Below are positions 1 through 64,000 of a DNA stretch of 64,000 bases, one piece after another. The notes beneath the pieces are model-generated. The model had not been told where the DNA came from, did no database searches, and saw nothing but the letters and a program-made list of their open reading frames with translations. This DNA comes from Candidatus Saccharimonadales bacterium. Lineage in GTDB: Bacteria > Patescibacteriota > Saccharimonadia > Saccharimonadales > JBBQAJ01. The translations under genes were made by a program, and so were the position numbers. Positions within the stretch are counted from its first letter, which is position 1. Every line of letters starts with the position of its first letter. The stretch is taken from assembly GCA_038316195.1 (NCBI GenBank), contig JBBQAJ010000002.1, positions 86,773 through 150,772 on the forward strand. The letters are read 5' to 3'.

Positions 1-315
1 ACTTAAATTTGAGAAACCATAGGAGTGGAACAAGGGCTACTAAACTTATCCACCCTCCGGGATACCATATAAAAGGTATTGAAGCCAGTAATGCACTTAA
101 GGGATATAAAAAAGTCGAGTTTTTAAAGTTTTTATATTGGTTAATTAACATGCCACTCACTTTACTCTATTGAGAAGTTTTTGTAATTACTATCACCCTT
201 TCCTCACGAGGAGTTATCATTGTGCGTGCATCAATAATCCGGTATAGACACCAACAAGCACCCCTGTACCTAACTGTAATTATTATTAATAAATTACAAA
301 TCGGTCATTTGGTGA

Positions 316-344
316 TTGACAATACCGTTAAAGCATAAGAGAAT
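316..344 (+). promoter_or_regulatory. candidate sigma70-type promoter for the 379..1815 gene (TTGACA-17 nt-GAGAAT)
   Basis: Perfect TTGACA at 316-321 and a weak -10 GAGAAT at 339-344. An AAGGA Shine-Dalgarno at 367-371 lies 7 nt before the ATG at 379. Confidence 0.3.
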
Positions 345-378
345 AACTAATAGATTAAAATAAGCTAAGGAATATTAC

Positions 379-1815
379 ATGGCTAAGCAAAAGAAAAGTG
401 CTATAAAAAATAAAGTTAATAATTCAGCTAAAAAGAAACCTACACAACTAAAATTCGGAAATAGAATATTATCAACAAAATTGTTGGTTTTTGTAGCAGC
501 ATTTGCTCTTGTCGGGGGCTTTTTCTTGATTAGAAGCTTTGCAGCGAGTGGCATTGTTTATACTGCAGCGAACATCGATTCAGTAAACTCAGTAGGGGCA
601 ACTGTTATTGTTGATAACAGCAATACCAGCAAGAAAAACACCAAAGTTATTCGATTGGCTAATAGCCCCAGTTCAACAAATAGTAAAGCCGTTTTACGTA
701 ATACGCAGACTTCTCTCGATTCTGGTATTTATAAAACTTGCCTGCACGCACTTGCAACTTCTGCAGGAGTCTCAGGTAAGTTAGAAATTACTAAATTTGC
801 TAATGGCGTAGCTGGTAATTCACTTGGTCAAGGTGTCTATCTACTGGGTTCAGGGAGTGATTATACGAACACAGTTTGTTTTAGTTTTACAAACGCCGTT
901 TCGGGTACAACTGTTCAGGCAATTGTTACTAATACAATTGCCGGTGGAGTGATACAGATAGGAAATGTCTCATTTCAAAGAACTGGTAGCGTACCACCTT
1001 CTCCAGTATCTAGTGATTATTGTCCTCTGGATAAAGTTGGCATTCCACCAAATTGTCTTAATATAGGTTCAAAAAATTCCTCTGGGGAATTCATCATTAA
1101 ATGTACTCCAGACCATACTGCACCGGATGACCCTATAGTAAAACCAAATCAGCCGGGTCTTTCACATAGCCATGATTTTTATGGTCTTAGAGGTGTAACT
1201 GCTGATCCTAGTAGTCTAATTGGCACCAACACAACATGTGAAAACCGTGGTGACACTGCCGCATACTGGCACCCAACCTTGTTAGTTAACGGTTCTGCCG
1301 TAAAAGCATCACTGCTCAGGGTTTATTATCAGGGTACCAACCAAACTCACACCTTTCCTCCCGGATTCCAGGCAACTGCAGGAAATCCAAAAGCAACTTC
1401 TCCTCAATCAGACACCATTGCATACTGGGGTTGTGGAAGTGGTTCTAGTCACCCAAAGCAAACAACCGTACCACAATGTGCCGGTGGTGAAGCTCTTACT
1501 ATGCACATAAAGATGAATGATTGCTGGAGTGGTAGAATATTGCCTCCTTACACTGACTACACTTCAGAACTGGGTTCTGATGGTCAAAGCAAGGGTGATG
1601 GCACATGTCCAGCAGCTACCCCATACCACATACCTGCAGTTATTCTAGACGTTGAATGGCCAGTTACACCAAACCCTTCGAGCGTTTCCTTGTCTTGCAT
1701 GAGCGCTGATTGTGCTCATGGTGACTTCAACTTCGGTTGGCAACCTGCCGCCTTTGAAGCTGACATGTCACGTTGTCTACGAAACGCAACTAACTGTGGA
1801 TCAGTCACTAACTAG
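379..1815 (+). CDS. secreted protein with a C-terminal DUF1996-like domain
   Basis: Lys/Asn-rich N-terminus, a hydrophobic segment, then SFAA. The C-terminal half carries strings I associate with DUF1996: DDPIVKPNQPGLSHSHDFYG, DTAAYWHPTL, FPPGFQATAG, MHIKMNDCWSG, CPAATPYHIPAVILDVEW. Confidence 0.6.
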   Translation: MAKQKKSAIKNKVNNSAKKKPTQLKFGNRILSTKLLVFVAAFALVGGFFLIRSFAASGIVYTAANIDSVNSVGATVIVDNSNTSKKNTKVIRLANSPSSTNSKAVLRNTQTSLDSGIYKTCLHALATSAGVSGKLEITKFANGVAGNSLGQGVYLLGSGSDYTNTVCFSFTNAVSGTTVQAIVTNTIAGGVIQIGNVSFQRTGSVPPSPVSSDYCPLDKVGIPPNCLNIGSKNSSGEFIIKCTPDHTAPDDPIVKPNQPGLSHSHDFYGLRGVTADPSSLIGTNTTCENRGDTAAYWHPTLLVNGSAVKASLLRVYYQGTNQTHTFPPGFQATAGNPKATSPQSDTIAYWGCGSGSSHPKQTTVPQCAGGEALTMHIKMNDCWSGRILPPYTDYTSELGSDGQSKGDGTCPAATPYHIPAVILDVEWPVTPNPSSVSLSCMSADCAHGDFNFGWQPAAFEADMSRCLRNATNCGSVTN

Positions 1816-2245
1816 ACCCCTTCATTGCTTGTCGGTGAATTGATAGTAATTGCTAGGTTTCATATCCACACCATCATTCTATTAGCTCATCGATTCAAAT
1901 ACGAAAGTTCTATGAAGTGTAAATTGGCAATGTATTTTTACCGGGATGAATCCAACTAACCTAATAACTTAACTGTCTATTACAAGACTATTTGTAAGCA
2001 ATATAATATTCCAGGCTCAGATACGATACATTAACAATTGCAATCTAATCACTGCGGATATATTACGTATCTCTTTCCTTTGAAAATAATGTGAAAGTTC
2101 ACGATAGCTATGTATGTGTCGAATTAGTAATCACTGCCTAAATAAAAAGGGTTGATTTATGATCATATATTTTGTCGAAATGTGCCCGTAACGCTAGCTA
2201 AATCAGTTCTATGAAGATACGATCATTGTTCCTTTGGGAAGTGGT

Positions 2246-3658
2246 TTAATTGTAAAGTTTTGATATTTTTCGTCTATATTTATAAATATCATAAACAACT
2301 ATGATAATTCCTACGTATACTAGCCATTCCCCAACGTATGTGTATAGAGTTTTATTGTGGTTTGTCTGAACATTGACTAGCTGGGTATTACTGGGATCTA
2401 TTGCTGTCAATTGGTTACCATCTTTGTCTATTGCAAATGCTTGCCAGTTATTTGAAGACTGGAGAAATGGTCTAGCGTTTGCAACTGCCATAAATTTTGC
2501 AAACCCACGATGTTGCCAATTGAATAGCCGTGAACCTTTAAATATCTCTAATGAAGCCGAATTTGTAAGCATACTTGCTCCTTTGTTTGCAAAATGACGA
2601 TAATCCTCAGGGGCTATAATGCTAGAACAAACAGCGCTTCCAACAACTACACCATCATCAATTGCAAAAAGTTCTATGTTGTTATTCCCCTTCACTACAG
2701 CCCTTCTAACCTGAAAGTCTGATACCGTAGTTGGTGATATTATCCTCAACATTCCTTCTACCCAAAATGACAGATGTTCACCTCCAACAATAAGCCTATT
2801 CTTGTCTTGCTCTTTTATAAATCCATGATCTCGCGACCCAAATACCAGTACATTTTTGTGCCCTGTTGAGGTGGCATCTTGTCTTGACCCGATATAATAA
2901 TAATTATGATTTGAGTCTGCAAATCTCTTCTGTGGAGAACCAATACTAAAATCGTCGAGACCATATTCTGGGGTAATTATTAATTTAGATTGGTCCGTCT
3001 CAATTTGTTTTGCTTCACCTAGTTGCTCAGATACAATCGTGGTCTTGATTTTTGCACCGCTGGGTACTCTATACGCATACCAACCAACAGCTGAAAGTAC
3101 TATCAATATTGACCAGTATGGTAATGCATATTTTCTAAGCTCCTTTTTTACTAGCAATGCAATTCCAACCATAACTACTGAGGATAAGCCATAGAATCCT
3201 ACAAATCTTGATATATATTTTAGTGGTGAAATTACGATAAATGGAGTTAGTGTTGAAAATGGCAATATATTATCAACACTGCCGTTTTTGCCCATCCACA
3301 TAAAAGCAACTGCCCATGCAACAAATGCTTCAGCAAATGCCCAAATGAATACGGCTTTAAAAACCCATTTATAGTCCTTATTTCTTTTATACGAGTTTCT
3401 CAGATACAAAATAGCATACGTAAATATCAAGGCACTTATACTGACAATGATTGTCATCACAAGTGTAATAGTAAAGTACGCTACGAGTGCAATATTAGCT
3501 AGTCTTCCAACATCAACAATATACAGCCATGACCACAAAATTGCGCAAATTACAGCACTGGTCCAATATATACGCCTTTTTGTGATTTCTTTGTGTAAAT
3601 TGTTTTGTTTTATATGTTTTTTCAAATCACTGCTCCTAGGTAATTGATTATACAACAT
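2246..3658 (-). CDS. polytopic membrane carbon-nitrogen hydrolase, apolipoprotein N-acyltransferase (Lnt)-like, paralog 1
   Basis: About 6-7 N-terminal TM segments, then a CN-hydrolase-like domain with a candidate Glu-Lys-Cys triad (LIITPEYG; DKNRLIVGGEHL; GSAVCSSIIAPEDY) and a C-terminal TM. Confidence 0.55.
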   Translation of the reverse strand: MLYNQLPRSSDLKKHIKQNNLHKEITKRRIYWTSAVICAILWSWLYIVDVGRLANIALVAYFTITLVMTIIVSISALIFTYAILYLRNSYKRNKDYKWVFKAVFIWAFAEAFVAWAVAFMWMGKNGSVDNILPFSTLTPFIVISPLKYISRFVGFYGLSSVVMVGIALLVKKELRKYALPYWSILIVLSAVGWYAYRVPSGAKIKTTIVSEQLGEAKQIETDQSKLIITPEYGLDDFSIGSPQKRFADSNHNYYYIGSRQDATSTGHKNVLVFGSRDHGFIKEQDKNRLIVGGEHLSFWVEGMLRIISPTTVSDFQVRRAVVKGNNNIELFAIDDGVVVGSAVCSSIIAPEDYRHFANKGASMLTNSASLEIFKGSRLFNWQHRGFAKFMAVANARPFLQSSNNWQAFAIDKDGNQLTAIDPSNTQLVNVQTNHNKTLYTYVGEWLVYVGIIIVVYDIYKYRRKISKLYN

Positions 3659-3734
3659 ACGTTTATGAAAATGGGAATAAGACTATTGAATTTTATGTAT
3701 TTAATGAGATAATGATAAGCATAAGGAACTTAAA

Positions 3735-4871
3735 ATGGTTAATTCTAAGAAAAATACTTCTATGAGCAAATCATCGAATAATAAAAAAGCAAAAGCAAAA
3801 TCTAATGGAGCTAAATTTGGAGTGCCACTTTGGAAGCGTGGAAAGATACTATTGTTTGTACTTACTTTTGCAACAATAGGTTCCTACTTTTTGTTTGGAG
3901 CTTATGCCGCGACTTCCCCAGGGCTTGCATCAAAGTCACCAAATAGTACATGGGGTGATCACATGGGTGTATCGCTCTGGCCAACTAGAGAGAACTTTTT
4001 CAGAGCAAGGGCGTTGGGAGTTGGCTGGGTTGGGATATCTTGGGAAATGTGGAATTCACCCAGTACTTTTGATCAATCACTAATCGTATATGCTCACAGT
4101 ATTGGCTTGAAAGTATTGGAAACTTGTCAGATGCAAGATAGAACTTATCCAATTAGCAAAATTGGAGAGTTTGCAACTTATTGTGCAAGTTGGGTGGACA
4201 AAGGTGTTGACGCAATACAGATTGGAAACGAATGGAATAATTCTGATTTTTGGCAACCACAACCGACGGGTGACTATACCAAACAGGCTCAATTTCTTGA
4301 CCTAACATCAGCTGCAATTCGCAATAAATCATCTACGATTCCAATAATGAATGCCGGTTGGTCCCCTGGTGGATCTCCAAATGCACCCTATGATGCAATG
4401 CTGAACGTTTTAAATAAATCAAATGGTACTTTTGCCAATAATGCCTCTGCAATAGCAACTCACCCATACGCAATTGATTGCGATGATGTTACACACTGTG
4501 GATACCCAACCCACAGAGACTGGAACCCTTTCATGAACAGCAAAGATGTTTGGTATAATTCTGTATCAAAAGGATTTAACAAACCAGTATGGTTCACCGA
4601 AATGGGAGGACCCTCAGCTAATGGTAATAATAACTGGACCGGAGAAGCGTATACTCAGACCTTCCAAAAAAATCTCTACTTGCAATATATATTTGGCACT
4701 GCTTATTTGAGGAGTCAAGGAGTACCTGTTGAAGCACTGTTTTGGCACAGTATTCAAGATGGCCAATCGTCATTGTCTGCAAAAGACTATTACTATGGAT
4801 TGTATGATAAAAATTGGAACGAGAAAGAAGCTGCAAAAGTCGTCAAAGATATGTCATCAAAACCCTGGTGA
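3735..4871 (+). CDS. secreted clan GH-A (GH5-like) glycoside hydrolase
   Basis: Basic N-terminus, TM, then AYAA signal. IQIGNEWN fits an acid/base Asn-Glu and WFTEMGG fits a nucleophile Glu, as in (beta/alpha)8 clan A hydrolases. SD AAGGA lies upstream. Confidence 0.5.
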   Translation: MVNSKKNTSMSKSSNNKKAKAKSNGAKFGVPLWKRGKILLFVLTFATIGSYFLFGAYAATSPGLASKSPNSTWGDHMGVSLWPTRENFFRARALGVGWVGISWEMWNSPSTFDQSLIVYAHSIGLKVLETCQMQDRTYPISKIGEFATYCASWVDKGVDAIQIGNEWNNSDFWQPQPTGDYTKQAQFLDLTSAAIRNKSSTIPIMNAGWSPGGSPNAPYDAMLNVLNKSNGTFANNASAIATHPYAIDCDDVTHCGYPTHRDWNPFMNSKDVWYNSVSKGFNKPVWFTEMGGPSANGNNNWTGEAYTQTFQKNLYLQYIFGTAYLRSQGVPVEALFWHSIQDGQSSLSAKDYYYGLYDKNWNEKEAAKVVKDMSSKPW

Positions 4872-4923
4872 TTTTCTACAAAAATTGATTATTTGTAAAC
4901 TAACTTTTTAACATATAACGAGA

Positions 4924-7900
4924 TCAAGCTTTAGTTTCTTCGACCCATTCACGGACGTTTTGAAACATTTGGAACCACGGGGAATCTTTTTGCCAATCTG
5001 TTGGATGCCACGAAAGTTGTTGAGTTAGAAAGGCACGTTCCGGATGAGGCATCATAATCGTTGAACGCCCATTTGGTGTAGTGAGTACAGTAATGCCCCC
5101 GGGAGAACCATTTGGATTCTCTGGATAGCGATCGGCTTGCTTGCCGTTATTATCCACAAAAATCCCAGCTACAAGCTCTGGGGAAATTGCATTTTCAGCC
5201 CTGCCCTCTCCATGGGCAACGGGCACAGGCAAAATGGATCCATCCATGCCTTTAAAGAATATAGATGGGCTGGATAGAATTTTTACTTGTGAAAGTCTGG
5301 CCTCAAACTGTTCAGAATTGTTTTTCAGAAATCTAGGCCAACTATTCGCGCCTGGGATAAGTTCTTTAAGCGCAGATAACATCTGGCAACCATTGCAAAC
5401 GCCTAATGAAAAAGTATTATTGCGTTCAAAAAACTCTTTAAATTGTTTTGTAAGTTGGGGATTAAACAGTATAGATTTTGCCCATCCTTCTCCCGCACCT
5501 AGTACGTCTCCATATGAAAAACCACCACAAGCTACTAAGCCTGTAAAGTCTTTTAAATCTAGCTTTTTACTTGTTATATCCGTTAATGTAACGTCTATGG
5601 ATTCAAAACCAGCTTTGTCAAACGCGGCAGCCATTTCAACTTGTCCATTAACTCCCTGTACTCTAAAAATAGCTACTTTTGGACGTATTTCATTAGACGG
5701 TTTTTGCATTTCAGGAATTTTGATTACTTTTGGAGATATCCCTGGGTCATTGTCGTCTTGTATTGATTCAAATTCTTGGACAGCACATGATTTGTTGTCT
5801 CTCAATGATTGGATGCGGTAGCTAGTTTCACTCCACAAAGACTGTAACGTTGCGCGAGTGTTTTTATATATAATTTTGTCGGCGTAATTTACTGTAATTA
5901 TTTGGTTTTTTTGTGGCTGACCAATAATCGATGTGGTATTAGGCATTAATGAATTTAACTGATCAGTAATTTTTATGGCTTCTGAACTTTTTATTTGTAT
6001 CACGGCACCTAATTCTTCGTTAAACAACTGTCCAAGTGCATTTGAGGCTGATGATAAATCAATTTTTAATCCAGATCGACTTGCAAAAGCCATTTCACAA
6101 AGTGTAGTAATAAGACCACCGTCAGATCGGTCGTGATATGCGAGTATTTTATTCTCATTATTTAACTTTTGGATTGCAGTGAAAAATAATTTTAGTAGCT
6201 GTGGATCTGCATCAGGAGGTGTATTTCCAGTTTGAGAGTATGCTTGAGCGAGTGCCGAACCCGAAAGTCGGTTTTTGCCCTGCCCCAGGTCAATTAGAAG
6301 CAAAGATGTATTTCCAGGAGAAAAAAGTGGTGTCAAAGTTTTATTTATGTTTATGACAGGAGCAAATGAACTGATAATAACTGACATTGGAGATGTAACG
6401 CTTTTGGATTGACCTTTTTCGTTCCAAACTGTGCGCATACTTAGCGAGTCTTTGCCGACGGGTATTGTGAGTCCAATTGCTGGGCAGAACTCTTCCCCTA
6501 GCGCGTGAACAGCCTCATACAATGCTTGCTCCTCAGTATCTGCCCCTATGGCAGACATCCAATTTGCTGAAAGTTTAATATCGGATATTTTTTCAATGTT
6601 TGCAGCTGTAATGTTTGTTATTGACTCTCCTACGGCCATGCGAGCAGATGCACTGCTATCTATTACTGCCAAAGGAGTGCGTTCGCCCATAGTCATTGCT
6701 TCTCCCTTTTCTGTATCGAAACCACTAGCTGCAACTGCTACGTCACTGACTGGGACTTGCCATGGACCTATCATCTGGTCTCTAGTTAGTAGGCCACCCA
6801 CGTTTCTGTCTCCAATTGTAATTAAAAATTGCTTACTACCAACTGAAGGAATTTGTAAAACACGTTTAACAGCATCATCTATTTTAATATTAGTAATGTC
6901 AAAATCAGATAATTTAGTTTTTTGGGACGTAAAAGATCTTTCCATTTTGGGAGGTTTTCCAAACAAAACAGTCATGGGCAAGTCGATAACATTTCTACCC
7001 AATATTTTGTCTGTAACTGTTAATTGACGCTTTTTGACAGTTTTTCCAACAACTGCATACAAGCAATTTTCTCGTTCACATATTGATTTAAATATTTCCA
7101 AATCTTTCGGATCAATTCCCAAAACATATCGTTCTTGTGCTTCGTTACACCAGATTTCTTTTGGTGACATGCCTGGTTCGGCGTTTGGTATGTCACGCAA
7201 TTCAATATTACCTCCTAGTCCTGAGTCATTTATTAGCTCTGGTAATCCATTACATAGCCCACCTGCACCTATGTCATGAATACTGATTATTGGATTATTT
7301 TCTCCCATGGCCCAGCAATGATCGATTACCTCTTGAACTCTTCTTTGCATTTCAGCGTTTGCCCGTTGTACGCTAGCAAAATCTAAATCCGATTCGGATT
7401 GGCCGGATTGCATGCTAGAAGCTGCTCCCCCACCTAAGCCGATTAACATAGCAGGTCCACCTATAATAATTAGTTGTGCACCGACTGGAAGTGGTAGTTT
7501 GTCGATATGCTTGTCGCGGATGTTACCTAGGCCACCAGCAATCATAATTGGCTTGTGATATCCACGAACGATACCATTTACTTTTTGTTCATATGTTCGA
7601 AAATACCCACCAAGATTTGGTCTCCCAAATTCGTTATTGTAAGCGGCAGCACCAATCGGTGCTTCAATCATAATTTCTAGTGGTGATGATATACGGTCTG
7701 GCTTACCATAATCTTCTTCCCAGGGTTGTGGCATCTCTGATAACTGGAGATTTGATACAGTATATCCGGCAAGACCCATTTTAGGTTTACCACCTCTTCC
7801 AGTCGCTCCTTCGTCACGAATTTCTCCACCAGAACCAGTTGCTGCTCCTGAAAACGGTGCAACTGCTGTCGGGTGATTGTGTGTTTCTACTTTAATAACG

Positions 7901-8754
7901 CTGTGAATCGGCTCTTTTGAATAGTTGTAGCTTCCGGTATTTGGATCTGGGAAAAATCTAGCAGTTACCGGACCTCGTATTACAGCGGCATTATCTGAAT
8001 ATGCCGACAGAACGTCTTGGCTAGATTTTTCATAAGTATTAGAAATCATCTCGAAAAGTGATTTGGGCTGTTTTTTGCCGTTGATGGTCCAGCTAGAATT
8101 AAATACTTTGTGTCGACAATGCTCACTATTTACAGACGCAAACATCATAATCTCTGCATCGTTAGGGTTTCTATTTAAGTTAGAATATTCTTGATACAAA
8201 TATTTTATTTCTGTACCTGATAAGGCTAACCCAAGCTCAGTATTAATTTTTTCAAGTGCCTCTATGCCATGCTTTTTAATATCTATAATTTTTAAAGATT
8301 TTGGTTCGTGTGTTTCAAATAACACATTTGTTTCCTCAAGATTATTAAAAATTGTTTCAGTCATACGATCGTAAAGTAAGTTTTGTATTTTTACTTTGTT
8401 TATGGGTATTTTTGAAACTATATAAAATGCCTTAACTCTTTCTATGCGATTTACATGTTTAAGCCCACAGTTCAAAGCAATGTCAGTTGCTTTTGATGAC
8501 CAGGGTGAAATTGTGCCTGGTCGAGGTCCGACAATAATCATGTTCTCCGTTCGATTATTGATATATGGAGTGTCGTATGTGAGTAGTTTTTGTAAGCGAA
8601 CATCTTCGCCAATAGCGGAGGTTCTATTTGTATAGACAAAATGTACAAACTCAGCACTCACTTCTTGGATGTTTGGCTGAGATGCTTGAAGTTGCTTTAG
8701 GAGAATTGCCTGCCGAAATTCAGATAGCGCATTTATGCCTTTGTAAATTTCCAT
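4924..8754 (-). CDS. purL: phosphoribosylformylglycinamidine (FGAM) synthase, single-chain large form
   Basis: 1276 aa with FGAM synthase core motifs (HNHPTAVAPFSGAATG, GGPAMLIGLGGGAASS) and a C-terminal glutaminase domain (GVCNGCQ, HGEG). Ends in a TGA stop. Confidence 0.95.
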   Translation of the reverse strand: MEIYKGINALSEFRQAILLKQLQASQPNIQEVSAEFVHFVYTNRTSAIGEDVRLQKLLTYDTPYINNRTENMIIVGPRPGTISPWSSKATDIALNCGLKHVNRIERVKAFYIVSKIPINKVKIQNLLYDRMTETIFNNLEETNVLFETHEPKSLKIIDIKKHGIEALEKINTELGLALSGTEIKYLYQEYSNLNRNPNDAEIMMFASVNSEHCRHKVFNSSWTINGKKQPKSLFEMISNTYEKSSQDVLSAYSDNAAVIRGPVTARFFPDPNTGSYNYSKEPIHSVIKVETHNHPTAVAPFSGAATGSGGEIRDEGATGRGGKPKMGLAGYTVSNLQLSEMPQPWEEDYGKPDRISSPLEIMIEAPIGAAAYNNEFGRPNLGGYFRTYEQKVNGIVRGYHKPIMIAGGLGNIRDKHIDKLPLPVGAQLIIIGGPAMLIGLGGGAASSMQSGQSESDLDFASVQRANAEMQRRVQEVIDHCWAMGENNPIISIHDIGAGGLCNGLPELINDSGLGGNIELRDIPNAEPGMSPKEIWCNEAQERYVLGIDPKDLEIFKSICERENCLYAVVGKTVKKRQLTVTDKILGRNVIDLPMTVLFGKPPKMERSFTSQKTKLSDFDITNIKIDDAVKRVLQIPSVGSKQFLITIGDRNVGGLLTRDQMIGPWQVPVSDVAVAASGFDTEKGEAMTMGERTPLAVIDSSASARMAVGESITNITAANIEKISDIKLSANWMSAIGADTEEQALYEAVHALGEEFCPAIGLTIPVGKDSLSMRTVWNEKGQSKSVTSPMSVIISSFAPVININKTLTPLFSPGNTSLLLIDLGQGKNRLSGSALAQAYSQTGNTPPDADPQLLKLFFTAIQKLNNENKILAYHDRSDGGLITTLCEMAFASRSGLKIDLSSASNALGQLFNEELGAVIQIKSSEAIKITDQLNSLMPNTTSIIGQPQKNQIITVNYADKIIYKNTRATLQSLWSETSYRIQSLRDNKSCAVQEFESIQDDNDPGISPKVIKIPEMQKPSNEIRPKVAIFRVQGVNGQVEMAAAFDKAGFESIDVTLTDITSKKLDLKDFTGLVACGGFSYGDVLGAGEGWAKSILFNPQLTKQFKEFFERNNTFSLGVCNGCQMLSALKELIPGANSWPRFLKNNSEQFEARLSQVKILSSPSIFFKGMDGSILPVPVAHGEGRAENAISPELVAGIFVDNNGKQADRYPENPNGSPGGITVLTTPNGRSTIMMPHPERAFLTQQLSWHPTDWQKDSPWFQMFQNVREWVEETKA

Positions 8755-10038
8755 TTAACCAGTTACTCCGTTGGGTCTCGCGCCAATATCTGTACGATAA
8801 TGCATACCTTGAAAATGAATTTTACTAATTGCTTTATAGGCTTTTGAGCGTGCGTCTGTGACGTCATTGCCTAGGGCAGTTACATATAAAACGCGACCAC
8901 CATTTGTAATTAATTTCCCATTTGTAATTTTTGTGCCAGCTTGCATGATAACCACGTCCTCCACTGATTCGGCATCTTCTATGCCTGATATCGGCTTGCC
9001 TTTTTCGTAATTTCCAGGGTATCCACCAGAAGCTAGGGCAATTGAAATCGCCGTTTTTGGAAGCCATTTAATTTTACTGGGGTCTAGATTTCCTATTGTG
9101 CATGATATAAGTAATTCATAAAGATCGCTATCAAGTAATCTCAAATATGTTTCCGCCTCTGGATCACCAAATCGTGCGTTAAATTCTAAAACTTTTACAT
9201 CAGAACCGTCAATCATAAGGCCAGGATATAAACATCCGGTAAATGGCGAATTATCTGATTTTAGTCCTTTAAGTGCAGGTTTGACAACTTTGTCCATTGC
9301 AAAATCTAAATGTTCTTTTGTTACCCAGGGAACGGGCGCTAATACGCCCATACCACCCGTGTTGGGCCCTAAATCATCATCAAATACTTGTTTGTGGTCT
9401 TGTGAAGGTGGAAATAATACAGCCTCTGTGCCGTCGCTTAAGGCATGTATAGAAACTTCTTGCCCTGGTAAGAAATCTTCAATAACAATTGTTTTGCCAG
9501 AATCTTTGAAAACTTTCTTAACCATCATTTCGCTAATTGCATGTTTTGCTTGTTCAAAACTTTCTGCAATAACTACTCCCTTGCCCTCTGCAAGTCCACT
9601 AGCTTTTATGACTTGTGGGAATTTTCTATTTTGGACATATTTGATTGCTGAATCAGGATCTGTGAAAGTTTCAAAGTTAGCAGTTGGTATTTTTTGACTT
9701 TGCATTAATTCTTTAGAATATGCTTTTGATGATTCTATTCGGGTTGCAGCTTTTGAAGGTCCGAATATTGCTAATCCGGCCGATTGAAAGGCGTCTACCA
9801 CACCTGCGTCACTGGCGGCTTCTTGGCCAATAACCGTTAAGTCGATTTTATTATCCAAAGCGAATTTTAAAAGTTCTTCCACATTAGTGAATCCAATATC
9901 TATGTTTTTAGCAATAGTTTCGGTTCCACCGTTTCCGGGTGCAACAAATATTTGATTTACTTGTGGTGATTGAGAAAGTTTCCACGCCAAAGCGTATTCA
10001 CGACCACCACTACCTATGATCAAAACTTTCGTGCTCAT
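8755..10038 (-). CDS. purD: phosphoribosylamine-glycine ligase
   Basis: N-terminus VLIIGSGGREYALAWKL, ATP-grasp core, 427 aa. Its stop abuts the purL start. Confidence 0.95.
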   Translation of the reverse strand: MSTKVLIIGSGGREYALAWKLSQSPQVNQIFVAPGNGGTETIAKNIDIGFTNVEELLKFALDNKIDLTVIGQEAASDAGVVDAFQSAGLAIFGPSKAATRIESSKAYSKELMQSQKIPTANFETFTDPDSAIKYVQNRKFPQVIKASGLAEGKGVVIAESFEQAKHAISEMMVKKVFKDSGKTIVIEDFLPGQEVSIHALSDGTEAVLFPPSQDHKQVFDDDLGPNTGGMGVLAPVPWVTKEHLDFAMDKVVKPALKGLKSDNSPFTGCLYPGLMIDGSDVKVLEFNARFGDPEAETYLRLLDSDLYELLISCTIGNLDPSKIKWLPKTAISIALASGGYPGNYEKGKPISGIEDAESVEDVVIMQAGTKITNGKLITNGGRVLYVTALGNDVTDARSKAYKAISKIHFQGMHYRTDIGARPNGVTG

Positions 10039-10727
10039 TGCTTTTCCTCCGTAGCTTTTATGTAATTTTGTCGGTTAGTTATAAATTTATCTATATCCAT
10101 AGGTAAATTTAGTTTTTCAACTCTTCTGATTCTTTCAAATAGACTGTCTGCAGTGTCGTCCTTGTGCACTTCAATTTTATGCTCAGCAACAATAGGACCG
10201 TCGTCATATTTCTCTGCTACAACATGTAGCGTTTGTCCTGCATATGGCAATTTATTATCTATTACATGGGACTGGATAAGTCTGCCATACAATCCTTTTG
10301 TTTCTGGTAACAGACCAGGATGAGTATTTAACATCATGGCCTGATAAGGGCTTTTGTATATATTTTTCCACCCATAGATATCGACCAATGTTGGTCCAAT
10401 ATGTTTTAAATATCCCATAAGCATTATCAATTCAAAATTATTTTGTTGTAACATTAAAAGTATTGCTTTTTCTTCTTCTAAAGTTTGATGTCCAGGTAAT
10501 GTATTTTCGTTGCGCCCAGCAGGATTTGTTTTACTGTTAATGAGTGCTGTTTTTATATCCAACCCGAATTGTTTATTGAGTTTTTTGATACGCTCAAATA
10601 TCCCAGCACCGGTATTGTTGCATATAACTAATACTACTTGGCTATTTGTTTTCCCTGTGGCACCAGATTTTATAAACGCTTCCGCAGTCGTCCCTTCTCC
10701 GGAGGCGAAAATAGCGATATTGTTCAT
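10035..10727 (-). CDS. purN: phosphoribosylglycinamide formyltransferase (divergent, with insertions)
   Basis: IAIFASGEGT, MLNTHPGLLP (Asn/His catalytic motif), YDDGPIV. Overlaps purD by 4 nt. Confidence 0.8.
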   Translation of the reverse strand: MNNIAIFASGEGTTAEAFIKSGATGKTNSQVVLVICNNTGAGIFERIKKLNKQFGLDIKTALINSKTNPAGRNENTLPGHQTLEEEKAILLMLQQNNFELIMLMGYLKHIGPTLVDIYGWKNIYKSPYQAMMLNTHPGLLPETKGLYGRLIQSHVIDNKLPYAGQTLHVVAEKYDDGPIVAEHKIEVHKDDTADSLFERIRRVEKLNLPMDIDKFITNRQNYIKATEEKQ

Positions 10728-10732
10728 ACTAA

Positions 10733-12232
10733 CTAAGCTAGTACCTTAAGTGCTTCAGTTTTAGGTTTGTCTTTAACGTCAGTTTTGTTTTTATGTGAAA
10801 TATTTTTTACCTTTTTTGCTGCGTTTCCGATATCTATTGGGTAAATGCCGTTGAAGCATGATGTTGAAAAAATGTTTTCTGATAATTTTGTTGCACGTAT
10901 CATGCCTTCGTAAGATAAAAAGTATAAAGAATCAGCTTCAATATATTCACAAATTTCATCTACATTTAATCTTGCAGAGATTAAATCATCTTGGTCAGGT
11001 GTATTTATACCGTAAAAATCGGGATATTTAACAGGGGGACAACTTATGACTACATGTATTTCTTTTGCGCCTGCTTCTCTTATCATATGTACAACCTGGC
11101 GCATAGTTGTTCCTCGTACTATAGAATCGTCAACAAGTACGACTCGCTTACCAGATATGCTTTCATTAACAGGGTTTAGTTTCATTTTTACATCTCTTCT
11201 TCTCATTTCAGCAGTAGGTTGGATGAATGTTCTGTGTATGTATCTGTTTTTTACAAGTCCCATATCAAAAGGCGTATTAGTTGCTTCAGCATAGCCAATT
11301 GCTGCAGGTATTGATGAATCGGGCACAGGGATAACTACGTCAGCTTTTACAGCATGCTCTTTGGCTATTTCCGCGCCAAACCTTTGACGAACGCTATTGA
11401 CTCGTTGACCAAGTAAAACGCTATCTGGTCGCGCAAAATAAACGAATTCGAATATATCCAGTTTTTGATTGCCAGGAACGATTTGTTCAGATTTTATTCC
11501 GTTTTTGTCAATTATAACCATTTCTCCTGGTAATACATCTCGTACATATTTGGCACCTATTGTTTCAAAGGCACAAGTTTCGGATGAAACTATATATGCA
11601 TCATTCATTTTTCCAATTGAAAGTGGCCTTATTCCACATTGGTCGCGAAAAGCAATAAGCTTATCTTTGTCCATTGCTACAGCAGAAAAAACTCCCTGAA
11701 ACAGGGGGTATGCGCTTTTAATTGCTTTTTCTAGTACTTGGCCCTTCGCAATGAAAATATCTATTGCCACAGCCATCATATGTGAGTCGTTTAAATGGTC
11801 TGTCACTACATTGTTTTTCTGAAGAAATTTAACTAACGAATCAGTGTCAGGTAAGTTGCCATTATGTGCAAATGCAAACGATTTATCTAGGTTAATGATG
11901 GGCTGGTTGTAGTTTTCGCGTGCATCACCTGAAGTTGCATATCGATTGTGGCCGATCGATATATATCCAGGTAAATTGTCTAAATCTTCTTCACGGTATA
12001 CATTCGCAACTAATCCATTGGCTGCGTGTCGATAGATTTTTTCCCCATCGGAGCTGGCTATGCCAGAACTTTCCTGACCTCTGTGTTGGAGTGCCCAAAG
12101 TCCGTAATAAGTAATACGTGCTGCTTCGTTATTTGGCCCAAAAATGCCAAATACGGCACACTTTTCTGTGAGGGCGTGATTACCTGCCATGTTTTTTTGA
12201 TAAATAAGTAATAGAGACTTGGTTCTTCCCAT
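10733..12232 (-). CDS. purF: amidophosphoribosyltransferase
   Basis: Ntn-type CAVFGIFG preceded by a short propeptide, and PRTase motif VLVDDSIVRGTT. The real start may be the internal ATG at 12190 (MAGNHALTEK-C...); neither start has a clear SD. Confidence 0.93.
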   Translation of the reverse strand: MGRTKSLLLIYQKNMAGNHALTEKCAVFGIFGPNNEAARITYYGLWALQHRGQESSGIASSDGEKIYRHAANGLVANVYREEDLDNLPGYISIGHNRYATSGDARENYNQPIINLDKSFAFAHNGNLPDTDSLVKFLQKNNVVTDHLNDSHMMAVAIDIFIAKGQVLEKAIKSAYPLFQGVFSAVAMDKDKLIAFRDQCGIRPLSIGKMNDAYIVSSETCAFETIGAKYVRDVLPGEMVIIDKNGIKSEQIVPGNQKLDIFEFVYFARPDSVLLGQRVNSVRQRFGAEIAKEHAVKADVVIPVPDSSIPAAIGYAEATNTPFDMGLVKNRYIHRTFIQPTAEMRRRDVKMKLNPVNESISGKRVVLVDDSIVRGTTMRQVVHMIREAGAKEIHVVISCPPVKYPDFYGINTPDQDDLISARLNVDEICEYIEADSLYFLSYEGMIRATKLSENIFSTSCFNGIYPIDIGNAAKKVKNISHKNKTDVKDKPKTEALKVLA

Positions 12233-12296
12233 CTGTACATATCATACCATTTACGCTTTTATGTGCAAGTATTATGCAAAAGAAAATAAATGGATT

Positions 12297-13142
12297 TTAG
12301 GATGTTTGAGCAGATAATATTGTTTGTTGCAAAAGTAGTGCAGTTGTAACTGGTCCAACCCCACCTGGTACAGGTGATAATGCCCCTGCTTTATATTGTA
12401 CTGACAGACTATCAACATCACCAACCAAACTTCCATCTTCCGATGCATTTGTTCCTACGTCTATGACAATAGATCCTTTTTTAACAAATTCAGCTGTAAT
12501 CATCTTTGGTTTCCCGATCGCAACTATAAGTATGTCAGCTTGGCTTGTTATTGCGCTCAGATTACGTGTTTTTGAATGGCAAATTGTGACAGTTGCATCT
12601 TTTGACAATAATAGCTGAGCTAAGGGCTTGCCAACAATCATACTTCTGCCAATAATCACAGTATGAGTACCTGCAACTGGCACGTCATATCTGTTTAAAA
12701 TCTCCATTACTGCCACTGCAGTTGTTGGTGAAAAAGCTTCTATACCACTGACAACTCGACCTGCGCTCAAAGGGTTCGCGCCATCTACGTCTTTATCTGG
12801 TGGAATTAGCCCTCGCAAGGCGTTCGCGTCTGACCCAGGAGGTAATGGAGTTTGCAAAATAATTCCATGAACACTTGAGTCAACAGCCAAGCGCTTAATT
12901 TCATTTGATATCTCTTCATCAGACGCGTCCGACTTTAATCGAACAACATCAACTTTAACATCCGTTTTTTCACCAGCGCTTACAATGTGGCGAACGTAAT
13001 AATCTGTACTGTCATCGTCAGTTGCAACTACTACGGCTAAGGTTGTAATTATACCTTTAGATTTTAAATATTTTGAAGATTTTAAAATGCTTTCACGAAT
13101 CTCAAATGCCAAACTTTTACCACTTAACACTTCCACGCTCAT
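12297..13142 (-). CDS. folD: bifunctional methylene-THF dehydrogenase / methenyl-THF cyclohydrolase
   Basis: 281 aa with GRSMIVGKPLAQLL and PVPGGVGPVT motifs. Confidence 0.9.
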   Translation of the reverse strand: MSVEVLSGKSLAFEIRESILKSSKYLKSKGIITTLAVVVATDDDSTDYYVRHIVSAGEKTDVKVDVVRLKSDASDEEISNEIKRLAVDSSVHGIILQTPLPPGSDANALRGLIPPDKDVDGANPLSAGRVVSGIEAFSPTTAVAVMEILNRYDVPVAGTHTVIIGRSMIVGKPLAQLLLSKDATVTICHSKTRNLSAITSQADILIVAIGKPKMITAEFVKKGSIVIDVGTNASEDGSLVGDVDSLSVQYKAGALSPVPGGVGPVTTALLLQQTILSAQTS

Positions 13143-13762
13143 GAGTTCTCCATTTTATCTCGTACATTTTCAATTACCCCATCGGCATCCTGGATAGCAT
13201 CTGTTGCATCTTCAATTGATGCTATTAATTTGCTTCTTATAGTTTCATCTTCAATTGAGAACATGTTAATTTCTATATTTATTATTGCTGACTCTAATGC
13301 AGCTTTGGCCAAAGAAGCTCCCACAGCTACATCAGAAATTACATTTGGATTACCTTTTTCGGCAAGTTCTACAGCAAGAGCAATAGTATTCGCGGCTAAA
13401 AGTGCTGTCTTGATTGGTGGTTTTGTGGCGTTGAGTAGAGCCGTCTGAATTGCTAATTTTCGCTTGGATTTTTCAACGTCAGTATCTTTGGGTAATTTAT
13501 AGGCGCTGCCCACTGTATTAAATGCCGCAGCATCTTCATCAATAAGGCCTAAGCCCTGTGATCGAATTTTGCTCAGTTCAAAGCCAATTATATTCATTCT
13601 AGCTTCAACGTCCTGCCATTTTTGACCTGTAGTATACGCTGCAACCATGCCCAATTGAGCAGCAGAAATTGCCAATGATAGTGCTGCAACTGCCCCACCA
13701 CCAGGAGTAGGACTTTTTGCTGCCAATTCTTCTAGCCAGCCAGACATCTCTATAGCATGCAT
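13139..13762 (-). CDS. cyclodeaminase/cyclohydrolase family protein (FTCD C-terminal domain, FchA-like)
   Basis: LAAKSPTPGGGAVAALSLAISAAQLGMVA is typical of the formiminotransferase-cyclodeaminase C-domain. Overlaps folD by 4 nt. Confidence 0.7.
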   Translation of the reverse strand: MHAIEMSGWLEELAAKSPTPGGGAVAALSLAISAAQLGMVAAYTTGQKWQDVEARMNIIGFELSKIRSQGLGLIDEDAAAFNTVGSAYKLPKDTDVEKSKRKLAIQTALLNATKPPIKTALLAANTIALAVELAEKGNPNVISDVAVGASLAKAALESAIINIEINMFSIEDETIRSKLIASIEDATDAIQDADGVIENVRDKMENS

Positions 13763-14259
13763 TATGAGTTGCCTTTTGATTGTACGTTTGTGTCGATTTT
13801 TACGACTTCATCATGCATTTTTTTACGGTACTCTGCGTATCTTTGTGCTAGATTACTGTCTAACAAACCCAAAATTTCAACTGCCATTAGTCCAGCATTT
13901 TTAGCCCCATTTTCAGGCATAACAGAAAGTGGCACCCCAGGTGGCATTTTTATACTAGACCACAATGCCTCATGGTCTTCTGGATTTCTTTTAATTGGCA
14001 CTGCTAGTACAGGTAGCAGGGTTTCAGAAGCTGTCATGCCAGGCAAATGTGCTGAACCACCTGCACCAGCAATTATGACTTTGAGGCCTCTTGAGTATGC
14101 TTCTTGAGCATACGCTGTCATAACATCGGGAGTTCTATGAGCAGAAACTATTCGCATCTCGTTTACGACTCCAAATTCGTCCAAAATTTTGCTTGCTTCC
14201 GCCATGATGTCCATGTCTGAGTCTGAGCCCATAATTATGCCTACTAGTGGATTTGCCAT
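13762..14259 (-). CDS. purE: N5-carboxyaminoimidazole ribonucleotide mutase (class I PurE)
   Basis: VGIIMGSDSD, SAHRTP and GGSAHLPGM motifs. A purK is present in the same locus. Confidence 0.9.
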   Translation of the reverse strand: MANPLVGIIMGSDSDMDIMAEASKILDEFGVVNEMRIVSAHRTPDVMTAYAQEAYSRGLKVIIAGAGGSAHLPGMTASETLLPVLAVPIKRNPEDHEALWSSIKMPPGVPLSVMPENGAKNAGLMAVEILGLLDSNLAQRYAEYRKKMHDEVVKIDTNVQSKGNS

Positions 14260-14919
14260 CTAAGTCTCCTCTATTATTTGTATTATCTCATGTAATGAAT
14301 GAACAAGCACATCCGGTTTTGCTGCCTTTAATCTTTTTGTTGAATTGTAGCCTCCTGTAATTGAAACTGTTTTTAACCCCATGCTTTTGCCAATTTGAAT
14401 TTCTTCAATCGTATCACCAACAATTATTGCCGAGGATGGGTTGATGCCATTTGATTTTATATATTCTTCAAGCCGATGTTGCTTGCCTTTAAAATGTGCC
14501 CCATCTAGAACATCATTTGCTAGTATTGAATCAAAATATGTTGATAATTTGAGACGTTCGAGCTGAAAATATATTCCTTCAACTGTGTGGTTGCTGAGTA
14601 TAATTTTAGAATATCCTTTTGTATCAAGAGATTTTAGTGTTGTTCTTGCGCCAGATCTTGTCCGGGCTCGTGCAACTCGAGGTTCATAGAATGAATGAAA
14701 TGCTTTTGCCATTTCTGTAGATTTTTCTCTAAATAATTCTTTGCTAACTCCAAAATGTTTGTAGAATTTTGCCATTGGGACTTCAAAAAGTCTCTGATAA
14801 TCTCTAACTGTAATTGGTGGCAACCCAAGAACCTGCAATTCTTTGTTTGTGCCTTCAACCACAGGCCCCGTGTCTGCAAGTAGTGTCCCATTCCAGTCAA
14901 AAATAACGAGTTTAATCAT
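14260..14919 (-). CDS. HAD-superfamily hydrolase with atypical motif I (DWNGT)
   Basis: VIFDWNGTL (motif I), ILSNHT (motif II), KGKQ (motif III Lys), VGDTIEE (motif IV). Packed between purE and purK with 0 and 4 nt junctions. Confidence 0.7.
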   Translation of the reverse strand: MIKLVIFDWNGTLLADTGPVVEGTNKELQVLGLPPITVRDYQRLFEVPMAKFYKHFGVSKELFREKSTEMAKAFHSFYEPRVARARTRSGARTTLKSLDTKGYSKIILSNHTVEGIYFQLERLKLSTYFDSILANDVLDGAHFKGKQHRLEEYIKSNGINPSSAIIVGDTIEEIQIGKSMGLKTVSITGGYNSTKRLKAAKPDVLVHSLHEIIQIIEET

Positions 14920-16046
14920 ATTACTATCGAGGCTCTGGCTTTAAGTGCTTTATCTTTTGCTTCTTTTATAGTTCTTCCAGTGGCAGTTATATGACCCATT
15001 TTGCGATCAATTTTAGTAGGAGATTTACCATAAAGGTGTATATGAACATCAGGAGTATTTTCAAGATTTGTGTCACTAGTTACGAGCGTTTCACCGTCCC
15101 TTTCGCCCAATATGTTTATCATTACAGCGGCAGGTACTATCATTTCTGTTGAGCCTAATTCCATACCTGTAATTGCTCGTATGTGTTGATCAAACTGTGA
15201 AGTTTTGCAAGCTTCTATAGTGTAGTGGCCACTATTGTGAACTCTAGGTGCAATTTCATTTACTAGCACCTTCCCGTCTGCAGTTAAGAACATCTCAATA
15301 CCAAATGTTCCTACGCTATTTAATTTGCGTACTACCATTTTTGCTAAATCTTCCACTTTTTTAGTAATACCCTTACCAATGTCGGCAGGTGTTTGAGTTT
15401 CTATGCAAATGTTCCTATCATGAAACGTTTCAGTAACTGGAAATTTTTTTATGTTCCCCTCAGTACTCATGGCGACCATAACTGCGAGTTCTTTGCTAAA
15501 TGGAACGAAAGCTTCGGCGTACAATTCCCTACCTTCAAATTGTTTTAATGCTACCTTGAGTTCTTTCAGGTTTGTTACTACTGCATTCCCACGTCCATCG
15601 TATGCGCCATGTTTTGCCTTAATCAACATCTTGTTTCCAAAATATTTTAGTGCCTCTTTTGCTTCAGATTCAGATTTAATATCTCTAAAATCAGCTACTG
15701 CAAAGCCGTTTTTATGTAAAAATATTTTTTGATTATATTTATCTTGAATCAGTTTAATTACTTCTGGTCTAGGAAAAATATTTTTGTTTTTGGCTATAAT
15801 TTTTAAAGCATCGGCGTTTAAATGTTCAATCTCGATTGTTATTAAGTCTGTAACTTTTGCCAGGTGTTCCAGCGCTGTTTGATCATACAGGTCTCCAATA
15901 ATTTCCTGAGCACCTACCTGAGATGCAGGAGAATTATCTGATGAGTTTAATACCACAACTTTGAAATCTAGTTTGACTGCGGCCTGAGTTAGCATTCTTC
16001 CTAATTGCCCGCCACCGACTATACCTATAGTTTTTGACTGCCTCAT
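14916..16046 (-). CDS. purK: N5-carboxyaminoimidazole ribonucleotide synthase
   Basis: IGIVGGGQLGRM N-terminus, ATP-grasp core, 376 aa. Confidence 0.9.
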   Translation of the reverse strand: MRQSKTIGIVGGGQLGRMLTQAAVKLDFKVVVLNSSDNSPASQVGAQEIIGDLYDQTALEHLAKVTDLITIEIEHLNADALKIIAKNKNIFPRPEVIKLIQDKYNQKIFLHKNGFAVADFRDIKSESEAKEALKYFGNKMLIKAKHGAYDGRGNAVVTNLKELKVALKQFEGRELYAEAFVPFSKELAVMVAMSTEGNIKKFPVTETFHDRNICIETQTPADIGKGITKKVEDLAKMVVRKLNSVGTFGIEMFLTADGKVLVNEIAPRVHNSGHYTIEACKTSQFDQHIRAITGMELGSTEMIVPAAVMINILGERDGETLVTSDTNLENTPDVHIHLYGKSPTKIDRKMGHITATGRTIKEAKDKALKARASIVI

Positions 16047-16092
16047 TAACGTATATCTTAACTCAATAAGGTGTTAAAATACATATACAAAG

Positions 16093-17049
16093 ATGGCAAC
16101 TATAGATAAAACTAATTTTGATTTCCTAGGACAAATAGCTTTTCATCATGGTAAAGTGCGAGATTTGTATGATTTAAACGACAAGATAGTTTTTGTTACA
16201 TCTGATAGATACTCAGCTTTTGACAGAATTCTTGCATCGGTTCCACATAAAGGTGAACTTTTGACAGCGATTACCTTGTGGTGGTTCGAACAATCAAAAC
16301 ACATTATAAAAAATCATATAATTTCAAGCCCAGACCCAAACGTGTTAATTGTAAAAAAGTATAAAGTGATACCAATAGAAATGGTAGTGCGAGGATACAT
16401 CACAGGAGTAACTAATACTTCGCTCTGGCATAATTATAGTAACGGTCAAAGAAATTTTGGAGATTTTACACTACCTGAAGGATTACGTAAAAACCATAAA
16501 TTACCCAGTCCAGTGTTTACCCCAACGACTAAATTTGAAGAGCATGACAGACCCCTTACGCCACAAGAAGCTGTTGAAGAAGGATTAGTTAGCCAAGATA
16601 TTTGGGATAGTCTACAAAAAATCGCGTTAGAATTATTCACATTTGGTCAAAAAATCGCTGCTGAAAATGGTTTAATTTTAGTAGATACTAAATACGAATT
16701 TGGATTAGACGAAAACGGCAAAATTATTTTGATCGACGAAATCCACACCCCTGATTCTTCCAGATATTGGTCGGCAGATAGTTATAAGCAAAGTATTATT
16801 GAAGGTGTCGAACCAGAAAATTATGACAAAGAGTTTCTGCGCCTGTGGTTCAAAGAAAGATTTGATCCATATATGGATAAAGAAGCACCTGAACCATTTC
16901 CAGAAATTATTACTGAGCTTTCCAATAGATACGTATATGTTTATGAGCATTTGACAGGTAAGAAGTTTATACCTACAAATGACTCAGAAGATGTACTCAA
17001 AAGAATTGAATCAAACGTAACCAAAGAGTTAGAGAGGCTAAAAAAATGA
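16093..17049 (+). CDS. purC: SAICAR synthase (long form)
   Basis: GKVRDLY, SDRYSAFD and LVDTKYEFG motifs; 318 aa. Confidence 0.9.
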   Translation: MATIDKTNFDFLGQIAFHHGKVRDLYDLNDKIVFVTSDRYSAFDRILASVPHKGELLTAITLWWFEQSKHIIKNHIISSPDPNVLIVKKYKVIPIEMVVRGYITGVTNTSLWHNYSNGQRNFGDFTLPEGLRKNHKLPSPVFTPTTKFEEHDRPLTPQEAVEEGLVSQDIWDSLQKIALELFTFGQKIAAENGLILVDTKYEFGLDENGKIILIDEIHTPDSSRYWSADSYKQSIIEGVEPENYDKEFLRLWFKERFDPYMDKEAPEPFPEIITELSNRYVYVYEHLTGKKFIPTNDSEDVLKRIESNVTKELERLKK

Positions 17050-18440
17050 ATCCAATTACATTACCAGATCCACCAAAAGAGCAAAATTTTTATTCGATTG
17101 ATCCACTTGATGGTCGATATTATGACTCTGAAGTTACAAAATATTTATCTGAATCGAGTCGCATAGTTTACCAGGCATATATAGAATCTGCTTTAGCACT
17201 TTCACTTTCTGAGCAAGGAATATGTAGCAAAGATGTTGCTAAAGAGATTGAGAGATCGGCTTGTAAAATAACGGCCGAAGAAGTGGCAAAAGAAGAACAA
17301 TTGACTAAGCATGATGTTAAGGCACTTGTGAACTGTATTAAAAAGGGCGTAAGTGATGACGCGAAACCATTTGTGCATTTCGGTGCAACATCATATGACA
17401 TTGTTGCCAGTGCATCTGCATTGCAGTTAAGAGATTTTATTCAAAAAGTAATTATCCCCCGCCAAAAAGCACTTGTCCAAACACTTATTAAAATAGCTGA
17501 GGAGCATGCTGAAACTGTGCAGATTGGTAGAACGCATGGTCAGCACGCTGTTCCAATTACTTTTGGGTTTGCAATTGCTGAATATGTACAGCGATTAGGT
17601 TCGAGTGCTAGATCACTGGATGTATTGAGTAGTAAATTAGTCGGAAAATTTTCCGGTGCAGTTGGGGCATACAATGCACTGAGTATATTTGTGGATGATC
17701 CAATGGCATTTGAAAAATCTGTACTTAACAAAGTTGGACTAGAGCCTGCTGAATATTCAACTCAGATTGTTCCTGCTGACTCTACGGTTAGACTCATGGC
17801 TGAATTAACAGTTTCATCGGGAATTATGGCAAACCTTGCTCATGACATGCGGCATTTACAGCGAAGCGAAATAGCTGAAACACGGGAAAAATTTGAAGTC
17901 GGCCAAACCGGGAGTTCTACTATGGCACACAAAAGAAATCCATGGAACTTTGAAAATGTAGTGAGCATGAGTAAGCAAGTATTATCACAAAGTGTAAACG
18001 CTTTCCAAAACCTATCTAGTGAACACCAACGAGATTTAACAGATTCCGCTTCCGCTAGATTCTACACAATTGCTTTTGCAAGTGTAGCTTCAATGGCAAA
18101 ACGTTTAGATGAAATTATGAATAAATTAGAAGTTGACACTGAAGCTATGCAAAATAATCTCAAACAAAGTGGGGGTGCAATTGCAGCTGAACCTCTATAC
18201 TTGTTGTTTGAAAAGTATGGCCACACACAAGCTCATGAAAAATCAAAAGTCCTTTCTCATAAGTCACTAGAAGAAAATACTTCATTAGTAGAAGTAATTA
18301 TTTCAGATCCTGAAGCGTCTGAATTTTGGGAAAAATTTACAGATAAAGAAAAGCAAATAATTGAAACTCCAGAAATCCATTATATTGGGTTAGCCGCACA
18401 AAAAACACGTGAAATAGTATCTAAATGGAAATCTAATTAG
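17046..18440 (+). CDS. purB: adenylosuccinate lyase
   Basis: Fumarate-lyase signature GSSTMAHKRNP; 464 aa. Overlaps purC by 4 nt. Confidence 0.9.
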   Translation: MNPITLPDPPKEQNFYSIDPLDGRYYDSEVTKYLSESSRIVYQAYIESALALSLSEQGICSKDVAKEIERSACKITAEEVAKEEQLTKHDVKALVNCIKKGVSDDAKPFVHFGATSYDIVASASALQLRDFIQKVIIPRQKALVQTLIKIAEEHAETVQIGRTHGQHAVPITFGFAIAEYVQRLGSSARSLDVLSSKLVGKFSGAVGAYNALSIFVDDPMAFEKSVLNKVGLEPAEYSTQIVPADSTVRLMAELTVSSGIMANLAHDMRHLQRSEIAETREKFEVGQTGSSTMAHKRNPWNFENVVSMSKQVLSQSVNAFQNLSSEHQRDLTDSASARFYTIAFASVASMAKRLDEIMNKLEVDTEAMQNNLKQSGGAIAAEPLYLLFEKYGHTQAHEKSKVLSHKSLEENTSLVEVIISDPEASEFWEKFTDKEKQIIETPEIHYIGLAAQKTREIVSKWKSN

Positions 18441-19566
18441 GATTAAATCTTAACCATGGTTCCTGAGCTTTATTTAGTCCCTGATTTGCAATTTTAATTT
18501 GGGGTTCCTGAGTTATCTCGCCGATAATTTTGGCTTGAATGTTATGAGCCCTCGCTATTTTGATAGTCTCGTCCGGGTTTGGAGTTATTATTGCCATTCC
18601 CTGTCCCATGTTCCAGGTGCGATATGCTTCTTCGTCAGATACTCCACCTATTTTTTGGCAAAATGTCATTAATTGTGAAGGTTCATAAGTATTGCTAATA
18701 TTCGCTCCTAAACCCGAAGGCTTTAGAACTCTGCCCAATTTACCAGGTAAGCCACTACCGGTTATGTGGGCTACTCCGTGGAGTTCGACTTTAGGTGAAA
18801 TCCCCGGATCCGCTCCACCGAACATCTCTACCACAGATTTGCTATAAATAATTGATGGTTCGAGGGCCATATCAATTAGTTTTTTCCCATCCAATATCTC
18901 ACTTGTCCAGTTGTTACCGTATTTGTCATAGAGTACCTTACGAAGTAATGAAAAGCCATTAGAGCGAAACCCAGGTTCTTGAAAACCAACAATGCTGTCT
19001 CCAACTTCTACTTTGTGACCAGTAATCATCTTGTCTTTGTGGGCAAACCATACAAGTGCTGAGCCCCAGTTGAAGCCAAATTTATCACCACCACCTACTA
19101 AGTTTCCGAGTTGTGCTACTTCGCCATTTATAATTGCTACATTTGCCTCGTTAGCAGCCTTTATGTAGCCGTTAGCGAGCTGTTGAACAGCTTCGAGTCG
19201 TGATTCATCTTGCCCAAGCGAGTTAGTGTCCAGAATAGATCCAAGTAAGACTGGTTCTGCTCCTCGTACGACTGCGTCATCACAAACCATAGCAACTAAG
19301 TCATATCCTAAAGTGTCGTATTTGCCGGATAGCATTGCTAGTTCTGCTTTTGTACCTATGCCGTCAAACCCAATATTTAACATAGTTCCAGTTGGTAAAT
19401 TACCAACATTAATTGCTCGTATTCCTGAATAATCATCGAACGGTACTATAACTTCACCGAGTGTCCCTTTGCGACCCTGCCAAGTTTGTTTTGCAGCTTG
19501 ATACATAATCTTAGCCGCTTGTTCTTCAATATTTACGTCAACTCCAGAATCCGAATATGTAGTCAT
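18433..19566 (-). CDS. purM: phosphoribosylformylglycinamidine cyclo-ligase (AIR synthase)
   Basis: GFDGIGTK motif and AIRS N/C domain order; 377 aa. Confidence 0.9.
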   Translation of the reverse strand: MTTYSDSGVDVNIEEQAAKIMYQAAKQTWQGRKGTLGEVIVPFDDYSGIRAINVGNLPTGTMLNIGFDGIGTKAELAMLSGKYDTLGYDLVAMVCDDAVVRGAEPVLLGSILDTNSLGQDESRLEAVQQLANGYIKAANEANVAIINGEVAQLGNLVGGGDKFGFNWGSALVWFAHKDKMITGHKVEVGDSIVGFQEPGFRSNGFSLLRKVLYDKYGNNWTSEILDGKKLIDMALEPSIIYSKSVVEMFGGADPGISPKVELHGVAHITGSGLPGKLGRVLKPSGLGANISNTYEPSQLMTFCQKIGGVSDEEAYRTWNMGQGMAIITPNPDETIKIARAHNIQAKIIGEITQEPQIKIANQGLNKAQEPWLRFNPN

Positions 19567-19618
19567 TGTATGCTCAAGTATATATGTTTTTTAACTTCTC
19601 AAGAAGTATAAAAAATAT

Positions 19619-21301
19619 TTAATGACCAAAAAAACCTCGTCCTATTTTGTCTGGAACAAGCATTAGACTCACTCCTGCGTCCGTTAAAGCAGGGATAACA
19701 ATTTTATCATTTATTGATCCACTAGAGGTCAAAATAGCTTTTACGCCAGCATCTGCCAATATCATTGGACCGTCTGGAAATGGGAAAAAGCTATCACTAT
19801 AAGCAACAGAACCGTCCAGTTTTGTTTTACTTAATTTTATTTTCATCAATATGTTTCCATTTGTATTTTCCATTTCTGGTAGTTCGATCGTTGTACGTTG
19901 CAGAGCTAGTTGTGCAGCTCCAATACGGTCTTGTTGCCCAACGCCGTTGCCAATTACCATGCCGTTTTTAGCAAGAGTTATAGTGTTGCTATTACTCGTA
20001 GCCCCAACTCCCCAAGCTAAAATAAAATCTTTTTTTTGCTGATCACTAATTTTGCCGAAGGTATCCATGTAATCAGCAGACAAATTCATGATAAATGTAT
20101 AATTGTCCTGTTCAACAACTCCTCCACGAACGTAACGAAATCTTCTGCGTGAATCTAGGGAATTTTTGGTTAAATTTGCTAATGCAGGGTTTGTGACCAC
20201 TCGCATTTTTTTACGACTAAGCATTTCTAACGCTTCTTTAGTTACATCTGAACCAACAACCCCATCTAAAGTTCGTTTGTAGTTGTGGTCCATAAGATAA
20301 TTCATGAGAGCTTCAGCTACATCAGCATCAATAATGCCATTAGTCATCACTACGCCACCAAAAATAGCACGTGTATCACCTTCGAGCATTTTACGTACTG
20401 CTTCGGCATGGGTTTTTGCCACCCCTGCTCCACAAACATTGCCGTGTTTTACCCCGGCTGCAAGTGGAGGCACTTCTCCAAAGTTTAAATCAAAACCAGC
20501 GGCTATGTGCGTAGTAGTTTGGACCAGTCTATCGATGTCAGTTTCATTTATATAGCTTTTTTCCCAACCTTTGACATGCTTGAACTGATCAATACCAAGT
20601 GGGTCTATGTCTACGCGGTTGTCGGCATATACACCAGCAGTTGTATGTTGGGGACTTTCACCATATTTTGTTCGTGAGTGCAGTCTTGCTATATGTCCAC
20701 TAACCCCAGTTTCGTCTAGGTTTTTGGCAATTTGCATGTAATAACGGGTAGTTTCATAAAATGCTATTGCAGCGAGTTTTTGTTTAAATTCTTCTTCATC
20801 TGGTTTACCATCACGGAGCCAATTGAGTATTTCTGGACGTTGATCGGCTCTTGAAAGTACAATTCGACCCGATTTGGCTGCACCATTAAGCATGGTTGGA
20901 CCACCAATGTCTATTTTTTCTATTATACTTGCCTGCGTTGCTTTGGGGTCTGCGATTTCTTCTTCTAGTGGATATAAATCTACACATACAAGACCAAATA
21001 AAGGTATTTCTTTGTCTTCTAGGTCTTTTAAATGTTCTGGCTTGGATGTATTTGCCAGAATTCCACCATGTACTTTGGGGTGGAGCGTTACGACTCGGTG
21101 GTCTAGCATTGCACCCCAACCAGTAAGGTCAGCTAAGTCGTGGACTGGAATTTTTGCATCATTTAATTGCTTGTACGTGCCTGTAGTGGAAAATAAGGTC
21201 CATCCCAAGTCAATCAATCCTTTAGCAAATTCTTCTATATCGGTTTTGTCGTAAACTGATATCAATGCATTTTGCACACCAAAAACCTGAGCCACTAGCA
21301 C
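19619..21301 (-). CDS. purH: bifunctional AICAR transformylase / IMP cyclohydrolase
   Basis: N-terminal MGS-like domain (ALISVYDK, STTGT) and C-terminal AICARFT domain (VKHGNVCG, VVTNGIID). Only GTG starts are available. The GTG at 21295 has the best spacing to a GGGGGA SD-like run. Confidence 0.93.
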   Translation of the reverse strand: MLVAQVFGVQNALISVYDKTDIEEFAKGLIDLGWTLFSTTGTYKQLNDAKIPVHDLADLTGWGAMLDHRVVTLHPKVHGGILANTSKPEHLKDLEDKEIPLFGLVCVDLYPLEEEIADPKATQASIIEKIDIGGPTMLNGAAKSGRIVLSRADQRPEILNWLRDGKPDEEEFKQKLAAIAFYETTRYYMQIAKNLDETGVSGHIARLHSRTKYGESPQHTTAGVYADNRVDIDPLGIDQFKHVKGWEKSYINETDIDRLVQTTTHIAAGFDLNFGEVPPLAAGVKHGNVCGAGVAKTHAEAVRKMLEGDTRAIFGGVVMTNGIIDADVAEALMNYLMDHNYKRTLDGVVGSDVTKEALEMLSRKKMRVVTNPALANLTKNSLDSRRRFRYVRGGVVEQDNYTFIMNLSADYMDTFGKISDQQKKDFILAWGVGATSNSNTITLAKNGMVIGNGVGQQDRIGAAQLALQRTTIELPEMENTNGNILMKIKLSKTKLDGSVAYSDSFFPFPDGPMILADAGVKAILTSSGSINDKIVIPALTDAGVSLMLVPDKIGRGFFGH

Positions 21302-21356
21302 GTCCCCCTAGTTAATTTCTATTGTTATAGTAACTGTCGTAGTCTTTGCAAGCAAG

Positions 21357-22592
21357 CTAAATATCCCTAACACTACCAAATGGGACACGTTTTATGATGG
21401 TGTCTTGCATGTTGGCCATTTGGGCTGGTACCAGGGTATATTCCCCGTAGCGATTGTTTATTTTGTCGGAAGCATAAGCGAGCGAGCGAGTATCTAGGCG
21501 TGTGCCGTCAAACAGGCCTATCTGTACTGGCGTGGCCGGCATTACGTCAAAAACAGCGATGTTTATATGAATCAGCCGGGCCGATATTTCGACTTGACGG
21601 AATAATCTCATGATTGCTAGATATATGTCCTGGGTGGAATACAGTGGATTTTTGGATCGCCGACTCTTTCCCCACCAGGTGTGGTTTTCGAAACCCATAC
21701 CTAAGAATACTCCTTGGGCTTGATAGTCATGTTTACGAAGTCTTCTGCCCGTTTTTTCGCATAGTTTCATGAGTAGTCGCGAAATCTTTTCTGGGTCAGA
21801 GGTTTTGTCGCCCACAGCGTAATCGTTGCCGAAACTACGTGTTTTGAATTTTGCAGAATCTACTTCATAACCACGCAGGCGCAAATACCAATAGTAGCCT
21901 ACGATGCTTTTGAAAACTTCTTTTTTGAGTTTGGGCATAGTTGCTTCTAGAAAGTCCAGTGGTGTGAATATTTGAGCAATGTTTAGGCGAGCTTTGTAGC
22001 GATGATTGATACCTGGTAGATCCAGTAGATCCAACTGACCGTACAGGTTCCAGATGTCCTCGGCTCGTATTACATCTAAGCCATCTGGTTTGTCCATGCC
22101 AGCTGCGACTTTGGCTAGGAAGCGATTGGGGGCTATGCCGATGTTTACCGTCACGTATTCGCCCAGAGAAGCCTTTATATCCCTTTTCATCTGGTAGCCT
22201 ACGCCCACTAGGCTTTTGCCTTTTCGCAAAGCGCTACTGCCTTTGAAGTCGACCACAAATTCATCTACAGACTTTGGGGTGACCTCATTAGTGTATTTTT
22301 CTAGGACTGTTCTGAATCGCCGGTGAGCATCAAAGTATTTTTCTGGATCTGGCGTCAGGATGACGATATCGGGGCAGATTTCTCTCGCGTCTCGTATGCG
22401 CATGAGTGTAACGCCCTTCCTTTTCGCCTCATAGGACGAAGCAATTATAAATCCCCCAGGCGAATCATAAGCCGCTACCCCAACTGGTTTATGGCGTATG
22501 AGTGGGTTGGCTTGCTGTTCAATAATTGCATAGCAACTATTGAGGTCTATATGCATCGTTATTGGCTCGTTGTCGTTAAGAGCTAAGTCCAT
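21357..22592 (-). CDS. Y-family (UmuC/DinB-like) translesion DNA polymerase
   Basis: MHIDLNSCYAIIEQQANP resembles UmuC DVNSFYASCE, and KSVDEFVVDF supplies the catalytic Asp-Glu. GGAGG SD lies 9 nt before the ATG at 22592. 411 aa. Confidence 0.85.
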   Translation of the reverse strand: MDLALNDNEPITMHIDLNSCYAIIEQQANPLIRHKPVGVAAYDSPGGFIIASSYEAKRKGVTLMRIRDAREICPDIVILTPDPEKYFDAHRRFRTVLEKYTNEVTPKSVDEFVVDFKGSSALRKGKSLVGVGYQMKRDIKASLGEYVTVNIGIAPNRFLAKVAAGMDKPDGLDVIRAEDIWNLYGQLDLLDLPGINHRYKARLNIAQIFTPLDFLEATMPKLKKEVFKSIVGYYWYLRLRGYEVDSAKFKTRSFGNDYAVGDKTSDPEKISRLLMKLCEKTGRRLRKHDYQAQGVFLGMGFENHTWWGKSRRSKNPLYSTQDIYLAIMRLFRQVEISARLIHINIAVFDVMPATPVQIGLFDGTRLDTRSLAYASDKINNRYGEYTLVPAQMANMQDTIIKRVPFGSVRDI

Positions 22593-22842
22593 CGTGTACG
22601 GCCTCCAGGGTCCAGTGCAGGTTGCTACTGTCTAGGCGCAGGCGGAAATGTATTGAACTGTCGCGGTCCAACAGCTCGAAAATGTGCTGTTTATCGCGAC
22701 CCTCCATGTAGTTGTGGTAGTAGCTGACCTTGCCCAGGGCATAGTCTTTGTTTTGCCAGTTGAGTAGATGTGGTACGGCCAGTTTTTGTTTGGCAGAATA
22801 ATACATTACAACTGATATTTCTTCTCCTATTTTTTCTCTCAT
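22576..22842 (-). CDS. small uncharacterised protein A (88 aa), coupled to the Y-family polymerase
   Basis: TAGGAG SD upstream of the ATG. Its 3' end overlaps the polymerase start by 17 nt and contains that gene's GGAGG SD. Weak but consistent similarity to the ORF at 23525..23776. Confidence 0.55.
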   Translation of the reverse strand: MREKIGEEISVVMYYSAKQKLAVPHLLNWQNKDYALGKVSYYHNYMEGRDKQHIFELLDRDSSIHFRLRLDSSNLHWTLEAVHDGLSS

Positions 22843-22868
22843 TTTGATTCTCCTAGTACAATTAAATT

Positions 22869-23528
22869 ATGTGTGGACGATATACGCTTAGTGTGAAGGC
22901 TGGTGTTGTGGCCAAACGGTTTGGTTTGGCTGTCAAGCCTGATGATGTGAGAGCTAATTACAACGTGGCGCCATCCCAGGTCATGCCAGTTATTTTGGAA
23001 AGCTCTGATGGTAAACGATATTTGAATCAGATGCACTGGGGTATTCCACGGATGCTGGGTAAAGATTTGGTTAAAGAGCTCATAAACACTCGGGCTGATA
23101 AAGCTTTTGGTGGCTTCTGGAAGCGAACGGTGCTTGGTAGACGTTGCTTGGTCCCTGCTACCGGTTTTTATGAGTGGCAGGCTGGTAAAGATGGCAAAAC
23201 GCCATTTTTTATTCACCCCAAAGATACAGAGATATTCGCCTTTGCTGGTATTTGGGATGTCTGGAAAGGCCTTGATGGTCAAGAAATGCAAAGTTATTCC
23301 ATAATGACCACAGAACCCAATCAAGAAATGAAAACTATCCATACGCGCATGCCAGTGATTTTACGTCCCGAGGACGAAGAAAGGTGGATAGACCCTTCAA
23401 ATAACACGTCTGAAGGTTTGGAAAGTTTGTTATTCCCTTCAGCAGACAATAGCTTGGAAATGTACGAAGTAAGTCGAGATGTCAACTCACCTAAAACGAA
23501 CGATGAACACCTACTACTACCTGTCTAA
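22869..23528 (+). CDS. SOS-response-associated peptidase (SRAP; YedK/HMCES family)
   Basis: Starts MCGRYTL (catalytic Cys2). Also WGIPR and HTRMPVIL motifs. 219 aa. Confidence 0.9.
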   Translation: MCGRYTLSVKAGVVAKRFGLAVKPDDVRANYNVAPSQVMPVILESSDGKRYLNQMHWGIPRMLGKDLVKELINTRADKAFGGFWKRTVLGRRCLVPATGFYEWQAGKDGKTPFFIHPKDTEIFAFAGIWDVWKGLDGQEMQSYSIMTTEPNQEMKTIHTRMPVILRPEDEERWIDPSNNTSEGLESLLFPSADNSLEMYEVSRDVNSPKTNDEHLLLPV

Positions 23529-23776
23529 AGGGTTCTACTGCTAAGTAATTTCCAGGTGCGGTTACCTGGCTCGAAGCTGAGTCGGTAGAGTTTCTGGCCA
23601 TCGCTCATGTTAAATATTTGTATGAATTCCTGACCTTTTTGTACCAAACAGCGTAGTCCGGTTTCGAGAAAACTGAGACTTTCACCCTCCATCTCGATTT
23701 GCCGTGGAAACACCCGACTATTCCTGAAATAGAACGAAGTGACACTAACTTCCTGATTTAAATAAGACATATACAA
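23525..23776 (-). CDS. small uncharacterised protein B (about 81 aa), paralog of protein A
   Basis: CTAGGAG SD, then ATG at 23770 (the track start at 23776 is TTG). Shares E-[IV]-S-V-x2-[FY]-Y, I-F and [FY]-R-L-x-h-[DE]-x2-N-x2-W-x-L blocks with protein A. Confidence 0.5.
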   Translation of the reverse strand: MYMSYLNQEVSVTSFYFRNSRVFPRQIEMEGESLSFLETGLRCLVQKGQEFIQIFNMSDGQKLYRLSFEPGNRTWKLLSSRTL

Positions 23777-24089
23777 CTCCTAGATTTAGATATAAATTAA
23801 GAATCAACTAGAGTCTAAAAACTCAGTTGGAACGGGTTAGGAATAGTGACCTGCTAAGCTCGGTAAACCGTTCATTACGGTGCCATTACAGGAAACCAAA
23901 AGTTGTATATAGGATAAGCAGTGACCGAGGTATGCCATCCAAGTAGTTAATAAAGTCTGGGGGTGGAAGTCTAGCTAGCTGCCAAAAGTACCCACACGAC
24001 TATCTGAAGTATACCCCACTTTAACTATTACCATGCAAGCCCTTGTGATAAAAACCACAACTTCAAAACAAAACTCTGAATTAGGGAGC

Positions 24090-24491
24090 CTAAATTAATT
24101 GGTCTAAGTACGTTACTAGTTCTTTGGGAGTAACTTCGGCTTTTACTAGGTAACCATCAGCTTGAGATTCGATCGCAGTCCGAAGTTGTTCATCCATTTC
24201 CAAATTTGTAGTTACGATAATTTTCCCATCAAAATTTGGCGTTTTTTGACTATCGCGTAATATTTTTAGAATTTCTGTCCCATTTAAGTTAGGGAGCATA
24301 ATGTCTAACAGCACAACGTCAAAATCATTTGTTTGAGCTGCATTCAGTGCTTTCAGTCCATCATCAGCAACTTGTACGCTATAACCTGCTTTGGTAAGTG
24401 ACTGGACGTATAGTTCACTTATAAATTGCTCATCTTCAACAATAAGTACTTTTTTACCTACTGTTTTAGAGCTTATGTCTTGTGGGTTCAT
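24090..24491 (-). CDS. stand-alone response regulator receiver (CheY-like)
   Basis: VLIVEDE, VVLLDIMLP (phospho-Asp), IVTTN and YLVKAE. No output domain. 133 aa. Confidence 0.85.
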   Translation of the reverse strand: MNPQDISSKTVGKKVLIVEDEQFISELYVQSLTKAGYSVQVADDGLKALNAAQTNDFDVVLLDIMLPNLNGTEILKILRDSQKTPNFDGKIIVTTNLEMDEQLRTAIESQADGYLVKAEVTPKELVTYLDQLI

Positions 24492-24537
24492 GAGCCTATT
24501 GTATCAGCAAAAATGTTTCGACTAAATAATTCCAAAA

Positions 24538-25830
24538 TTATGGTTTATAGCTTACATTCGTGGATAAGCCTGTCATTGTAATCCATGTCTGTCCAGGATT
24601 AAGCTTTATTGGGGCACCACTAGCATCTCCAAAGATGATTTGATCTTTGTCGCTTGCTTTTGACCAAGTACCATCTACAACATCACCATCTTGGAATATG
24701 TATGCTTTGCCACTTCCAATAGTTTGATAGCTGGTGTGAATCCCGTCTGGATCGATTCCTTGAGATATTACCACTGCGATAACAACTTTAGGAGCTATTT
24801 GAATTCCTGAACGTTCGTCTTTGTGTGGTAAGCCACCTAAAGTTCTGGGATAGTTGTTAGTGGCAGAGTCGTAATCAAAATGCACATCATAAAGTGGGCT
24901 AGATATTTTGATGTCAATTGCTTTTGCAATTGCCGGAACTAGTGGCTTTTCTGCTTTTCTTGGGAAACTCGTAAATACACTTTCACCATATCCTCTGGAC
25001 TTTTCAGCTTCTAAAAGACTTGCCATGGACGTATATAAATTATGTGGGGCATATCTGCTACTAATTCTTTGAAAACTATTCCCATTTGCTCCATGGTCTA
25101 AGTCTTTTATGCCGTCACTTTGAATTTTGGCAAGTGCTACAGGGCTTCCACCTGCATGAGCGACAGCGGCATCGAAGGCATGCAGCCATGAAAGAAAATA
25201 AGGTCTAACGGATCGGACTGGACCAATATAATCTGGCTGGGCTTCTTGAAATAGTGTCAAAAATCTTGTTATTCCACCTTCAGCTATAGCCTCAAATACT
25301 ACACCGGCATCTTTTAATCCAGATTGTGGTCGAGCGTCAGGACTATTTTCTATCATTATGGCTGTGACTGGTAGCTTGTTAAGATTAAATGGAACTTCAA
25401 CACCAGTTAGTTTGGAAGGTTCGGTAGTCGCTGGAGGTTTGGCTGGTACTTCTACTTTTTTCTGTACTACTTTAGGGGGAGCCTTAAAAGTGATTTTTTT
25501 ATATAATTTGTAACCACCAAATCCAAGTAGGCTTAGTATTATAATAGCCAGTAACACGATAAGTGCTTTTTGTTTTTTACTACAATTTTTCCACCATAAT
25601 TTCATATCTTTTAGGGAATTCTTGATCTTGGATTGTTTCTTTTGCTCGAGTTTATTCACTTGTTTGCTTGAGTCTTGCGAGTCTGAACCAGGCTCATCTG
25701 CCATGTCAATTACTTCATTATTTTCTGCGATTTGTTCGGGAGGAACAAAATCCGGCTCGCTATTTTCTGATTGGATGTCATCGTCATCAGTCAATTTACC
25801 TCTTTGAGGCACTTTTATATCATCAACCAT
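24538..25830 (-). CDS. membrane-anchored DUF3048 (YerB-like) protein
   Basis: Acidic N-terminus, one TM, then IENSPDARPQSGLKDAGVVFEAIAEGGITRF, typical of DUF3048. Confidence 0.7.
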   Translation of the reverse strand: MVDDIKVPQRGKLTDDDDIQSENSEPDFVPPEQIAENNEVIDMADEPGSDSQDSSKQVNKLEQKKQSKIKNSLKDMKLWWKNCSKKQKALIVLLAIIILSLLGFGGYKLYKKITFKAPPKVVQKKVEVPAKPPATTEPSKLTGVEVPFNLNKLPVTAIMIENSPDARPQSGLKDAGVVFEAIAEGGITRFLTLFQEAQPDYIGPVRSVRPYFLSWLHAFDAAVAHAGGSPVALAKIQSDGIKDLDHGANGNSFQRISSRYAPHNLYTSMASLLEAEKSRGYGESVFTSFPRKAEKPLVPAIAKAIDIKISSPLYDVHFDYDSATNNYPRTLGGLPHKDERSGIQIAPKVVIAVVISQGIDPDGIHTSYQTIGSGKAYIFQDGDVVDGTWSKASDKDQIIFGDASGAPIKLNPGQTWITMTGLSTNVSYKP

Positions 25831-25854
25831 AAGCTATATTGTATCAGACGCAAA

Positions 25855-27285
25855 CTATATATTTTCAATCTGATTATTTATTCGTTCAATACTTACTTTT
25901 TTTCCTAATAATTCCAGTGATTCTGCTAATCCTGGACTTGCTGGTGCTTGGGTTGTGGCTATTCTAATCAGGCTAAATAGTATTGCCGGCTTTTGGTTGG
26001 TTGTTTCAAGTAAATTATTCAGACTATTAGTTAAGTCTGCATATGTGAAATCACTTTGCTCTAAAGTTGCTTTAGATGTTTCGAGTAGTGATATAATTTC
26101 TGACTTATCAAGCTTTTTCAGATATTTATTTTCACTAATTAATTTTGGATTAATAGGTAATTCAGTAAAGAAAAACTCAGTAAGTTCTGGCAGTTCTTTG
26201 AAAAATTTTAATCGTTCTTTGGTAAGACTCAACACCTTTTCTTTGTAGTCTTCGTTCGCTTTATCGGCAGTCTTTGGCCAATATTTTACAACTTTATTTG
26301 AAAGTTCTTTTAGCCCCATATTTCGTATATGTATTCCATTGATCCACAGCAATCTTTTTTCATCGAAATGCGCTCCACTTCTTCCAACTCTACTCAAACT
26401 AAATTTTTGAATTAATTCTTGAATGGAAAATATTTCTTGTTCAGTTCCATCATTCCAGCCAAGGGTAGCAATGAAATTTATAAGTGCTTCTGGTAAGAAG
26501 CCATCATTTGTGTAATCTAGTACATCTTTGGCGCCGTCGCGTTTGCTTAGTTTTTTGTTCCCTGATTCATTTAAAATATGAGGCATGGTCGCGAGTATTG
26601 GCCTGTCTAACCCCAATGCCTCGTACATATTAAGATAATTCGGGGTACTTGCAATAAATTCTTGTCCTCTGATGACGTGTGTTATTTTCATTTCAGCGTC
26701 ATCAACTATGTGAGCAAAGTTATATGTTGGGAACCCGTCTGATTTAATTAACACAAAATCATCTATGACTTCTGTTCCTGTAGACAAGGTGCCCATTACA
26801 GCGTCGGTCCATATATATGGTTTTGGATCAGATTTGAAACGCAATGGTTTGGTACCATCCCATTTTGGGAGTTTTTCGGGGCGATGATTTCTATATAAAA
26901 ATGGAATTTTCTGTTTTTGAGCAAGTTCTCTAAACTTTTGTACTTCTTCAGACGTGTAAGGGTCTGCGTACGCGCGTCCACTATCAATTAATTTTTGGGC
27001 CCAAATTTTATATAAATCTAAACGATCACTTTGACGATATGGTCCAAAATTTCCAGATTTATCGGGACCTTCATCGTAGTCAAGTCCAAGAACTTTTAGA
27101 CATTCTATAATATGCGAATCGGCACCGTAAACTTCACGAGACTGATCGGTATCTTCTAGTCGCAAAATAAATTGCCCTTGATTTTGGCGAGCAACTAACC
27201 AAGCATATAATGCTGTTCGAATTCCCCCTACATGCAAAAGACCGGTAGGGCTTGGCGCAAATCTTGTGCGAACATCTTTCGTCAT
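25855..27285 (-). CDS. gltX: glutamate-tRNA ligase
   Basis: RFAPSPTGLLHVGGIRTALY (HIGH region) and KLSKRDG (KMSKS); 476 aa. Confidence 0.95.
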   Translation of the reverse strand: MTKDVRTRFAPSPTGLLHVGGIRTALYAWLVARQNQGQFILRLEDTDQSREVYGADSHIIECLKVLGLDYDEGPDKSGNFGPYRQSDRLDLYKIWAQKLIDSGRAYADPYTSEEVQKFRELAQKQKIPFLYRNHRPEKLPKWDGTKPLRFKSDPKPYIWTDAVMGTLSTGTEVIDDFVLIKSDGFPTYNFAHIVDDAEMKITHVIRGQEFIASTPNYLNMYEALGLDRPILATMPHILNESGNKKLSKRDGAKDVLDYTNDGFLPEALINFIATLGWNDGTEQEIFSIQELIQKFSLSRVGRSGAHFDEKRLLWINGIHIRNMGLKELSNKVVKYWPKTADKANEDYKEKVLSLTKERLKFFKELPELTEFFFTELPINPKLISENKYLKKLDKSEIISLLETSKATLEQSDFTYADLTNSLNNLLETTNQKPAILFSLIRIATTQAPASPGLAESLELLGKKVSIERINNQIENI

Positions 27286-27324
27286 ATCTGTTATTGTATC
27301 AGACGTAATTAGCTAACAGCTAAA

Positions 27325-28344
27325 TTACAAACTGTTTGCGATGTTTAGTAGTTGATCACTATTTAACTTACTATTGCCTTCTATCCTGTACCATATCCCA
27401 CCATCTACCCACGTGGCATTACTACCTTCAAATAAATAGACTGTTTTGCCTTTTACGGGAATTGTTTGATAAGCAACATTGTTTTTTAATGGCTCGTAAT
27501 TTTCTGCAAGTGTTTCACTATTCCATGATGACGTTTTTTGAATAATTTTAAAGTTTCTGTTGTCGCTATTTGAATTATAGCCAAGTTCAATTTGGCCAGG
27601 AGAATAGGATATGCCACCTTTTAGCCCAAAACCAGCAGGTTGATAACTGGGTATTGATCCTTTAATTCCGGATCGTGATGATGCAATGCGCATTGAAATG
27701 TTAGACATATTTTGAGATGCAAAAAAACCACCGATAACTATTACTGCAATAACAAGAGAGCTAATGCTCAAAGTTTTTGGGGATATATGGAGTTTTTTAG
27801 CCATTCGTGTACTTGCATGCATTTTTTTAGGTTTTTGCTGCTTATGACTGTCTGCTTTAGCTAAACCCAAGGCCACTGGGTCAGACTTTACCGCGACTGC
27901 AACAGCAACTGCCTGTACCCTTGTTGATGCTTTTTTGTTTGTCTCAGAAGAAAATCTATCGATATTTGATGGCGCCATTTCACTAAAACGACGTACAAGC
28001 GAACTTTTCTTGATTGACTGAGCTTTTGATAATTTGATTGGAGAAACAACAGATGGTGATTTGTTAATACGTGATGTGTATTTTGGTTTTGCCATTTCAT
28101 TTTGAGGTTTTGATTGAGGTGGTTTAACGGTATTTCGCATTAAAGTTTTAGATTTTTCTGTTTGATGAGCCGGGACCATATTCCCAGATCTCAAAATAGG
28201 TTTTACTGCCCTTGCAAAACCATCTAGGCTGGCTTTTTTAATAGTCTCTACAGCAGTTTTGGATGGCTTGCCAGTGATCATTTTTCCAGTTATAGCATTA
28301 TATCGTTTACCGTTTAGTTCAATTATGTGTTCATTTGAACTCAT
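27325..28344 (-). CDS. single-pass membrane protein with a DUF4367-like extracytoplasmic C-terminal domain
   Basis: Basic, low-complexity N-terminal half and one TM (LVIAVIVIGGFFA). The C-terminal about 130 aa ends WVDGGIWYRIEGNSKLNSDQLLNIANSL, recalling DUF4367. Confidence 0.4.
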   Translation of the reverse strand: MSSNEHIIELNGKRYNAITGKMITGKPSKTAVETIKKASLDGFARAVKPILRSGNMVPAHQTEKSKTLMRNTVKPPQSKPQNEMAKPKYTSRINKSPSVVSPIKLSKAQSIKKSSLVRRFSEMAPSNIDRFSSETNKKASTRVQAVAVAVAVKSDPVALGLAKADSHKQQKPKKMHASTRMAKKLHISPKTLSISSLVIAVIVIGGFFASQNMSNISMRIASSRSGIKGSIPSYQPAGFGLKGGISYSPGQIELGYNSNSDNRNFKIIQKTSSWNSETLAENYEPLKNNVAYQTIPVKGKTVYLFEGSNATWVDGGIWYRIEGNSKLNSDQLLNIANSL

Positions 28345-28674
28345 TTGGATGAACTCTCGACGTTATTAGCTTTGTTGGTATAATTTTTGGCGCCCACTGT
28401 GGTTTTACCCTCTTTTTTGATATATGCATATCTTACAGCCACTATAAGACTTTCGCAAGAGTCTTTAGCCTTGTGTTTGGCTTAAAATTATTGAAAATTG
28501 GAAAATAATTTATTTATATTGTAAATATTATTTTTTAAAGGTAATTAAAAAAAGTAATTAAACTAAATGTCTTTGTATTGTGAGCAAGGCGTTGCCATCT
28601 TTGCTTTAGCTACGGTTTTCGTTACGGCTATGTGCAATTAGTTATGTACGTAAATGTATGAAAGTCCTATATAA

Positions 28675-30159
28675 TTGAAATCGTCTATGGACTTTTTAGA
28701 TCCCAAAAAAAAACGAGCTCACTTAATAAAATTATATTTTGGATACGCACTTGTCTCTATTGCGCTAGCGCTTGGTACTACAATTCTTGTTTTGGCTGCA
28801 TACGGATATGATATTGATAGAAGTACTGGAAATGTTATTCAGAATGGACTGTTGATCGTAGATGCACATCCCGAGCCAGCAAGGATAATTATAGACGGGA
28901 CTGACAGAGGTGGTACGAATAACAGATTAGTGTTACCAGCTGGCAAGTATTCATTAGAGCTCCAACGTAAAAATTATCGTACCTGGAGCCATTCAATTAG
29001 CTTAGAAGGTAGTAGTATTGATCAAATCGTCTACCCTTTTCTATTTCCAGAGAAAATGGTAACAAAGTCAATTTCTGAGCTGTCTGCACTTCCAAGCATG
29101 GCATCCGAAAGTCCAGATAGGCACTGGATTATTGTTCATTTACCAAATACTGTAAGCGATTTTGAGGTTATTGATTTGAATTCAATTAAAAATCCTAAAA
29201 CTGCTATAAGTCTCCCTGTTGACACATTTACTCCCGCCGTTGGTGTTCACAGTTATGAAGCGATTGAGTGGTCCAACGATAATACACATCTTCTTTTGAA
29301 GCACGTTTTTAGTAACGGATCAGAGTATGTAATTTTGGATAGAACAAACCCAGCAAATAGTTTGAATTTAAACAAAATCTTTGCAAAACAGCCATTTACG
29401 AGCGTCACTTTGCGAGACAAAAAATATGATAAATTCTATCTATTAAATTCTGCTACTGGAGGATTGTACCAGGCTGATAGTGGTACTTTGCAGACAAATT
29501 TGATCCTGCCAAATGTACTAAGTTATAAATCGTATCTGGATAATACAATATTGTATGTCACGGTTCCGTCAGTGGATTCGGCAGTTGCAAATGTACATAT
29601 TAGGCAAGACGAAAAGGATTTTCTACTTCGTACCGTTCCCAAGGCTGATAAATATTTGCTTGAAATGGCAAAGTTTGACAATAAATTTTATATTGTATGT
29701 GGAAGTCCATCAGACGGAAGTGTTTTTATTTACAAAGACCCGTTCGAGAGTCTGAATAGTAAGCCTTCTAAAACATCGCAACCTTTTCGAGTTTTGATAG
29801 TACCAGGAGCTCAATATTTATCATTTTCATCTATTGCTAGGTTTATTTCTGTTCAAGGTGCAGGAAATTTTGCAGTATATGACTTAGAAGAAAATAAGCA
29901 ATTTAGGTATGACATAAATTTGCCACTAATTGATAATCAAGAGGCTAAATGGATGGATGGACATCGCTTGTCTCTTGTTAGTAATAATGACGTTTATGTA
30001 TTTGATTTCGATGGGAAAAATCAACAAAAACTAAGTGCTAGCTTACCGAACTTCAGGCCATTTTTTGATAGAGACTTTACGGCTATGTTTACTCTCGTTC
30101 AAAATAAGGAAAAAGTTAACATTAGTCGCACAGAATTAAAAGTTTTGCCACAGTTATAA
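28675..30159 (+). CDS. membrane-anchored PEGA-domain protein with a beta-rich C-terminal region
   Basis: TM, then a PEGA-like segment (ARIIIDGTDRGGTNNRLVLPAGKYSLELQRKNYRTW). The track start is TTG; the ATG at 28687 (MDFLDPKKK) is more likely. Confidence 0.6.
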   Translation: MKSSMDFLDPKKKRAHLIKLYFGYALVSIALALGTTILVLAAYGYDIDRSTGNVIQNGLLIVDAHPEPARIIIDGTDRGGTNNRLVLPAGKYSLELQRKNYRTWSHSISLEGSSIDQIVYPFLFPEKMVTKSISELSALPSMASESPDRHWIIVHLPNTVSDFEVIDLNSIKNPKTAISLPVDTFTPAVGVHSYEAIEWSNDNTHLLLKHVFSNGSEYVILDRTNPANSLNLNKIFAKQPFTSVTLRDKKYDKFYLLNSATGGLYQADSGTLQTNLILPNVLSYKSYLDNTILYVTVPSVDSAVANVHIRQDEKDFLLRTVPKADKYLLEMAKFDNKFYIVCGSPSDGSVFIYKDPFESLNSKPSKTSQPFRVLIVPGAQYLSFSSIARFISVQGAGNFAVYDLEENKQFRYDINLPLIDNQEAKWMDGHRLSLVSNNDVYVFDFDGKNQQKLSASLPNFRPFFDRDFTAMFTLVQNKEKVNISRTELKVLPQL

Positions 30160-30163
30160 TGAT

Positions 30164-31321
30164 TTAATTAGTGAGCCAACTAGTAAAACGACTCCAAAGT
30201 GTTGGCGAATTACTAGGTAGTGTGGCCGGAACGAGGTCGGTCTTGGCAGAACTTGCAATATTTACGTTAGGGTCTGGTGTGATCTGTTCACCCGTAACAA
30301 TAAGTCGCCTTAGACTTGTGCCTGGGGGGTCACACGTGATTAAACTAAACGTAGCAGGTTTGCCATAAGTATCAGTCAAAACCGATACTTTATCTGGATC
30401 TACAATTTGCTTGTTAAATACACGGTATACGTATCTTTTACTATCTTTTTGAATCATAAAGGTGTCGCCTGCTTCCATCCGATTTAGTAATACAAATGCA
30501 AATTTATATTCACCTTTATTCAAGATGTTGTTAGATGAGTGCCCAAAAATGGCTCCGTTTCCAAGTTCGCCTGGATTTGATGTAGTTGAGTAGTGCAAAA
30601 CGCCCCGTTCCAGGCCACTTTGAACATCTTTTTCGGCAATAGATGCTTGATCGTAAACAACTGGTATTTCAACATTTATTTTAGGAATAATTATTTTAGA
30701 ATCTGGGCCAACGGATCCACTGTTTGGGTCGATAATTATCGGTGTTGAGCTAATTGATTTACTAGGTGTTACAAATGGTGCCAAAAACCGTTCATTAAAA
30801 AATCCAAACAGCAAAATAAGTATAACCACCAGCCCAGATGCTAGCCCAAAAAGTATGGATTTTAAATGACTAGATTTGTTATTGCTGGATTTATTTCGAA
30901 CTTGAGACAGTATGTGTTTTTTAATATCGGTTACAGTTCGGGTATGACTTGTTATAGATTTATTGGATTTAGTTGGTACTTGTTGGATTGATTGGTTTGA
31001 GCTGGGGTGCTTGTTGTGCACTGTTTGTTTGTTGTGATCTCTATAAAATTCTTGCCATACTTGATGTTTTTCATCGTCAGGAAGTGCCAGATAATAGTTA
31101 TGCCAGGCAGTTTGAATTTCTGCTAATGAGAGTCCTGACTGACTTAGCTGTAACATGAATTGTTGATGTTTAGAATGATGGCCTGAGGTATTGGATTCCA
31201 CTATCTCTTTTTTTGCATTCGGTTCTTCTTCGTATACTTGATTTAATTTTTGTCGTATTAAATCTGCAGCGATATTATTTGAGTCAGGATTGTTCGAAGA
31301 TGTAGATGGGATTGTTTTCAT
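30164..31321 (-). CDS. sortase-family transpeptidase (long N-terminal extension plus TM)
   Basis: Catalytic His (AIFGHSS), Cys (FSLITCDP) and Arg (LRRLIVTG) in the canonical order. Confidence 0.8.
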   Translation of the reverse strand: MKTIPSTSSNNPDSNNIAADLIRQKLNQVYEEEPNAKKEIVESNTSGHHSKHQQFMLQLSQSGLSLAEIQTAWHNYYLALPDDEKHQVWQEFYRDHNKQTVHNKHPSSNQSIQQVPTKSNKSITSHTRTVTDIKKHILSQVRNKSSNNKSSHLKSILFGLASGLVVILILLFGFFNERFLAPFVTPSKSISSTPIIIDPNSGSVGPDSKIIIPKINVEIPVVYDQASIAEKDVQSGLERGVLHYSTTSNPGELGNGAIFGHSSNNILNKGEYKFAFVLLNRMEAGDTFMIQKDSKRYVYRVFNKQIVDPDKVSVLTDTYGKPATFSLITCDPPGTSLRRLIVTGEQITPDPNVNIASSAKTDLVPATLPSNSPTLWSRFTSWLTN

Positions 31322-31385
31322 AATTGCTTAAGCTGGTTTAACAGATATCAGTATAGTATAATTCACTCGACCTTCATAACGCTAT

Positions 31386-31470
31386 GGGCGAGTGGCGGAA
31401 CTGGTATACGCGCACGACTCAAAATCGTGTGTCTCACGACTTGAGGGTTCGAGTCCCTCCTCGCCCACCA
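31386..31470 (+). tRNA. tRNA-Leu (anticodon CAA), CCA encoded
   Basis: Acceptor GGGCGAG/CTCGCCC, anticodon arm CACGA-CTCAAAA-TCGTG, long variable arm, T arm GAGGG-TTCGAGT-CCCTC, discriminator A plus CCA. Confidence 0.9.
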
Positions 31471-31492
31471 TTTTTATATGAAGAAAATTTAG

Positions 31493-33034
31493 TTGACTAT
31501 TTCAAAACACACACTTGAGGGTCTACTACCATTTGGCATTGTTATTGCCACGCCTGCTTTTTTCTTTTCTCTTTTATTTTGGCTCGTTTTTATTGGTCCT
31601 GTTTCATATCTGTGGTATGTGAAGATTAAGCTTCAACATAGCGACGTTTCTAGGATTCTTTTGACATCTTGGCTGGCAGGCTTTGTATATTACCTTATTA
31701 TTGGTAGTTGGTTGTTACAATCAGACACCAAATCTTGGACTCAGTTACCAGGGAGTGGAATTATTTTTATGAAAGTGGTTGTCTGGCTGCTGACTGCTTC
31801 AATATTTGGTTTGTCGTATTTGTTGTTGGGGTTGTTGGTGCGAATCTCTGTTAAAAGACGATTGCCGTGGTTAAAAGTGATTTTGGTATTTCCATTTTTA
31901 TGGGTAGCAACTGAGTTTATTCAGAGTTATATCGTATCCATTTTACTCTATGGACCCGGTGGTCATATAGGTTCGTACTTGAATATGGGTTTTTTTGGTT
32001 ATGGGCTTATCACAACTCCTCTCGCCACTCTCAGCAGATACGTCGGATTATATGGGCTAAGTCTGCTGGTGCTCTACATTAGCGTTGGAATTGTATTGGC
32101 CTTTACTCGTAAATATAAATTTATGTTGTGCATTCTGGCAATTTTGGTGCTGTTGATGCCATTCTTGCGCCAGCCTTCGCTACCAACAACGACAATTGTA
32201 GTTGGGGCACTGCAACTCAAGGATATCGGTATTAGCGAGTACGAAAACGTCACGAACCAAGATTTTTCGGGTGATAATTTACAATTGTTAGTGTTGCCGG
32301 AATACGCAAAGATATTTGACCCTTCTATTCCTGCTGATTGGAAAAGAAATGTTTTACTGCAAACCACCAAAAAGACGGATATAATTTTTTCGACAGAACG
32401 GAAGACAGCCACGGGATTAACATTTAATACCTTACAGCATACACATAATGACGAACGGGTTATAGAGCAACAAGATAAGTATTTCCTTGTTCCGACTGGT
32501 GAGTATTTACCCTGGTTAGTCCAAGGTATAGCAGTTCTGAGTGGCCAAAAATCGATTATTGCTGCCTTTAATGACAATATAAAGCTTCAGCCCGCCACAC
32601 ATCCTGAAGTTCCGTTTAATGGTGAAAATATTAAGATTGGAGCGCTTGTTTGTTCTGGGGTGATTGCAACTGATAGATACCGCCAATTAAGTAATCAAGG
32701 GGCCGTTATTTTGACTAACTCTGCTTCACTCAACGAGTTTAGGAATGCTACTTTATTCCATCATCAGCTGGAACAGTTTACAAAGTTTATATCCATTGCC
32801 AACCAGCGACCCCTCGTACAAAGTGCCAAAGGTGGTGGATTCGCTTTTATACTGGACGCAAATGGGACACAGCTGGCCAGAGCAAAACCCAATTCAAGTG
32901 AGGTTATATATGCAAGCTTAGCTGTAGTTGCGCCGAAAACCCCTTACACTCGGTACGGAGATTACATTGCTTGGCTAAGTTTGTTTGTTGCAGCGAGTTA
33001 TGGTTTGTGGTTCTTCCTTATAAAGAAAGATTAG
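31493..33034 (+). CDS. lnt: apolipoprotein N-acyltransferase-like membrane CN hydrolase, paralog 2
   Basis: About 8 TM segments, then LLVLPEYA (Glu), DKYFLVPTGEYLPW (Lys; close to the Lnt K-x-LVPFGEY-x-P block) and GALVCSGVI (Cys). TTG start in the track. Confidence 0.62.
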   Translation: MTISKHTLEGLLPFGIVIATPAFFFSLLFWLVFIGPVSYLWYVKIKLQHSDVSRILLTSWLAGFVYYLIIGSWLLQSDTKSWTQLPGSGIIFMKVVVWLLTASIFGLSYLLLGLLVRISVKRRLPWLKVILVFPFLWVATEFIQSYIVSILLYGPGGHIGSYLNMGFFGYGLITTPLATLSRYVGLYGLSLLVLYISVGIVLAFTRKYKFMLCILAILVLLMPFLRQPSLPTTTIVVGALQLKDIGISEYENVTNQDFSGDNLQLLVLPEYAKIFDPSIPADWKRNVLLQTTKKTDIIFSTERKTATGLTFNTLQHTHNDERVIEQQDKYFLVPTGEYLPWLVQGIAVLSGQKSIIAAFNDNIKLQPATHPEVPFNGENIKIGALVCSGVIATDRYRQLSNQGAVILTNSASLNEFRNATLFHHQLEQFTKFISIANQRPLVQSAKGGGFAFILDANGTQLARAKPNSSEVIYASLAVVAPKTPYTRYGDYIAWLSLFVAASYGLWFFLIKKD

Positions 33035-33110
33035 GTTTACGACTAAATTGACTAGTTGTAACTGATTATGGTTTAATTTTATTAAGTTTAATTACAAAGA
33101 AGGGTCTGCA

Positions 33111-33188
33111 ATGAAGTCAAAATTGTTAAATAAAAGCAAAAATAATAAAAAATTAACAAAAAAACAAAATCTAATCTTGATTTTCTAA
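33111..33188 (+). other. detached 5' fragment (K/N-rich leader) of the downstream zincin gene, ending at a frame break
   Basis: GAAGGG SD-like run, then ATG at 33111. Encodes MKSKLLNKSKNNKKLTKKQNLILIF*. An A7 tract lies at 33158-33164. The -1 frame continues without a stop into the ATG at 33203. Confidence 0.6.
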
Positions 33189-33202
33189 ACTCACGTAAAA
33201 CG

Positions 33203-33952
33203 ATGCTTGTATTATTTATCATGGTGTTCGGAGGTCTCGGCAGTATATTCTTATTCCGGGGTTTCGCTGCAGCTGATAAAATAGGGATTATTAATTTTTG
33301 GGCGAGCGATAATTGTGTTTTTAGTGCACCACCACCAAATGTTGAAGCTTTGAAAACGGCACAAATTTATGCAAATGACGGTATCAACTTAAGGATACAG
33401 GCATTGGGTTTATGTGGTCATCACCCAGCAGGTTGGTATTTGCAGGAACACGCAGGTAACTTTTTTGGTGAACCTAAAATTTACTACCCAATTCGGGACG
33501 GTATCAGACAAGCACACCCGGGTTATGCGCAGGCACCTGGTGCCAATGTGATGGATAATATTCGTTGGGAAATAGAACAAGAATTTAAGTGGGGTTTCGA
33601 TAGCCCCAAGATATTCTTGGTTAACTTCAATGCCTGTCCAAATGGAATGTCCAATACTAGCAGTGGCTGTGGTTGTGGCGTAACTGCACAACACCCTGCA
33701 ATAGACAATTACAAATTTGGTTTTGTCTGGAAAAGTAACTGTGCAGGAAATGGGGATAAGTTTATCCAGACTGCCACCGCACATGAGCTTGGTCACATTT
33801 TTATTGGGCCAGAAGCACATGATACTGCAAATGGAGACAGTAACAATTTAATGTTCTGGAACTCAGGGTGTAATACCTGTACTCTAAATGGAGCTCAAAA
33901 GTCTGCAGTTTTAAATAATGGTAAAAATTGGGCTTCACCTAAGACAAAATAG
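33203..33952 (+). CDS. secreted Cys-rich zincin-like metallopeptidase (HExxH); as annotated it lacks its leader
   Basis: Starts inside a hydrophobic segment (MLVLFIMVFGGLGSIFLFRGFAAA). HELGHIFIGPEAHD motif. No SD before 33203. Confidence 0.5.
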   Translation: MLVLFIMVFGGLGSIFLFRGFAAADKIGIINFWASDNCVFSAPPPNVEALKTAQIYANDGINLRIQALGLCGHHPAGWYLQEHAGNFFGEPKIYYPIRDGIRQAHPGYAQAPGANVMDNIRWEIEQEFKWGFDSPKIFLVNFNACPNGMSNTSSGCGCGVTAQHPAIDNYKFGFVWKSNCAGNGDKFIQTATAHELGHIFIGPEAHDTANGDSNNLMFWNSGCNTCTLNGAQKSAVLNNGKNWASPKTK

Positions 33953-34200
33953 ACAAAGTCTTCATAATCCAAAAGAACTTATCAAGAAACTGAGTTTTTA
34001 AACTAACTGTCAATGTATGCCTAGTAAAATTTCTATAAACCTTTTTAACAAAAGCAATTATATGCTTAGTGGGCATATTGTCTATGCGTGACGATTCATA
34101 CTAAATATTCAATGATGACTTTTATATATTAAGTCCAATTGGAAGTCTTTGGATAATTAAAACTTTGTAGGAATATATAAAAATGTTGTAATATCTTTAG

Positions 34201-35157
34201 ATGTTAGCAAATGTTTTGGGGATTGACAGATTGTTGGTTGTAGTCAATCCAGCTAGTACTATGAATAGTCGAGTTGAACTTGAGGTAATTGATACCTTGG
34301 ATGATTCTGACTGGGTTAAAAAATACGACATTATTAAAACTACAGCCCCTGATGAATGTCAAACATCGAATGTTGAAAGAATAAGAAATATGCTACTTCC
34401 AAACATTGGCATAGTTATTGCCGGTGGCGATGGTTTGGTAAACGATGTTATGAATGCCAGCGATGGGGCTGATGATGATGTCCGAACTACTGCACGACAC
34501 CTTGTACTTCCCTACGGTAGTGGAAACGATACTGCAAGATCATTACATGGTAGAAAAGGACGCGTAAATTTTCTTGACTTGTTAGATCATGGCACAAATC
34601 TTGCCCTAGATTTGATAGACGTTACCATAGGCAAACAAAAACGTGCCGCCATTAGTTATGTTGGTATGGGTTGGACGGCGTTAGGATCCGAAGCTATTAA
34701 TCTCCCGAATACAAGAAAATTCAAAAAGAATAGCATCGTTCCAAGCAAAATAGTAGAGACAGCAAAATTAGCCCAACTACTTGTTCATGAAAAGTTTAAG
34801 CCAACATTTAGCTATGTTGAAGCTGATTCAGGCATGGTTGAAGCAAGCGAAATCCTTTTTTCCAAATTGCCATCAATGGCGGGTGGTGTAATTAAGGTTG
34901 AAAAAAGTAGACCTGGTGAAGTTGTTTGTATAGAAATTGAACCGGATGGATTTTTGCGAAATATTACTAGGCGATTAATTACACAAGGATTTATTGGTGG
35001 TATGAAAGGAGAACATATTTCCAATCGGACAATTACTGTTGAGCCTGGTACTGTAATTCATTTTGACGGTGAAGCCGAAAGATTAACAGAGCGTACGGAT
35101 GTGGCTGTAAGCGTTAAGCCATCCAGAATAAACTGTTTGGTAAAAGCCAGAGAATAA
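34201..35157 (+). CDS. diacylglycerol-kinase catalytic-domain (YegS/BmrU-like) lipid kinase
   Basis: LLVVVNPAS, VIAGGDGLVNDV and LPYGSGNDTARSL in the order typical of DAGK_cat. Confidence 0.7.
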   Translation: MLANVLGIDRLLVVVNPASTMNSRVELEVIDTLDDSDWVKKYDIIKTTAPDECQTSNVERIRNMLLPNIGIVIAGGDGLVNDVMNASDGADDDVRTTARHLVLPYGSGNDTARSLHGRKGRVNFLDLLDHGTNLALDLIDVTIGKQKRAAISYVGMGWTALGSEAINLPNTRKFKKNSIVPSKIVETAKLAQLLVHEKFKPTFSYVEADSGMVEASEILFSKLPSMAGGVIKVEKSRPGEVVCIEIEPDGFLRNITRRLITQGFIGGMKGEHISNRTITVEPGTVIHFDGEAERLTERTDVAVSVKPSRINCLVKARE

Positions 35158-35172
35158 ATTTAAATCGGTTAT

Positions 35173-36090
35173 TTATTGATTGTCTAAAATATCTAAAATC
35201 AGTTCAGTTCTTTTGTCCAATGTATCTGACGCACTACAATCACCGAGCTGCTCAACATCACATTCCCTTATAACTGCATCGAATGCCATTTCTCTACTTC
35301 CTAATGATAAATCATTACGGACTGCAACCTGACTTATGTCGTCGTCATATAAAAGTCCATTGGGCACAACACGTGTTTTGACTTGAATTTTGTAGGTTAA
35401 TTGTGGTGGACTGATCGCGTCTCTTTGCGAAAATACTGAAGTATCCCAAGCGCCACTTTCAGCTGAACCTTTATTCCGAGTAGCTCTATCTTGGCTAAGT
35501 AGCGATGGAACTGCTACCCATTCATTATCATAAGTATGCTTTAGTGCAAATCTTTGTAGTAGTAGCAATACAGTAATTTCAGATATTCCCCCGCGCAAGT
35601 CTTGGTTACGTAATATACTATGTTCATCATTTTTCCCATGAGTTAGCAGCGTACTATTTACCGATCTTTGCCCTATATCAAGTAATTGATCATATGATCT
35701 TCGAATTGTACTAAGATTGGGGTTTCGTCCATTAACAGCAATTGATGCATGTAATGGTAAACATGCAAGTCCAACTGCAGCTAGTTGGGAGTTTTTATCA
35801 ACTTCGCCTGATACGACTTTTCTAAGTGAAATAACCCTTTCCCAGTTCGCCTTAGCATTTGCAAGAAAACCAATCCTTTGTTCTTCATCTAATATTGGAT
35901 TGCTAGCCGCTATTTCTAGATTCATTGCACCTGCAAAATACAATGCTGACTCAAGACCAATATCTTCAAGCCCTTCGATAATCTCTAATTTTTTCGCAGT
36001 ATCATGCGTATCTACAAAACGCGCGACGTCGCCATATGTCCTGTCATCAGATCTTCCATAAGATCCATTAGGGCCAGTCTCATGTTTCAT
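35173..36090 (-). CDS. uncharacterised protein; helical N-terminal half and a possible PD-(D/E)xK/Mrr-like C-terminal half
   Basis: Ordered candidate motifs GGISEITVLLLL (Glu helix), GAWDTSVF (Asp strand) and YKIQVKT (Q-x-K as in Mrr-type cores). No family recognised. Confidence 0.3.
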   Translation of the reverse strand: MKHETGPNGSYGRSDDRTYGDVARFVDTHDTAKKLEIIEGLEDIGLESALYFAGAMNLEIAASNPILDEEQRIGFLANAKANWERVISLRKVVSGEVDKNSQLAAVGLACLPLHASIAVNGRNPNLSTIRRSYDQLLDIGQRSVNSTLLTHGKNDEHSILRNQDLRGGISEITVLLLLQRFALKHTYDNEWVAVPSLLSQDRATRNKGSAESGAWDTSVFSQRDAISPPQLTYKIQVKTRVVPNGLLYDDDISQVAVRNDLSLGSREMAFDAVIRECDVEQLGDCSASDTLDKRTELILDILDNQ

Positions 36091-36097
36091 TAAGCCT

Positions 36098-36126
36098 ATT
36101 ATATAACAAAAAAATTATAATTGCAA
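36098..36126 (-). promoter_or_regulatory. candidate leaderless promoter for the 35173..36090 gene
   Basis: On the minus strand: TTGCAA (36126-36121), 17 nt, TATAAT (36103-36098), 7 nt, ATG (36090). No SD. Confidence 0.35.
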
Positions 36127-36915
36127 TACTGACTGGGTGATTGCCGTTGTCAATGCTTCAAAAGAATTTGTAGGGTTTTGGAGCCACCAGACTGCTGCGT
36201 ATGTAGCAGTTTTTACTTGCCATACGGGCATATCGGGATCAAGAAGCGTCGTACTAATTTGGCCATTAACTGCAACAACCACTTGATTGTGGTGTTTTAC
36301 GATTAAATTCAGTGGATATATTGAGGTAAATTCATGAAGCCCCTCAATAAGGTGTATCAAGTCCATGCTAAGTTTAAAGGCAGTAGTATGGTGCGCAGAA
36401 ATTGCTATTTTTTGAAGTTGCGACATGTCTAGTACCATCAAAGTATCATTTCTGTTTAAAATTGTTTTAGGGGAAGATAAACAATAATCTGCAGCATCTT
36501 TTGTAATTGTTATTTGACCAGTGTGTTTTGTGGTATAAGATTCAATTAGTATCGCAGTTTCACTATTACGACCAAGTTCACCTGCCAAAATTACACCATC
36601 AGCCCATGAAGATTGTTCCAAAAATTCACCAAGAGCTTGTTTGCTGAAACTTCCAGAAGGAGTATTGGCTGCAAATTCTAAACCTGGAAGCATATTTCCT
36701 GCTACCTTTTTGACAGACAGAGGTAGTAGCACTCGAGTCATGCCTACTCCAGCATCTGCTGCAACTGAAAATGCTTCAGCTGGTAACGCAAAACCATACT
36801 GATTGCCTCCTATTATCAAAAGTTTCCCAGCTCGAGCTTTAGTTTCAGGTCTACTCCACAATAAATCTGGGAAAAGTGGATTGTCAGGACTTTGTTTTTG
36901 CCAATATGTATTCAT
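36115..36915 (-). CDS. divergent YjeF C-terminal-like (NAD(P)HX dehydratase / ribokinase-fold) protein
   Basis: KLLIIGGNQYGFALPAEAFSVAADAGVGMTRVLLP, GVILAGELGRNSET and ITKDAADY parallel the YjeF_C blocks (iGGs..y.GA, GPGLG, DADAL) but are degenerate. Confidence 0.4.
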   Translation of the reverse strand: MNTYWQKQSPDNPLFPDLLWSRPETKARAGKLLIIGGNQYGFALPAEAFSVAADAGVGMTRVLLPLSVKKVAGNMLPGLEFAANTPSGSFSKQALGEFLEQSSWADGVILAGELGRNSETAILIESYTTKHTGQITITKDAADYCLSSPKTILNRNDTLMVLDMSQLQKIAISAHHTTAFKLSMDLIHLIEGLHEFTSIYPLNLIVKHHNQVVVAVNGQISTTLLDPDMPVWQVKTATYAAVWWLQNPTNSFEALTTAITQSVLQL

Positions 36916-37606
36916 TACCTATTTGCTCCAATTTATAAATAACGTTTTTACGTTCTATCACTACTTCCCATCCAGATTTCTGGGCATAAGCCAACAATGA
37001 TTTTTCTGGGTTTAGTGCTATAGGTCGCTCTACCAGTTTCATCATAGCAATGTCGCTTTTACTGTCCCCTACTGCAATGCTATTTTTAAGTGTTAAGTTG
37101 TGTTTGGTTATTAATTCAAGTAAGACTTTATTTTTATGAAAAACGGTCAGATCAATTTTGCCGGTGAAACGTCCCTTTTCACGATGATAATAACTTCCTA
37201 CAAAATCATCAAAACCGTAATATTCAGCTATTTTTTCGACTATTTCGGACTGAGAGCCAGAAATTGCTAATAGAACATAGCCCTTTTTTTTCAGATCTTT
37301 TAATAAATCGCGAGTAAAAACGTATACTTGATCTTTGTATTCTTCAAAAACAGCGCTTGCCGCTAGATCAAAACGGGGTACTGTGAGTTTTGTTAAAAGT
37401 AGTCGGTAAGCGAATATTATTTGCTCTTCATATGCTTTAAACGAATTGTCATGCGCGCGTTTTTTCCATGCTGATCGTGCCTCGCGTATTTTTGTGTAAG
37501 TTTCGGCATCAATATTACCTGATTTGGCTAATTCATCGGCTATTGCGTGATATAACTGCCAACGAATCAAAGTACCATCAATATCAAAAACCGCAAATTT
37601 TTTCAT
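36884..37606 (-). CDS. HAD-IB (SerB-like) family hydrolase
   Basis: FAVFDIDGTL (DxDxT), ISGSQ and VGDSKSDIAMM. Overlaps the downstream gene by 32 nt. Confidence 0.75.
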   Translation of the reverse strand: MKKFAVFDIDGTLIRWQLYHAIADELAKSGNIDAETYTKIREARSAWKKRAHDNSFKAYEEQIIFAYRLLLTKLTVPRFDLAASAVFEEYKDQVYVFTRDLLKDLKKKGYVLLAISGSQSEIVEKIAEYYGFDDFVGSYYHREKGRFTGKIDLTVFHKNKVLLELITKHNLTLKNSIAVGDSKSDIAMMKLVERPIALNPEKSLLAYAQKSGWEVVIERKNVIYKLEQIGNEYILAKTKS

Positions 37607-38400
37607 GGTAGTATTTCAATGCTTATTGGGCAGTGATCAGAGCCGGTTTGGTTGGGATGAATTTCTGCTTTTTGAACTTTAGATTTGAGACTTTTTGACA
37701 CCAAGAAATAATCTATGCGCCAGCCTATATTTCGGGACCGTGAGTTGGCAAAGTTACTCCACCAAGTATAAAAACCGTTTCCTCTGTTGAACATGCGAAA
37801 TGTGTCTATAAATCCTACATTTAACCAGTTATCAAAACCTGTTCGTTCTTGTTCACTAAACCCCTTTTTGCCTATGTTAGACTTAGGATTTGCTAGATCA
37901 TCTTCGGTATGTGCAACATTCATGTCGCCACAATAAATCACCGGTTTGCTAGATTGTAGATCGTCACAATATGCCGTCATTGCAGCATCAAATTGTTGGC
38001 GTTGAGCTATACGTAGTAGTCCATCTTTGGCGTTAGGGGTATAGGCAGTTACAATGTAAAAATCTTCAAATTCTGCTGATATGACCCTTCCTTCCATATT
38101 GGAGTCACCAAAACTATCTTCAACAATACCTCCAATTTTTATAAACTTTTCGGGGATGTCGTTTGTGATGGTTATTGGCTTAATTTTTGTAAAAATAGCC
38201 GTGCCAGAATAGCCTTTTTTGGCACGAGAAGAGTTCCAGTATTCCTGGTATTCGCTAAAATCTATTTCTGCTTGGCCCTGTTCTGCTTTGGTCTCTTGCA
38301 AACATAATATGTCGGGATTATATTTGGTAATAAATTCCTGCAAGGCCCCTTTCCGAACCACTGCACGAATGCCGTTTACGTTCCACGAGTAAATATTCAC
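37603..38400 (-). CDS. xth: exodeoxyribonuclease III / AP endonuclease
   Basis: YSWNVNGIRA, LCLQETK and SDHCPISIE; 265 aa. Confidence 0.9.
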   Translation of the reverse strand: MNIYSWNVNGIRAVVRKGALQEFITKYNPDILCLQETKAEQGQAEIDFSEYQEYWNSSRAKKGYSGTAIFTKIKPITITNDIPEKFIKIGGIVEDSFGDSNMEGRVISAEFEDFYIVTAYTPNAKDGLLRIAQRQQFDAAMTAYCDDLQSSKPVIYCGDMNVAHTEDDLANPKSNIGKKGFSEQERTGFDNWLNVGFIDTFRMFNRGNGFYTWWSNFANSRSRNIGWRIDYFLVSKSLKSKVQKAEIHPNQTGSDHCPISIEILP

Positions 38401-38448
38401 ACAATTAGTATAGCGCGTCAGTGTGCCTATCTGCTATGCTAGAACTTA

Positions 38449-39156
38449 ATGAGTTATAAGCGAATACTTTTAAAAATTTCAGGCGAACAACTATCTGGAA
38501 GATTTGAAAATGGAATTGATCCAGAAGTTGGGAGTTGGTTAGCAGCTGAAGTAAAAAAAGTTACTGAATCTGGAACACAAATAGTAATTATGGTTGGGGG
38601 TGGTAACATGGTCAGAGGCGCCCAGATTGCAGACCATGGAATACAAAGAGTGACCGCGGACCACATGGGTATGTTGGCTACAATGATAAATGCTCTTGCG
38701 ATAACTGACATATTTGAAGCAAATGGGGTAAAAACTAGGTGCCTAAGTAATATTTTTGCTCAACAAGTTGCAGAACCATTTGTGCACAGATTGGCAAATA
38801 AGCATCTTGAAAAAGGTAGAGTAGTTGTAGTTGCAGGTGGCAGTGGTCGCCCGTATGTCACTACTGATACAGCAGCAGTTATATTAGGTTTAGAATTGGG
38901 ATGTGATGTGGTTCTAAAAGCTACCAAAGTGGACGGAGTTTATGATAAAGACCCTACTCAAAATGAAGGTGCAGTAAAATTTGATCAATTATCCTACCAG
39001 CAAGCTGTTGAAGATGAATCTATAAAAATCATGGACAAGGCTGCTCTTGGGCTTGCTATGGAACAAGAAATTCCATTAATTATTTATGACGCAATGACCC
39101 CAGATAATCTAGTCAACATCGCAAAAGGTAATAGCGTTGGTACTAAGATATCCTGA
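38449..39156 (+). CDS. pyrH: UMP kinase
   Basis: RILLKISGE and VGGGNMVRG; 235 aa. Confidence 0.9.
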   Translation: MSYKRILLKISGEQLSGRFENGIDPEVGSWLAAEVKKVTESGTQIVIMVGGGNMVRGAQIADHGIQRVTADHMGMLATMINALAITDIFEANGVKTRCLSNIFAQQVAEPFVHRLANKHLEKGRVVVVAGGSGRPYVTTDTAAVILGLELGCDVVLKATKVDGVYDKDPTQNEGAVKFDQLSYQQAVEDESIKIMDKAALGLAMEQEIPLIIYDAMTPDNLVNIAKGNSVGTKIS

Positions 39157-39194
39157 GTAAGAAATTAACAAGCAGTTTGAAATAGAATTTTGAA

Positions 39195-39228
39195 TAAAAA
39201 AAGAAGGGCTATTTTGGCCCTTCTTTTT
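39195..39228. terminator. bidirectional rho-independent terminator between pyrH and the pilin gene
   Basis: Stem AGAAGGGC (39202-39209) / GCCCTTCT (39217-39224) with a 7-nt loop. Flanked by an A-run on the 5' side and a T-run (39225-39228) on the 3' side. Confidence 0.7.
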
Positions 39229-39251
39229 GGCTTCTCGTAAATTAGTATTTA

Positions 39252-39680
39252 CTAATTTAAGCTGTTTTTAGTATATGTTGAACCATCTTCTAGCTTAGCT
39301 GATAGTACATATGACGTACAGTCACCGGCAGCCGTTGTACATGTTGATGGTGATGGAACATAGCTATATTTATTGGTTGTTGTTGCAGCAGAGTCAATTG
39401 CAGCTCCACCACTTCCCGATGGTTTTAGAGCATCTGCATCTAGACCTTTCAGGGTTGTTGTGTTGATATCAGAAAGAGCTGGATACCACCCATTTTGAGC
39501 GTAGTAAGCTTCTATCTGACTGTGCAATGCTTTGATATCAGTTGTTCGTTCGGTATCTCGAGCTTTTCGTTGGATACCTGTGAAAGTCGTGATTACAAGC
39601 GCAGCTAAAATTCCGATAACTACAATCACGATTAAAAGTTCTACAATCGTAAAACCTTGTTGCTTAAGTTTATGTGACAT
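39252..39680 (-). CDS. type IV pilin (prepilin with class III signal)
   Basis: MSHKLKQQG|FTIVELLIVIVVIGILAALV gives a prepilin peptidase site followed by the N-methylation motif. Confidence 0.85.
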   Translation of the reverse strand: MSHKLKQQGFTIVELLIVIVVIGILAALVITTFTGIQRKARDTERTTDIKALHSQIEAYYAQNGWYPALSDINTTTLKGLDADALKPSGSGGAAIDSAATTTNKYSYVPSPSTCTTAAGDCTSYVLSAKLEDGSTYTKNSLN

Positions 39681-39775
39681 TAGAGTGTGCCCACCCTTCC
39701 CTATTAATTAATTTTTATAATAACAAGGGCATTGTAATCCTAAAAGTACTTAAACGCAAGCGTTTTCCACAGGGG

Positions 39776-40441
39776 TCAGATGTTTAGGGATTGTCCTACG
39801 TCTAAATGTGAAAATTCTGATTTTACCATTTTGCAAGCATCTTTGAGCCAAGCTTCATATACAATGTATCCAAAATCTGACAAAAGTCCGTCATGAACTT
39901 GAAAAACACGCTTAGGCTGTTGTTCAACTATAAAATCCATTATTTCTGATATTTTCAACCATGGAGCTGATATCGGTGCACCTAAAATATCAATTTTTTT
40001 TGTTGGTTTGCTTAAAGAATCACCTGGATAATAAAAGCTATCGTTTATAATTACGCCAACATTGTCAGTCGGTGGATGTGATTTATAGATAGTTGCGTGG
40101 ATTCCTCCAGCAAATTCTAACTTGAATGGTCCTGCGACCTTTATTTTTCCACCTGTTACTACTTCGTGAGGTATCTTGTTCCCTATTACATCAGAAACTG
40201 CTTGAACTGTATAAAATTTCAATTTGGGATTTTTGAGGTAAATGGATTTTATTATCTCAAGATCAAAATGATCGGGATGAACATGCGTGACAATTATCGC
40301 AAAAATGTTAACAAGACTGGGAATAGATTTTGATAAAATTCCTGGGTCTACGAGTAAGCGTTTGTTGTCAATATTTATGTCCAAACAGGAGTGTTCGTAC
40401 TTTGTTATCTTCATATATTTAGAATAACACGTACAATACAA
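39776..40441 (-). CDS. MBL-fold metallo-hydrolase
   Basis: VTHVHPDHFD (HxHxDH). The likely true start is the ATG at 40414 (MKITKYEHSCL). Confidence 0.75.
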   Translation of the reverse strand: MYCTCYSKYMKITKYEHSCLDINIDNKRLLVDPGILSKSIPSLVNIFAIIVTHVHPDHFDLEIIKSIYLKNPKLKFYTVQAVSDVIGNKIPHEVVTGGKIKVAGPFKLEFAGGIHATIYKSHPPTDNVGVIINDSFYYPGDSLSKPTKKIDILGAPISAPWLKISEIMDFIVEQQPKRVFQVHDGLLSDFGYIVYEAWLKDACKMVKSEFSHLDVGQSLNI

Positions 40442-41122
40442 TCAATGGATTTCATTAAAACCAAAGACGCAAGTATCGGAACATTAGCAGTATTTAGTCG
40501 TATAAAAAAAGAAATAGAGTCAGGCAGAAAAGTTTTATGGATATTATGTGGAGGTTCAAATATAGGTCTGGAAGTAGAAATTCTAAAAAAGCTTCGAATT
40601 GAATTCAAAACTGACAATTTAGCAATAATTCTAATGGATGAAAGATATGGAAAATACGGCCATAGAGATTCAAACTGGCAACAATTACTAGATGCCGGAG
40701 CTGATTTAGATAGATTATATGCTTCGCCTGTTTTGACTGAAGAAAATAAACCTCTCGAGGAGACAATAAGTGAATATACTAAGCTTTTGAAAGTTAAATT
40801 AGGTACTGTAGATATTGTGATTGCTGTGTTTGGGATGGGTGCTGATGGTCATACGGCGGGAATGTTACCGGGTAGCCCGGCTGTTTATTCAGAACTACCT
40901 GTTGTTGGCTACGATTCTCCCCCTTTTGAAAGAATTACACTTACGAAAAAAGTATTAGAACAAGTTGATGTGGCATTTTTGTTTGCTTTTGGTAAGGCTA
41001 AATTAACTGCGCTTGAGAATTTGGAAAAAAATATATTGCCTTTTACAAAGATGCCATCAAAAATATTAAGTGAAATCCCCGAAACTTATATATATAATGA
41101 TCAAATAGGAGAAAAAATATGA
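40391..41122 (+). CDS. pgl: 6-phosphogluconolactonase
   Basis: ILMDERY and GMGADGHTAGMLPGS. The likely true start is the ATG at 40445 (MDFIKTKD). Confidence 0.75.
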   Translation: MFVLCYLHIFRITRTIQSMDFIKTKDASIGTLAVFSRIKKEIESGRKVLWILCGGSNIGLEVEILKKLRIEFKTDNLAIILMDERYGKYGHRDSNWQQLLDAGADLDRLYASPVLTEENKPLEETISEYTKLLKVKLGTVDIVIAVFGMGADGHTAGMLPGSPAVYSELPVVGYDSPPFERITLTKKVLEQVDVAFLFAFGKAKLTALENLEKNILPFTKMPSKILSEIPETYIYNDQIGEKI

Positions 41123-42054
41123 AAATAGGTATGGTTGGTCTGGGTAAAATGGGTGGAAATATGGCTGCAAGATTGGTAAATAGTGGTCATGAGGTTGTAG
41201 GTATTGATCCTAGTGAAGATAATGCTCAGATGGCAGTCGATCGTGGTGTTGCTGTTGTGACAGATAAAGAACAACTTTTGGATAGTTTGCCAGAACAAAA
41301 AATTGTGTGGTTGATGATTCCGAGCCAATTTGTCACAGATCAGATCAATGCATGGTTAGAAATTTTGCCCAGTGGATCGGTTATTATAGATGGTGGTAAT
41401 AGTAAATTTGAAGAAACTATTAAACACGGCAAACTGGCTAATGACAAAGGTGTGCAATTTGTAGATGTTGGTGTTAGTGGTGGGATTATTGGAGCGAAAG
41501 CCGGATATTCCTTGATGGTCGGAGGAGAATTGTCAGTGTATTCCCTGCTAGGTCCAATTTTTGAATCTTTAGCACAACCAGGAGGATTTGGTCATTTTGG
41601 CCCTACTGGCTCTGGGCACTATATAAAAATGGTCCACAACGCCATAGAATATGGCATGATGGAAGCTTTCGCCGAAGGCTATGACTTAATTGAAGCTAGC
41701 CCTTTCCCCCCTGTTGATTACGCAAAACTTGCCGGTGTTTGGCAAAACGGGTCAGTAGTACAGTCATTCTTGAATAGTTTGGCAATACAAATATTTTCCG
41801 AAAATCGAAATCTTGATGGTATTGAAGGAAAAGTAAATATGTTGGGTGAAGCTCAATGGGCAGCCGACTTTGCTAAATCAAAAAATGTCGATGTTAGGGT
41901 TATACAGGCTTCCATAGATAGACGTGCAGAATCTATGGATGGAAATATATCCTTTGCAACCAAATTTTTGGCAGCACTTCGAAATCATTTTGGGGGTCAT
42001 GCAATTAATAAAACTTCTGCTGAATCTGATCCAGATAGTCTGAAAAACGTCTGA
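41119..42054 (+). CDS. gnd: 6-phosphogluconate dehydrogenase (decarboxylating), short about 300-aa form
   Basis: MKIGMVGLGKMGGNMA, DGGNS, VGVSGG and GSGHYIKMVHNAIEYG. ATGA overlap with pgl. Confidence 0.85.
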   Translation: MKIGMVGLGKMGGNMAARLVNSGHEVVGIDPSEDNAQMAVDRGVAVVTDKEQLLDSLPEQKIVWLMIPSQFVTDQINAWLEILPSGSVIIDGGNSKFEETIKHGKLANDKGVQFVDVGVSGGIIGAKAGYSLMVGGELSVYSLLGPIFESLAQPGGFGHFGPTGSGHYIKMVHNAIEYGMMEAFAEGYDLIEASPFPPVDYAKLAGVWQNGSVVQSFLNSLAIQIFSENRNLDGIEGKVNMLGEAQWAADFAKSKNVDVRVIQASIDRRAESMDGNISFATKFLAALRNHFGGHAINKTSAESDPDSLKNV

Positions 42055-43445
42055 TGAAAATCCAAAAATCTCCCAAACCAGCAATAATCGTTATATTTGG
42101 AATAACTGGAGATTTATCCAAAAGAAAGTTACTCCCTGCTCTTTACCATCTAATAAAAAGTGATTTGTTGCATGAAAATACCAGAATATTAGGGGTAACT
42201 AGGCAAAATATTACAAAAAAAGATTTATTTGACAATGTAGATTTATGCGTAAACGAAGAGAAAAATATTTGCGACCCCCTTGCAGTCAAAAAAATGCAAA
42301 AAATAACCCAAATGCACACAATGGACATGTCAATAGATTCGGAGTATGAAAAACTTAGCAATTTAATTAATGTAATAGAAGACGAACAAAATGTTTGTAT
42401 GGAGCGTATTTTTTATTTATCGATACCACCTCAAGCCTTTGATCAGATTGTAGAGTACATAGGTAAAAACAAACTAAACATTGGATGTCAACACGAAATT
42501 GCTGGCTCCAATTTAGTTATTGAAAAACCATTCGGTTTCGATTTGGATTCTGGCAAAGAACTGATTAAAAAAACTGGTAAATATTTTAATGAAAATCAAA
42601 TTTATAGAATTGATCACTATTTAGCGAAAGAAACTGTGCAGGATATTCTACAGTTTAGATATGCAAATCCGATTTTTGCACCCATTTGGAACAATAAATA
42701 TGTAGACAATATTTTGATACAAGCTACTGAAGAAATCGGCATAGAAAACCGGATTAATTTTTATGATAAAACTGGAGCCTTACGAGATTTTGTACAAAGT
42801 CATTTGTTGCAACTCTTAACGCTTGTAACTATGGAACTTCCTGAAAAATTAAATAGTTCACAAATTCATCATAACAAACAGCAATTATTTGATCAGATTC
42901 AACCCATTCCCAAAAGTAAGGTCGAAAAAAGAGCCATTCGTGGTCAATATGAAGGCTACAAGGATCAAGTTGAAAATCCCCTTTCATTTACGGAAACCTA
43001 CGCTGAATTAGAATTATTTATAGCTAATCATCGCTGGAATAAAGTACCTATGAGGCTTATCACGGGGAAGGCTATGGGCAAAAAACGAACAGACATAACA
43101 TTGCAATTTAGAACAGACAAAAATGGTGAATATAATCGCCTGACATTTCGCATTCAGCCTAATGAAGGTATTGAACTAAGATTGAAAGTCAAAAAACCTG
43201 GTTTTGCTCAAACTTCCCAGACTGCATTGATGGATTTTGATTATGAAAAAACGTTTGATAATCACGGGCATCCAGATGCCTATGAGCGCGTAATTTTGGA
43301 CGCAATCAAAGGTGATCATATGCTGTTTGCCACATCACAAGAAGTAATTGCTGGATGGAAAATAATTCAACCCGTCTTGGATGTTTGGTCAAAAAATAGC
43401 GATGGTATAAAAATATACCCAATTGGTTCAGACGGTCCTAATTAA
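42054..43445 (+). CDS. zwf: glucose-6-phosphate dehydrogenase
   Basis: IFGITGDLSKRKLLPALY and RIDHYLAKE. TGATG overlap with gnd. Confidence 0.9.
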   Translation: MKIQKSPKPAIIVIFGITGDLSKRKLLPALYHLIKSDLLHENTRILGVTRQNITKKDLFDNVDLCVNEEKNICDPLAVKKMQKITQMHTMDMSIDSEYEKLSNLINVIEDEQNVCMERIFYLSIPPQAFDQIVEYIGKNKLNIGCQHEIAGSNLVIEKPFGFDLDSGKELIKKTGKYFNENQIYRIDHYLAKETVQDILQFRYANPIFAPIWNNKYVDNILIQATEEIGIENRINFYDKTGALRDFVQSHLLQLLTLVTMELPEKLNSSQIHHNKQQLFDQIQPIPKSKVEKRAIRGQYEGYKDQVENPLSFTETYAELELFIANHRWNKVPMRLITGKAMGKKRTDITLQFRTDKNGEYNRLTFRIQPNEGIELRLKVKKPGFAQTSQTALMDFDYEKTFDNHGHPDAYERVILDAIKGDHMLFATSQEVIAGWKIIQPVLDVWSKNSDGIKIYPIGSDGPN

Positions 43446-43447
43446 TT

Positions 43448-43536
43448 GGCGGAGAGAGAGGGATTTGAACCCTCGAAGGAGTTGCCCCCTTACTGCCTTT
43501 CCAAGACAGCGCACTAGGCCACTATGCGACCTCTCC
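43448..43536 (-). tRNA. tRNA-Ser (anticodon GGA), CCA encoded
   Basis: Minus-strand sequence GGAGAGG...CTGTC-TTGGAAA-GGCAG...long variable arm...GAGGG-TTCAAAT-CCCTC-TCTCTCC-G-CCA. Confidence 0.9.
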
Positions 43537-43618
43537 ACATATATATAGTATATCCGATATATTTTTGATTTACACCTTGAAACTAGGTCATATAAAGAGT
43601 TAAACTATATGTAACTTT

Positions 43619-44509
43619 ATGCCACTCATTGAATTACAAGAAGTAAGTAAACTTTATGGCTTCGGAAATGCTACGACTGTAGCTTTAGACGAAGTTACTT
43701 TAACTGTGGAGCCTGGTGAATTTGTTGCTGTCATGGGGCCAAGTGGTTCTGGTAAATCGACTCTCATGAATGTTATTGGTATGTTAGATCGACCAACTCA
43801 TGGGCATTACAAACTTGGTGAAAAGCACGTATCACGAATGCGAAATCATCACAGAGCTAAAGCGCGCAGAGACACCATAGGCTTCGTGTTCCAGTCCTTT
43901 AACTTAATTAAAAATGTATCAGTCCTAGAAAATGTAGCTTTACCCCTTGCCTATAAAGGCACCCTACGTACGCGTAGATTAAACCAAGCTGGTTATATGC
44001 TAGAAAGAGTTGGACTCGCTGATAGAGAGTATTTTTACCCTTCTCAATTGAGTGGTGGTCAATCGCAACGTGTTGCAATTGCAAGAGCACTTGTAAACAA
44101 TCCAAGTATTATTATTGCCGATGAACCAACTGGGAATTTGGATAGCGCTTCTTCAAGATTAGTAATGGAGTTGCTAAGTGAAATTCACCAAGCTGGAAGC
44201 ACAATACTTATGGTTACACACAATCCAGAATTAACTAGATATGCATCTCGAGTTGTTTTTATGAGAGACGGATCAATTGTTAATGATGAGCTATCGGTCG
44301 TGGGTGAATTGCCAACAACAATCAAACGTAGAGCATATTTTATACCTAAAAAGACAGCAGAAGATGATTTAGCGGGCGTTTCTGCCCTTATGGACGCAGG
44401 TTTGTCTGAAACTAATGTAGAAAAACATCCAAAATCTAGCAGAAAGAAAAAAAGAACATCTAAAAAAACATACAAATCAAATACAATTAAAAAAGAAAAA
44501 AAGAAATGA
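43619..44509 (+). CDS. ABC transporter ATP-binding protein (MacB/LolD-type) with a Lys-rich C-terminal tail
   Basis: Walker A GPSGSGKST, signature LSGGQSQR, Walker B IIIADEPT. The last about 70 aa are basic and low-complexity (KKKRTSKKTYKSNTIKKEKKK). Confidence 0.9.
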   Translation: MPLIELQEVSKLYGFGNATTVALDEVTLTVEPGEFVAVMGPSGSGKSTLMNVIGMLDRPTHGHYKLGEKHVSRMRNHHRAKARRDTIGFVFQSFNLIKNVSVLENVALPLAYKGTLRTRRLNQAGYMLERVGLADREYFYPSQLSGGQSQRVAIARALVNNPSIIIADEPTGNLDSASSRLVMELLSEIHQAGSTILMVTHNPELTRYASRVVFMRDGSIVNDELSVVGELPTTIKRRAYFIPKKTAEDDLAGVSALMDAGLSETNVEKHPKSSRKKKRTSKKTYKSNTIKKEKKK

Positions 44510-44516
44510 AAAGATT

Positions 44517-45749
44517 ATGAGTTCAAATAATAATTTTCAGATGGCTAGAGCAGCAATAGGTGCGTCAAAGTGGCGAAGTTTTTTAACAATGTTTGGTGTA
44601 ATAGTTGGCGTTATGAGTGTTGTGACAATTGTTTCATTAGGGGAAGGAGTCAAAAAACAGTTAACAACACAAATTAATCATACCGGTAAAGACTTAATTA
44701 CTGTTCGTGGAGGTCAGGTTGCTAATCGTGATTCGAAAGGCAAAATTATAAAAGTTAATTATCTAAACCTTTTTTCTGGAGCTACTTTAACAGATGCTGA
44801 CTATCAGACTATACAGAAAATTCCAGATTTAAGTGTGGTCGCACCCTTCGCTGTTGTTCCTGGTGTGCCTAAATCACTTGATGGCGTAACAAGCATTGAT
44901 ACTTCAATAGTAGCAACGAATACTATGGGAGCTGCCGCGTTAAATCAAAATATACCCTATGGTGAAAATTTTGATGAAAATGACAAAACTAACCCGGGGG
45001 CTGTGATAGGTAAAAACGTTGCCGAAACTTTTTTTAAAGAAAACGTACCAATTGGAAAATCTTTTGAACTTCGTGGTCAAAAAATAATTGTTAGAGGTGT
45101 ATTTTCGCGATTTGATGCTAGCCCACTAACTCCTGGAGTGGATTATAATAATGCAATTTTTATCCCTTATGAATATGCCAAAAAACTTGCTGGTGGTTCC
45201 CTGCAACCTTATCAAATACTCGTGCGTCCAAAAAATGTTGGTAAAGTTGCCAATACTGTTGGCGTAATTAACTCTAGTCTTGCACTTTCACACGGTGGGC
45301 AAACTGATTTCACAGTGCTTCAAGCTGGTGACAATATAGTTGTAGCAGATAGTGTATTAAATATTTTGACAAGTTTAGTGAGTGCTATTGCTGGTATATC
45401 CCTTTTCGTTGGAGGAATTGGAATAATGAATATAATGTTTGTTGCTGTAAGTGAGCGAACTCATGAGATCGGCATACGTAAAAGTGTTGGTGCGACAAAT
45501 CGGCAGATATTGAACCAGTTTTTAATTGAATCAGTCGTATTAAGTGGCACTGGTGGAATATTAGGTGTTACTGGTTCTTTAATCCTTAACTATTTGCTTA
45601 GAATTTTTACTTCCCTCCAGCCTGTTATAACTTTGCCCATTATGGGTGTCGCAATTTTGGTTGCACTTGGAGTTGGTGTGTTCTTTGGGATTACGCCTGC
45701 CCTTAAAGCTGCTCGAAAAGACCCAATCGAAGCGTTGCGACGAGGCTAA
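44517..45749 (+). CDS. ABC transporter permease (MacB-like periplasmic core plus FtsX domain)
   Basis: N-terminal TM, large extracytoplasmic domain, then 3 C-terminal TMs with RTHEIGIRKSVGA, typical of the FtsX/MacB family. Confidence 0.85.
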   Translation: MSSNNNFQMARAAIGASKWRSFLTMFGVIVGVMSVVTIVSLGEGVKKQLTTQINHTGKDLITVRGGQVANRDSKGKIIKVNYLNLFSGATLTDADYQTIQKIPDLSVVAPFAVVPGVPKSLDGVTSIDTSIVATNTMGAAALNQNIPYGENFDENDKTNPGAVIGKNVAETFFKENVPIGKSFELRGQKIIVRGVFSRFDASPLTPGVDYNNAIFIPYEYAKKLAGGSLQPYQILVRPKNVGKVANTVGVINSSLALSHGGQTDFTVLQAGDNIVVADSVLNILTSLVSAIAGISLFVGGIGIMNIMFVAVSERTHEIGIRKSVGATNRQILNQFLIESVVLSGTGGILGVTGSLILNYLLRIFTSLQPVITLPIMGVAILVALGVGVFFGITPALKAARKDPIEALRRG

Positions 45750-45792
45750 TATTTAGAAAAACAATCGTTATTCTAGAACAGATTAAATTTAC

Positions 45793-46533
45793 TTATCTGT
45801 ATTCGGGATTTTCGAAGTCAAATCTTGCACCTGCATCCCATTTGGATCTCTGGTTGCCAATTGCAGGGATCCCACCATTGTTTTTTAGCATTTTTGCTAA
45901 ATGCATAAGGTTCCAAGTCATAAAAGTTGTATTTCGATTCGTGAAATCATTTTCTAGACCTGCCCTTGAGCCGTCTTCTAGTTTGTCGCCGTAGCTTGGA
46001 CCTGGGCCAGCTTCACCTATCCAGCCTGCATCAGCTTGTGGTGGTATGGTGTATCCAAGATGTCCTAAGCTATACAAAACGTTCATGGCACAGTGTTTTA
46101 CCCCGTCTTCGTTACCTGTTATCAGGCAACCTCCAACCTTGCCATAATCTGCATACTGACCCTCGCTATTGAGAATGTGGCTGTTAGCGTACAAACGCTC
46201 AATAACTTGCTTCATAACAGAACTATTATCACCTAACCATATTGGTCCTGCCAGAACAATAATGTTGGCTTTTTGAACTTTTGCATAGATTTTCGGCCAC
46301 TCATCTTTTTCCCAGCCATGTTCTGTCATGTCTGGATAAACTCCGGTAGCAATATCATGATCAATTGCCCGCAATGTCTCAGTTTTAACACCCTGTTTTT
46401 TCATAATTTTGGCACTTACATCAATCAAAAGTTGTGTGTGGCTTAGTGCTGGAGATTTGGTTAAAGTACAGTTTATAAATAATGCACTTAGTCCGTCAAA
46501 ATCTTTTTGTTCAGTATTCATATCAACCTCCAA
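45793..46533 (-). CDS. flavodoxin-fold NAD(P)H-dependent FMN reductase-like protein
   Basis: LFINCTLTKSP, ANIIVLAGPIWLGDNSS and VIERLY. The likely start is the ATG at 46521 (MNTEQKD). Confidence 0.6.
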   Translation of the reverse strand: MEVDMNTEQKDFDGLSALFINCTLTKSPALSHTQLLIDVSAKIMKKQGVKTETLRAIDHDIATGVYPDMTEHGWEKDEWPKIYAKVQKANIIVLAGPIWLGDNSSVMKQVIERLYANSHILNSEGQYADYGKVGGCLITGNEDGVKHCAMNVLYSLGHLGYTIPPQADAGWIGEAGPGPSYGDKLEDGSRAGLENDFTNRNTTFMTWNLMHLAKMLKNNGGIPAIGNQRSKWDAGARFDFENPEYR

Positions 46534-46540
46534 TTAGTAT

Positions 46541-46561
46541 TGATGTATTTATCTTACATCA
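46541..46561. promoter_or_regulatory. perfect inverted repeat TGATGTA-N7-TACATCA in the divergent region upstream of purP
   Basis: 7-bp arms at 46541-46547 and 46555-46561, located between the flavodoxin-like gene start and the purP promoter candidate. Confidence 0.3.
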
Positions 46562-46564
46562 AAT

Positions 46565-46593
46565 TTGGGTGCAATCCTTGTAAAGTGTATAAT
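46565..46593 (+). promoter_or_regulatory. candidate extended -10 promoter for the purP pair
   Basis: TGTATAAT (TGnTATAAT) at 46586-46593, with TTGGGT 17 nt upstream at 46565-46570. GAAGG SD lies before the ATG at 46634. Confidence 0.4.
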
Positions 46594-46633
46594 TACATGA
46601 AATATCAGGACTATTACTTATTAAGTCAGAAGG

Positions 46634-47659
46634 ATGATAATGCAAAAGGCAGATATAGATTTCAAGATTGGTACCCTAGGTAGCCATTCAGCGCTGCAAA
46701 TTCTCAAGGGTGCCAGAGATGAAGGATTTTCAAATGTAGTATATTGTCTTGATTCAGCTTCAGTCCCATATCGTTCTTATAAAGTTGCAGACAACATTGT
46801 CGAACTAAGCAAGTATTCTGATATTTTAGGATATGAACAACAAATGATTGATGAAAATGTAATATTGATACCTCATGGTTCATATTTTGATGCATATGGG
46901 TTAGAAGCATTGAATAAATCAAATGTTATGTATTTTGGGAATAAAAAGATTTTGGCACTAGAAGAAGACAGAGGATTGCAAAGAGATTGGCTGTCACAAG
47001 CTGGGCTAACTTTACCCAAAATATACGAAAGCCACAAAGACATTGATGGTCCAGCAATAATTAAGTTTTTTGGAGCAAAAGGTGGTAAGGGATACTTTTT
47101 AGTTAAAACCCCTGACGAGTTTGAGCGTAAAATAAAAGATCACCCCAACAGGCGTTTTATAATTCAACAATATGTTGTCGGTGCGCCTTTGTATATTCAC
47201 TATTTCTACTCTCCCCTTACAAAAGAACTAGAAATTATGAGCTTAGATAGGCGTTATGAAACAAACGTGGATTCGATTGGTCGTATTGGTGCAAAAGATC
47301 AATTAGATATGGATATAGAATCTTCATATAATATTATGGGTAATTTAACAGTTGTCGTTCGCGAATCATTATTGCCCAAAATGTTTGCTATGGGTGAAGC
47401 AGTCGTGAAAACTTCGCAGGATTTAGTTGATAGGGGCTTGTTTGGGCCATTTTGTCTGGAAACTATTGTCACACCCGACTTGGAGTTTTATGTTTTTGAA
47501 ATCTCAGCTCGTATTGTAGCTGGAACTAACCCATATATAAAAGGGTCACCATATACTGACTTACGTTATGATGAACCCATGAGCACTGGCCGAAGAGTTG
47601 CAAGAGAAATCAAGAATGCTGTCGAGGAAAATAGATTAAAAGAGGTACTAAGTGATTGA
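46634..47659 (+). CDS. purP: archaeal-type 5-formaminoimidazole-4-carboxamide ribonucleotide (FAICAR) synthetase, PurP family, copy 1
   Basis: IGTLGSHSALQILKGARDEGF, IPHGSYFDAYG, FGNKKILALEEDRGLQRDWL, IIKFFGAKGGKGYFLV, YIHYFYSPL...EIMSLDRRYETNVD. These match my recollection of the DUF1246 plus DUF1297 ATP-grasp PurP family. Confidence 0.8.
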   Translation: MIMQKADIDFKIGTLGSHSALQILKGARDEGFSNVVYCLDSASVPYRSYKVADNIVELSKYSDILGYEQQMIDENVILIPHGSYFDAYGLEALNKSNVMYFGNKKILALEEDRGLQRDWLSQAGLTLPKIYESHKDIDGPAIIKFFGAKGGKGYFLVKTPDEFERKIKDHPNRRFIIQQYVVGAPLYIHYFYSPLTKELEIMSLDRRYETNVDSIGRIGAKDQLDMDIESSYNIMGNLTVVVRESLLPKMFAMGEAVVKTSQDLVDRGLFGPFCLETIVTPDLEFYVFEISARIVAGTNPYIKGSPYTDLRYDEPMSTGRRVAREIKNAVEENRLKEVLSD

Positions 47660-48770
47660 TGTTAGTAAAATTTTAGAGAATTATGACAAGAAAAACATCA
47701 GAATTGGCTCGTTGGGTGGCCATAGCGCATTAGATATTTGTAGGGGTGCTAAAAATGAAGGATTTGAAACAGTCGTTGTGGCGCAAAAAGGTAGACAGGA
47801 TACGTATTCAAAGCATTATAAAACTAGAGGCGACAAAGGTTGCGTGGATCACGTTATAGTCGTAGACAAATTCTCTGATGTTACTAAACCTGAAGTTCAA
47901 GAACAGTTGCGTAAATTAAACGTAATTTTCATACATAGTAGATATTTTTGGGTTTATTGTGATTATAAAGAAGTAGAAAATAGCTTTAATGTGCCAATAT
48001 TTGGTAATCGTCAGCTCGTAAGAAAAGAGGAGCGAAATGAAGAAAAAAATCAATACTTCCTCTTGCAACAGGCTGGATTAAATATTCCTAAACAATTTTC
48101 AAGTCCAAGCGAAATAGATCGATTAGTATTCATTAAAGCTGCAGAAGCGTCGCGTGGATATGAACGTGCTTTTTTCCTAGCAAGTAGTGAACAAGAATAC
48201 CTAAGGGAATCTAAAAAGTTAGTAGACCAAGGAGTAATAACTCCAGAATCTTTGAAAGAAGCCGTTATAGAAGAATTTGTTGTTGGACCACAACTTAACC
48301 TTAACTATTTCTATTCGCCACTGGATGATGAAGTAGAGCTTATGGGAACAGATACTCGTCGTCAAACAAACATTGATGGCTTATTAAGGCTGACTGCCCC
48401 AGAGCAAATCGAAGCCCTTAAACATGTACGACCAAAATATATTGAAAACGGTCACCAGGCTGTAACAATTAAAGAATCACTTGTCGAAAAAGCTTTCAAA
48501 GCAGGTGAAGCTTTTGTAAATTCAGTTGCCAAACACTACCCTCCTGGTATGATTGGACCATTTGCTTTACAGGGTGCAATTACTGCTGGTCCACCAACTG
48601 AAGAATTGCTGGTTTTTGATGTTAGCATGCGCATTCCTGGAAGTCCTGGTACGCAATTTACGCCGTATTCTGGTTATCTACATGGAGAAAACATGAGTTA
48701 TGGACGACGAATTTCTCAGGAAATTAAACGAGGAATTTTAGAAAATCGTATTGAAGAATTGCTTACTTAG
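47652..48770 (+). CDS. PurP-family ATP-grasp protein, divergent copy 2
   Basis: IGSLGGHSALDICRGAKNEGFETVVV, FGNRQLVRKEERNEEKNQYFL, LNYFYSPLDDEVELMGTDTRRQTNID. The Gly-rich loop is replaced by VFIKAAEASRGYERAFFLA. GTG start with an AGAGG SD; overlaps copy 1 by 8 nt. Confidence 0.72.
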   Translation: MIDVSKILENYDKKNIRIGSLGGHSALDICRGAKNEGFETVVVAQKGRQDTYSKHYKTRGDKGCVDHVIVVDKFSDVTKPEVQEQLRKLNVIFIHSRYFWVYCDYKEVENSFNVPIFGNRQLVRKEERNEEKNQYFLLQQAGLNIPKQFSSPSEIDRLVFIKAAEASRGYERAFFLASSEQEYLRESKKLVDQGVITPESLKEAVIEEFVVGPQLNLNYFYSPLDDEVELMGTDTRRQTNIDGLLRLTAPEQIEALKHVRPKYIENGHQAVTIKESLVEKAFKAGEAFVNSVAKHYPPGMIGPFALQGAITAGPPTEELLVFDVSMRIPGSPGTQFTPYSGYLHGENMSYGRRISQEIKRGILENRIEELLT

Positions 48771-50086
48771 CGAATAATTGTTTCGTTGCCGGCCGGCCCT
48801 GTACCAATGATAGTTATCGGTACGCCCACAAATTTTTCAATAAATTCTATTATGTTTTTAATTTCTTGATTAAGTTTATTAAATTCAGTTATCCCGTTTA
48901 TGTTAGCGCCAGTTGGCATTTTCTTATAGATTGGCTGACATCTACTTAGTTGATTGGCAGAGTCCGGAAGTGTGTTTATCTCTACCCCGTCTAATTCATA
49001 TGCAACTGCAATGCAAGTCAGGGACTCTCTGTTTAATACATCTGCTTTAGTTAGTGCGATCTCATCAATGCCATTAACAGCTACAGCTTCCTTTAACAGT
49101 ACTAAGTCCATATATCCAATGTCCCGAGGCCTTTTTGTAGTTTTCCCAAATTCACCATCAACATTTTGCATTTTACCTCGATACAAAGAAGCAATTTTTT
49201 CATCTGTAATTTTTGTAACAAATGGTCCACCACCAACTTTTGAAGGTATAGCTTTTACGACGCCTATAACTTTTCCTATTTGCCGGTGATTTAGACCGAC
49301 ACCAGTTGCAACACCAGACGCAGTAGTTTCAGACGATGTTACGAAAGGATATTTACCATGGTTTATATCTAGTCCAAAAGCTTGTGCACCTTCTAACAGA
49401 ATGTTTTTATTAGATGCTAATTTTTTGCGCACAAGTATCTTTGTGTTAGTTAAGTAAGGTTCAATCTCTTTGGCGGCTTTGGCAAAATCTTTAGCTTGAT
49501 CTTTAAATAATGCCTCAGTTTTAGAATCAATTATTACACCACATTGTATAGCAGCTTGGCGTAACCCATCATAAGCAATGGATGTTAGCTCTTTTACTGA
49601 TTTGGCGAAGTCGTGTGCCCTAATGCCAGTTCGTAGCACTTTATCCGATGCTACAAATGAAATTCCGGATTTAGTACTACCTTGGCCGTCTTTACTATTT
49701 TCTCTGTGAGCGTCTAGAAACTTGTGTTTGGGGAATACAACATGTGCCGTAGTACTGATAGCAAGATTTTTAGGAGATATTTCTAGACCAATATTTCTAA
49801 CTGTCGCAATTTCTTGCAACAAACTCACTGGATCCAAATACATACCATGCCCCATGATATTTAGCGTAGATTTGTTAGTTATTCCTGAGGGCAATTGATG
49901 TGTATTTACTTCCTGACCTTTAAAAGTAAACGTATGTCCAGCATTCGCACCACCTTGCCCACGACAAACAACATCAAATTGAGAGGAAAGTACATCAATT
50001 ACTTTTCCCTTGCCTTCATCGCCATATCCTGTGCCAACTATTATTGTGGTTTGTGAGTCTTTTTGTTTGTCTGTAGATTGTGGCAC
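48767..50086 (-). CDS. purA: adenylosuccinate synthetase
   Basis: GTGYGDEGKGK, GGANAGHT and TTKRPRD; 439 aa. Confidence 0.95.
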   Translation of the reverse strand: MPQSTDKQKDSQTTIIVGTGYGDEGKGKVIDVLSSQFDVVCRGQGGANAGHTFTFKGQEVNTHQLPSGITNKSTLNIMGHGMYLDPVSLLQEIATVRNIGLEISPKNLAISTTAHVVFPKHKFLDAHRENSKDGQGSTKSGISFVASDKVLRTGIRAHDFAKSVKELTSIAYDGLRQAAIQCGVIIDSKTEALFKDQAKDFAKAAKEIEPYLTNTKILVRKKLASNKNILLEGAQAFGLDINHGKYPFVTSSETTASGVATGVGLNHRQIGKVIGVVKAIPSKVGGGPFVTKITDEKIASLYRGKMQNVDGEFGKTTKRPRDIGYMDLVLLKEAVAVNGIDEIALTKADVLNRESLTCIAVAYELDGVEINTLPDSANQLSRCQPIYKKMPTGANINGITEFNKLNQEIKNIIEFIEKFVGVPITIIGTGPAGNETIIR

Positions 50087-50089
50087 CGT

Positions 50090-51382
50090 TTAATACCTGT
50101 AGTGGTCTGCTTTGAAAGGGCCATTTTTGGGAACACCCAAATATTCAGCTTGTGTGTCTGTAAGAGTTGTAAGTTTTGCATTGAGCGCCTTAACGTGGAC
50201 TGCTGCGACTTTTTCGTCGAGTTCTTTTGGTAAGCGATGTACGCCAATTTCATAATTTTTAGTGTATATTTCAATTTGAGCTAAAACTTGATTAGAGAAA
50301 GAGTTAGACATGACAAACGAAGGGTGTCCAGTTGCATTGCCCAGGTTAACTAATCGGCCTTCTGAAAGCACAATTAATCTACGACCGTTTGGCATTGTGT
50401 ACAAATCTACTTGAGGTTTTATTTCTTCTTTTTTTATGTCTTTAAACTCATTCAACTCTTTAATTTGAATTTCATGGTCAAAATGGCCAATATTACAGAC
50501 AATCGCGGTATCTTTCATCTGTTTCATGTGGTCTATTGTAATGATGTCTTTGCAACCAGTCGCAGTCACAAATATTTCAGCTTGTGGTGCAGCTTCATCC
50601 ATTGTTACAACTTCGTAACCTTCCATGAGCGCTTGTAATGCACAAATTGGATCTATTTCGGTTATGAGTACTCTACAACCGAATGCACGAAGCGATTGAG
50701 CACTTCCTTTACCTACGTCACCATAACCAGCTACAACAGCAACTTTGCCGGCAAGCATAACATCTGTTGCTCTTTTGATACCATCAACTAAGGATTCTCT
50801 ACAACCATACAAATTGTCGAATTTTGATTTAGTAACACTGTCATTCACATTTATGGCTGGTAGCTTGAGTTTACCGGCTTTAAACCATTCGTTAAGCTGT
50901 TTTACTCCCGTGGTAGTTTCTTCAGTTATGCCTTTGATTTCTGGCAATAGCTCTGGGTGTTTATCATGCACCAAGGCTGATAAATCACCACCATCATCCA
51001 AAATCATATTTGGACCAAGGTCTCCAAATTTTAAAGTTTGTTCAACGCACCACCAATATTCATCCTCTGTTTCGCCTTTCCAAGCAAATACTGGTGTTCC
51101 TGCTGCCGCGATGCCGGCTGCTGCGTGATCTTGTGTAGAAAATATATTACAAGATGACCAGCGCACTTCTGCACCTAGCTCCTGCAAGGTTTCTATTAGT
51201 ACAGCAGTTTGAATAGTCATATGTATAGAGCCTGCAATTCGGGCACCTTTAAGTGGTTTTGTTTCCCCAAATTCATTTCTTAGAGACATGAGGCCAGGCA
51301 TTTCGTTTTCTGCTAGTGTTATTTCTGTCCTACCCCAGTTAGCTAAATTTATGTCTTTTACTTTATAATCTTTTTCTGGCAT
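50090..51382 (-). CDS. ahcY: S-adenosyl-L-homocysteine hydrolase
   Basis: [22 protein letters not shown] and GYGDVGKG; 430 aa. Confidence 0.95.
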
Positions 51383-52332
51383 TAAAGTTCAATCTCCCTA
51401 TTAAATGTTTTTTTATAACGATCCAATATTGCTGCTTTAGAATATACAACTTGTGTCCCGTGCTGCTCTAGAACAAATGATGCCAATACTGCTCCAAGTT
51501 GACCACACTTTAGCAGCTCCCATTGTCGCAAGTATCCGTATAAAAAGCCAGCTCGATATGCATCCCCTGCACCACTGGGATCGACTGCTTTGTTTGGTTT
51601 CGCGACGCCAATTTTTATAGGTATTTTTATTGATGACCCTTCAATAACTGAACCATACTTACCGAGTGTCGTTACCACAATTTTTGTTTTTGTTTTAATG
51701 CCGTTATCTGACAAATTTGTTCGATTGCAGAACACTCCATATTCATAATCGTTGAGCATTAAAATTTCAGCAGCTTGAAAACCTGCTATTAAGTCTTCTT
51801 TAGAAACATTGCTAACTTGTTGACCAGGATCATACAGCATTCTCATATTGTTTTTATTGGCTTCTTTTACTTGTGATGCCATGGTTTTTGGATCATGAGC
51901 AGATATACTGATGAAAACATCTTTCCCCGACCAAAGTTTTAAGGATAGTGATTTAGAATCCGACATTGCACCAGAGTAAAAACCACCAACTTGATTATGG
52001 TCAACATCGGTAATAACGTTAAAAGTTGCAGTTGGTAATTTGCTTTGATGTATATGATCAACATTTATCCCAACATCGGATAATTTTTTGATATAGTTAC
52101 TCGCGTCAGGACCAACTGAACCATACAATATGGGTTTTTCTCCAAGCTGGGCATAATTAAATGCTATATTTGCCCCAACACCACCATATGTGTCCACGAG
52201 ATCATCAAGCAAAATACTTAGTGAAAGTACGTGAAGTTTTTTAGGGTGAATCATTTCAGCATATCGACCAGAAAAATTCATAATTCGGTCAACAGCGATG
52301 GACCCACAAATAACGAGTTTTGGATATGGCAT
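51382..52332 (-). CDS. PfkB-family nucleoside/sugar kinase (adenosine-kinase-like by context)
   Basis: GGVGANIA and [21 protein letters not shown] stop/start overlap with ahcY. Confidence 0.7.
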
Positions 52333-52518
52333 CTATTGTTTATTATAACTTTTATAGGAGTTTAGGGTCAATCCTGAACTATTTTTTCGTGTTTATAAAC
52401 AAATTGGATTTATTGATTTTTAGTATAAGTTTCATGTAAGTACTATAACTGGATTAAACACTCTAAGTTTTATTTATTTCTACATTGGAGTTTTTAATGC
52501 TCAACTAACATTATGCCA

Positions 52519-54798
52519 TCAGCTGTGAGAAGCATTTTTTTTGATCCAACCATGAATTCCTGCAGACTTCTTGTCGTTGGAAATTAGCTTAGAGTGTTTC
52601 TCGGGGTTAAAAATTGGTAGCGTGAAATAAAAGGTCGATCCTTTGTCCGTATTGGGTTCCAGCCCAATTTCCCCATTGTGTAATTCAATAATTGTTTTCG
52701 AGATAAATAATCCTAGTCCTGTGCCACGATTACCAGCCACAAGACTTCTTTCCACTCTATAGAATTTAGTAAATAGCCTTGATCTTAATGCTAATGGTAT
52801 GCCTGGACCTTTATCTACAATTTCAACACGAACTGTATCTTTATTAGTTCGCACATTAACATTTACAGTACCCCCATTATCGGTGAACTTTAGTGCGTTT
52901 CCAATAAGATTATTCAAGACTTCACTTAGTGAGGATGCGTCACCAGGTACATAAACATATTTGGAATCGCTGGGAGTAAATACTATATCTTGTTCTCGCA
53001 ACGATGCAGTTGTATTTTGTTGTGAGACAACGTCCTTTGTCAGCCTCTGCAAATCAATCTTATTTATTATTATTTCCATTTCACCTCTTTCTATTCGCGA
53101 AATGTTTAACAAATTATTAATCAAAATAGTTAACTGGTCAGTACCTACAATTGCTTTTTGTAAATTTTCTACGTTGTAAATTGACAATTGACGTATCCCA
53201 TCTGAATTAATTAGGTTTAAGTACCCTCTTACTACTGTCAAAGGAGTCCTAAGTTCATGAGCGGCAATTGCTACAAAATCTAGCTTCATGACATCAAGTT
53301 CACGTCCAGGAGTCATATCGTGAATTGTAATGATTGCAGCAACTTCACTATCTTGTTTGTCCAATACTGAAACTACTAAATCGAGATATGAAATATCATT
53401 GCCATGTGGAAGAACTAAGTCGGAGTAATGGGTGATTCCTTGGTTATCAAGATTTGGTACAAACTGTATGCCTTCATGGACCCACAGATAATAGTCGGTC
53501 ATAACTTTGCCAATCAAACTATCGGTTTGTCTATCTATTAATTTGGCTGCTGGTGGATTTATTGAGATTATGACCCCATTTTTATTTAGGGCTATCACAC
53601 CATCGCTCACACTTGATATTATCGCGCTTAGTTTAAGTCTCTCTAAATTTGTATTAAAATACTGAGTCTTTAAATCCCCGACGAGCTTATTTACATTTTT
53701 GCCCATTATATTGAACGAACGAGCAAGATCTCCTAGTTCGTCCTTGCTTTCGGCAGGCATTGAATAAGAAAAATCCCCCCCTCCAATCCTTTTTGCTCCA
53801 GTTGCAAGCAATCTAATAGGGGTCAATAGTTGCCTCCTGAATATCAGGCTGAAAACAAGAGCGAGTCCAATCGCTGCAATTGCGATCTCGCCAATTGAAA
53901 CATAATACGAACTAACAATAGACGTAACTTGGCTAATTGGCTCTTCAACAACAACTGCCCATTTAGTTTTACTGACTACACTGTATGCGCTGAGTACATG
54001 TTCTCCAGTTTCTGATATGGATTCATGAATGTCTGTATTGCCAGCAAGAAACTCTCTAATTTGGTGAACGTTATTAATATTTTGATGTGATTTTAGAAAA
54101 TTTATATCTGGATGAGCTAATAGATTTCCCCTATCATCGACAATGTATGCATGTCCATGTGTGTTTGGATTGTATGACAATACTTCTTTTAGTACGCTAC
54201 TTAAATCATACTTTGCAATTACAACTCCAGTGATGTCAGAGGCTTCTCTATACGTTCCAAATGTTCCTGTGGTTAAATTATCGAGATTTTGTTGACCTAA
54301 AATTCTGATCACCGGAATAGCTATTGTTAAAATAGGAATATCTTTGTCGGAATATTCTATTGAACTTATGTATTCCTTGCCTGATAAAAATGTAGCAGAT
54401 TTAAATGGGTTAGTGTTAGAAATATCATCATGTATTTTTATTAGTCCATTTCTATCGAGAGCAGATTTTTCTTTACCAGTTGCATCTACCAATGAAATTT
54501 TAAGTAAATTTTGATCATCCTTTACAAGTGCTGCAAAGCTATAATCGACACCATCTTTATCAAAATTTTTCGTTGATTTAGTCTGTGTCTGAAAAACGAT
54601 TGAGTTCAATCTAGATTCAAGGAAGCCATCAATTATTGTTCTAGATTGCTCAGCAATAACTTGTTGTCTATCATGTGCAGATTTGGTTATTTGGCCTTTG
54701 CCTATATTGATTATAAAAAATACAACCATTAACAGAGGTAATAACGCAGCTAAGAAGAAATAGAACAATAGTCGATTTCCAATTTTTGATTTAACCAT
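52519..54798 (-). CDS. sensor histidine kinase (TM, Cache-like sensor, TM, HAMP, PAS, HisKA, HATPase)
   Basis: HAMP segment (PIRLLATGAKRIGGGDFSY...ELGDLARSFNIM), H-box AAHELRTPL, G-boxes DKGPGIP and GTGLGLFISK. Confidence 0.85.
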   Translation of the reverse strand: MVKSKIGNRLLFYFFLAALLPLLMVVFFIINIGKGQITKSAHDRQQVIAEQSRTIIDGFLESRLNSIVFQTQTKSTKNFDKDGVDYSFAALVKDDQNLLKISLVDATGKEKSALDRNGLIKIHDDISNTNPFKSATFLSGKEYISSIEYSDKDIPILTIAIPVIRILGQQNLDNLTTGTFGTYREASDITGVVIAKYDLSSVLKEVLSYNPNTHGHAYIVDDRGNLLAHPDINFLKSHQNINNVHQIREFLAGNTDIHESISETGEHVLSAYSVVSKTKWAVVVEEPISQVTSIVSSYYVSIGEIAIAAIGLALVFSLIFRRQLLTPIRLLATGAKRIGGGDFSYSMPAESKDELGDLARSFNIMGKNVNKLVGDLKTQYFNTNLERLKLSAIISSVSDGVIALNKNGVIISINPPAAKLIDRQTDSLIGKVMTDYYLWVHEGIQFVPNLDNQGITHYSDLVLPHGNDISYLDLVVSVLDKQDSEVAAIITIHDMTPGRELDVMKLDFVAIAAHELRTPLTVVRGYLNLINSDGIRQLSIYNVENLQKAIVGTDQLTILINNLLNISRIERGEMEIIINKIDLQRLTKDVVSQQNTTASLREQDIVFTPSDSKYVYVPGDASSLSEVLNNLIGNALKFTDNGGTVNVNVRTNKDTVRVEIVDKGPGIPLALRSRLFTKFYRVERSLVAGNRGTGLGLFISKTIIELHNGEIGLEPNTDKGSTFYFTLPIFNPEKHSKLISNDKKSAGIHGWIKKNASHS

Positions 54799-54836
54799 TA
54801 GTGGTATGTTAGTACGAAGTTAACTGTAGAACAACC

Positions 54837-54866
54837 TTGACAGCAAAGAACAAATGCAGTTATGCT
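54837..54866 (+). promoter_or_regulatory. candidate leaderless promoter for the 54873 ATG
   Basis: TTGACA (54837-54842), 18 nt, TATGCT (54861-54866), 6 nt, ATG (54873). An overlapping TATAAT at 54867-54872 abuts the ATG. No SD. Confidence 0.3.
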
Positions 54867-55484
54867 TATAATATGCAACCAAACGTGGAGCAAAAAGACA
54901 GTTCAACAGAGGATCTCGCTGCCCCAGTTCAAACTATAAACAGTGCTCCAACCCTAATTCAGACTGCACCTTTGAACAACATCTCGCCTAATGAGCAATT
55001 AACAGTACCACCCATTAAAAGTAAAAAACCCAAAAAACTAATTCAAATTTTTACTTTTCTGTTTATATTTTTACTTTTCTGTGGAATATCATATTATGTA
55101 GGTACTAAAAAAACAATTAAGCAATCTACAGCACCAACTGCCTCGGAAAATGCTGTTGAATTGTCAGTTCCCAAAGACGCCACCGTTAGTGAGGTGTGTG
55201 TTGATGGCCGTGGCAAACAATACATCTCCCCACAAGATATCCCGACTGGCCCAATATACGATGTCTTCAAATCGAAAATTGTAGCACTTGAGTTTTTGGT
55301 TAAATATGCTGATATTCAAAATGGATCAGAAAAATACATGAATTTGAAACTTAATGGCGCAAAATATGATCATATAATGCTAATGCCAGTACAGCCTCAT
55401 GCTGGTGAAACCGAGCCACATTTTCATTTAATTGCATTCATGATTAGCTCAGAAGAATCCAAAACTATAGTCTGCAAATCTTAA
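54837..55484 (+). CDS. single-pass membrane protein of unknown function
   Basis: The track start is a TTG that coincides with a TTGACA box; the ATG at 54873 (MQPNVEQKD) is more likely. One TM (LIQIFTFLFIFLLFCGISYYV) and an about 130-aa extracytoplasmic domain. Confidence 0.5.
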   Translation: MTAKNKCSYAYNMQPNVEQKDSSTEDLAAPVQTINSAPTLIQTAPLNNISPNEQLTVPPIKSKKPKKLIQIFTFLFIFLLFCGISYYVGTKKTIKQSTAPTASENAVELSVPKDATVSEVCVDGRGKQYISPQDIPTGPIYDVFKSKIVALEFLVKYADIQNGSEKYMNLKLNGAKYDHIMLMPVQPHAGETEPHFHLIAFMISSEESKTIVCKS

Positions 55485-55509
55485 AATTACTTCGGGTTTA
55501 AAAATCTAA

Positions 55510-57699
55510 TTATAATTTCATATTAGTTAAACGTGAATACTCATTCTCATCATTTGGTATTTCGTTTGTTATTACGATCGGAATCCTAAAACCAAATATT
55601 GAGCCTTTGCCTTGCGTGCTTGAAAAAATAAGTGTACCACCTTGATCTTCTACAACTCTCTTAACAAGATATAGCCCGATACCCGTACCACTAGGTCGAG
55701 TTTTGCGAGCATTTTCTGCACGAAAAAACTTGGTAAAAAGATTAGGTAATTCATTTTCAGGTATACCCATACCATTATCGGTTACTTTGAAAATAATATT
55801 ATTACCAGCAGTGTTTAGGCTGACGACGACTTTGCCATTTGGTGAGTAATTTATGGCATTATCTATTAAGTTTAAAATTGCTTGTTGCGTTTTTTGCTTG
55901 TCTAGTTTACATATCGGTATCAATTTTTTTACTGGCTCAAAATTTAGCTTTACACCTTGGGACTTAGCTTTAATTTCTAAATGTTCTAGCTCGTCTATTA
56001 CAAGCTCTTTTATATTTACGGCACTTGGGTTTATGTGAAACTGACCTACTTCCATGCGACTTACGTTAAGCAAGTCGGAAATAATTCCATTAGTAATGTG
56101 TAAGTGGTCTTGTGTTATACGTAAAGCACGTTCTTGATCTTTATTGAATTTGCCAAACATACCTTCCAAAATACTCGACATGAAGTTTTCGCTAATTGTT
56201 AAGGGGGTCCTAAGTTGATGCGATGCCATAGTTATGAACTCATCTTTAACATTATCAAGTTTTTGTAAGGATACATTAGCGTCCTTTAATTTTTGGGTTG
56301 CTTCACTAACTTTCCCTTTTAATGTTGTGTTAAATCTTTGAACTTCTACATATGACTTGGAATTTTGTATCGCAACAGCAAGTTGATTAGAGACTGTTTT
56401 TATGACATCAATATCTTTTTTGTTAAATATATCTCCACTGAGTTTGTGCCCAAATAGTAAATAACCTACGCGCTCTTCTTGTGTTTTCAGGAGAGCAAAA
56501 ACACGTATATTGTATTTGTTTAGTAATTCCTTTTTTCTACCTTCTGGTAGTTCATCTGTAACTATTATTGGGCTTCTAATATATTCTAAGTCTTGAGCAA
56601 GATCTTGTAATTGGCTGACAACATAATGTCCAGACTCGGTGAATACTTTGTTATTATTCAGCACGACAATGTTTACATTATCTACGTGTAAATATTTCGA
56701 TAGTGCTTGTCTGGATCTTTTACTTAAAGAAATTAATTCAATTTCAGAAGTCAAAATATGGCTAATCGCATTTAATAGGTCTTGTGGGTTGTAGCTGTTT
56801 CTGTAAAATATTTTGTCTGTATATTTTTCAAAAAATTTTCGCATTGGTTGAAAGGTAAATATTAAAACTAGTGCAGTAAAAACGCTAAAAGATTGTTGCT
56901 GAATGCCAATTGCTGAGTTGTTGAATATTATTCCACCTATCCAAAAGGTTACAATTGAGTATAAAGAACCCAAGGTGATTATTAGCAAAAAATATGCAAT
57001 AGATCGCGCAACGACTAATCGAATGTCAAACAATCGAAGCTTAACAATGGAGTATGAGAACCCCCCAACAATAATGATGGTGGAGAACAATCCCAAAATA
57101 ACAAATGAAACGTTTTTGAACACTAATGGCAACAATAAATTTGTAATTATCAGTAGTGTAATTGCTACAAATAAACTAATGGTCATTATTAATGTCCTGG
57201 CTCTAGCAATACCACGGAGATTGCGAATTGAATTCGTAAGAATCCAAATTTCAATTATCAATAATGAAACAATATATGCTAAGTACAGTACAGTTAGTTG
57301 ACCAAATCCCGTTTCCACAATGTTTTTGACTACTTTAACATCTGATAAAACAAATGGCGTGACGCTAATAAACGAAACAAAAATCGCAGAAATTCCACCA
57401 AACCATAGCAAAAAATTACGGATTTTTGATTTATAATTAGTAAACTGGATGCTAAAAACTAACAATGTGTATAATCCAATTGGTGGTATGAAAAAGGCTG
57501 CGCTTTTTAGCCAATATAATATATCTAAATCGTAGGTCGGGTTATTACTTAGAAAACTAATTACCATCCAAATAGCTAATAAAAATGCGAAAAAACTAAA
57601 AGTAATGTTTGCTTGATTGTGTCGATTTTTAAGAAGTACACTAAATCCTAGGGCTAAGTCCCAGAAAGCAATGAAAACAATTACAGCAAGTAAAAACAA
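55510..57699 (-). CDS. sensor histidine kinase (multi-TM N-terminal sensor, GAF-like, HisKA, HATPase)
   Basis: About 8 TM segments, H-box ASHQLRTPL, G-boxes DNGMGIP and GTGIGLYLVK. Confidence 0.85.
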   Translation of the reverse strand: MFLLAVIVFIAFWDLALGFSVLLKNRHNQANITFSFFAFLLAIWMVISFLSNNPTYDLDILYWLKSAAFFIPPIGLYTLLVFSIQFTNYKSKIRNFLLWFGGISAIFVSFISVTPFVLSDVKVVKNIVETGFGQLTVLYLAYIVSLLIIEIWILTNSIRNLRGIARARTLIMTISLFVAITLLIITNLLLPLVFKNVSFVILGLFSTIIIVGGFSYSIVKLRLFDIRLVVARSIAYFLLIITLGSLYSIVTFWIGGIIFNNSAIGIQQQSFSVFTALVLIFTFQPMRKFFEKYTDKIFYRNSYNPQDLLNAISHILTSEIELISLSKRSRQALSKYLHVDNVNIVVLNNNKVFTESGHYVVSQLQDLAQDLEYIRSPIIVTDELPEGRKKELLNKYNIRVFALLKTQEERVGYLLFGHKLSGDIFNKKDIDVIKTVSNQLAVAIQNSKSYVEVQRFNTTLKGKVSEATQKLKDANVSLQKLDNVKDEFITMASHQLRTPLTISENFMSSILEGMFGKFNKDQERALRITQDHLHITNGIISDLLNVSRMEVGQFHINPSAVNIKELVIDELEHLEIKAKSQGVKLNFEPVKKLIPICKLDKQKTQQAILNLIDNAINYSPNGKVVVSLNTAGNNIIFKVTDNGMGIPENELPNLFTKFFRAENARKTRPSGTGIGLYLVKRVVEDQGGTLIFSSTQGKGSIFGFRIPIVITNEIPNDENEYSRLTNMKL

Positions 57700-57868
57700 T
57701 ATCTAAGTTCCTTTTGTATAACTATATCATAATGGTAATGATTACACGCCGTTAACTGGCAAAATATGATTGATCAATTTGAATTAAAAGCTAACCCAAT
57801 TCACGCCAACATATGCATCGCAAAAAACTATTGTTAAAATATGATGATAGAGACGTGGGACGTACATC

Positions 57869-58117
57869 CTAAAGATTAAGTACTTTTTTGAATTTTTCCT
57901 GGTCAAATCCTAGAATTTTAGTTTCATTTCCCTTGGCATCTTTCAATACCGTAAAAGGTACTCCCAATGCACCATCATTGACACTCATAAACTCAGCCAT
58001 TGCTTCGTCGTCTTCATCAGTCATTTTCTTTATGTAGGGAATTTTTTGTTTATCCAGCCAGGCAGTCAATACATTACAAAAACTACATGTTGTCGTTGAG
58101 TAAATAGTTATATCCAT
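57869..58117 (-). CDS. glutaredoxin-like (NrdH/YruB-type) small redox protein
   Basis: ITIYSTTTCSFC (CxxC) and GVPF; 82 aa. Confidence 0.75.
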   Translation of the reverse strand: MDITIYSTTTCSFCNVLTAWLDKQKIPYIKKMTDEDDEAMAEFMSVNDGALGVPFTVLKDAKGNETKILGFDQEKFKKVLNL

Positions 58118-58132
58118 TTTTTCTCCTTTTGT

Positions 58133-59857
58133 TTAGCTGCCAAATGTGAAGGCATTAACTGTAGTGCCCTTTGGCAATGTTATTTCTAGTAGCCCATCTT
58201 TAATAAATTCTTTTGCATTAATGATTTTGTATAATCTAGCAGCCGATGGATAAACTTTACCATCTGCATTAACGTCAGTGCCACCTTGGTTGCTACTTGT
58301 TACCGGCTGACCATTTAGTGCTACTGTCGCAGTACCATCGCTACCACTCATAACAAGATACACTTCTTTAGCTGAGAATTTAAAACGTAAGATTGATTTA
58401 TCCTTAAGGCTAATTGACTCGCCAGAAGATACGTTCCAGTCACCTTCAAATGACCATTGGTTACTCATGAGATTTGCGACCGGTTTATATGTTGCGTCAA
58501 TGTCCTTTTGAAAGCCACCAGAATTTGCAAATCGTTCAGCTCTTTCGTAACCAAGGTATGTTTCGGGCGATTGGTCTTTTCGAAATTGGGATTTCTGGTC
58601 GGCACTTTTAACCTTATTATCGATATTGGCACCATTTTCCTTGAGCAACGTCTGGATGACGTCTTCAGTTTCACCATAGTTTCCTTCTCCGAAATGTGTA
58701 TATCGTACTTGGCCGTTTTTGTCGATAATATACTTGGCTGGCCAAAATTGATTTTCATATGCTTTCCAGGTAGAAAAATTGTTGTCTAGAGCTACTGGGT
58801 ATCCAATCTTTGCAGTCTTTACGGCAGCTTGAACATTTGCTGGTATTTTTTCAAAAGCAAACTCGGGCGCATGGACTCCAATTATTACTAACCCATCATC
58901 TTTATACTTATCATGCCAAGCATTGAGGTATGGTTGAGTTCTTATGCAGTTTATACATGAATACGTCCAAAAGTCTATTAGTACGACCTTGCCTTTTAAG
59001 CTGGAAATTGTTTGTGGATCACTGTTAATCCAGCTAGCGATATCTCGTAGCTCCGGGGCATCATATGGGGTGACATTAAATTTTGCTTTTGCGCTAACAT
59101 TGTTGTTCCGGGTATTGGTGTCTTTGCTTGGTATCAATTTTTCCTCAAGCTTTGTGCTATTTAATGGTGAGTTTGTTAGTATCCAAGTTTGAAGTGTTTT
59201 ATCGAAACCAGAAATAACTGCCAACCCAACTAATATTAGTAGGATGGCTAAAGAACGCCGAAACCAGCCATTAGGCTTTGCGCTCCAGTTCATTCTTTTT
59301 GTTAATTTACGTCCTGCTATGGCAATTGCTAATAAGGCTAATGTTAGGCCAGTTGCATAGAGAGTCATATATAAGAGTCCAAGTGCAAAATTTGCTGGCA
59401 GTACTGTTGCTAAAATGAGGACGTAGACAGGACTGCAGGCCGAAAATACTGGTCCTAGCGCAGCACCGGTGAGTATATAGCCGCCAATGCCAGATTTCTT
59501 TGAAGCTTTTGCTAAAAATGAATTTGAATTATTTTCTAGACCAACCTTGGCACTAATTCGAGCCCACATCAAAGGAAACAGCAGACTTAAACCAAGTAAA
59601 ATAACTATACCTCCTGATATCGACTTCCAGACTTGTGGGTCGATAGCAATTAATGCTGTGCTGGCTTTTAATAAGAGCGTAAACAATAGGACCGATATAC
59701 CTAAACTGATAGCAATTATGTAGGGTTTTTTCTTATCAATCTCTTTATTTTCATCGGTAGCAAGTGAGCTACCAACAATTACTGGCAGTAGAATTAAAAC
59801 ACAAGGCGCGAAGACCGTTAGTATGCCAGCCAGGAATGATGTTATTAGTAATAGCAT
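58133..59857 (-). CDS. DipZ-like fusion: CcdA/DsbD-type membrane electron transporter, thioredoxin-like domain and C-terminal beta domain
   Basis: TM Cys motifs VFAPCVL and FSACSPV; extracytoplasmic FWTYSCINCIR (CxxC); about 170-aa C-terminal extension. Confidence 0.8.
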   Translation of the reverse strand: MLLLITSFLAGILTVFAPCVLILLPVIVGSSLATDENKEIDKKKPYIIAISLGISVLLFTLLLKASTALIAIDPQVWKSISGGIVILLGLSLLFPLMWARISAKVGLENNSNSFLAKASKKSGIGGYILTGAALGPVFSACSPVYVLILATVLPANFALGLLYMTLYATGLTLALLAIAIAGRKLTKRMNWSAKPNGWFRRSLAILLILVGLAVISGFDKTLQTWILTNSPLNSTKLEEKLIPSKDTNTRNNNVSAKAKFNVTPYDAPELRDIASWINSDPQTISSLKGKVVLIDFWTYSCINCIRTQPYLNAWHDKYKDDGLVIIGVHAPEFAFEKIPANVQAAVKTAKIGYPVALDNNFSTWKAYENQFWPAKYIIDKNGQVRYTHFGEGNYGETEDVIQTLLKENGANIDNKVKSADQKSQFRKDQSPETYLGYERAERFANSGGFQKDIDATYKPVANLMSNQWSFEGDWNVSSGESISLKDKSILRFKFSAKEVYLVMSGSDGTATVALNGQPVTSSNQGGTDVNADGKVYPSAARLYKIINAKEFIKDGLLEITLPKGTTVNAFTFGS

Positions 59858-59882
59858 TTTTTTTGTTTACCCTCCACGTTTG

Positions 59883-60407
59883 TTATGTACGTTTTACAAT
59901 TTCTGAGTTTAGTTGATCGTAGGTTGTTGAACCACTCCATTTTTTGAGAAGTTTGCCGTTTTTATCTACTTGTACAAACGTATGTTGGTAAGTCACGCCA
60001 TACATTTTCTTTAAATCAGTCGATTTATCATAGTCAATCTTAAGCAGTGTAAGTCCGTCCGGAGTGCTTTTTGCAGTAAAGTTCTTGTTTGCTTCTTGAC
60101 ATGTAGGACACCAGGCTGCGCTAAAGAACAAAACCACGTCACCTTTATCGGCATTTACTAGTTTAGCTGTGTCGTAATCATTAAATATACCTTTAGCCAT
60201 AACGGCGTCACCACTGTTTTGAGAATTTGTTTCGTTTATTTTCACGGAAACATCATCTTTTGCTAACTTTCCCTTCCCTGTGACTGATTCTTGTTGCGCT
60301 ATTTCGGCATTCTTTTTAACTTTGCTGTTTCGAGCATTTGCATACCCAGTGCCTCCACCAATAAGGAGGACTGCTACGATTATTAAAAGTAGTGATTTCC
60401 TGTTCAT
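59883..60407 (-). CDS. membrane-anchored thioredoxin-like protein
   Basis: Signal anchor, then VVLFFSAAWCPTCQ (WCxxC). Confidence 0.75.
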   Translation of the reverse strand: MNRKSLLLIIVAVLLIGGGTGYANARNSKVKKNAEIAQQESVTGKGKLAKDDVSVKINETNSQNSGDAVMAKGIFNDYDTAKLVNADKGDVVLFFSAAWCPTCQEANKNFTAKSTPDGLTLLKIDYDKSTDLKKMYGVTYQHTFVQVDKNGKLLKKWSGSTTYDQLNSEIVKRT

Positions 60408-60451
60408 GATTAGTTATTTCTCATTAATTTAAAAAAAGTATCGGGTCTTTC

Positions 60452-60736
60452 CTATTGTGTAGGGGGTGTTGTAGTTTCTTTTTTCATTGCATCATCTTTT
60501 ACCATAGCGTCATCTTTCTTCATAGCATCGGCTTCTTTTTGTTTGGCCGTTGCCTCTTCTTCCATTTTCATTGTTTCGTCTTGCTTCATTTTTGCATCAT
60601 CAGCTTCTTTTTTCATCATTGCTGAGTGTTCAGCTACTTTTTTGTCGTTATTGCTCTTAACTGATGCGTAAGTAACACCACCTCCAACAACGATGACTGA
60701 TACAACTATTGCTACTATTAGTGAATTTTTATTCAT
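60452..60736 (-). CDS. membrane-anchored Met/Lys/Asp-rich repeat protein (resembles the 'MXKDX pentapeptide repeat' class)
   Basis: Signal anchor, then AMMKKEADDAKMKQDETMKMEEE...EADAMKKDDAMVKDDAMKKE. Confidence 0.55.
   Translation of the reverse strand: MNKNSLIVAIVVSVIVVGGGVTYASVKSNNDKKVAEHSAMMKKEADDAKMKQDETMKMEEEATAKQKEADAMKKDDAMVKDDAMKKETTTPPTQ
60479..60628 (-). repeat. coding tandem repeats of D-D-A-M-x-K type
   Basis: Repeating DNA unit CAT(A/T)GC(A/G)TCATCTTT seen on the plus strand at about 60480-60540, with degenerate copies upstream. Confidence 0.5.
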
Positions 60737-60814
60737 TCTTTTTACCCTCGCTTAATTTGATATGTATAAAGTTTAAGGTTTGAAGTATGCAATGTCAAGT
60801 TGACTTTACGAATA

Positions 60815-61180
60815 TTAAGAATCATCTCTGTCACGCTGTATGATAATTTTTGTCGCGATCATGGCTAGTAGGGCAATTGGTATTGCTGGATCAAGTTTGT
60901 GATGGAGGCTTTCAGCTAATGTTGCAATAATTAGTATAATCACACCAACTATATATGCCGAACGACTTGCAAGTGCTTGATTGTAGGATTCTCGTTCATC
61001 TGTTGGTTGCTCACGCCAAAGTAAAGCCAAAAAGCCGGAGAGTAGTCCTAACACAACTGCAAGGAAAAGCATCTGTACCTGAGATGGCATTACAAATGTT
61101 TTGGGCGCAATTGCAAGAATTGCCATTACTGTTAGGCTGACTAATAGAATAATATCTAGTAATGATTTATATTTTTTCAT
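60815..61180 (-). CDS. small 3-4 TM membrane protein, partner of the upstream XRE regulator
   Basis: Hydrophobic segments throughout. Its start overlaps the HTH gene by 14 nt. Confidence 0.5.
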   Translation of the reverse strand: MKKYKSLLDIILLVSLTVMAILAIAPKTFVMPSQVQMLFLAVVLGLLSGFLALLWREQPTDERESYNQALASRSAYIVGVIILIIATLAESLHHKLDPAIPIALLAMIATKIIIQRDRDDS

Positions 61181-61397
61181 AAGCGAAAATTTCCTCTACT
61201 TTTTTGTTTAGTACAGTGGATATACGAAGTGCAAGAAGCACGCTAGGTACGTAGTTACCTTTTTCAATAGCAATTATAGTTTGACGTGTTGCGTTTACGG
61301 AATCAGCAAGTTCATCTTGGGTTATCTTTAATTCAGTGCGCACTTTTCGCACTGAATTTATAACGGTGTGTTCTTTGTCTCTTATAAACATATACAA
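61167..61397 (-). CDS. XRE-family helix-turn-helix transcriptional regulator
   Basis: LKITQDELADSVNATRQTIIAIEKGNYVPSVLLALRI is a classic Cro/C1-type HTH; 76 aa. Confidence 0.8.
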   Translation of the reverse strand: MYMFIRDKEHTVINSVRKVRTELKITQDELADSVNATRQTIIAIEKGNYVPSVLLALRISTVLNKKVEEIFAYEKI

Positions 61398-61456
61398 GTC
61401 AAGTTAACTATACATACTATAGCATATGATTAGTTAGGGATTCTCAATTATTTTAA

Positions 61457-62440
61457 CTAAGTTAGTGATTTATATTCACCAGCGTCAAGCCAACGATATG
61501 GACACTTTATGCAACTATCTATTATAGTCGTCCCACCATCATATTTAACTTTGTTCATTATATTCCCACAGGATGGGCATTTAATCGTATTTTCAATTCT
61601 TTTATATGGAATGCCATTATATGGGATTGTTAACTTGCCATTTTTGAGGTTAGCTAAACTTTTGCCTGAAATTAATGTTCCATGGCCATTTGGGCAAGAA
61701 AAATACTTAGAATTGTTTTGTAAAATTGAATTACAAAAAGGACAAAGCAAGTCATTTCGTCTATCTTCTCCGTACGGTGTTGAAATAGATTTTTGTAGAT
61801 CAGTAAGTGGTTTTTCTACGGCAGGTCGAATTTCTTTAACAAAAGTTAGTATATCATCTAATAAATATGTCGGATCGTTCGGATCATGCATACCGTTAGA
61901 TTTGACAAAGTACAAATCATTGTCAACAAGCTCCCAATTTTGAGATTGGCAAAAGTCTAAAGTAAATATCATCGCTTCTGGATCCAAAACGTATCTCGCA
62001 GATTCTTGCATATTATGTTCACAAAATAAATCGAAGAATTGGCTATAGTTACCTTCCAAATCTATTCTTTCCATGACACTATTGCCTTTTGTTGGATCAA
62101 GACGTATTGCACCAGTTTTTTTTGGAATCCCCAATAAATGAATTGATGAATAAAATGGTAATTCGACTCTAAATATAAGTGCACTAGTGCCGGAAGAATC
62201 CATATATATTGGTAAAGTGACAAACGCCGAGTAGTTCAAATCACCGAACTTACCTTTTTTGGCCGGAATTAGTAAAGTTCCTTCGGTATAATATGTTAGT
62301 AAAATCGGGCTATTTGTTACGTTAATCTGTCTATTTTTTCGTTTGTATCTAAAATAGAATATTGAAACAGTAAGCCATATAAAAACAATAATTGGAAATA
62401 TCTGATCTAAATTTATTTTCGTAGAGCCTGTTATCATCAA
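61457..62440 (-). CDS. membrane-anchored protein with two C-terminal zinc ribbons
   Basis: N-terminal TM, then CPFCNS...FSCPNGHG and CPSCGN...CIKCPYRWLDAGE. The second resembles the C-x2-C...C-x-C-x-G-x-W-x-D zinc-ribbon (zf-TFIIB-like) family. Confidence 0.5.
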   Translation of the reverse strand: MMITGSTKINLDQIFPIIVFIWLTVSIFYFRYKRKNRQINVTNSPILLTYYTEGTLLIPAKKGKFGDLNYSAFVTLPIYMDSSGTSALIFRVELPFYSSIHLLGIPKKTGAIRLDPTKGNSVMERIDLEGNYSQFFDLFCEHNMQESARYVLDPEAMIFTLDFCQSQNWELVDNDLYFVKSNGMHDPNDPTYLLDDILTFVKEIRPAVEKPLTDLQKSISTPYGEDRRNDLLCPFCNSILQNNSKYFSCPNGHGTLISGKSLANLKNGKLTIPYNGIPYKRIENTIKCPSCGNIMNKVKYDGGTTIIDSCIKCPYRWLDAGEYKSLT

Positions 62441-62465
62441 TCTATATTATACAGTTGAAGTAATG

Positions 62466-63632
62466 TTATAAGTAGGACCTGTATAGTCTGTTTTTTCTTC
62501 GGAAAATATACACTGATACAAACACTATTGCTATGCTTAGCAAACTAACTGCCCACGAGCTAGAACCAGTCTCGGCAAGCAATGATGGTGTTTGTATGTT
62601 AATGCTTACAGTTGCTGAGGCAGTTCGTCCAAATCCGTCGGTGACTGTATATGTAAATGAGTCATTACCGTAGTAGCCACTATTAGGAGTATACGTAAAT
62701 GATCCGTTGGTATTGATACCAAGAACACCGTGAGACGGGTTTGTATGGCTTGTTACGGTCAAGCTATTGCCTGTGTCATTACTTAAGGGCGTGTTCGATG
62801 TTACGTTGATGGGAGTGTTGTATGTGGATGTATAGCTGTCATTTGTTGCAATTGGGGGGTCGAAGGTACTTTGAGCAGTAGGACAACTCGCTCCGTCATT
62901 TGCAATTGCAACTTGCGCAGTGAGTTTTAATGTGCCAGTTGGGGAAGCAGTTGTGTAGTCATTTATTTGCCAAATTTCACCTGTTACGTTCAGTCCAAAA
63001 TATAACGCATTGGTTTGATCTGTCCACCCTGCTCCATAAGCTGCCGATACTGGTAAACCCGGTACTGTTATTGTTGAAGATGTATTATTTGACAGATCAA
63101 CAATGTAAAGTGTCTGGTTAGCCAGAGAATAGAGCTTATTATTTATAAACACCAAATCTGCTCCACCTATTGGTGGTCCAGTTAGTACGACAGGAGTTAT
63201 TGTCATTGCGCTAACATCAATCTTGTATATTGTATTTCCGCCATTTGAAACATAGAGATTACCCAGATTGTCAAAATCTCCAGCCAAATAATTATTGGCA
63301 GCTACACCAACTGGAATCCCCAAATCTACAGTCGAGCCGTCATTTCCTATCCTGAGAACGTGACCGATGTTTGATATTCTGGTTACTCCATAAATATAGT
63401 TATCTTCAATGTTATATCCCATTGAATTGTAATCTGGAGCCGGTGGACCAATATCTGAATATACACCTGTTATTGGGTTAAGTATTTTCAGCTGGTTGTT
63501 AATTATTTGATAGAAAGCAGGTGTACAAGTAAACGGATCGTTCGCAGCATGTGCAATATTTGGATTTACATAATTAACCCCAATTATGGCGAAAAACATA
63601 ACCAGACTTATTATTAATTTTATTTGTTTCAA
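62466..63632 (-). CDS. sortase-anchored surface protein (beta-propeller-like N-domain, cadherin/Ig-like domain, LAETG sorting signal)
   Basis: Signal peptide ending AHA. PIATNDSYTSTYNTPINV...SFTYTVTDGFGRTASATVSINI is a bacterial cadherin-like repeat. C-terminus is LAETG, a hydrophobic stretch, then RRKNR. Confidence 0.75.
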   Translation of the reverse strand: MKQIKLIISLVMFFAIIGVNYVNPNIAHAANDPFTCTPAFYQIINNQLKILNPITGVYSDIGPPAPDYNSMGYNIEDNYIYGVTRISNIGHVLRIGNDGSTVDLGIPVGVAANNYLAGDFDNLGNLYVSNGGNTIYKIDVSAMTITPVVLTGPPIGGADLVFINNKLYSLANQTLYIVDLSNNTSSTITVPGLPVSAAYGAGWTDQTNALYFGLNVTGEIWQINDYTTASPTGTLKLTAQVAIANDGASCPTAQSTFDPPIATNDSYTSTYNTPINVTSNTPLSNDTGNSLTVTSHTNPSHGVLGINTNGSFTYTPNSGYYGNDSFTYTVTDGFGRTASATVSINIQTPSLLAETGSSSWAVSLLSIAIVFVSVYIFRRKNRLYRSYL

Positions 63633-63710
63633 ATCCCGACCTTTTAACTGTACAAATACTACACGCTAAAGCTTAAAAAGTACAACATTTTTTACATCCG
63701 AGTTAACCGT

Positions 63711-64000
63711 TTATGTAACTAGCGATTTCATGTTTGCAGTAGCTATAAGATTTTTGCTACCGAACTGAGGATACAAAAGATATCCATGCCAAGCAGAAAC
63801 GTCGTAATTTATTTTTATGTCTGCTTCTGAAGTTGTGATAGCCTGACGATTTTGTTTTATTTCCACTAATTCTGAAATTGTTTGCATTAGCTCAGAGTCC
63901 GTTGCAGTTGCAGAGTGTCCTAAAAATTTTATAAATATTGGCAGTTTTGTCAAATTTTGTGCAATTTCTAGGATTGCATCACGACTATATGAACTTCTCC
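63711..64000 (-). CDS. 3' part of an uncharacterised gene truncated by the window edge
   Basis: The frame stays open from 63953 to position 64000 (..RSSYSRDAILEIAQNLTKLPIF..). The track's TTG start is probably internal. Confidence 0.4.
   Translation of the reverse strand, partial: RSSYSRDAILEIAQNLTKLPIFIKFLGHSATATDSELMQTISELVEIKQNRQAITTSEADIKINYDVSAWHGYLLYPQFGSKNLIATANMKSLVT

Follow-up and report, generated by a model that had tools for sequence, protein, structure and literature searches.

The genome of this Saccharimonadales bacterium encodes a two-gene purine module of archaeal type. The genes belong to different classes of the PurP family of ATP-grasp proteins, cluster Ib and cluster II; each is conserved at its diagnostic residues, and in relatives the two lie among purine genes, are inherited together, and have specific kin in archaea. 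On balance, we lean toward reading the pair as a conserved module of CPR bacteria, probably derived from DPANN archaea, whose translationally coupled products would form a hetero-oligomeric, formate- and ATP-dependent AICAR formylase operating in parallel to PurH. The window analyzed (the whole stretch of 64,000 nucleotides) contains the pair in the following setting.

46534..46633, no strand assigned: divergent intergenic region of 100 nt, flanked by the FMN_red gene (minus strand) and by copy 1; presumed bicistron promoter, from position only
46634..47659, plus strand: purP copy 1, 341 aa, ATP-grasp protein of cluster Ib ("PurP II") type with DUF1246 and DUF1297
47641..47659, plus strand: coupling junction, with the AGAGG ribosome-binding site of copy 2 inside the 3' end of copy 1; read from the sequence
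47652..48770, plus strand: purP copy 2, 372 aa, GTG start, ATP-grasp paralog of cluster II ("PurP III") type with DUF1246 and DUF1297
48767..50086, minus strand: purA (adenylosuccinate synthase), NCBIfam TIGR00184 385 bits and NF002223 395 bits
50090..52332, minus strand: ahcY (SAH hydrolase) and a PfkB-family nucleoside-kinase-like gene; context only, kept beside the pair in the closest relatives

An earlier note on this DNA had described two adjacent PurP-family ORFs here, and the ORF positions, profile searches, and PDB matches bear this out. An N-terminal DUF1246 domain followed by a C-terminal DUF1297 domain spans the full length of both copies (Pfam, E 2e-35 to 5e-71), and the Pfam and PDB family matches are far above chance level. 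Copy 1 probably begins at the ATG at 46640 and so has 339 aa, to judge from the AAGG spacing and the 339-aa size of orthologs. The coupled layout claimed for the two genes is also present: they overlap by 8 nt (GTG of copy 2 at 47652, TGA of copy 1 at 47657-59), and a Shine-Dalgarno-like AGAGG at 47641-45 lies 6 nt upstream of the GTG. A scan for promoter and terminator consensus sequences around the pair returned counts at chance level. The purA gene is convergent with copy 2, with a 4-nt overlap of the stop codons, and scores slightly under both cut-offs (395.55 for TIGR00184 and 402 for NF002223).

By the published diagnostics, copy 1 is a PurP cluster Ib ("PurP II") protein. Cluster I is recognized by (K/R)GG(K/R)G at positions 161-165 together with Asn258. 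Copy 1 has both, with the P-loop GAKGGKG in the string FFGAKGGKGYF; Asn258 occurs in 66/66 cluster I proteins of the tree alignment, including MJ0136 of Methanocaldococcus jannaschii and PF1517 of Pyrococcus furiosus. Assignment to Ib rather than Ia follows from identity (52% to PF1517, Ib, versus 45% to MJ0136, Ia), from the neighbor-joining (NJ) tree, which groups copy 1 with PF1517, and from the PDB search, where PF1517 (2R84) is the top match at 1e-105. All signature residues common to MJ0136 and PF1517 are kept. For copy 1, the earlier note's label of formate-dependent FAICAR synthetase is an inference.

Copy 2 is, by the same diagnostics, a PurP cluster II ("PurP III") protein. This class is recognized by an aligned loop that is two residues longer, charged, and poor in Gly, together with His instead of Asn258. 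At the site of the glycine-rich loop of copy 1 stands AAEASRGYERAFF; the loop EASRGYERAFF is 2 aa longer than that of MJ0136, and His occupies MJ0136 position 258. The longer loop and His258 are found in 82/82 aligned cluster II proteins (81 locus proteins plus copy 2) and also in representatives at 50% identity. The alternative residues of this class are fixed in 120/120 CPR orthologs (in copy 2, G26, N210, Q230, K264, and D310) and in 81 of the 82 aligned proteins from the loci and window, the remaining one lacking the first two positions. His27 and Arg314, which contact the formyl group (MJ0136 numbering), are present in both copies and in 120/120 orthologs of each, in agreement with their reported 100% conservation in both PurP clusters (PMC3261824). 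Arg228, Asn232, Glu265, and Ser266 are likewise kept in both. Cluster II is conserved no less than cluster I (mean p-distance 0.358 versus 0.388). The motif strings quoted in the earlier note hold for the loops of both copies and for YFYSP...TN.D and FGN, which occur in both, but copy 2 reads GGHSAL rather than GSHSAL. Copy 2 is 100% identical to one NCBI protein (P0121).

The predicted fold of copy 2 (AF2 model, pLDDT 79.6, pTM 0.82) superposes best on M. jannaschii PurP (2R7L and 2R7K, TM 0.84-0.88), and the nearest non-PurP folds, PurK and biotin carboxylase, reach a TM of only about 0.5. In the PDB sequence search copy 2 matches MJ0136 (2R7K) at 2e-82. MJ0136, a cluster Ia protein, is the only biochemically proven formate/ATP FAICAR synthetase (EC 6.3.4.23; PDB 2R7K/L/M/N). 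It shares its fold and domain pair with copies 1 and 2, and copy 1 has its every signature active-site residue, whereas copy 2 lacks its glycine-rich loop and Asn258. Both copies score below the NCBIfam formate--AICAR ligase equivalog cut-offs (best 400 bits against 580 for copy 1, and 322 against 556 for copy 2). MJ0136 is a homohexamer that acts alone, and the organisms that use it have one purP gene and lack PurH, whereas here two paralogs accompany an intact PurH.

The same two classes are known as pairs in archaea, where they have been named clusters Ib and II (Brown et al. 2011, PMC3261824) or PurP II and PurP III (Cruz et al. 2019, PMC6486802). P. furiosus has such a pair in PF1517 and PF0421, and adjacent pairs occur in Sulfolobales, Pyrobaculum, and Korarchaeum (PMC3261824, PMC6486802). 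The present pair has the same P-loop and Asn258 in one member and longer charged loop and His258 in the other; the archaeal pairs, too, have one protein per class per genome and are often adjacent and purine-linked. A full-length PurH alongside the pair is already known from 10 archaeal genomes. The differences are the host, here a CPR bacterium, and the overlap of the genes, which is the Saccharibacteria feature. Cluster II of CPR and DPANN also forms a sub-variant with Gly26, Lys264, and Arg-Tyr or Ser-Arg at 93-94 (alignment-dependent), unlike other archaeal cluster II representatives, which have Ser26, Arg264, and Arg-Ser.

The pair is widespread. At least 584 GTDB species representatives across CPR and archaea encode a cluster II relative, found in a search seeded by an 11-sequence cluster II alignment, and of at least 584 loci we analyzed the best 80, with 10-kb flanks. 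Directly upstream of the cluster II gene lies a cluster I gene, both in this window and at about 64 related loci. This tandem order is found in Saccharibacteria, Gracili/Peregrinibacteria, and DPANN archaea, at nearly all CPR and DPANN loci, usually within purine gene clusters; the Thermoplasmatota loci have cluster II with no cluster I gene within 10 kb. In the Saccharibacteria clade every scored locus but one has overlapping genes (-1 to -17 nt), which suggests tight translational coupling. At many DPANN loci they are 100-1600 nt apart or have an unrelated ORF between them, encoding EamA-like, HAD, HD, or unknown proteins of ~240 aa; neither PurO nor IMPCH was found among these inserted ORFs. 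The two copies have separate ortholog sets (>120 clusters), with identities of 67-90% for copy 1 and 71-100% for copy 2.

Gene neighborhoods link the pair to purine metabolism. In Saccharibacteria it lies beside purN/L/M/E/K/C/B or purA/guaA/pyrF, and the sister archaea have the order purM-purL-purE-purC-purB-[I]-[II]-guaA, where I and II denote the cluster genes. Eight loci of the Gracili/Peregrini clade read purH-[I]-[II]-purN, and a ninth (L075) ends before purN. The pair often adjoins an intact purH in relatives, and PurH is intact in other CPR as well. Several small-genome relatives have the pair with purA, guaA, pyrF, or ahcY plus the PfkB nucleoside kinase, not with de novo genes. The order seen here (zwf-gnd, MacB ABC transporter, FMN_red, the pair, ahcY, and PfkB) recurs on independent contigs of up to 0.78-0.9 Mb.

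Trees of each paralog, built by NJ only and with archaea included, unite Saccharibacteria with one Woese/Nanoarchaeota subgroup (bootstrap 100 for cluster II and 98 for cluster I). Monophyly of all CPR has a bootstrap of 0, and in the cluster I tree support for monophyletic Saccharibacteria is weak (38%). The trees of clusters I and II agree with each other (mirror-tree r = 0.67, Mantel p <= 0.001). PCNA, an archaeal CCA enzyme, and SMC_prok_A, all encoded on the sister contigs, show these to be genuinely archaeal, and the PurP proteins are 61-62% identical to those of the sister archaea versus 27-47% for the flanking pur proteins. Both the shared clade and this excess identity indicate that the pair crossed between domains long ago, as one unit. 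The earlier note had also proposed transfer between domains, and the specific kinship to DPANN sequences supports that part; the event was, however, no one-off private to this genome. Broad, largely vertical clades occur in both Saccharibacteria and Gracili/Peregrinibacteria, a pattern that partly matches what the note had listed as speaking against transfer, and they place the transfer far back in time. The ancestor of a broad Saccharibacteria clade probably took the module, as two genes together, from DPANN-type archaea (Woese/Nanoarchaeota-like); a second CPR clade, Gracili/Peregrinibacteria, has a copy with an independent placement.

The rest of the window has a near-complete de novo purine operon.

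4924..19566, no strand assigned: rest of the de novo purine cluster, comprising purL (large), purD, purN-like, purF, folD, fchA, purE, HAD, purK, purC, purB, and purM (NCBIfam)
10035-10727, minus strand: purN-like formyltransferase, Pfam Formyl_trans_N
19619..21301, minus strand: purH, bifunctional AICAR formyltransferase/IMP cyclohydrolase, 560 aa, full length, Pfam MGS and AICARFT_IMPCHas

The full-length purH reported earlier is real, with MGS and AICARFT domains. The purN reported with it is there as a Formyl_trans_N gene, but it scores 101 bits, under the NCBIfam cut-off of 150. PurH also scores below its NCBIfam cut-off (364 versus 402 bits). It keeps the catalytic Lys-His (KH) dyad and the motifs VKHGNVCG, DLYP, DIGGP, AAK, and FFPF, and one Lys of an IMPCH motif is replaced by Val (RVVTLHP). 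Through it, step 9 can proceed with folate, and no other IMP cyclohydrolase is recognizable in the window. Given intact PurH, purN, folD, and fchA, there is no evident need for a folate-independent bypass. Within the window, no gene for formate production was seen.

The persistence of the pair beside a functional PurH, the overlapping genes, and the co-evolution of the two proteins speak for a shared role that PurH does not already fill. Every archaeal genome with Ib also has II, one-to-one (PMC6486802). PF1517 (Ib) and PF0421 (II) are reported to have been inactive as FAICAR synthetases in vitro when alone (as cited in PMC3261824 and PMC6486802). On the basis of this co-occurrence and individual inactivity, a heterohexamer of Ib and II was proposed (PMC6486802). 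The genes of copies 1 and 2 would be co-transcribed and translationally coupled, and their products would act together, probably as a hetero-oligomer on the hexameric PurP architecture. The DPANN loci with spaced or interrupted genes, and the Thermoplasmatota loci where cluster II is locally alone, count against such an association. The resulting ATP-grasp enzyme may activate formate with ATP and convert AICAR to FAICAR, with cluster II as either a catalytic or a non-catalytic partner; the ring of FAICAR could then be closed by the IMP cyclohydrolase domain of PurH. This would constitute a folate-independent route for step 9, parallel to the folate-dependent AICARFT domain of PurH. The earlier suggestion of a diverged or structural role for copy 2 fits the question over cluster II function. 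A functional analogy may be drawn with bacteria that have PurT beside PurN, where an ATP-grasp formate enzyme doubles a folate-dependent formyltransferase step, although PurT acts at step 3 rather than 9, belongs to a different ATP-grasp family, and is a single well-characterized protein.

Alternatively, the two proteins could be independent enzymes, copy 1 alone being the FAICAR synthetase and copy 2 catalyzing another ATP-grasp reaction of the same pathway: GAR formylation, as an analogue of PurT, or conversion of FAICAR to IMP. Brown et al. speculated that ATP-assisted closure of FAICAR to IMP could stand in for the IMP cyclohydrolase missing from Crenarchaeota and Pyrococci (PMC3261824). 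The residues of cluster II are compatible with a catalyst, as the formyl contacts, the phosphate-side Arg228 and Ser266, the nucleotide-binding Lys in VIVK, the EEF hinge, Gln297, and Asp310 are all kept, while the aglycone-facing residues (N258H, H210N, and E230Q) and the glycine-rich loop have changed in a concerted and invariant way. Selection on cluster II is as strong as on cluster I, the purH-[I]-[II]-purN loci place the ATP-grasp genes between two folate-dependent formyltransferases, and Archaeoglobi lack purN and purT yet have Ib and II (PMC3261824). However, interdependence is the better fit to the strict pairing of Ib with II in archaeal genomes (PMC6486802), to their co-transfer, and to their overlap, and PF1517 was reportedly inactive alone (PMC6486802) despite an active site equal to that of MJ0136. 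The genome also has both PurN and the IMPCH domain of PurH, so neither GAR formylation nor FAICAR cyclization by copy 2 is required, and neither PurO nor IMPCH is ever inserted in the pair at the loci analyzed. We consider independent enzymes unlikely. The narrower proposition that cluster II is a catalytically distinct purine enzyme, such as one that formylates GAR with formate or one that cyclizes FAICAR to IMP with the help of ATP, seems to us doubtful.

A second alternative, slightly less probable than independent enzymes, is a purine role that does not use free formate and AICAR in this way. The one-carbon or acyl donor might be a different one, which Zhang et al. reportedly suggested for PF1517, or the pair might serve mainly in salvage of imported AICAR or AICA-riboside to IMP. 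The reported binding of ATP and AICAR by PF1517 with no formate-dependent activity (PMC6486802) is in keeping with this, as are the small-genome relatives in which the pair lies apart from de novo genes; these recall Korarchaeum, where the pair is present without the de novo pathway (PMC3261824). Against it, neither paralog varies at the residues that contact the formyl group, many loci, including those of the archaeal sister group and other Saccharimonadales, have the pair right inside de novo pur operons, and this genome has the full de novo pathway.

The earlier description of the genes as tandem paralogs suggested local duplication. The copies are indeed adjacent and alike in domain architecture, but a recent duplication of a privately acquired archaeal gene with copy 2 decaying, which we hold to be very improbable, is refuted by their 35% identity, separate ortholog sets, family-wide fixed cluster II signature, and congruent separate trees that include archaea; they are ancient Ib and II classes, described as adjacent pairs in archaea before (PMC3261824). 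Public MAG labels of some related loci are plainly unreliable ("Chlamydiae," "Nevskiaceae," and "Methanosarcinales"), yet a chimeric assembly or a binning error that put archaeal DNA into a bacterial genome is the least credible explanation here: the pair lies midway in a 64-kb window of bacterial genes, its GC is uniform with the genome, its synteny recurs on independent contigs, and its copy 2 stop codon overlaps that of purA. The note's view that the host is a bacterium is supported by bacterial GltX, DinB, MacB, and WalK-like kinases, and by nearest relatives that bear the names Candidatus Saccharimonadales/Patescibacteria.

Surveys of 2011 (PMC3261824), 2014, and 2019 (PMC6486802) treated PurP as an archaeal signature, absent from bacteria. 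Our literature searches turned up no report of PurP in CPR or other bacteria and no paper on the module, and the pair genes were not found in a Saccharibacteria Tn-seq paper and its supplements. The present pair is an interesting rather than a unique case, as DPANN archaea share it and these bacteria have it widely, here beside an intact PurH. The phyletic picture is nonetheless corrected: the cluster Ib and II module is common in CPR bacteria, routinely alongside an intact PurH. Archaeal-type genes shared by CPR and DPANN include form II/III RuBisCO and the AMP salvage pathway. The module shows the same pattern, with CPR interleaved with DPANN and more than one CPR clade involved, and adds two genes of purine biosynthesis to the list of CPR-DPANN exchange. 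Some Saccharimonadales also carry a full de novo purine pathway, against the usual summary of CPR metabolism.

These observations sharpen the question of the biochemistry of clusters Ib and II, and homologs from mesophilic bacteria should lend themselves to expression and assay more readily than their hyperthermophile counterparts, for which the results were negative. If cluster II is catalytically distinct, the module would be a portable folate-independent substitute for the two formylations that use folate, or for the two activities of PurH. In that case the role of PurP III, a question since 2008-2011, would be resolved, and the protein could be the enzyme that is missing from Crenarchaeota, Pyrococci, or Archaeoglobi.

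Two overlapping genes in the window encode proteins of the PurP family, as the earlier note had proposed:

46634-47659, forward strand: copy 1, an ORF of 341 aa
47652-48770, forward strand: copy 2, an ORF of 372 aa with a GTG start

Pfam DUF1246 and DUF1297 span both copies end to end (E 2e-35 to 5e-71), and both match solved PurP structures, with copy 1 nearest to PF1517 of P. furiosus (1e-105) and copy 2 nearest to MJ0136 of M. jannaschii (2e-82). The motif strings listed in the note are found in the sequence, but copy 2 has GGHSAL. The two ORFs have 8 nt in common, and AGAGG occurs inside copy 1, 6 nt 5' of the GTG of copy 2. Based on AAGG spacing and 339-aa orthologs, the start of copy 1 is most likely the second ATG (46640). 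The convergent purA has a 4-nt stop-stop overlap with copy 2. GC content is uniform over the pair and its surroundings.

Archaeal PurP-like proteins split into two clusters (Brown et al. 2011; PMC3261824), renamed by Cruz et al. (2019; PMC6486802) as PurP I (Ia), II (Ib), III (cluster II), and IV. [quoted passage not shown] Many archaea have one gene per cluster, often side by side (PMC3261824). In MJ0136 numbering, copy 1 (cluster Ib) has GAKGGKG, Asn258, and all signature residues of MJ0136 and PF1517, and copy 2 (cluster II) has the longer loop (EASRGYERAFF, +2) and His258. Both keep His27, Arg228, Asn232, Glu265, Ser266, and Arg314. The note's "tandem paralogs" are not a recent duplication, because the copies share just 35% identity and belong to different cluster classes.

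Besides the diverged loop that the note had seen, copy 2 has a distinct and coherent residue set (Gly26, Asn210, Gln230, Lys264, and Asp310). This set is fixed in all 120 of its CPR orthologs and, in an alignment of 82 cluster II proteins (retrieved loci plus window), in 81; the 82nd is without the first two positions. Conservation in cluster II is no lower than in cluster I (mean p-distance 0.358 versus 0.388). Modeled with AF2 (pLDDT 79.6, pTM 0.82), copy 2 gives its best superposition with MJ0136 (TM 0.84-0.88); the model is of low confidence in the altered loop and in the segment with the His, as would be expected for mobile active-site loops. No cluster II structure was among the PDB matches. 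The fixed residues and the conservation exclude a decaying copy and, together with the PurP-fold model, identify copy 2 as a constrained, functionally distinct paralog.

Ortholog clusters number more than 120 for either copy (at least 67% identity for copy 1 and 71% for copy 2), and the two ortholog sets are found on the same contigs. The NCBI name is "formate--phosphoribosylaminoimidazolecarboxamide ligase" for copy 1 orthologs and only "DUF1297 domain-containing protein" for those of copy 2. This is a small family, with 601 representatives when 1.84 billion proteins are clustered at 50%. A scan of GTDB species representatives detected a cluster II relative in at least 584 genomes; the best 80 of these loci (L numbers below) were analyzed with 10-kb flanks each. 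Among the best 80, Saccharibacteria come first (67-80% identity), followed at 58-66% by Gracilibacteria and Peregrinibacteria/Peribacteria mixed with DPANN (Woesearchaeota, Nanoarchaeota, Undinarchaeota), Thermoplasmatota, and a few oddly labeled MAGs. Almost every CPR or DPANN locus of this set has a cluster I gene directly upstream on the same strand, and in the Saccharibacteria clade all loci scored but one have a 1-17 nt gene overlap. Taxa are named here as their submitters labeled them, in some cases clearly in error. Labels of several loci (L014, L016, L023, and others) are at odds with gene content or tree position: "Chlamydiae" and "Nevskiaceae" contigs fall within the Saccharibacteria clade, and many "Methanosarcinales" MAGs are interleaved with DPANN, probably through mislabeling or misbinning.

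Several loci depart from the common arrangement. Two Undinarchaeota/Naiadarchaeum loci (L042 597-3823 and L062 1515-3727) have the order reversed, cluster II then cluster I, and their cluster I proteins group with MJ0136 in the neighbor-joining (NJ) tree; this would be an Ia plus II combination, absent from the 2011 and 2019 surveys. Six DPANN loci (L030, L037, L063, L074, L078, and L082) have a same-strand ORF of ~230-250 aa between the two genes; its copies share 30-50% identity, and Pfam gave no convincing match for it. Large, bacterial-looking, non-CPR "Spirochaetota" MAG contigs (2.7 and 1.9 Mb) carry the pair (L069 8979-11113 and L050 8966-11116) adjoining an ABC transporter (SBP PRK11622, 532 bits) and an NhaD antiporter, not pur genes. 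L050 has an intact cluster II gene, but its cluster I gene is broken into ORFs of 134 and 156 aa and is possibly a pseudogene.

The pair occurs within purine gene clusters in both domains; in Saccharibacteria it adjoins purN/L/M/E/K/C/B or purA/guaA/pyrF. In the window, the genes relevant here are:

4924-21301 (4.9-21.3 kb): near-complete purine cluster with purL (large), purD, purN-like, purF, folD, fchA, purE, purK, purC, purB, purM, and purH
19619-21301, reverse strand: purH, 560 aa, both domains

Gene content in the window is bacterial: it includes bacterial-type GltX, DNA polymerase IV, a MacB-type ABC transporter, WalK/PhoR-like kinases, zwf, and gnd, and the named nearest homologs of both copies are from Candidatus Saccharimonadales, Saccharibacteria, or Patescibacteria MAGs. 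CPR are commonly summarized as lacking nucleotide biosynthesis (e.g., PMC10633639), whereas this Saccharimonadales genome has a de novo purine cluster that is nearly complete. Its purL is a large single chain (1923 bits to PRK05297); purN, purM, and purH fall below NCBIfam cut-offs. Only ~26% identity links purM (18433-19566) to PurM of three Saccharimonadales loci (L013, L017, and L021), versus 56-68% for purE, purL, and purK, which suggests a different PurM type or xenologous replacement. Divergent from the pair is an FMN_red-family flavoprotein gene (45793-46533, reverse strand), a neighbor kept in L001, L002, L003, L005, and L010. Straight after purA and the pair are ahcY and a PfkB-family nucleoside-kinase-like gene (50090-52332, reverse strand), which in L001, L002, and L006 come immediately after the pair; the kinase could in principle phosphorylate AICA-riboside. 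Two large WalK/PhoR-like sensor histidine kinase genes (52519-57699, reverse strand; 759 and 729 aa) flank an opposite-strand 215-aa ORF without a family match.

Trees, which were NJ only, are congruent for clusters I and II (mirror-tree r = 0.67, Mantel p ≤ 0.001). Saccharibacteria group with one Woese/Nanoarchaeota subgroup at 100% bootstrap in the cluster II tree and 98% in the cluster I tree; Saccharibacteria alone receive 97% and 38%, respectively. Gracili/Peregrinibacteria form a separate clade in cluster I (100%), more weakly in cluster II (6% for all 12 taxa, 52% for a 9-taxon core), and all CPR as a single clade receive 0% in both trees. The sister contigs are genuinely archaeal: curated cut-offs are exceeded for a PCNA clamp, for a CCA-adding enzyme of archaeal kind, and for an archaeal-type SMC. 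Gene order on these contigs is purM-purL-purE-purC-purB-[I]-[II]-guaA. Identity between the window and this subgroup is 61% for PurP I and 62% for PurP II, above purB and purC (47% each), purE (37%), and purM and purL (27% each). Against Gracili/Peregrinibacteria it is 56-61% for PurP, 31% for purH, and 27% for purN. The groupings and identities support movement of the two-gene unit between domains on at least two occasions. Inter-domain transfer, which the note had inferred for this bacterium, is supported by the phylogeny it proposed as a check, but the event is old and not particular to this genome, the pair having subsequently been inherited broadly within CPR lineages. Transfer from archaea to CPR appears more parsimonious, as the remaining family members are archaeal. 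An assembly artefact was excluded.

The full-length PurH reported alongside the pair is confirmed: VKHGNVCG, with the Lys-His dyad of AICARFT, is retained, as are DLYP, DIGGP, and AAK of IMPCH. One IMPCH motif reads RVVTLHP versus RVKTLHP in solved PurH/ATIC homologs (Lys to Val); other catalytic motifs are intact. With an intact two-domain PurH and the PurP pair, step 9 is therefore covered twice on paper. Because this PurH type is widespread in Saccharimonadales and shares contigs with the pair (776,748 and 118,866 bp), their coexistence is a lineage trait; ten archaeal genomes also combine them (PMC6486802). In one Saccharimonadales MAG (L021 12123-13199), a 358-aa AICARFT-only "PurV"-like protein with the KH dyad and no IMPCH domain adjoins the pair, and no IMP cyclohydrolase was recognizable in that locus.

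Formate- and ATP-dependent FAICAR synthetase activity has been demonstrated only for cluster Ia (MJ0136). According to secondary reports (PMC3261824, PMC6486802), PF1517 (Ib) bound ATP and AICAR but was inactive, as was PF0421 (II). A heterohexamer of Ib and II was proposed by Cruz et al. (PMC6486802). We consider it slightly better than an even chance, and the likeliest reading, that the two copies are subunits of a formate-dependent AICAR formylase whose product would be passed to the IMPCH domain of PurH. Joint function is favored by strict co-occurrence of both classes, co-transfer as one unit, gene overlap, congruence of the two trees, selective constraint that is equal for the paralogs, and persistence of the pair next to intact PurH. 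Alternatively, cluster II may work as an enzyme in its own right, for example a GAR formylase or FAICAR cyclase, in keeping with its invariantly remodeled aglycone-facing residues and with the order purH-[I]-[II]-purN in eight Gracili/Peregrini-clade loci (a ninth, L075, ends before purN), where purH is full length with motifs intact in both domains. The pair may also use another donor or serve in salvage. We place high confidence in the identity and evolution of the pair and moderate confidence in the two-subunit formylase mechanism.

The pair is of a known kind in archaea, and literature searches found no paper describing it in bacteria. Its presence there, already evident in database annotations, contradicts published surveys.
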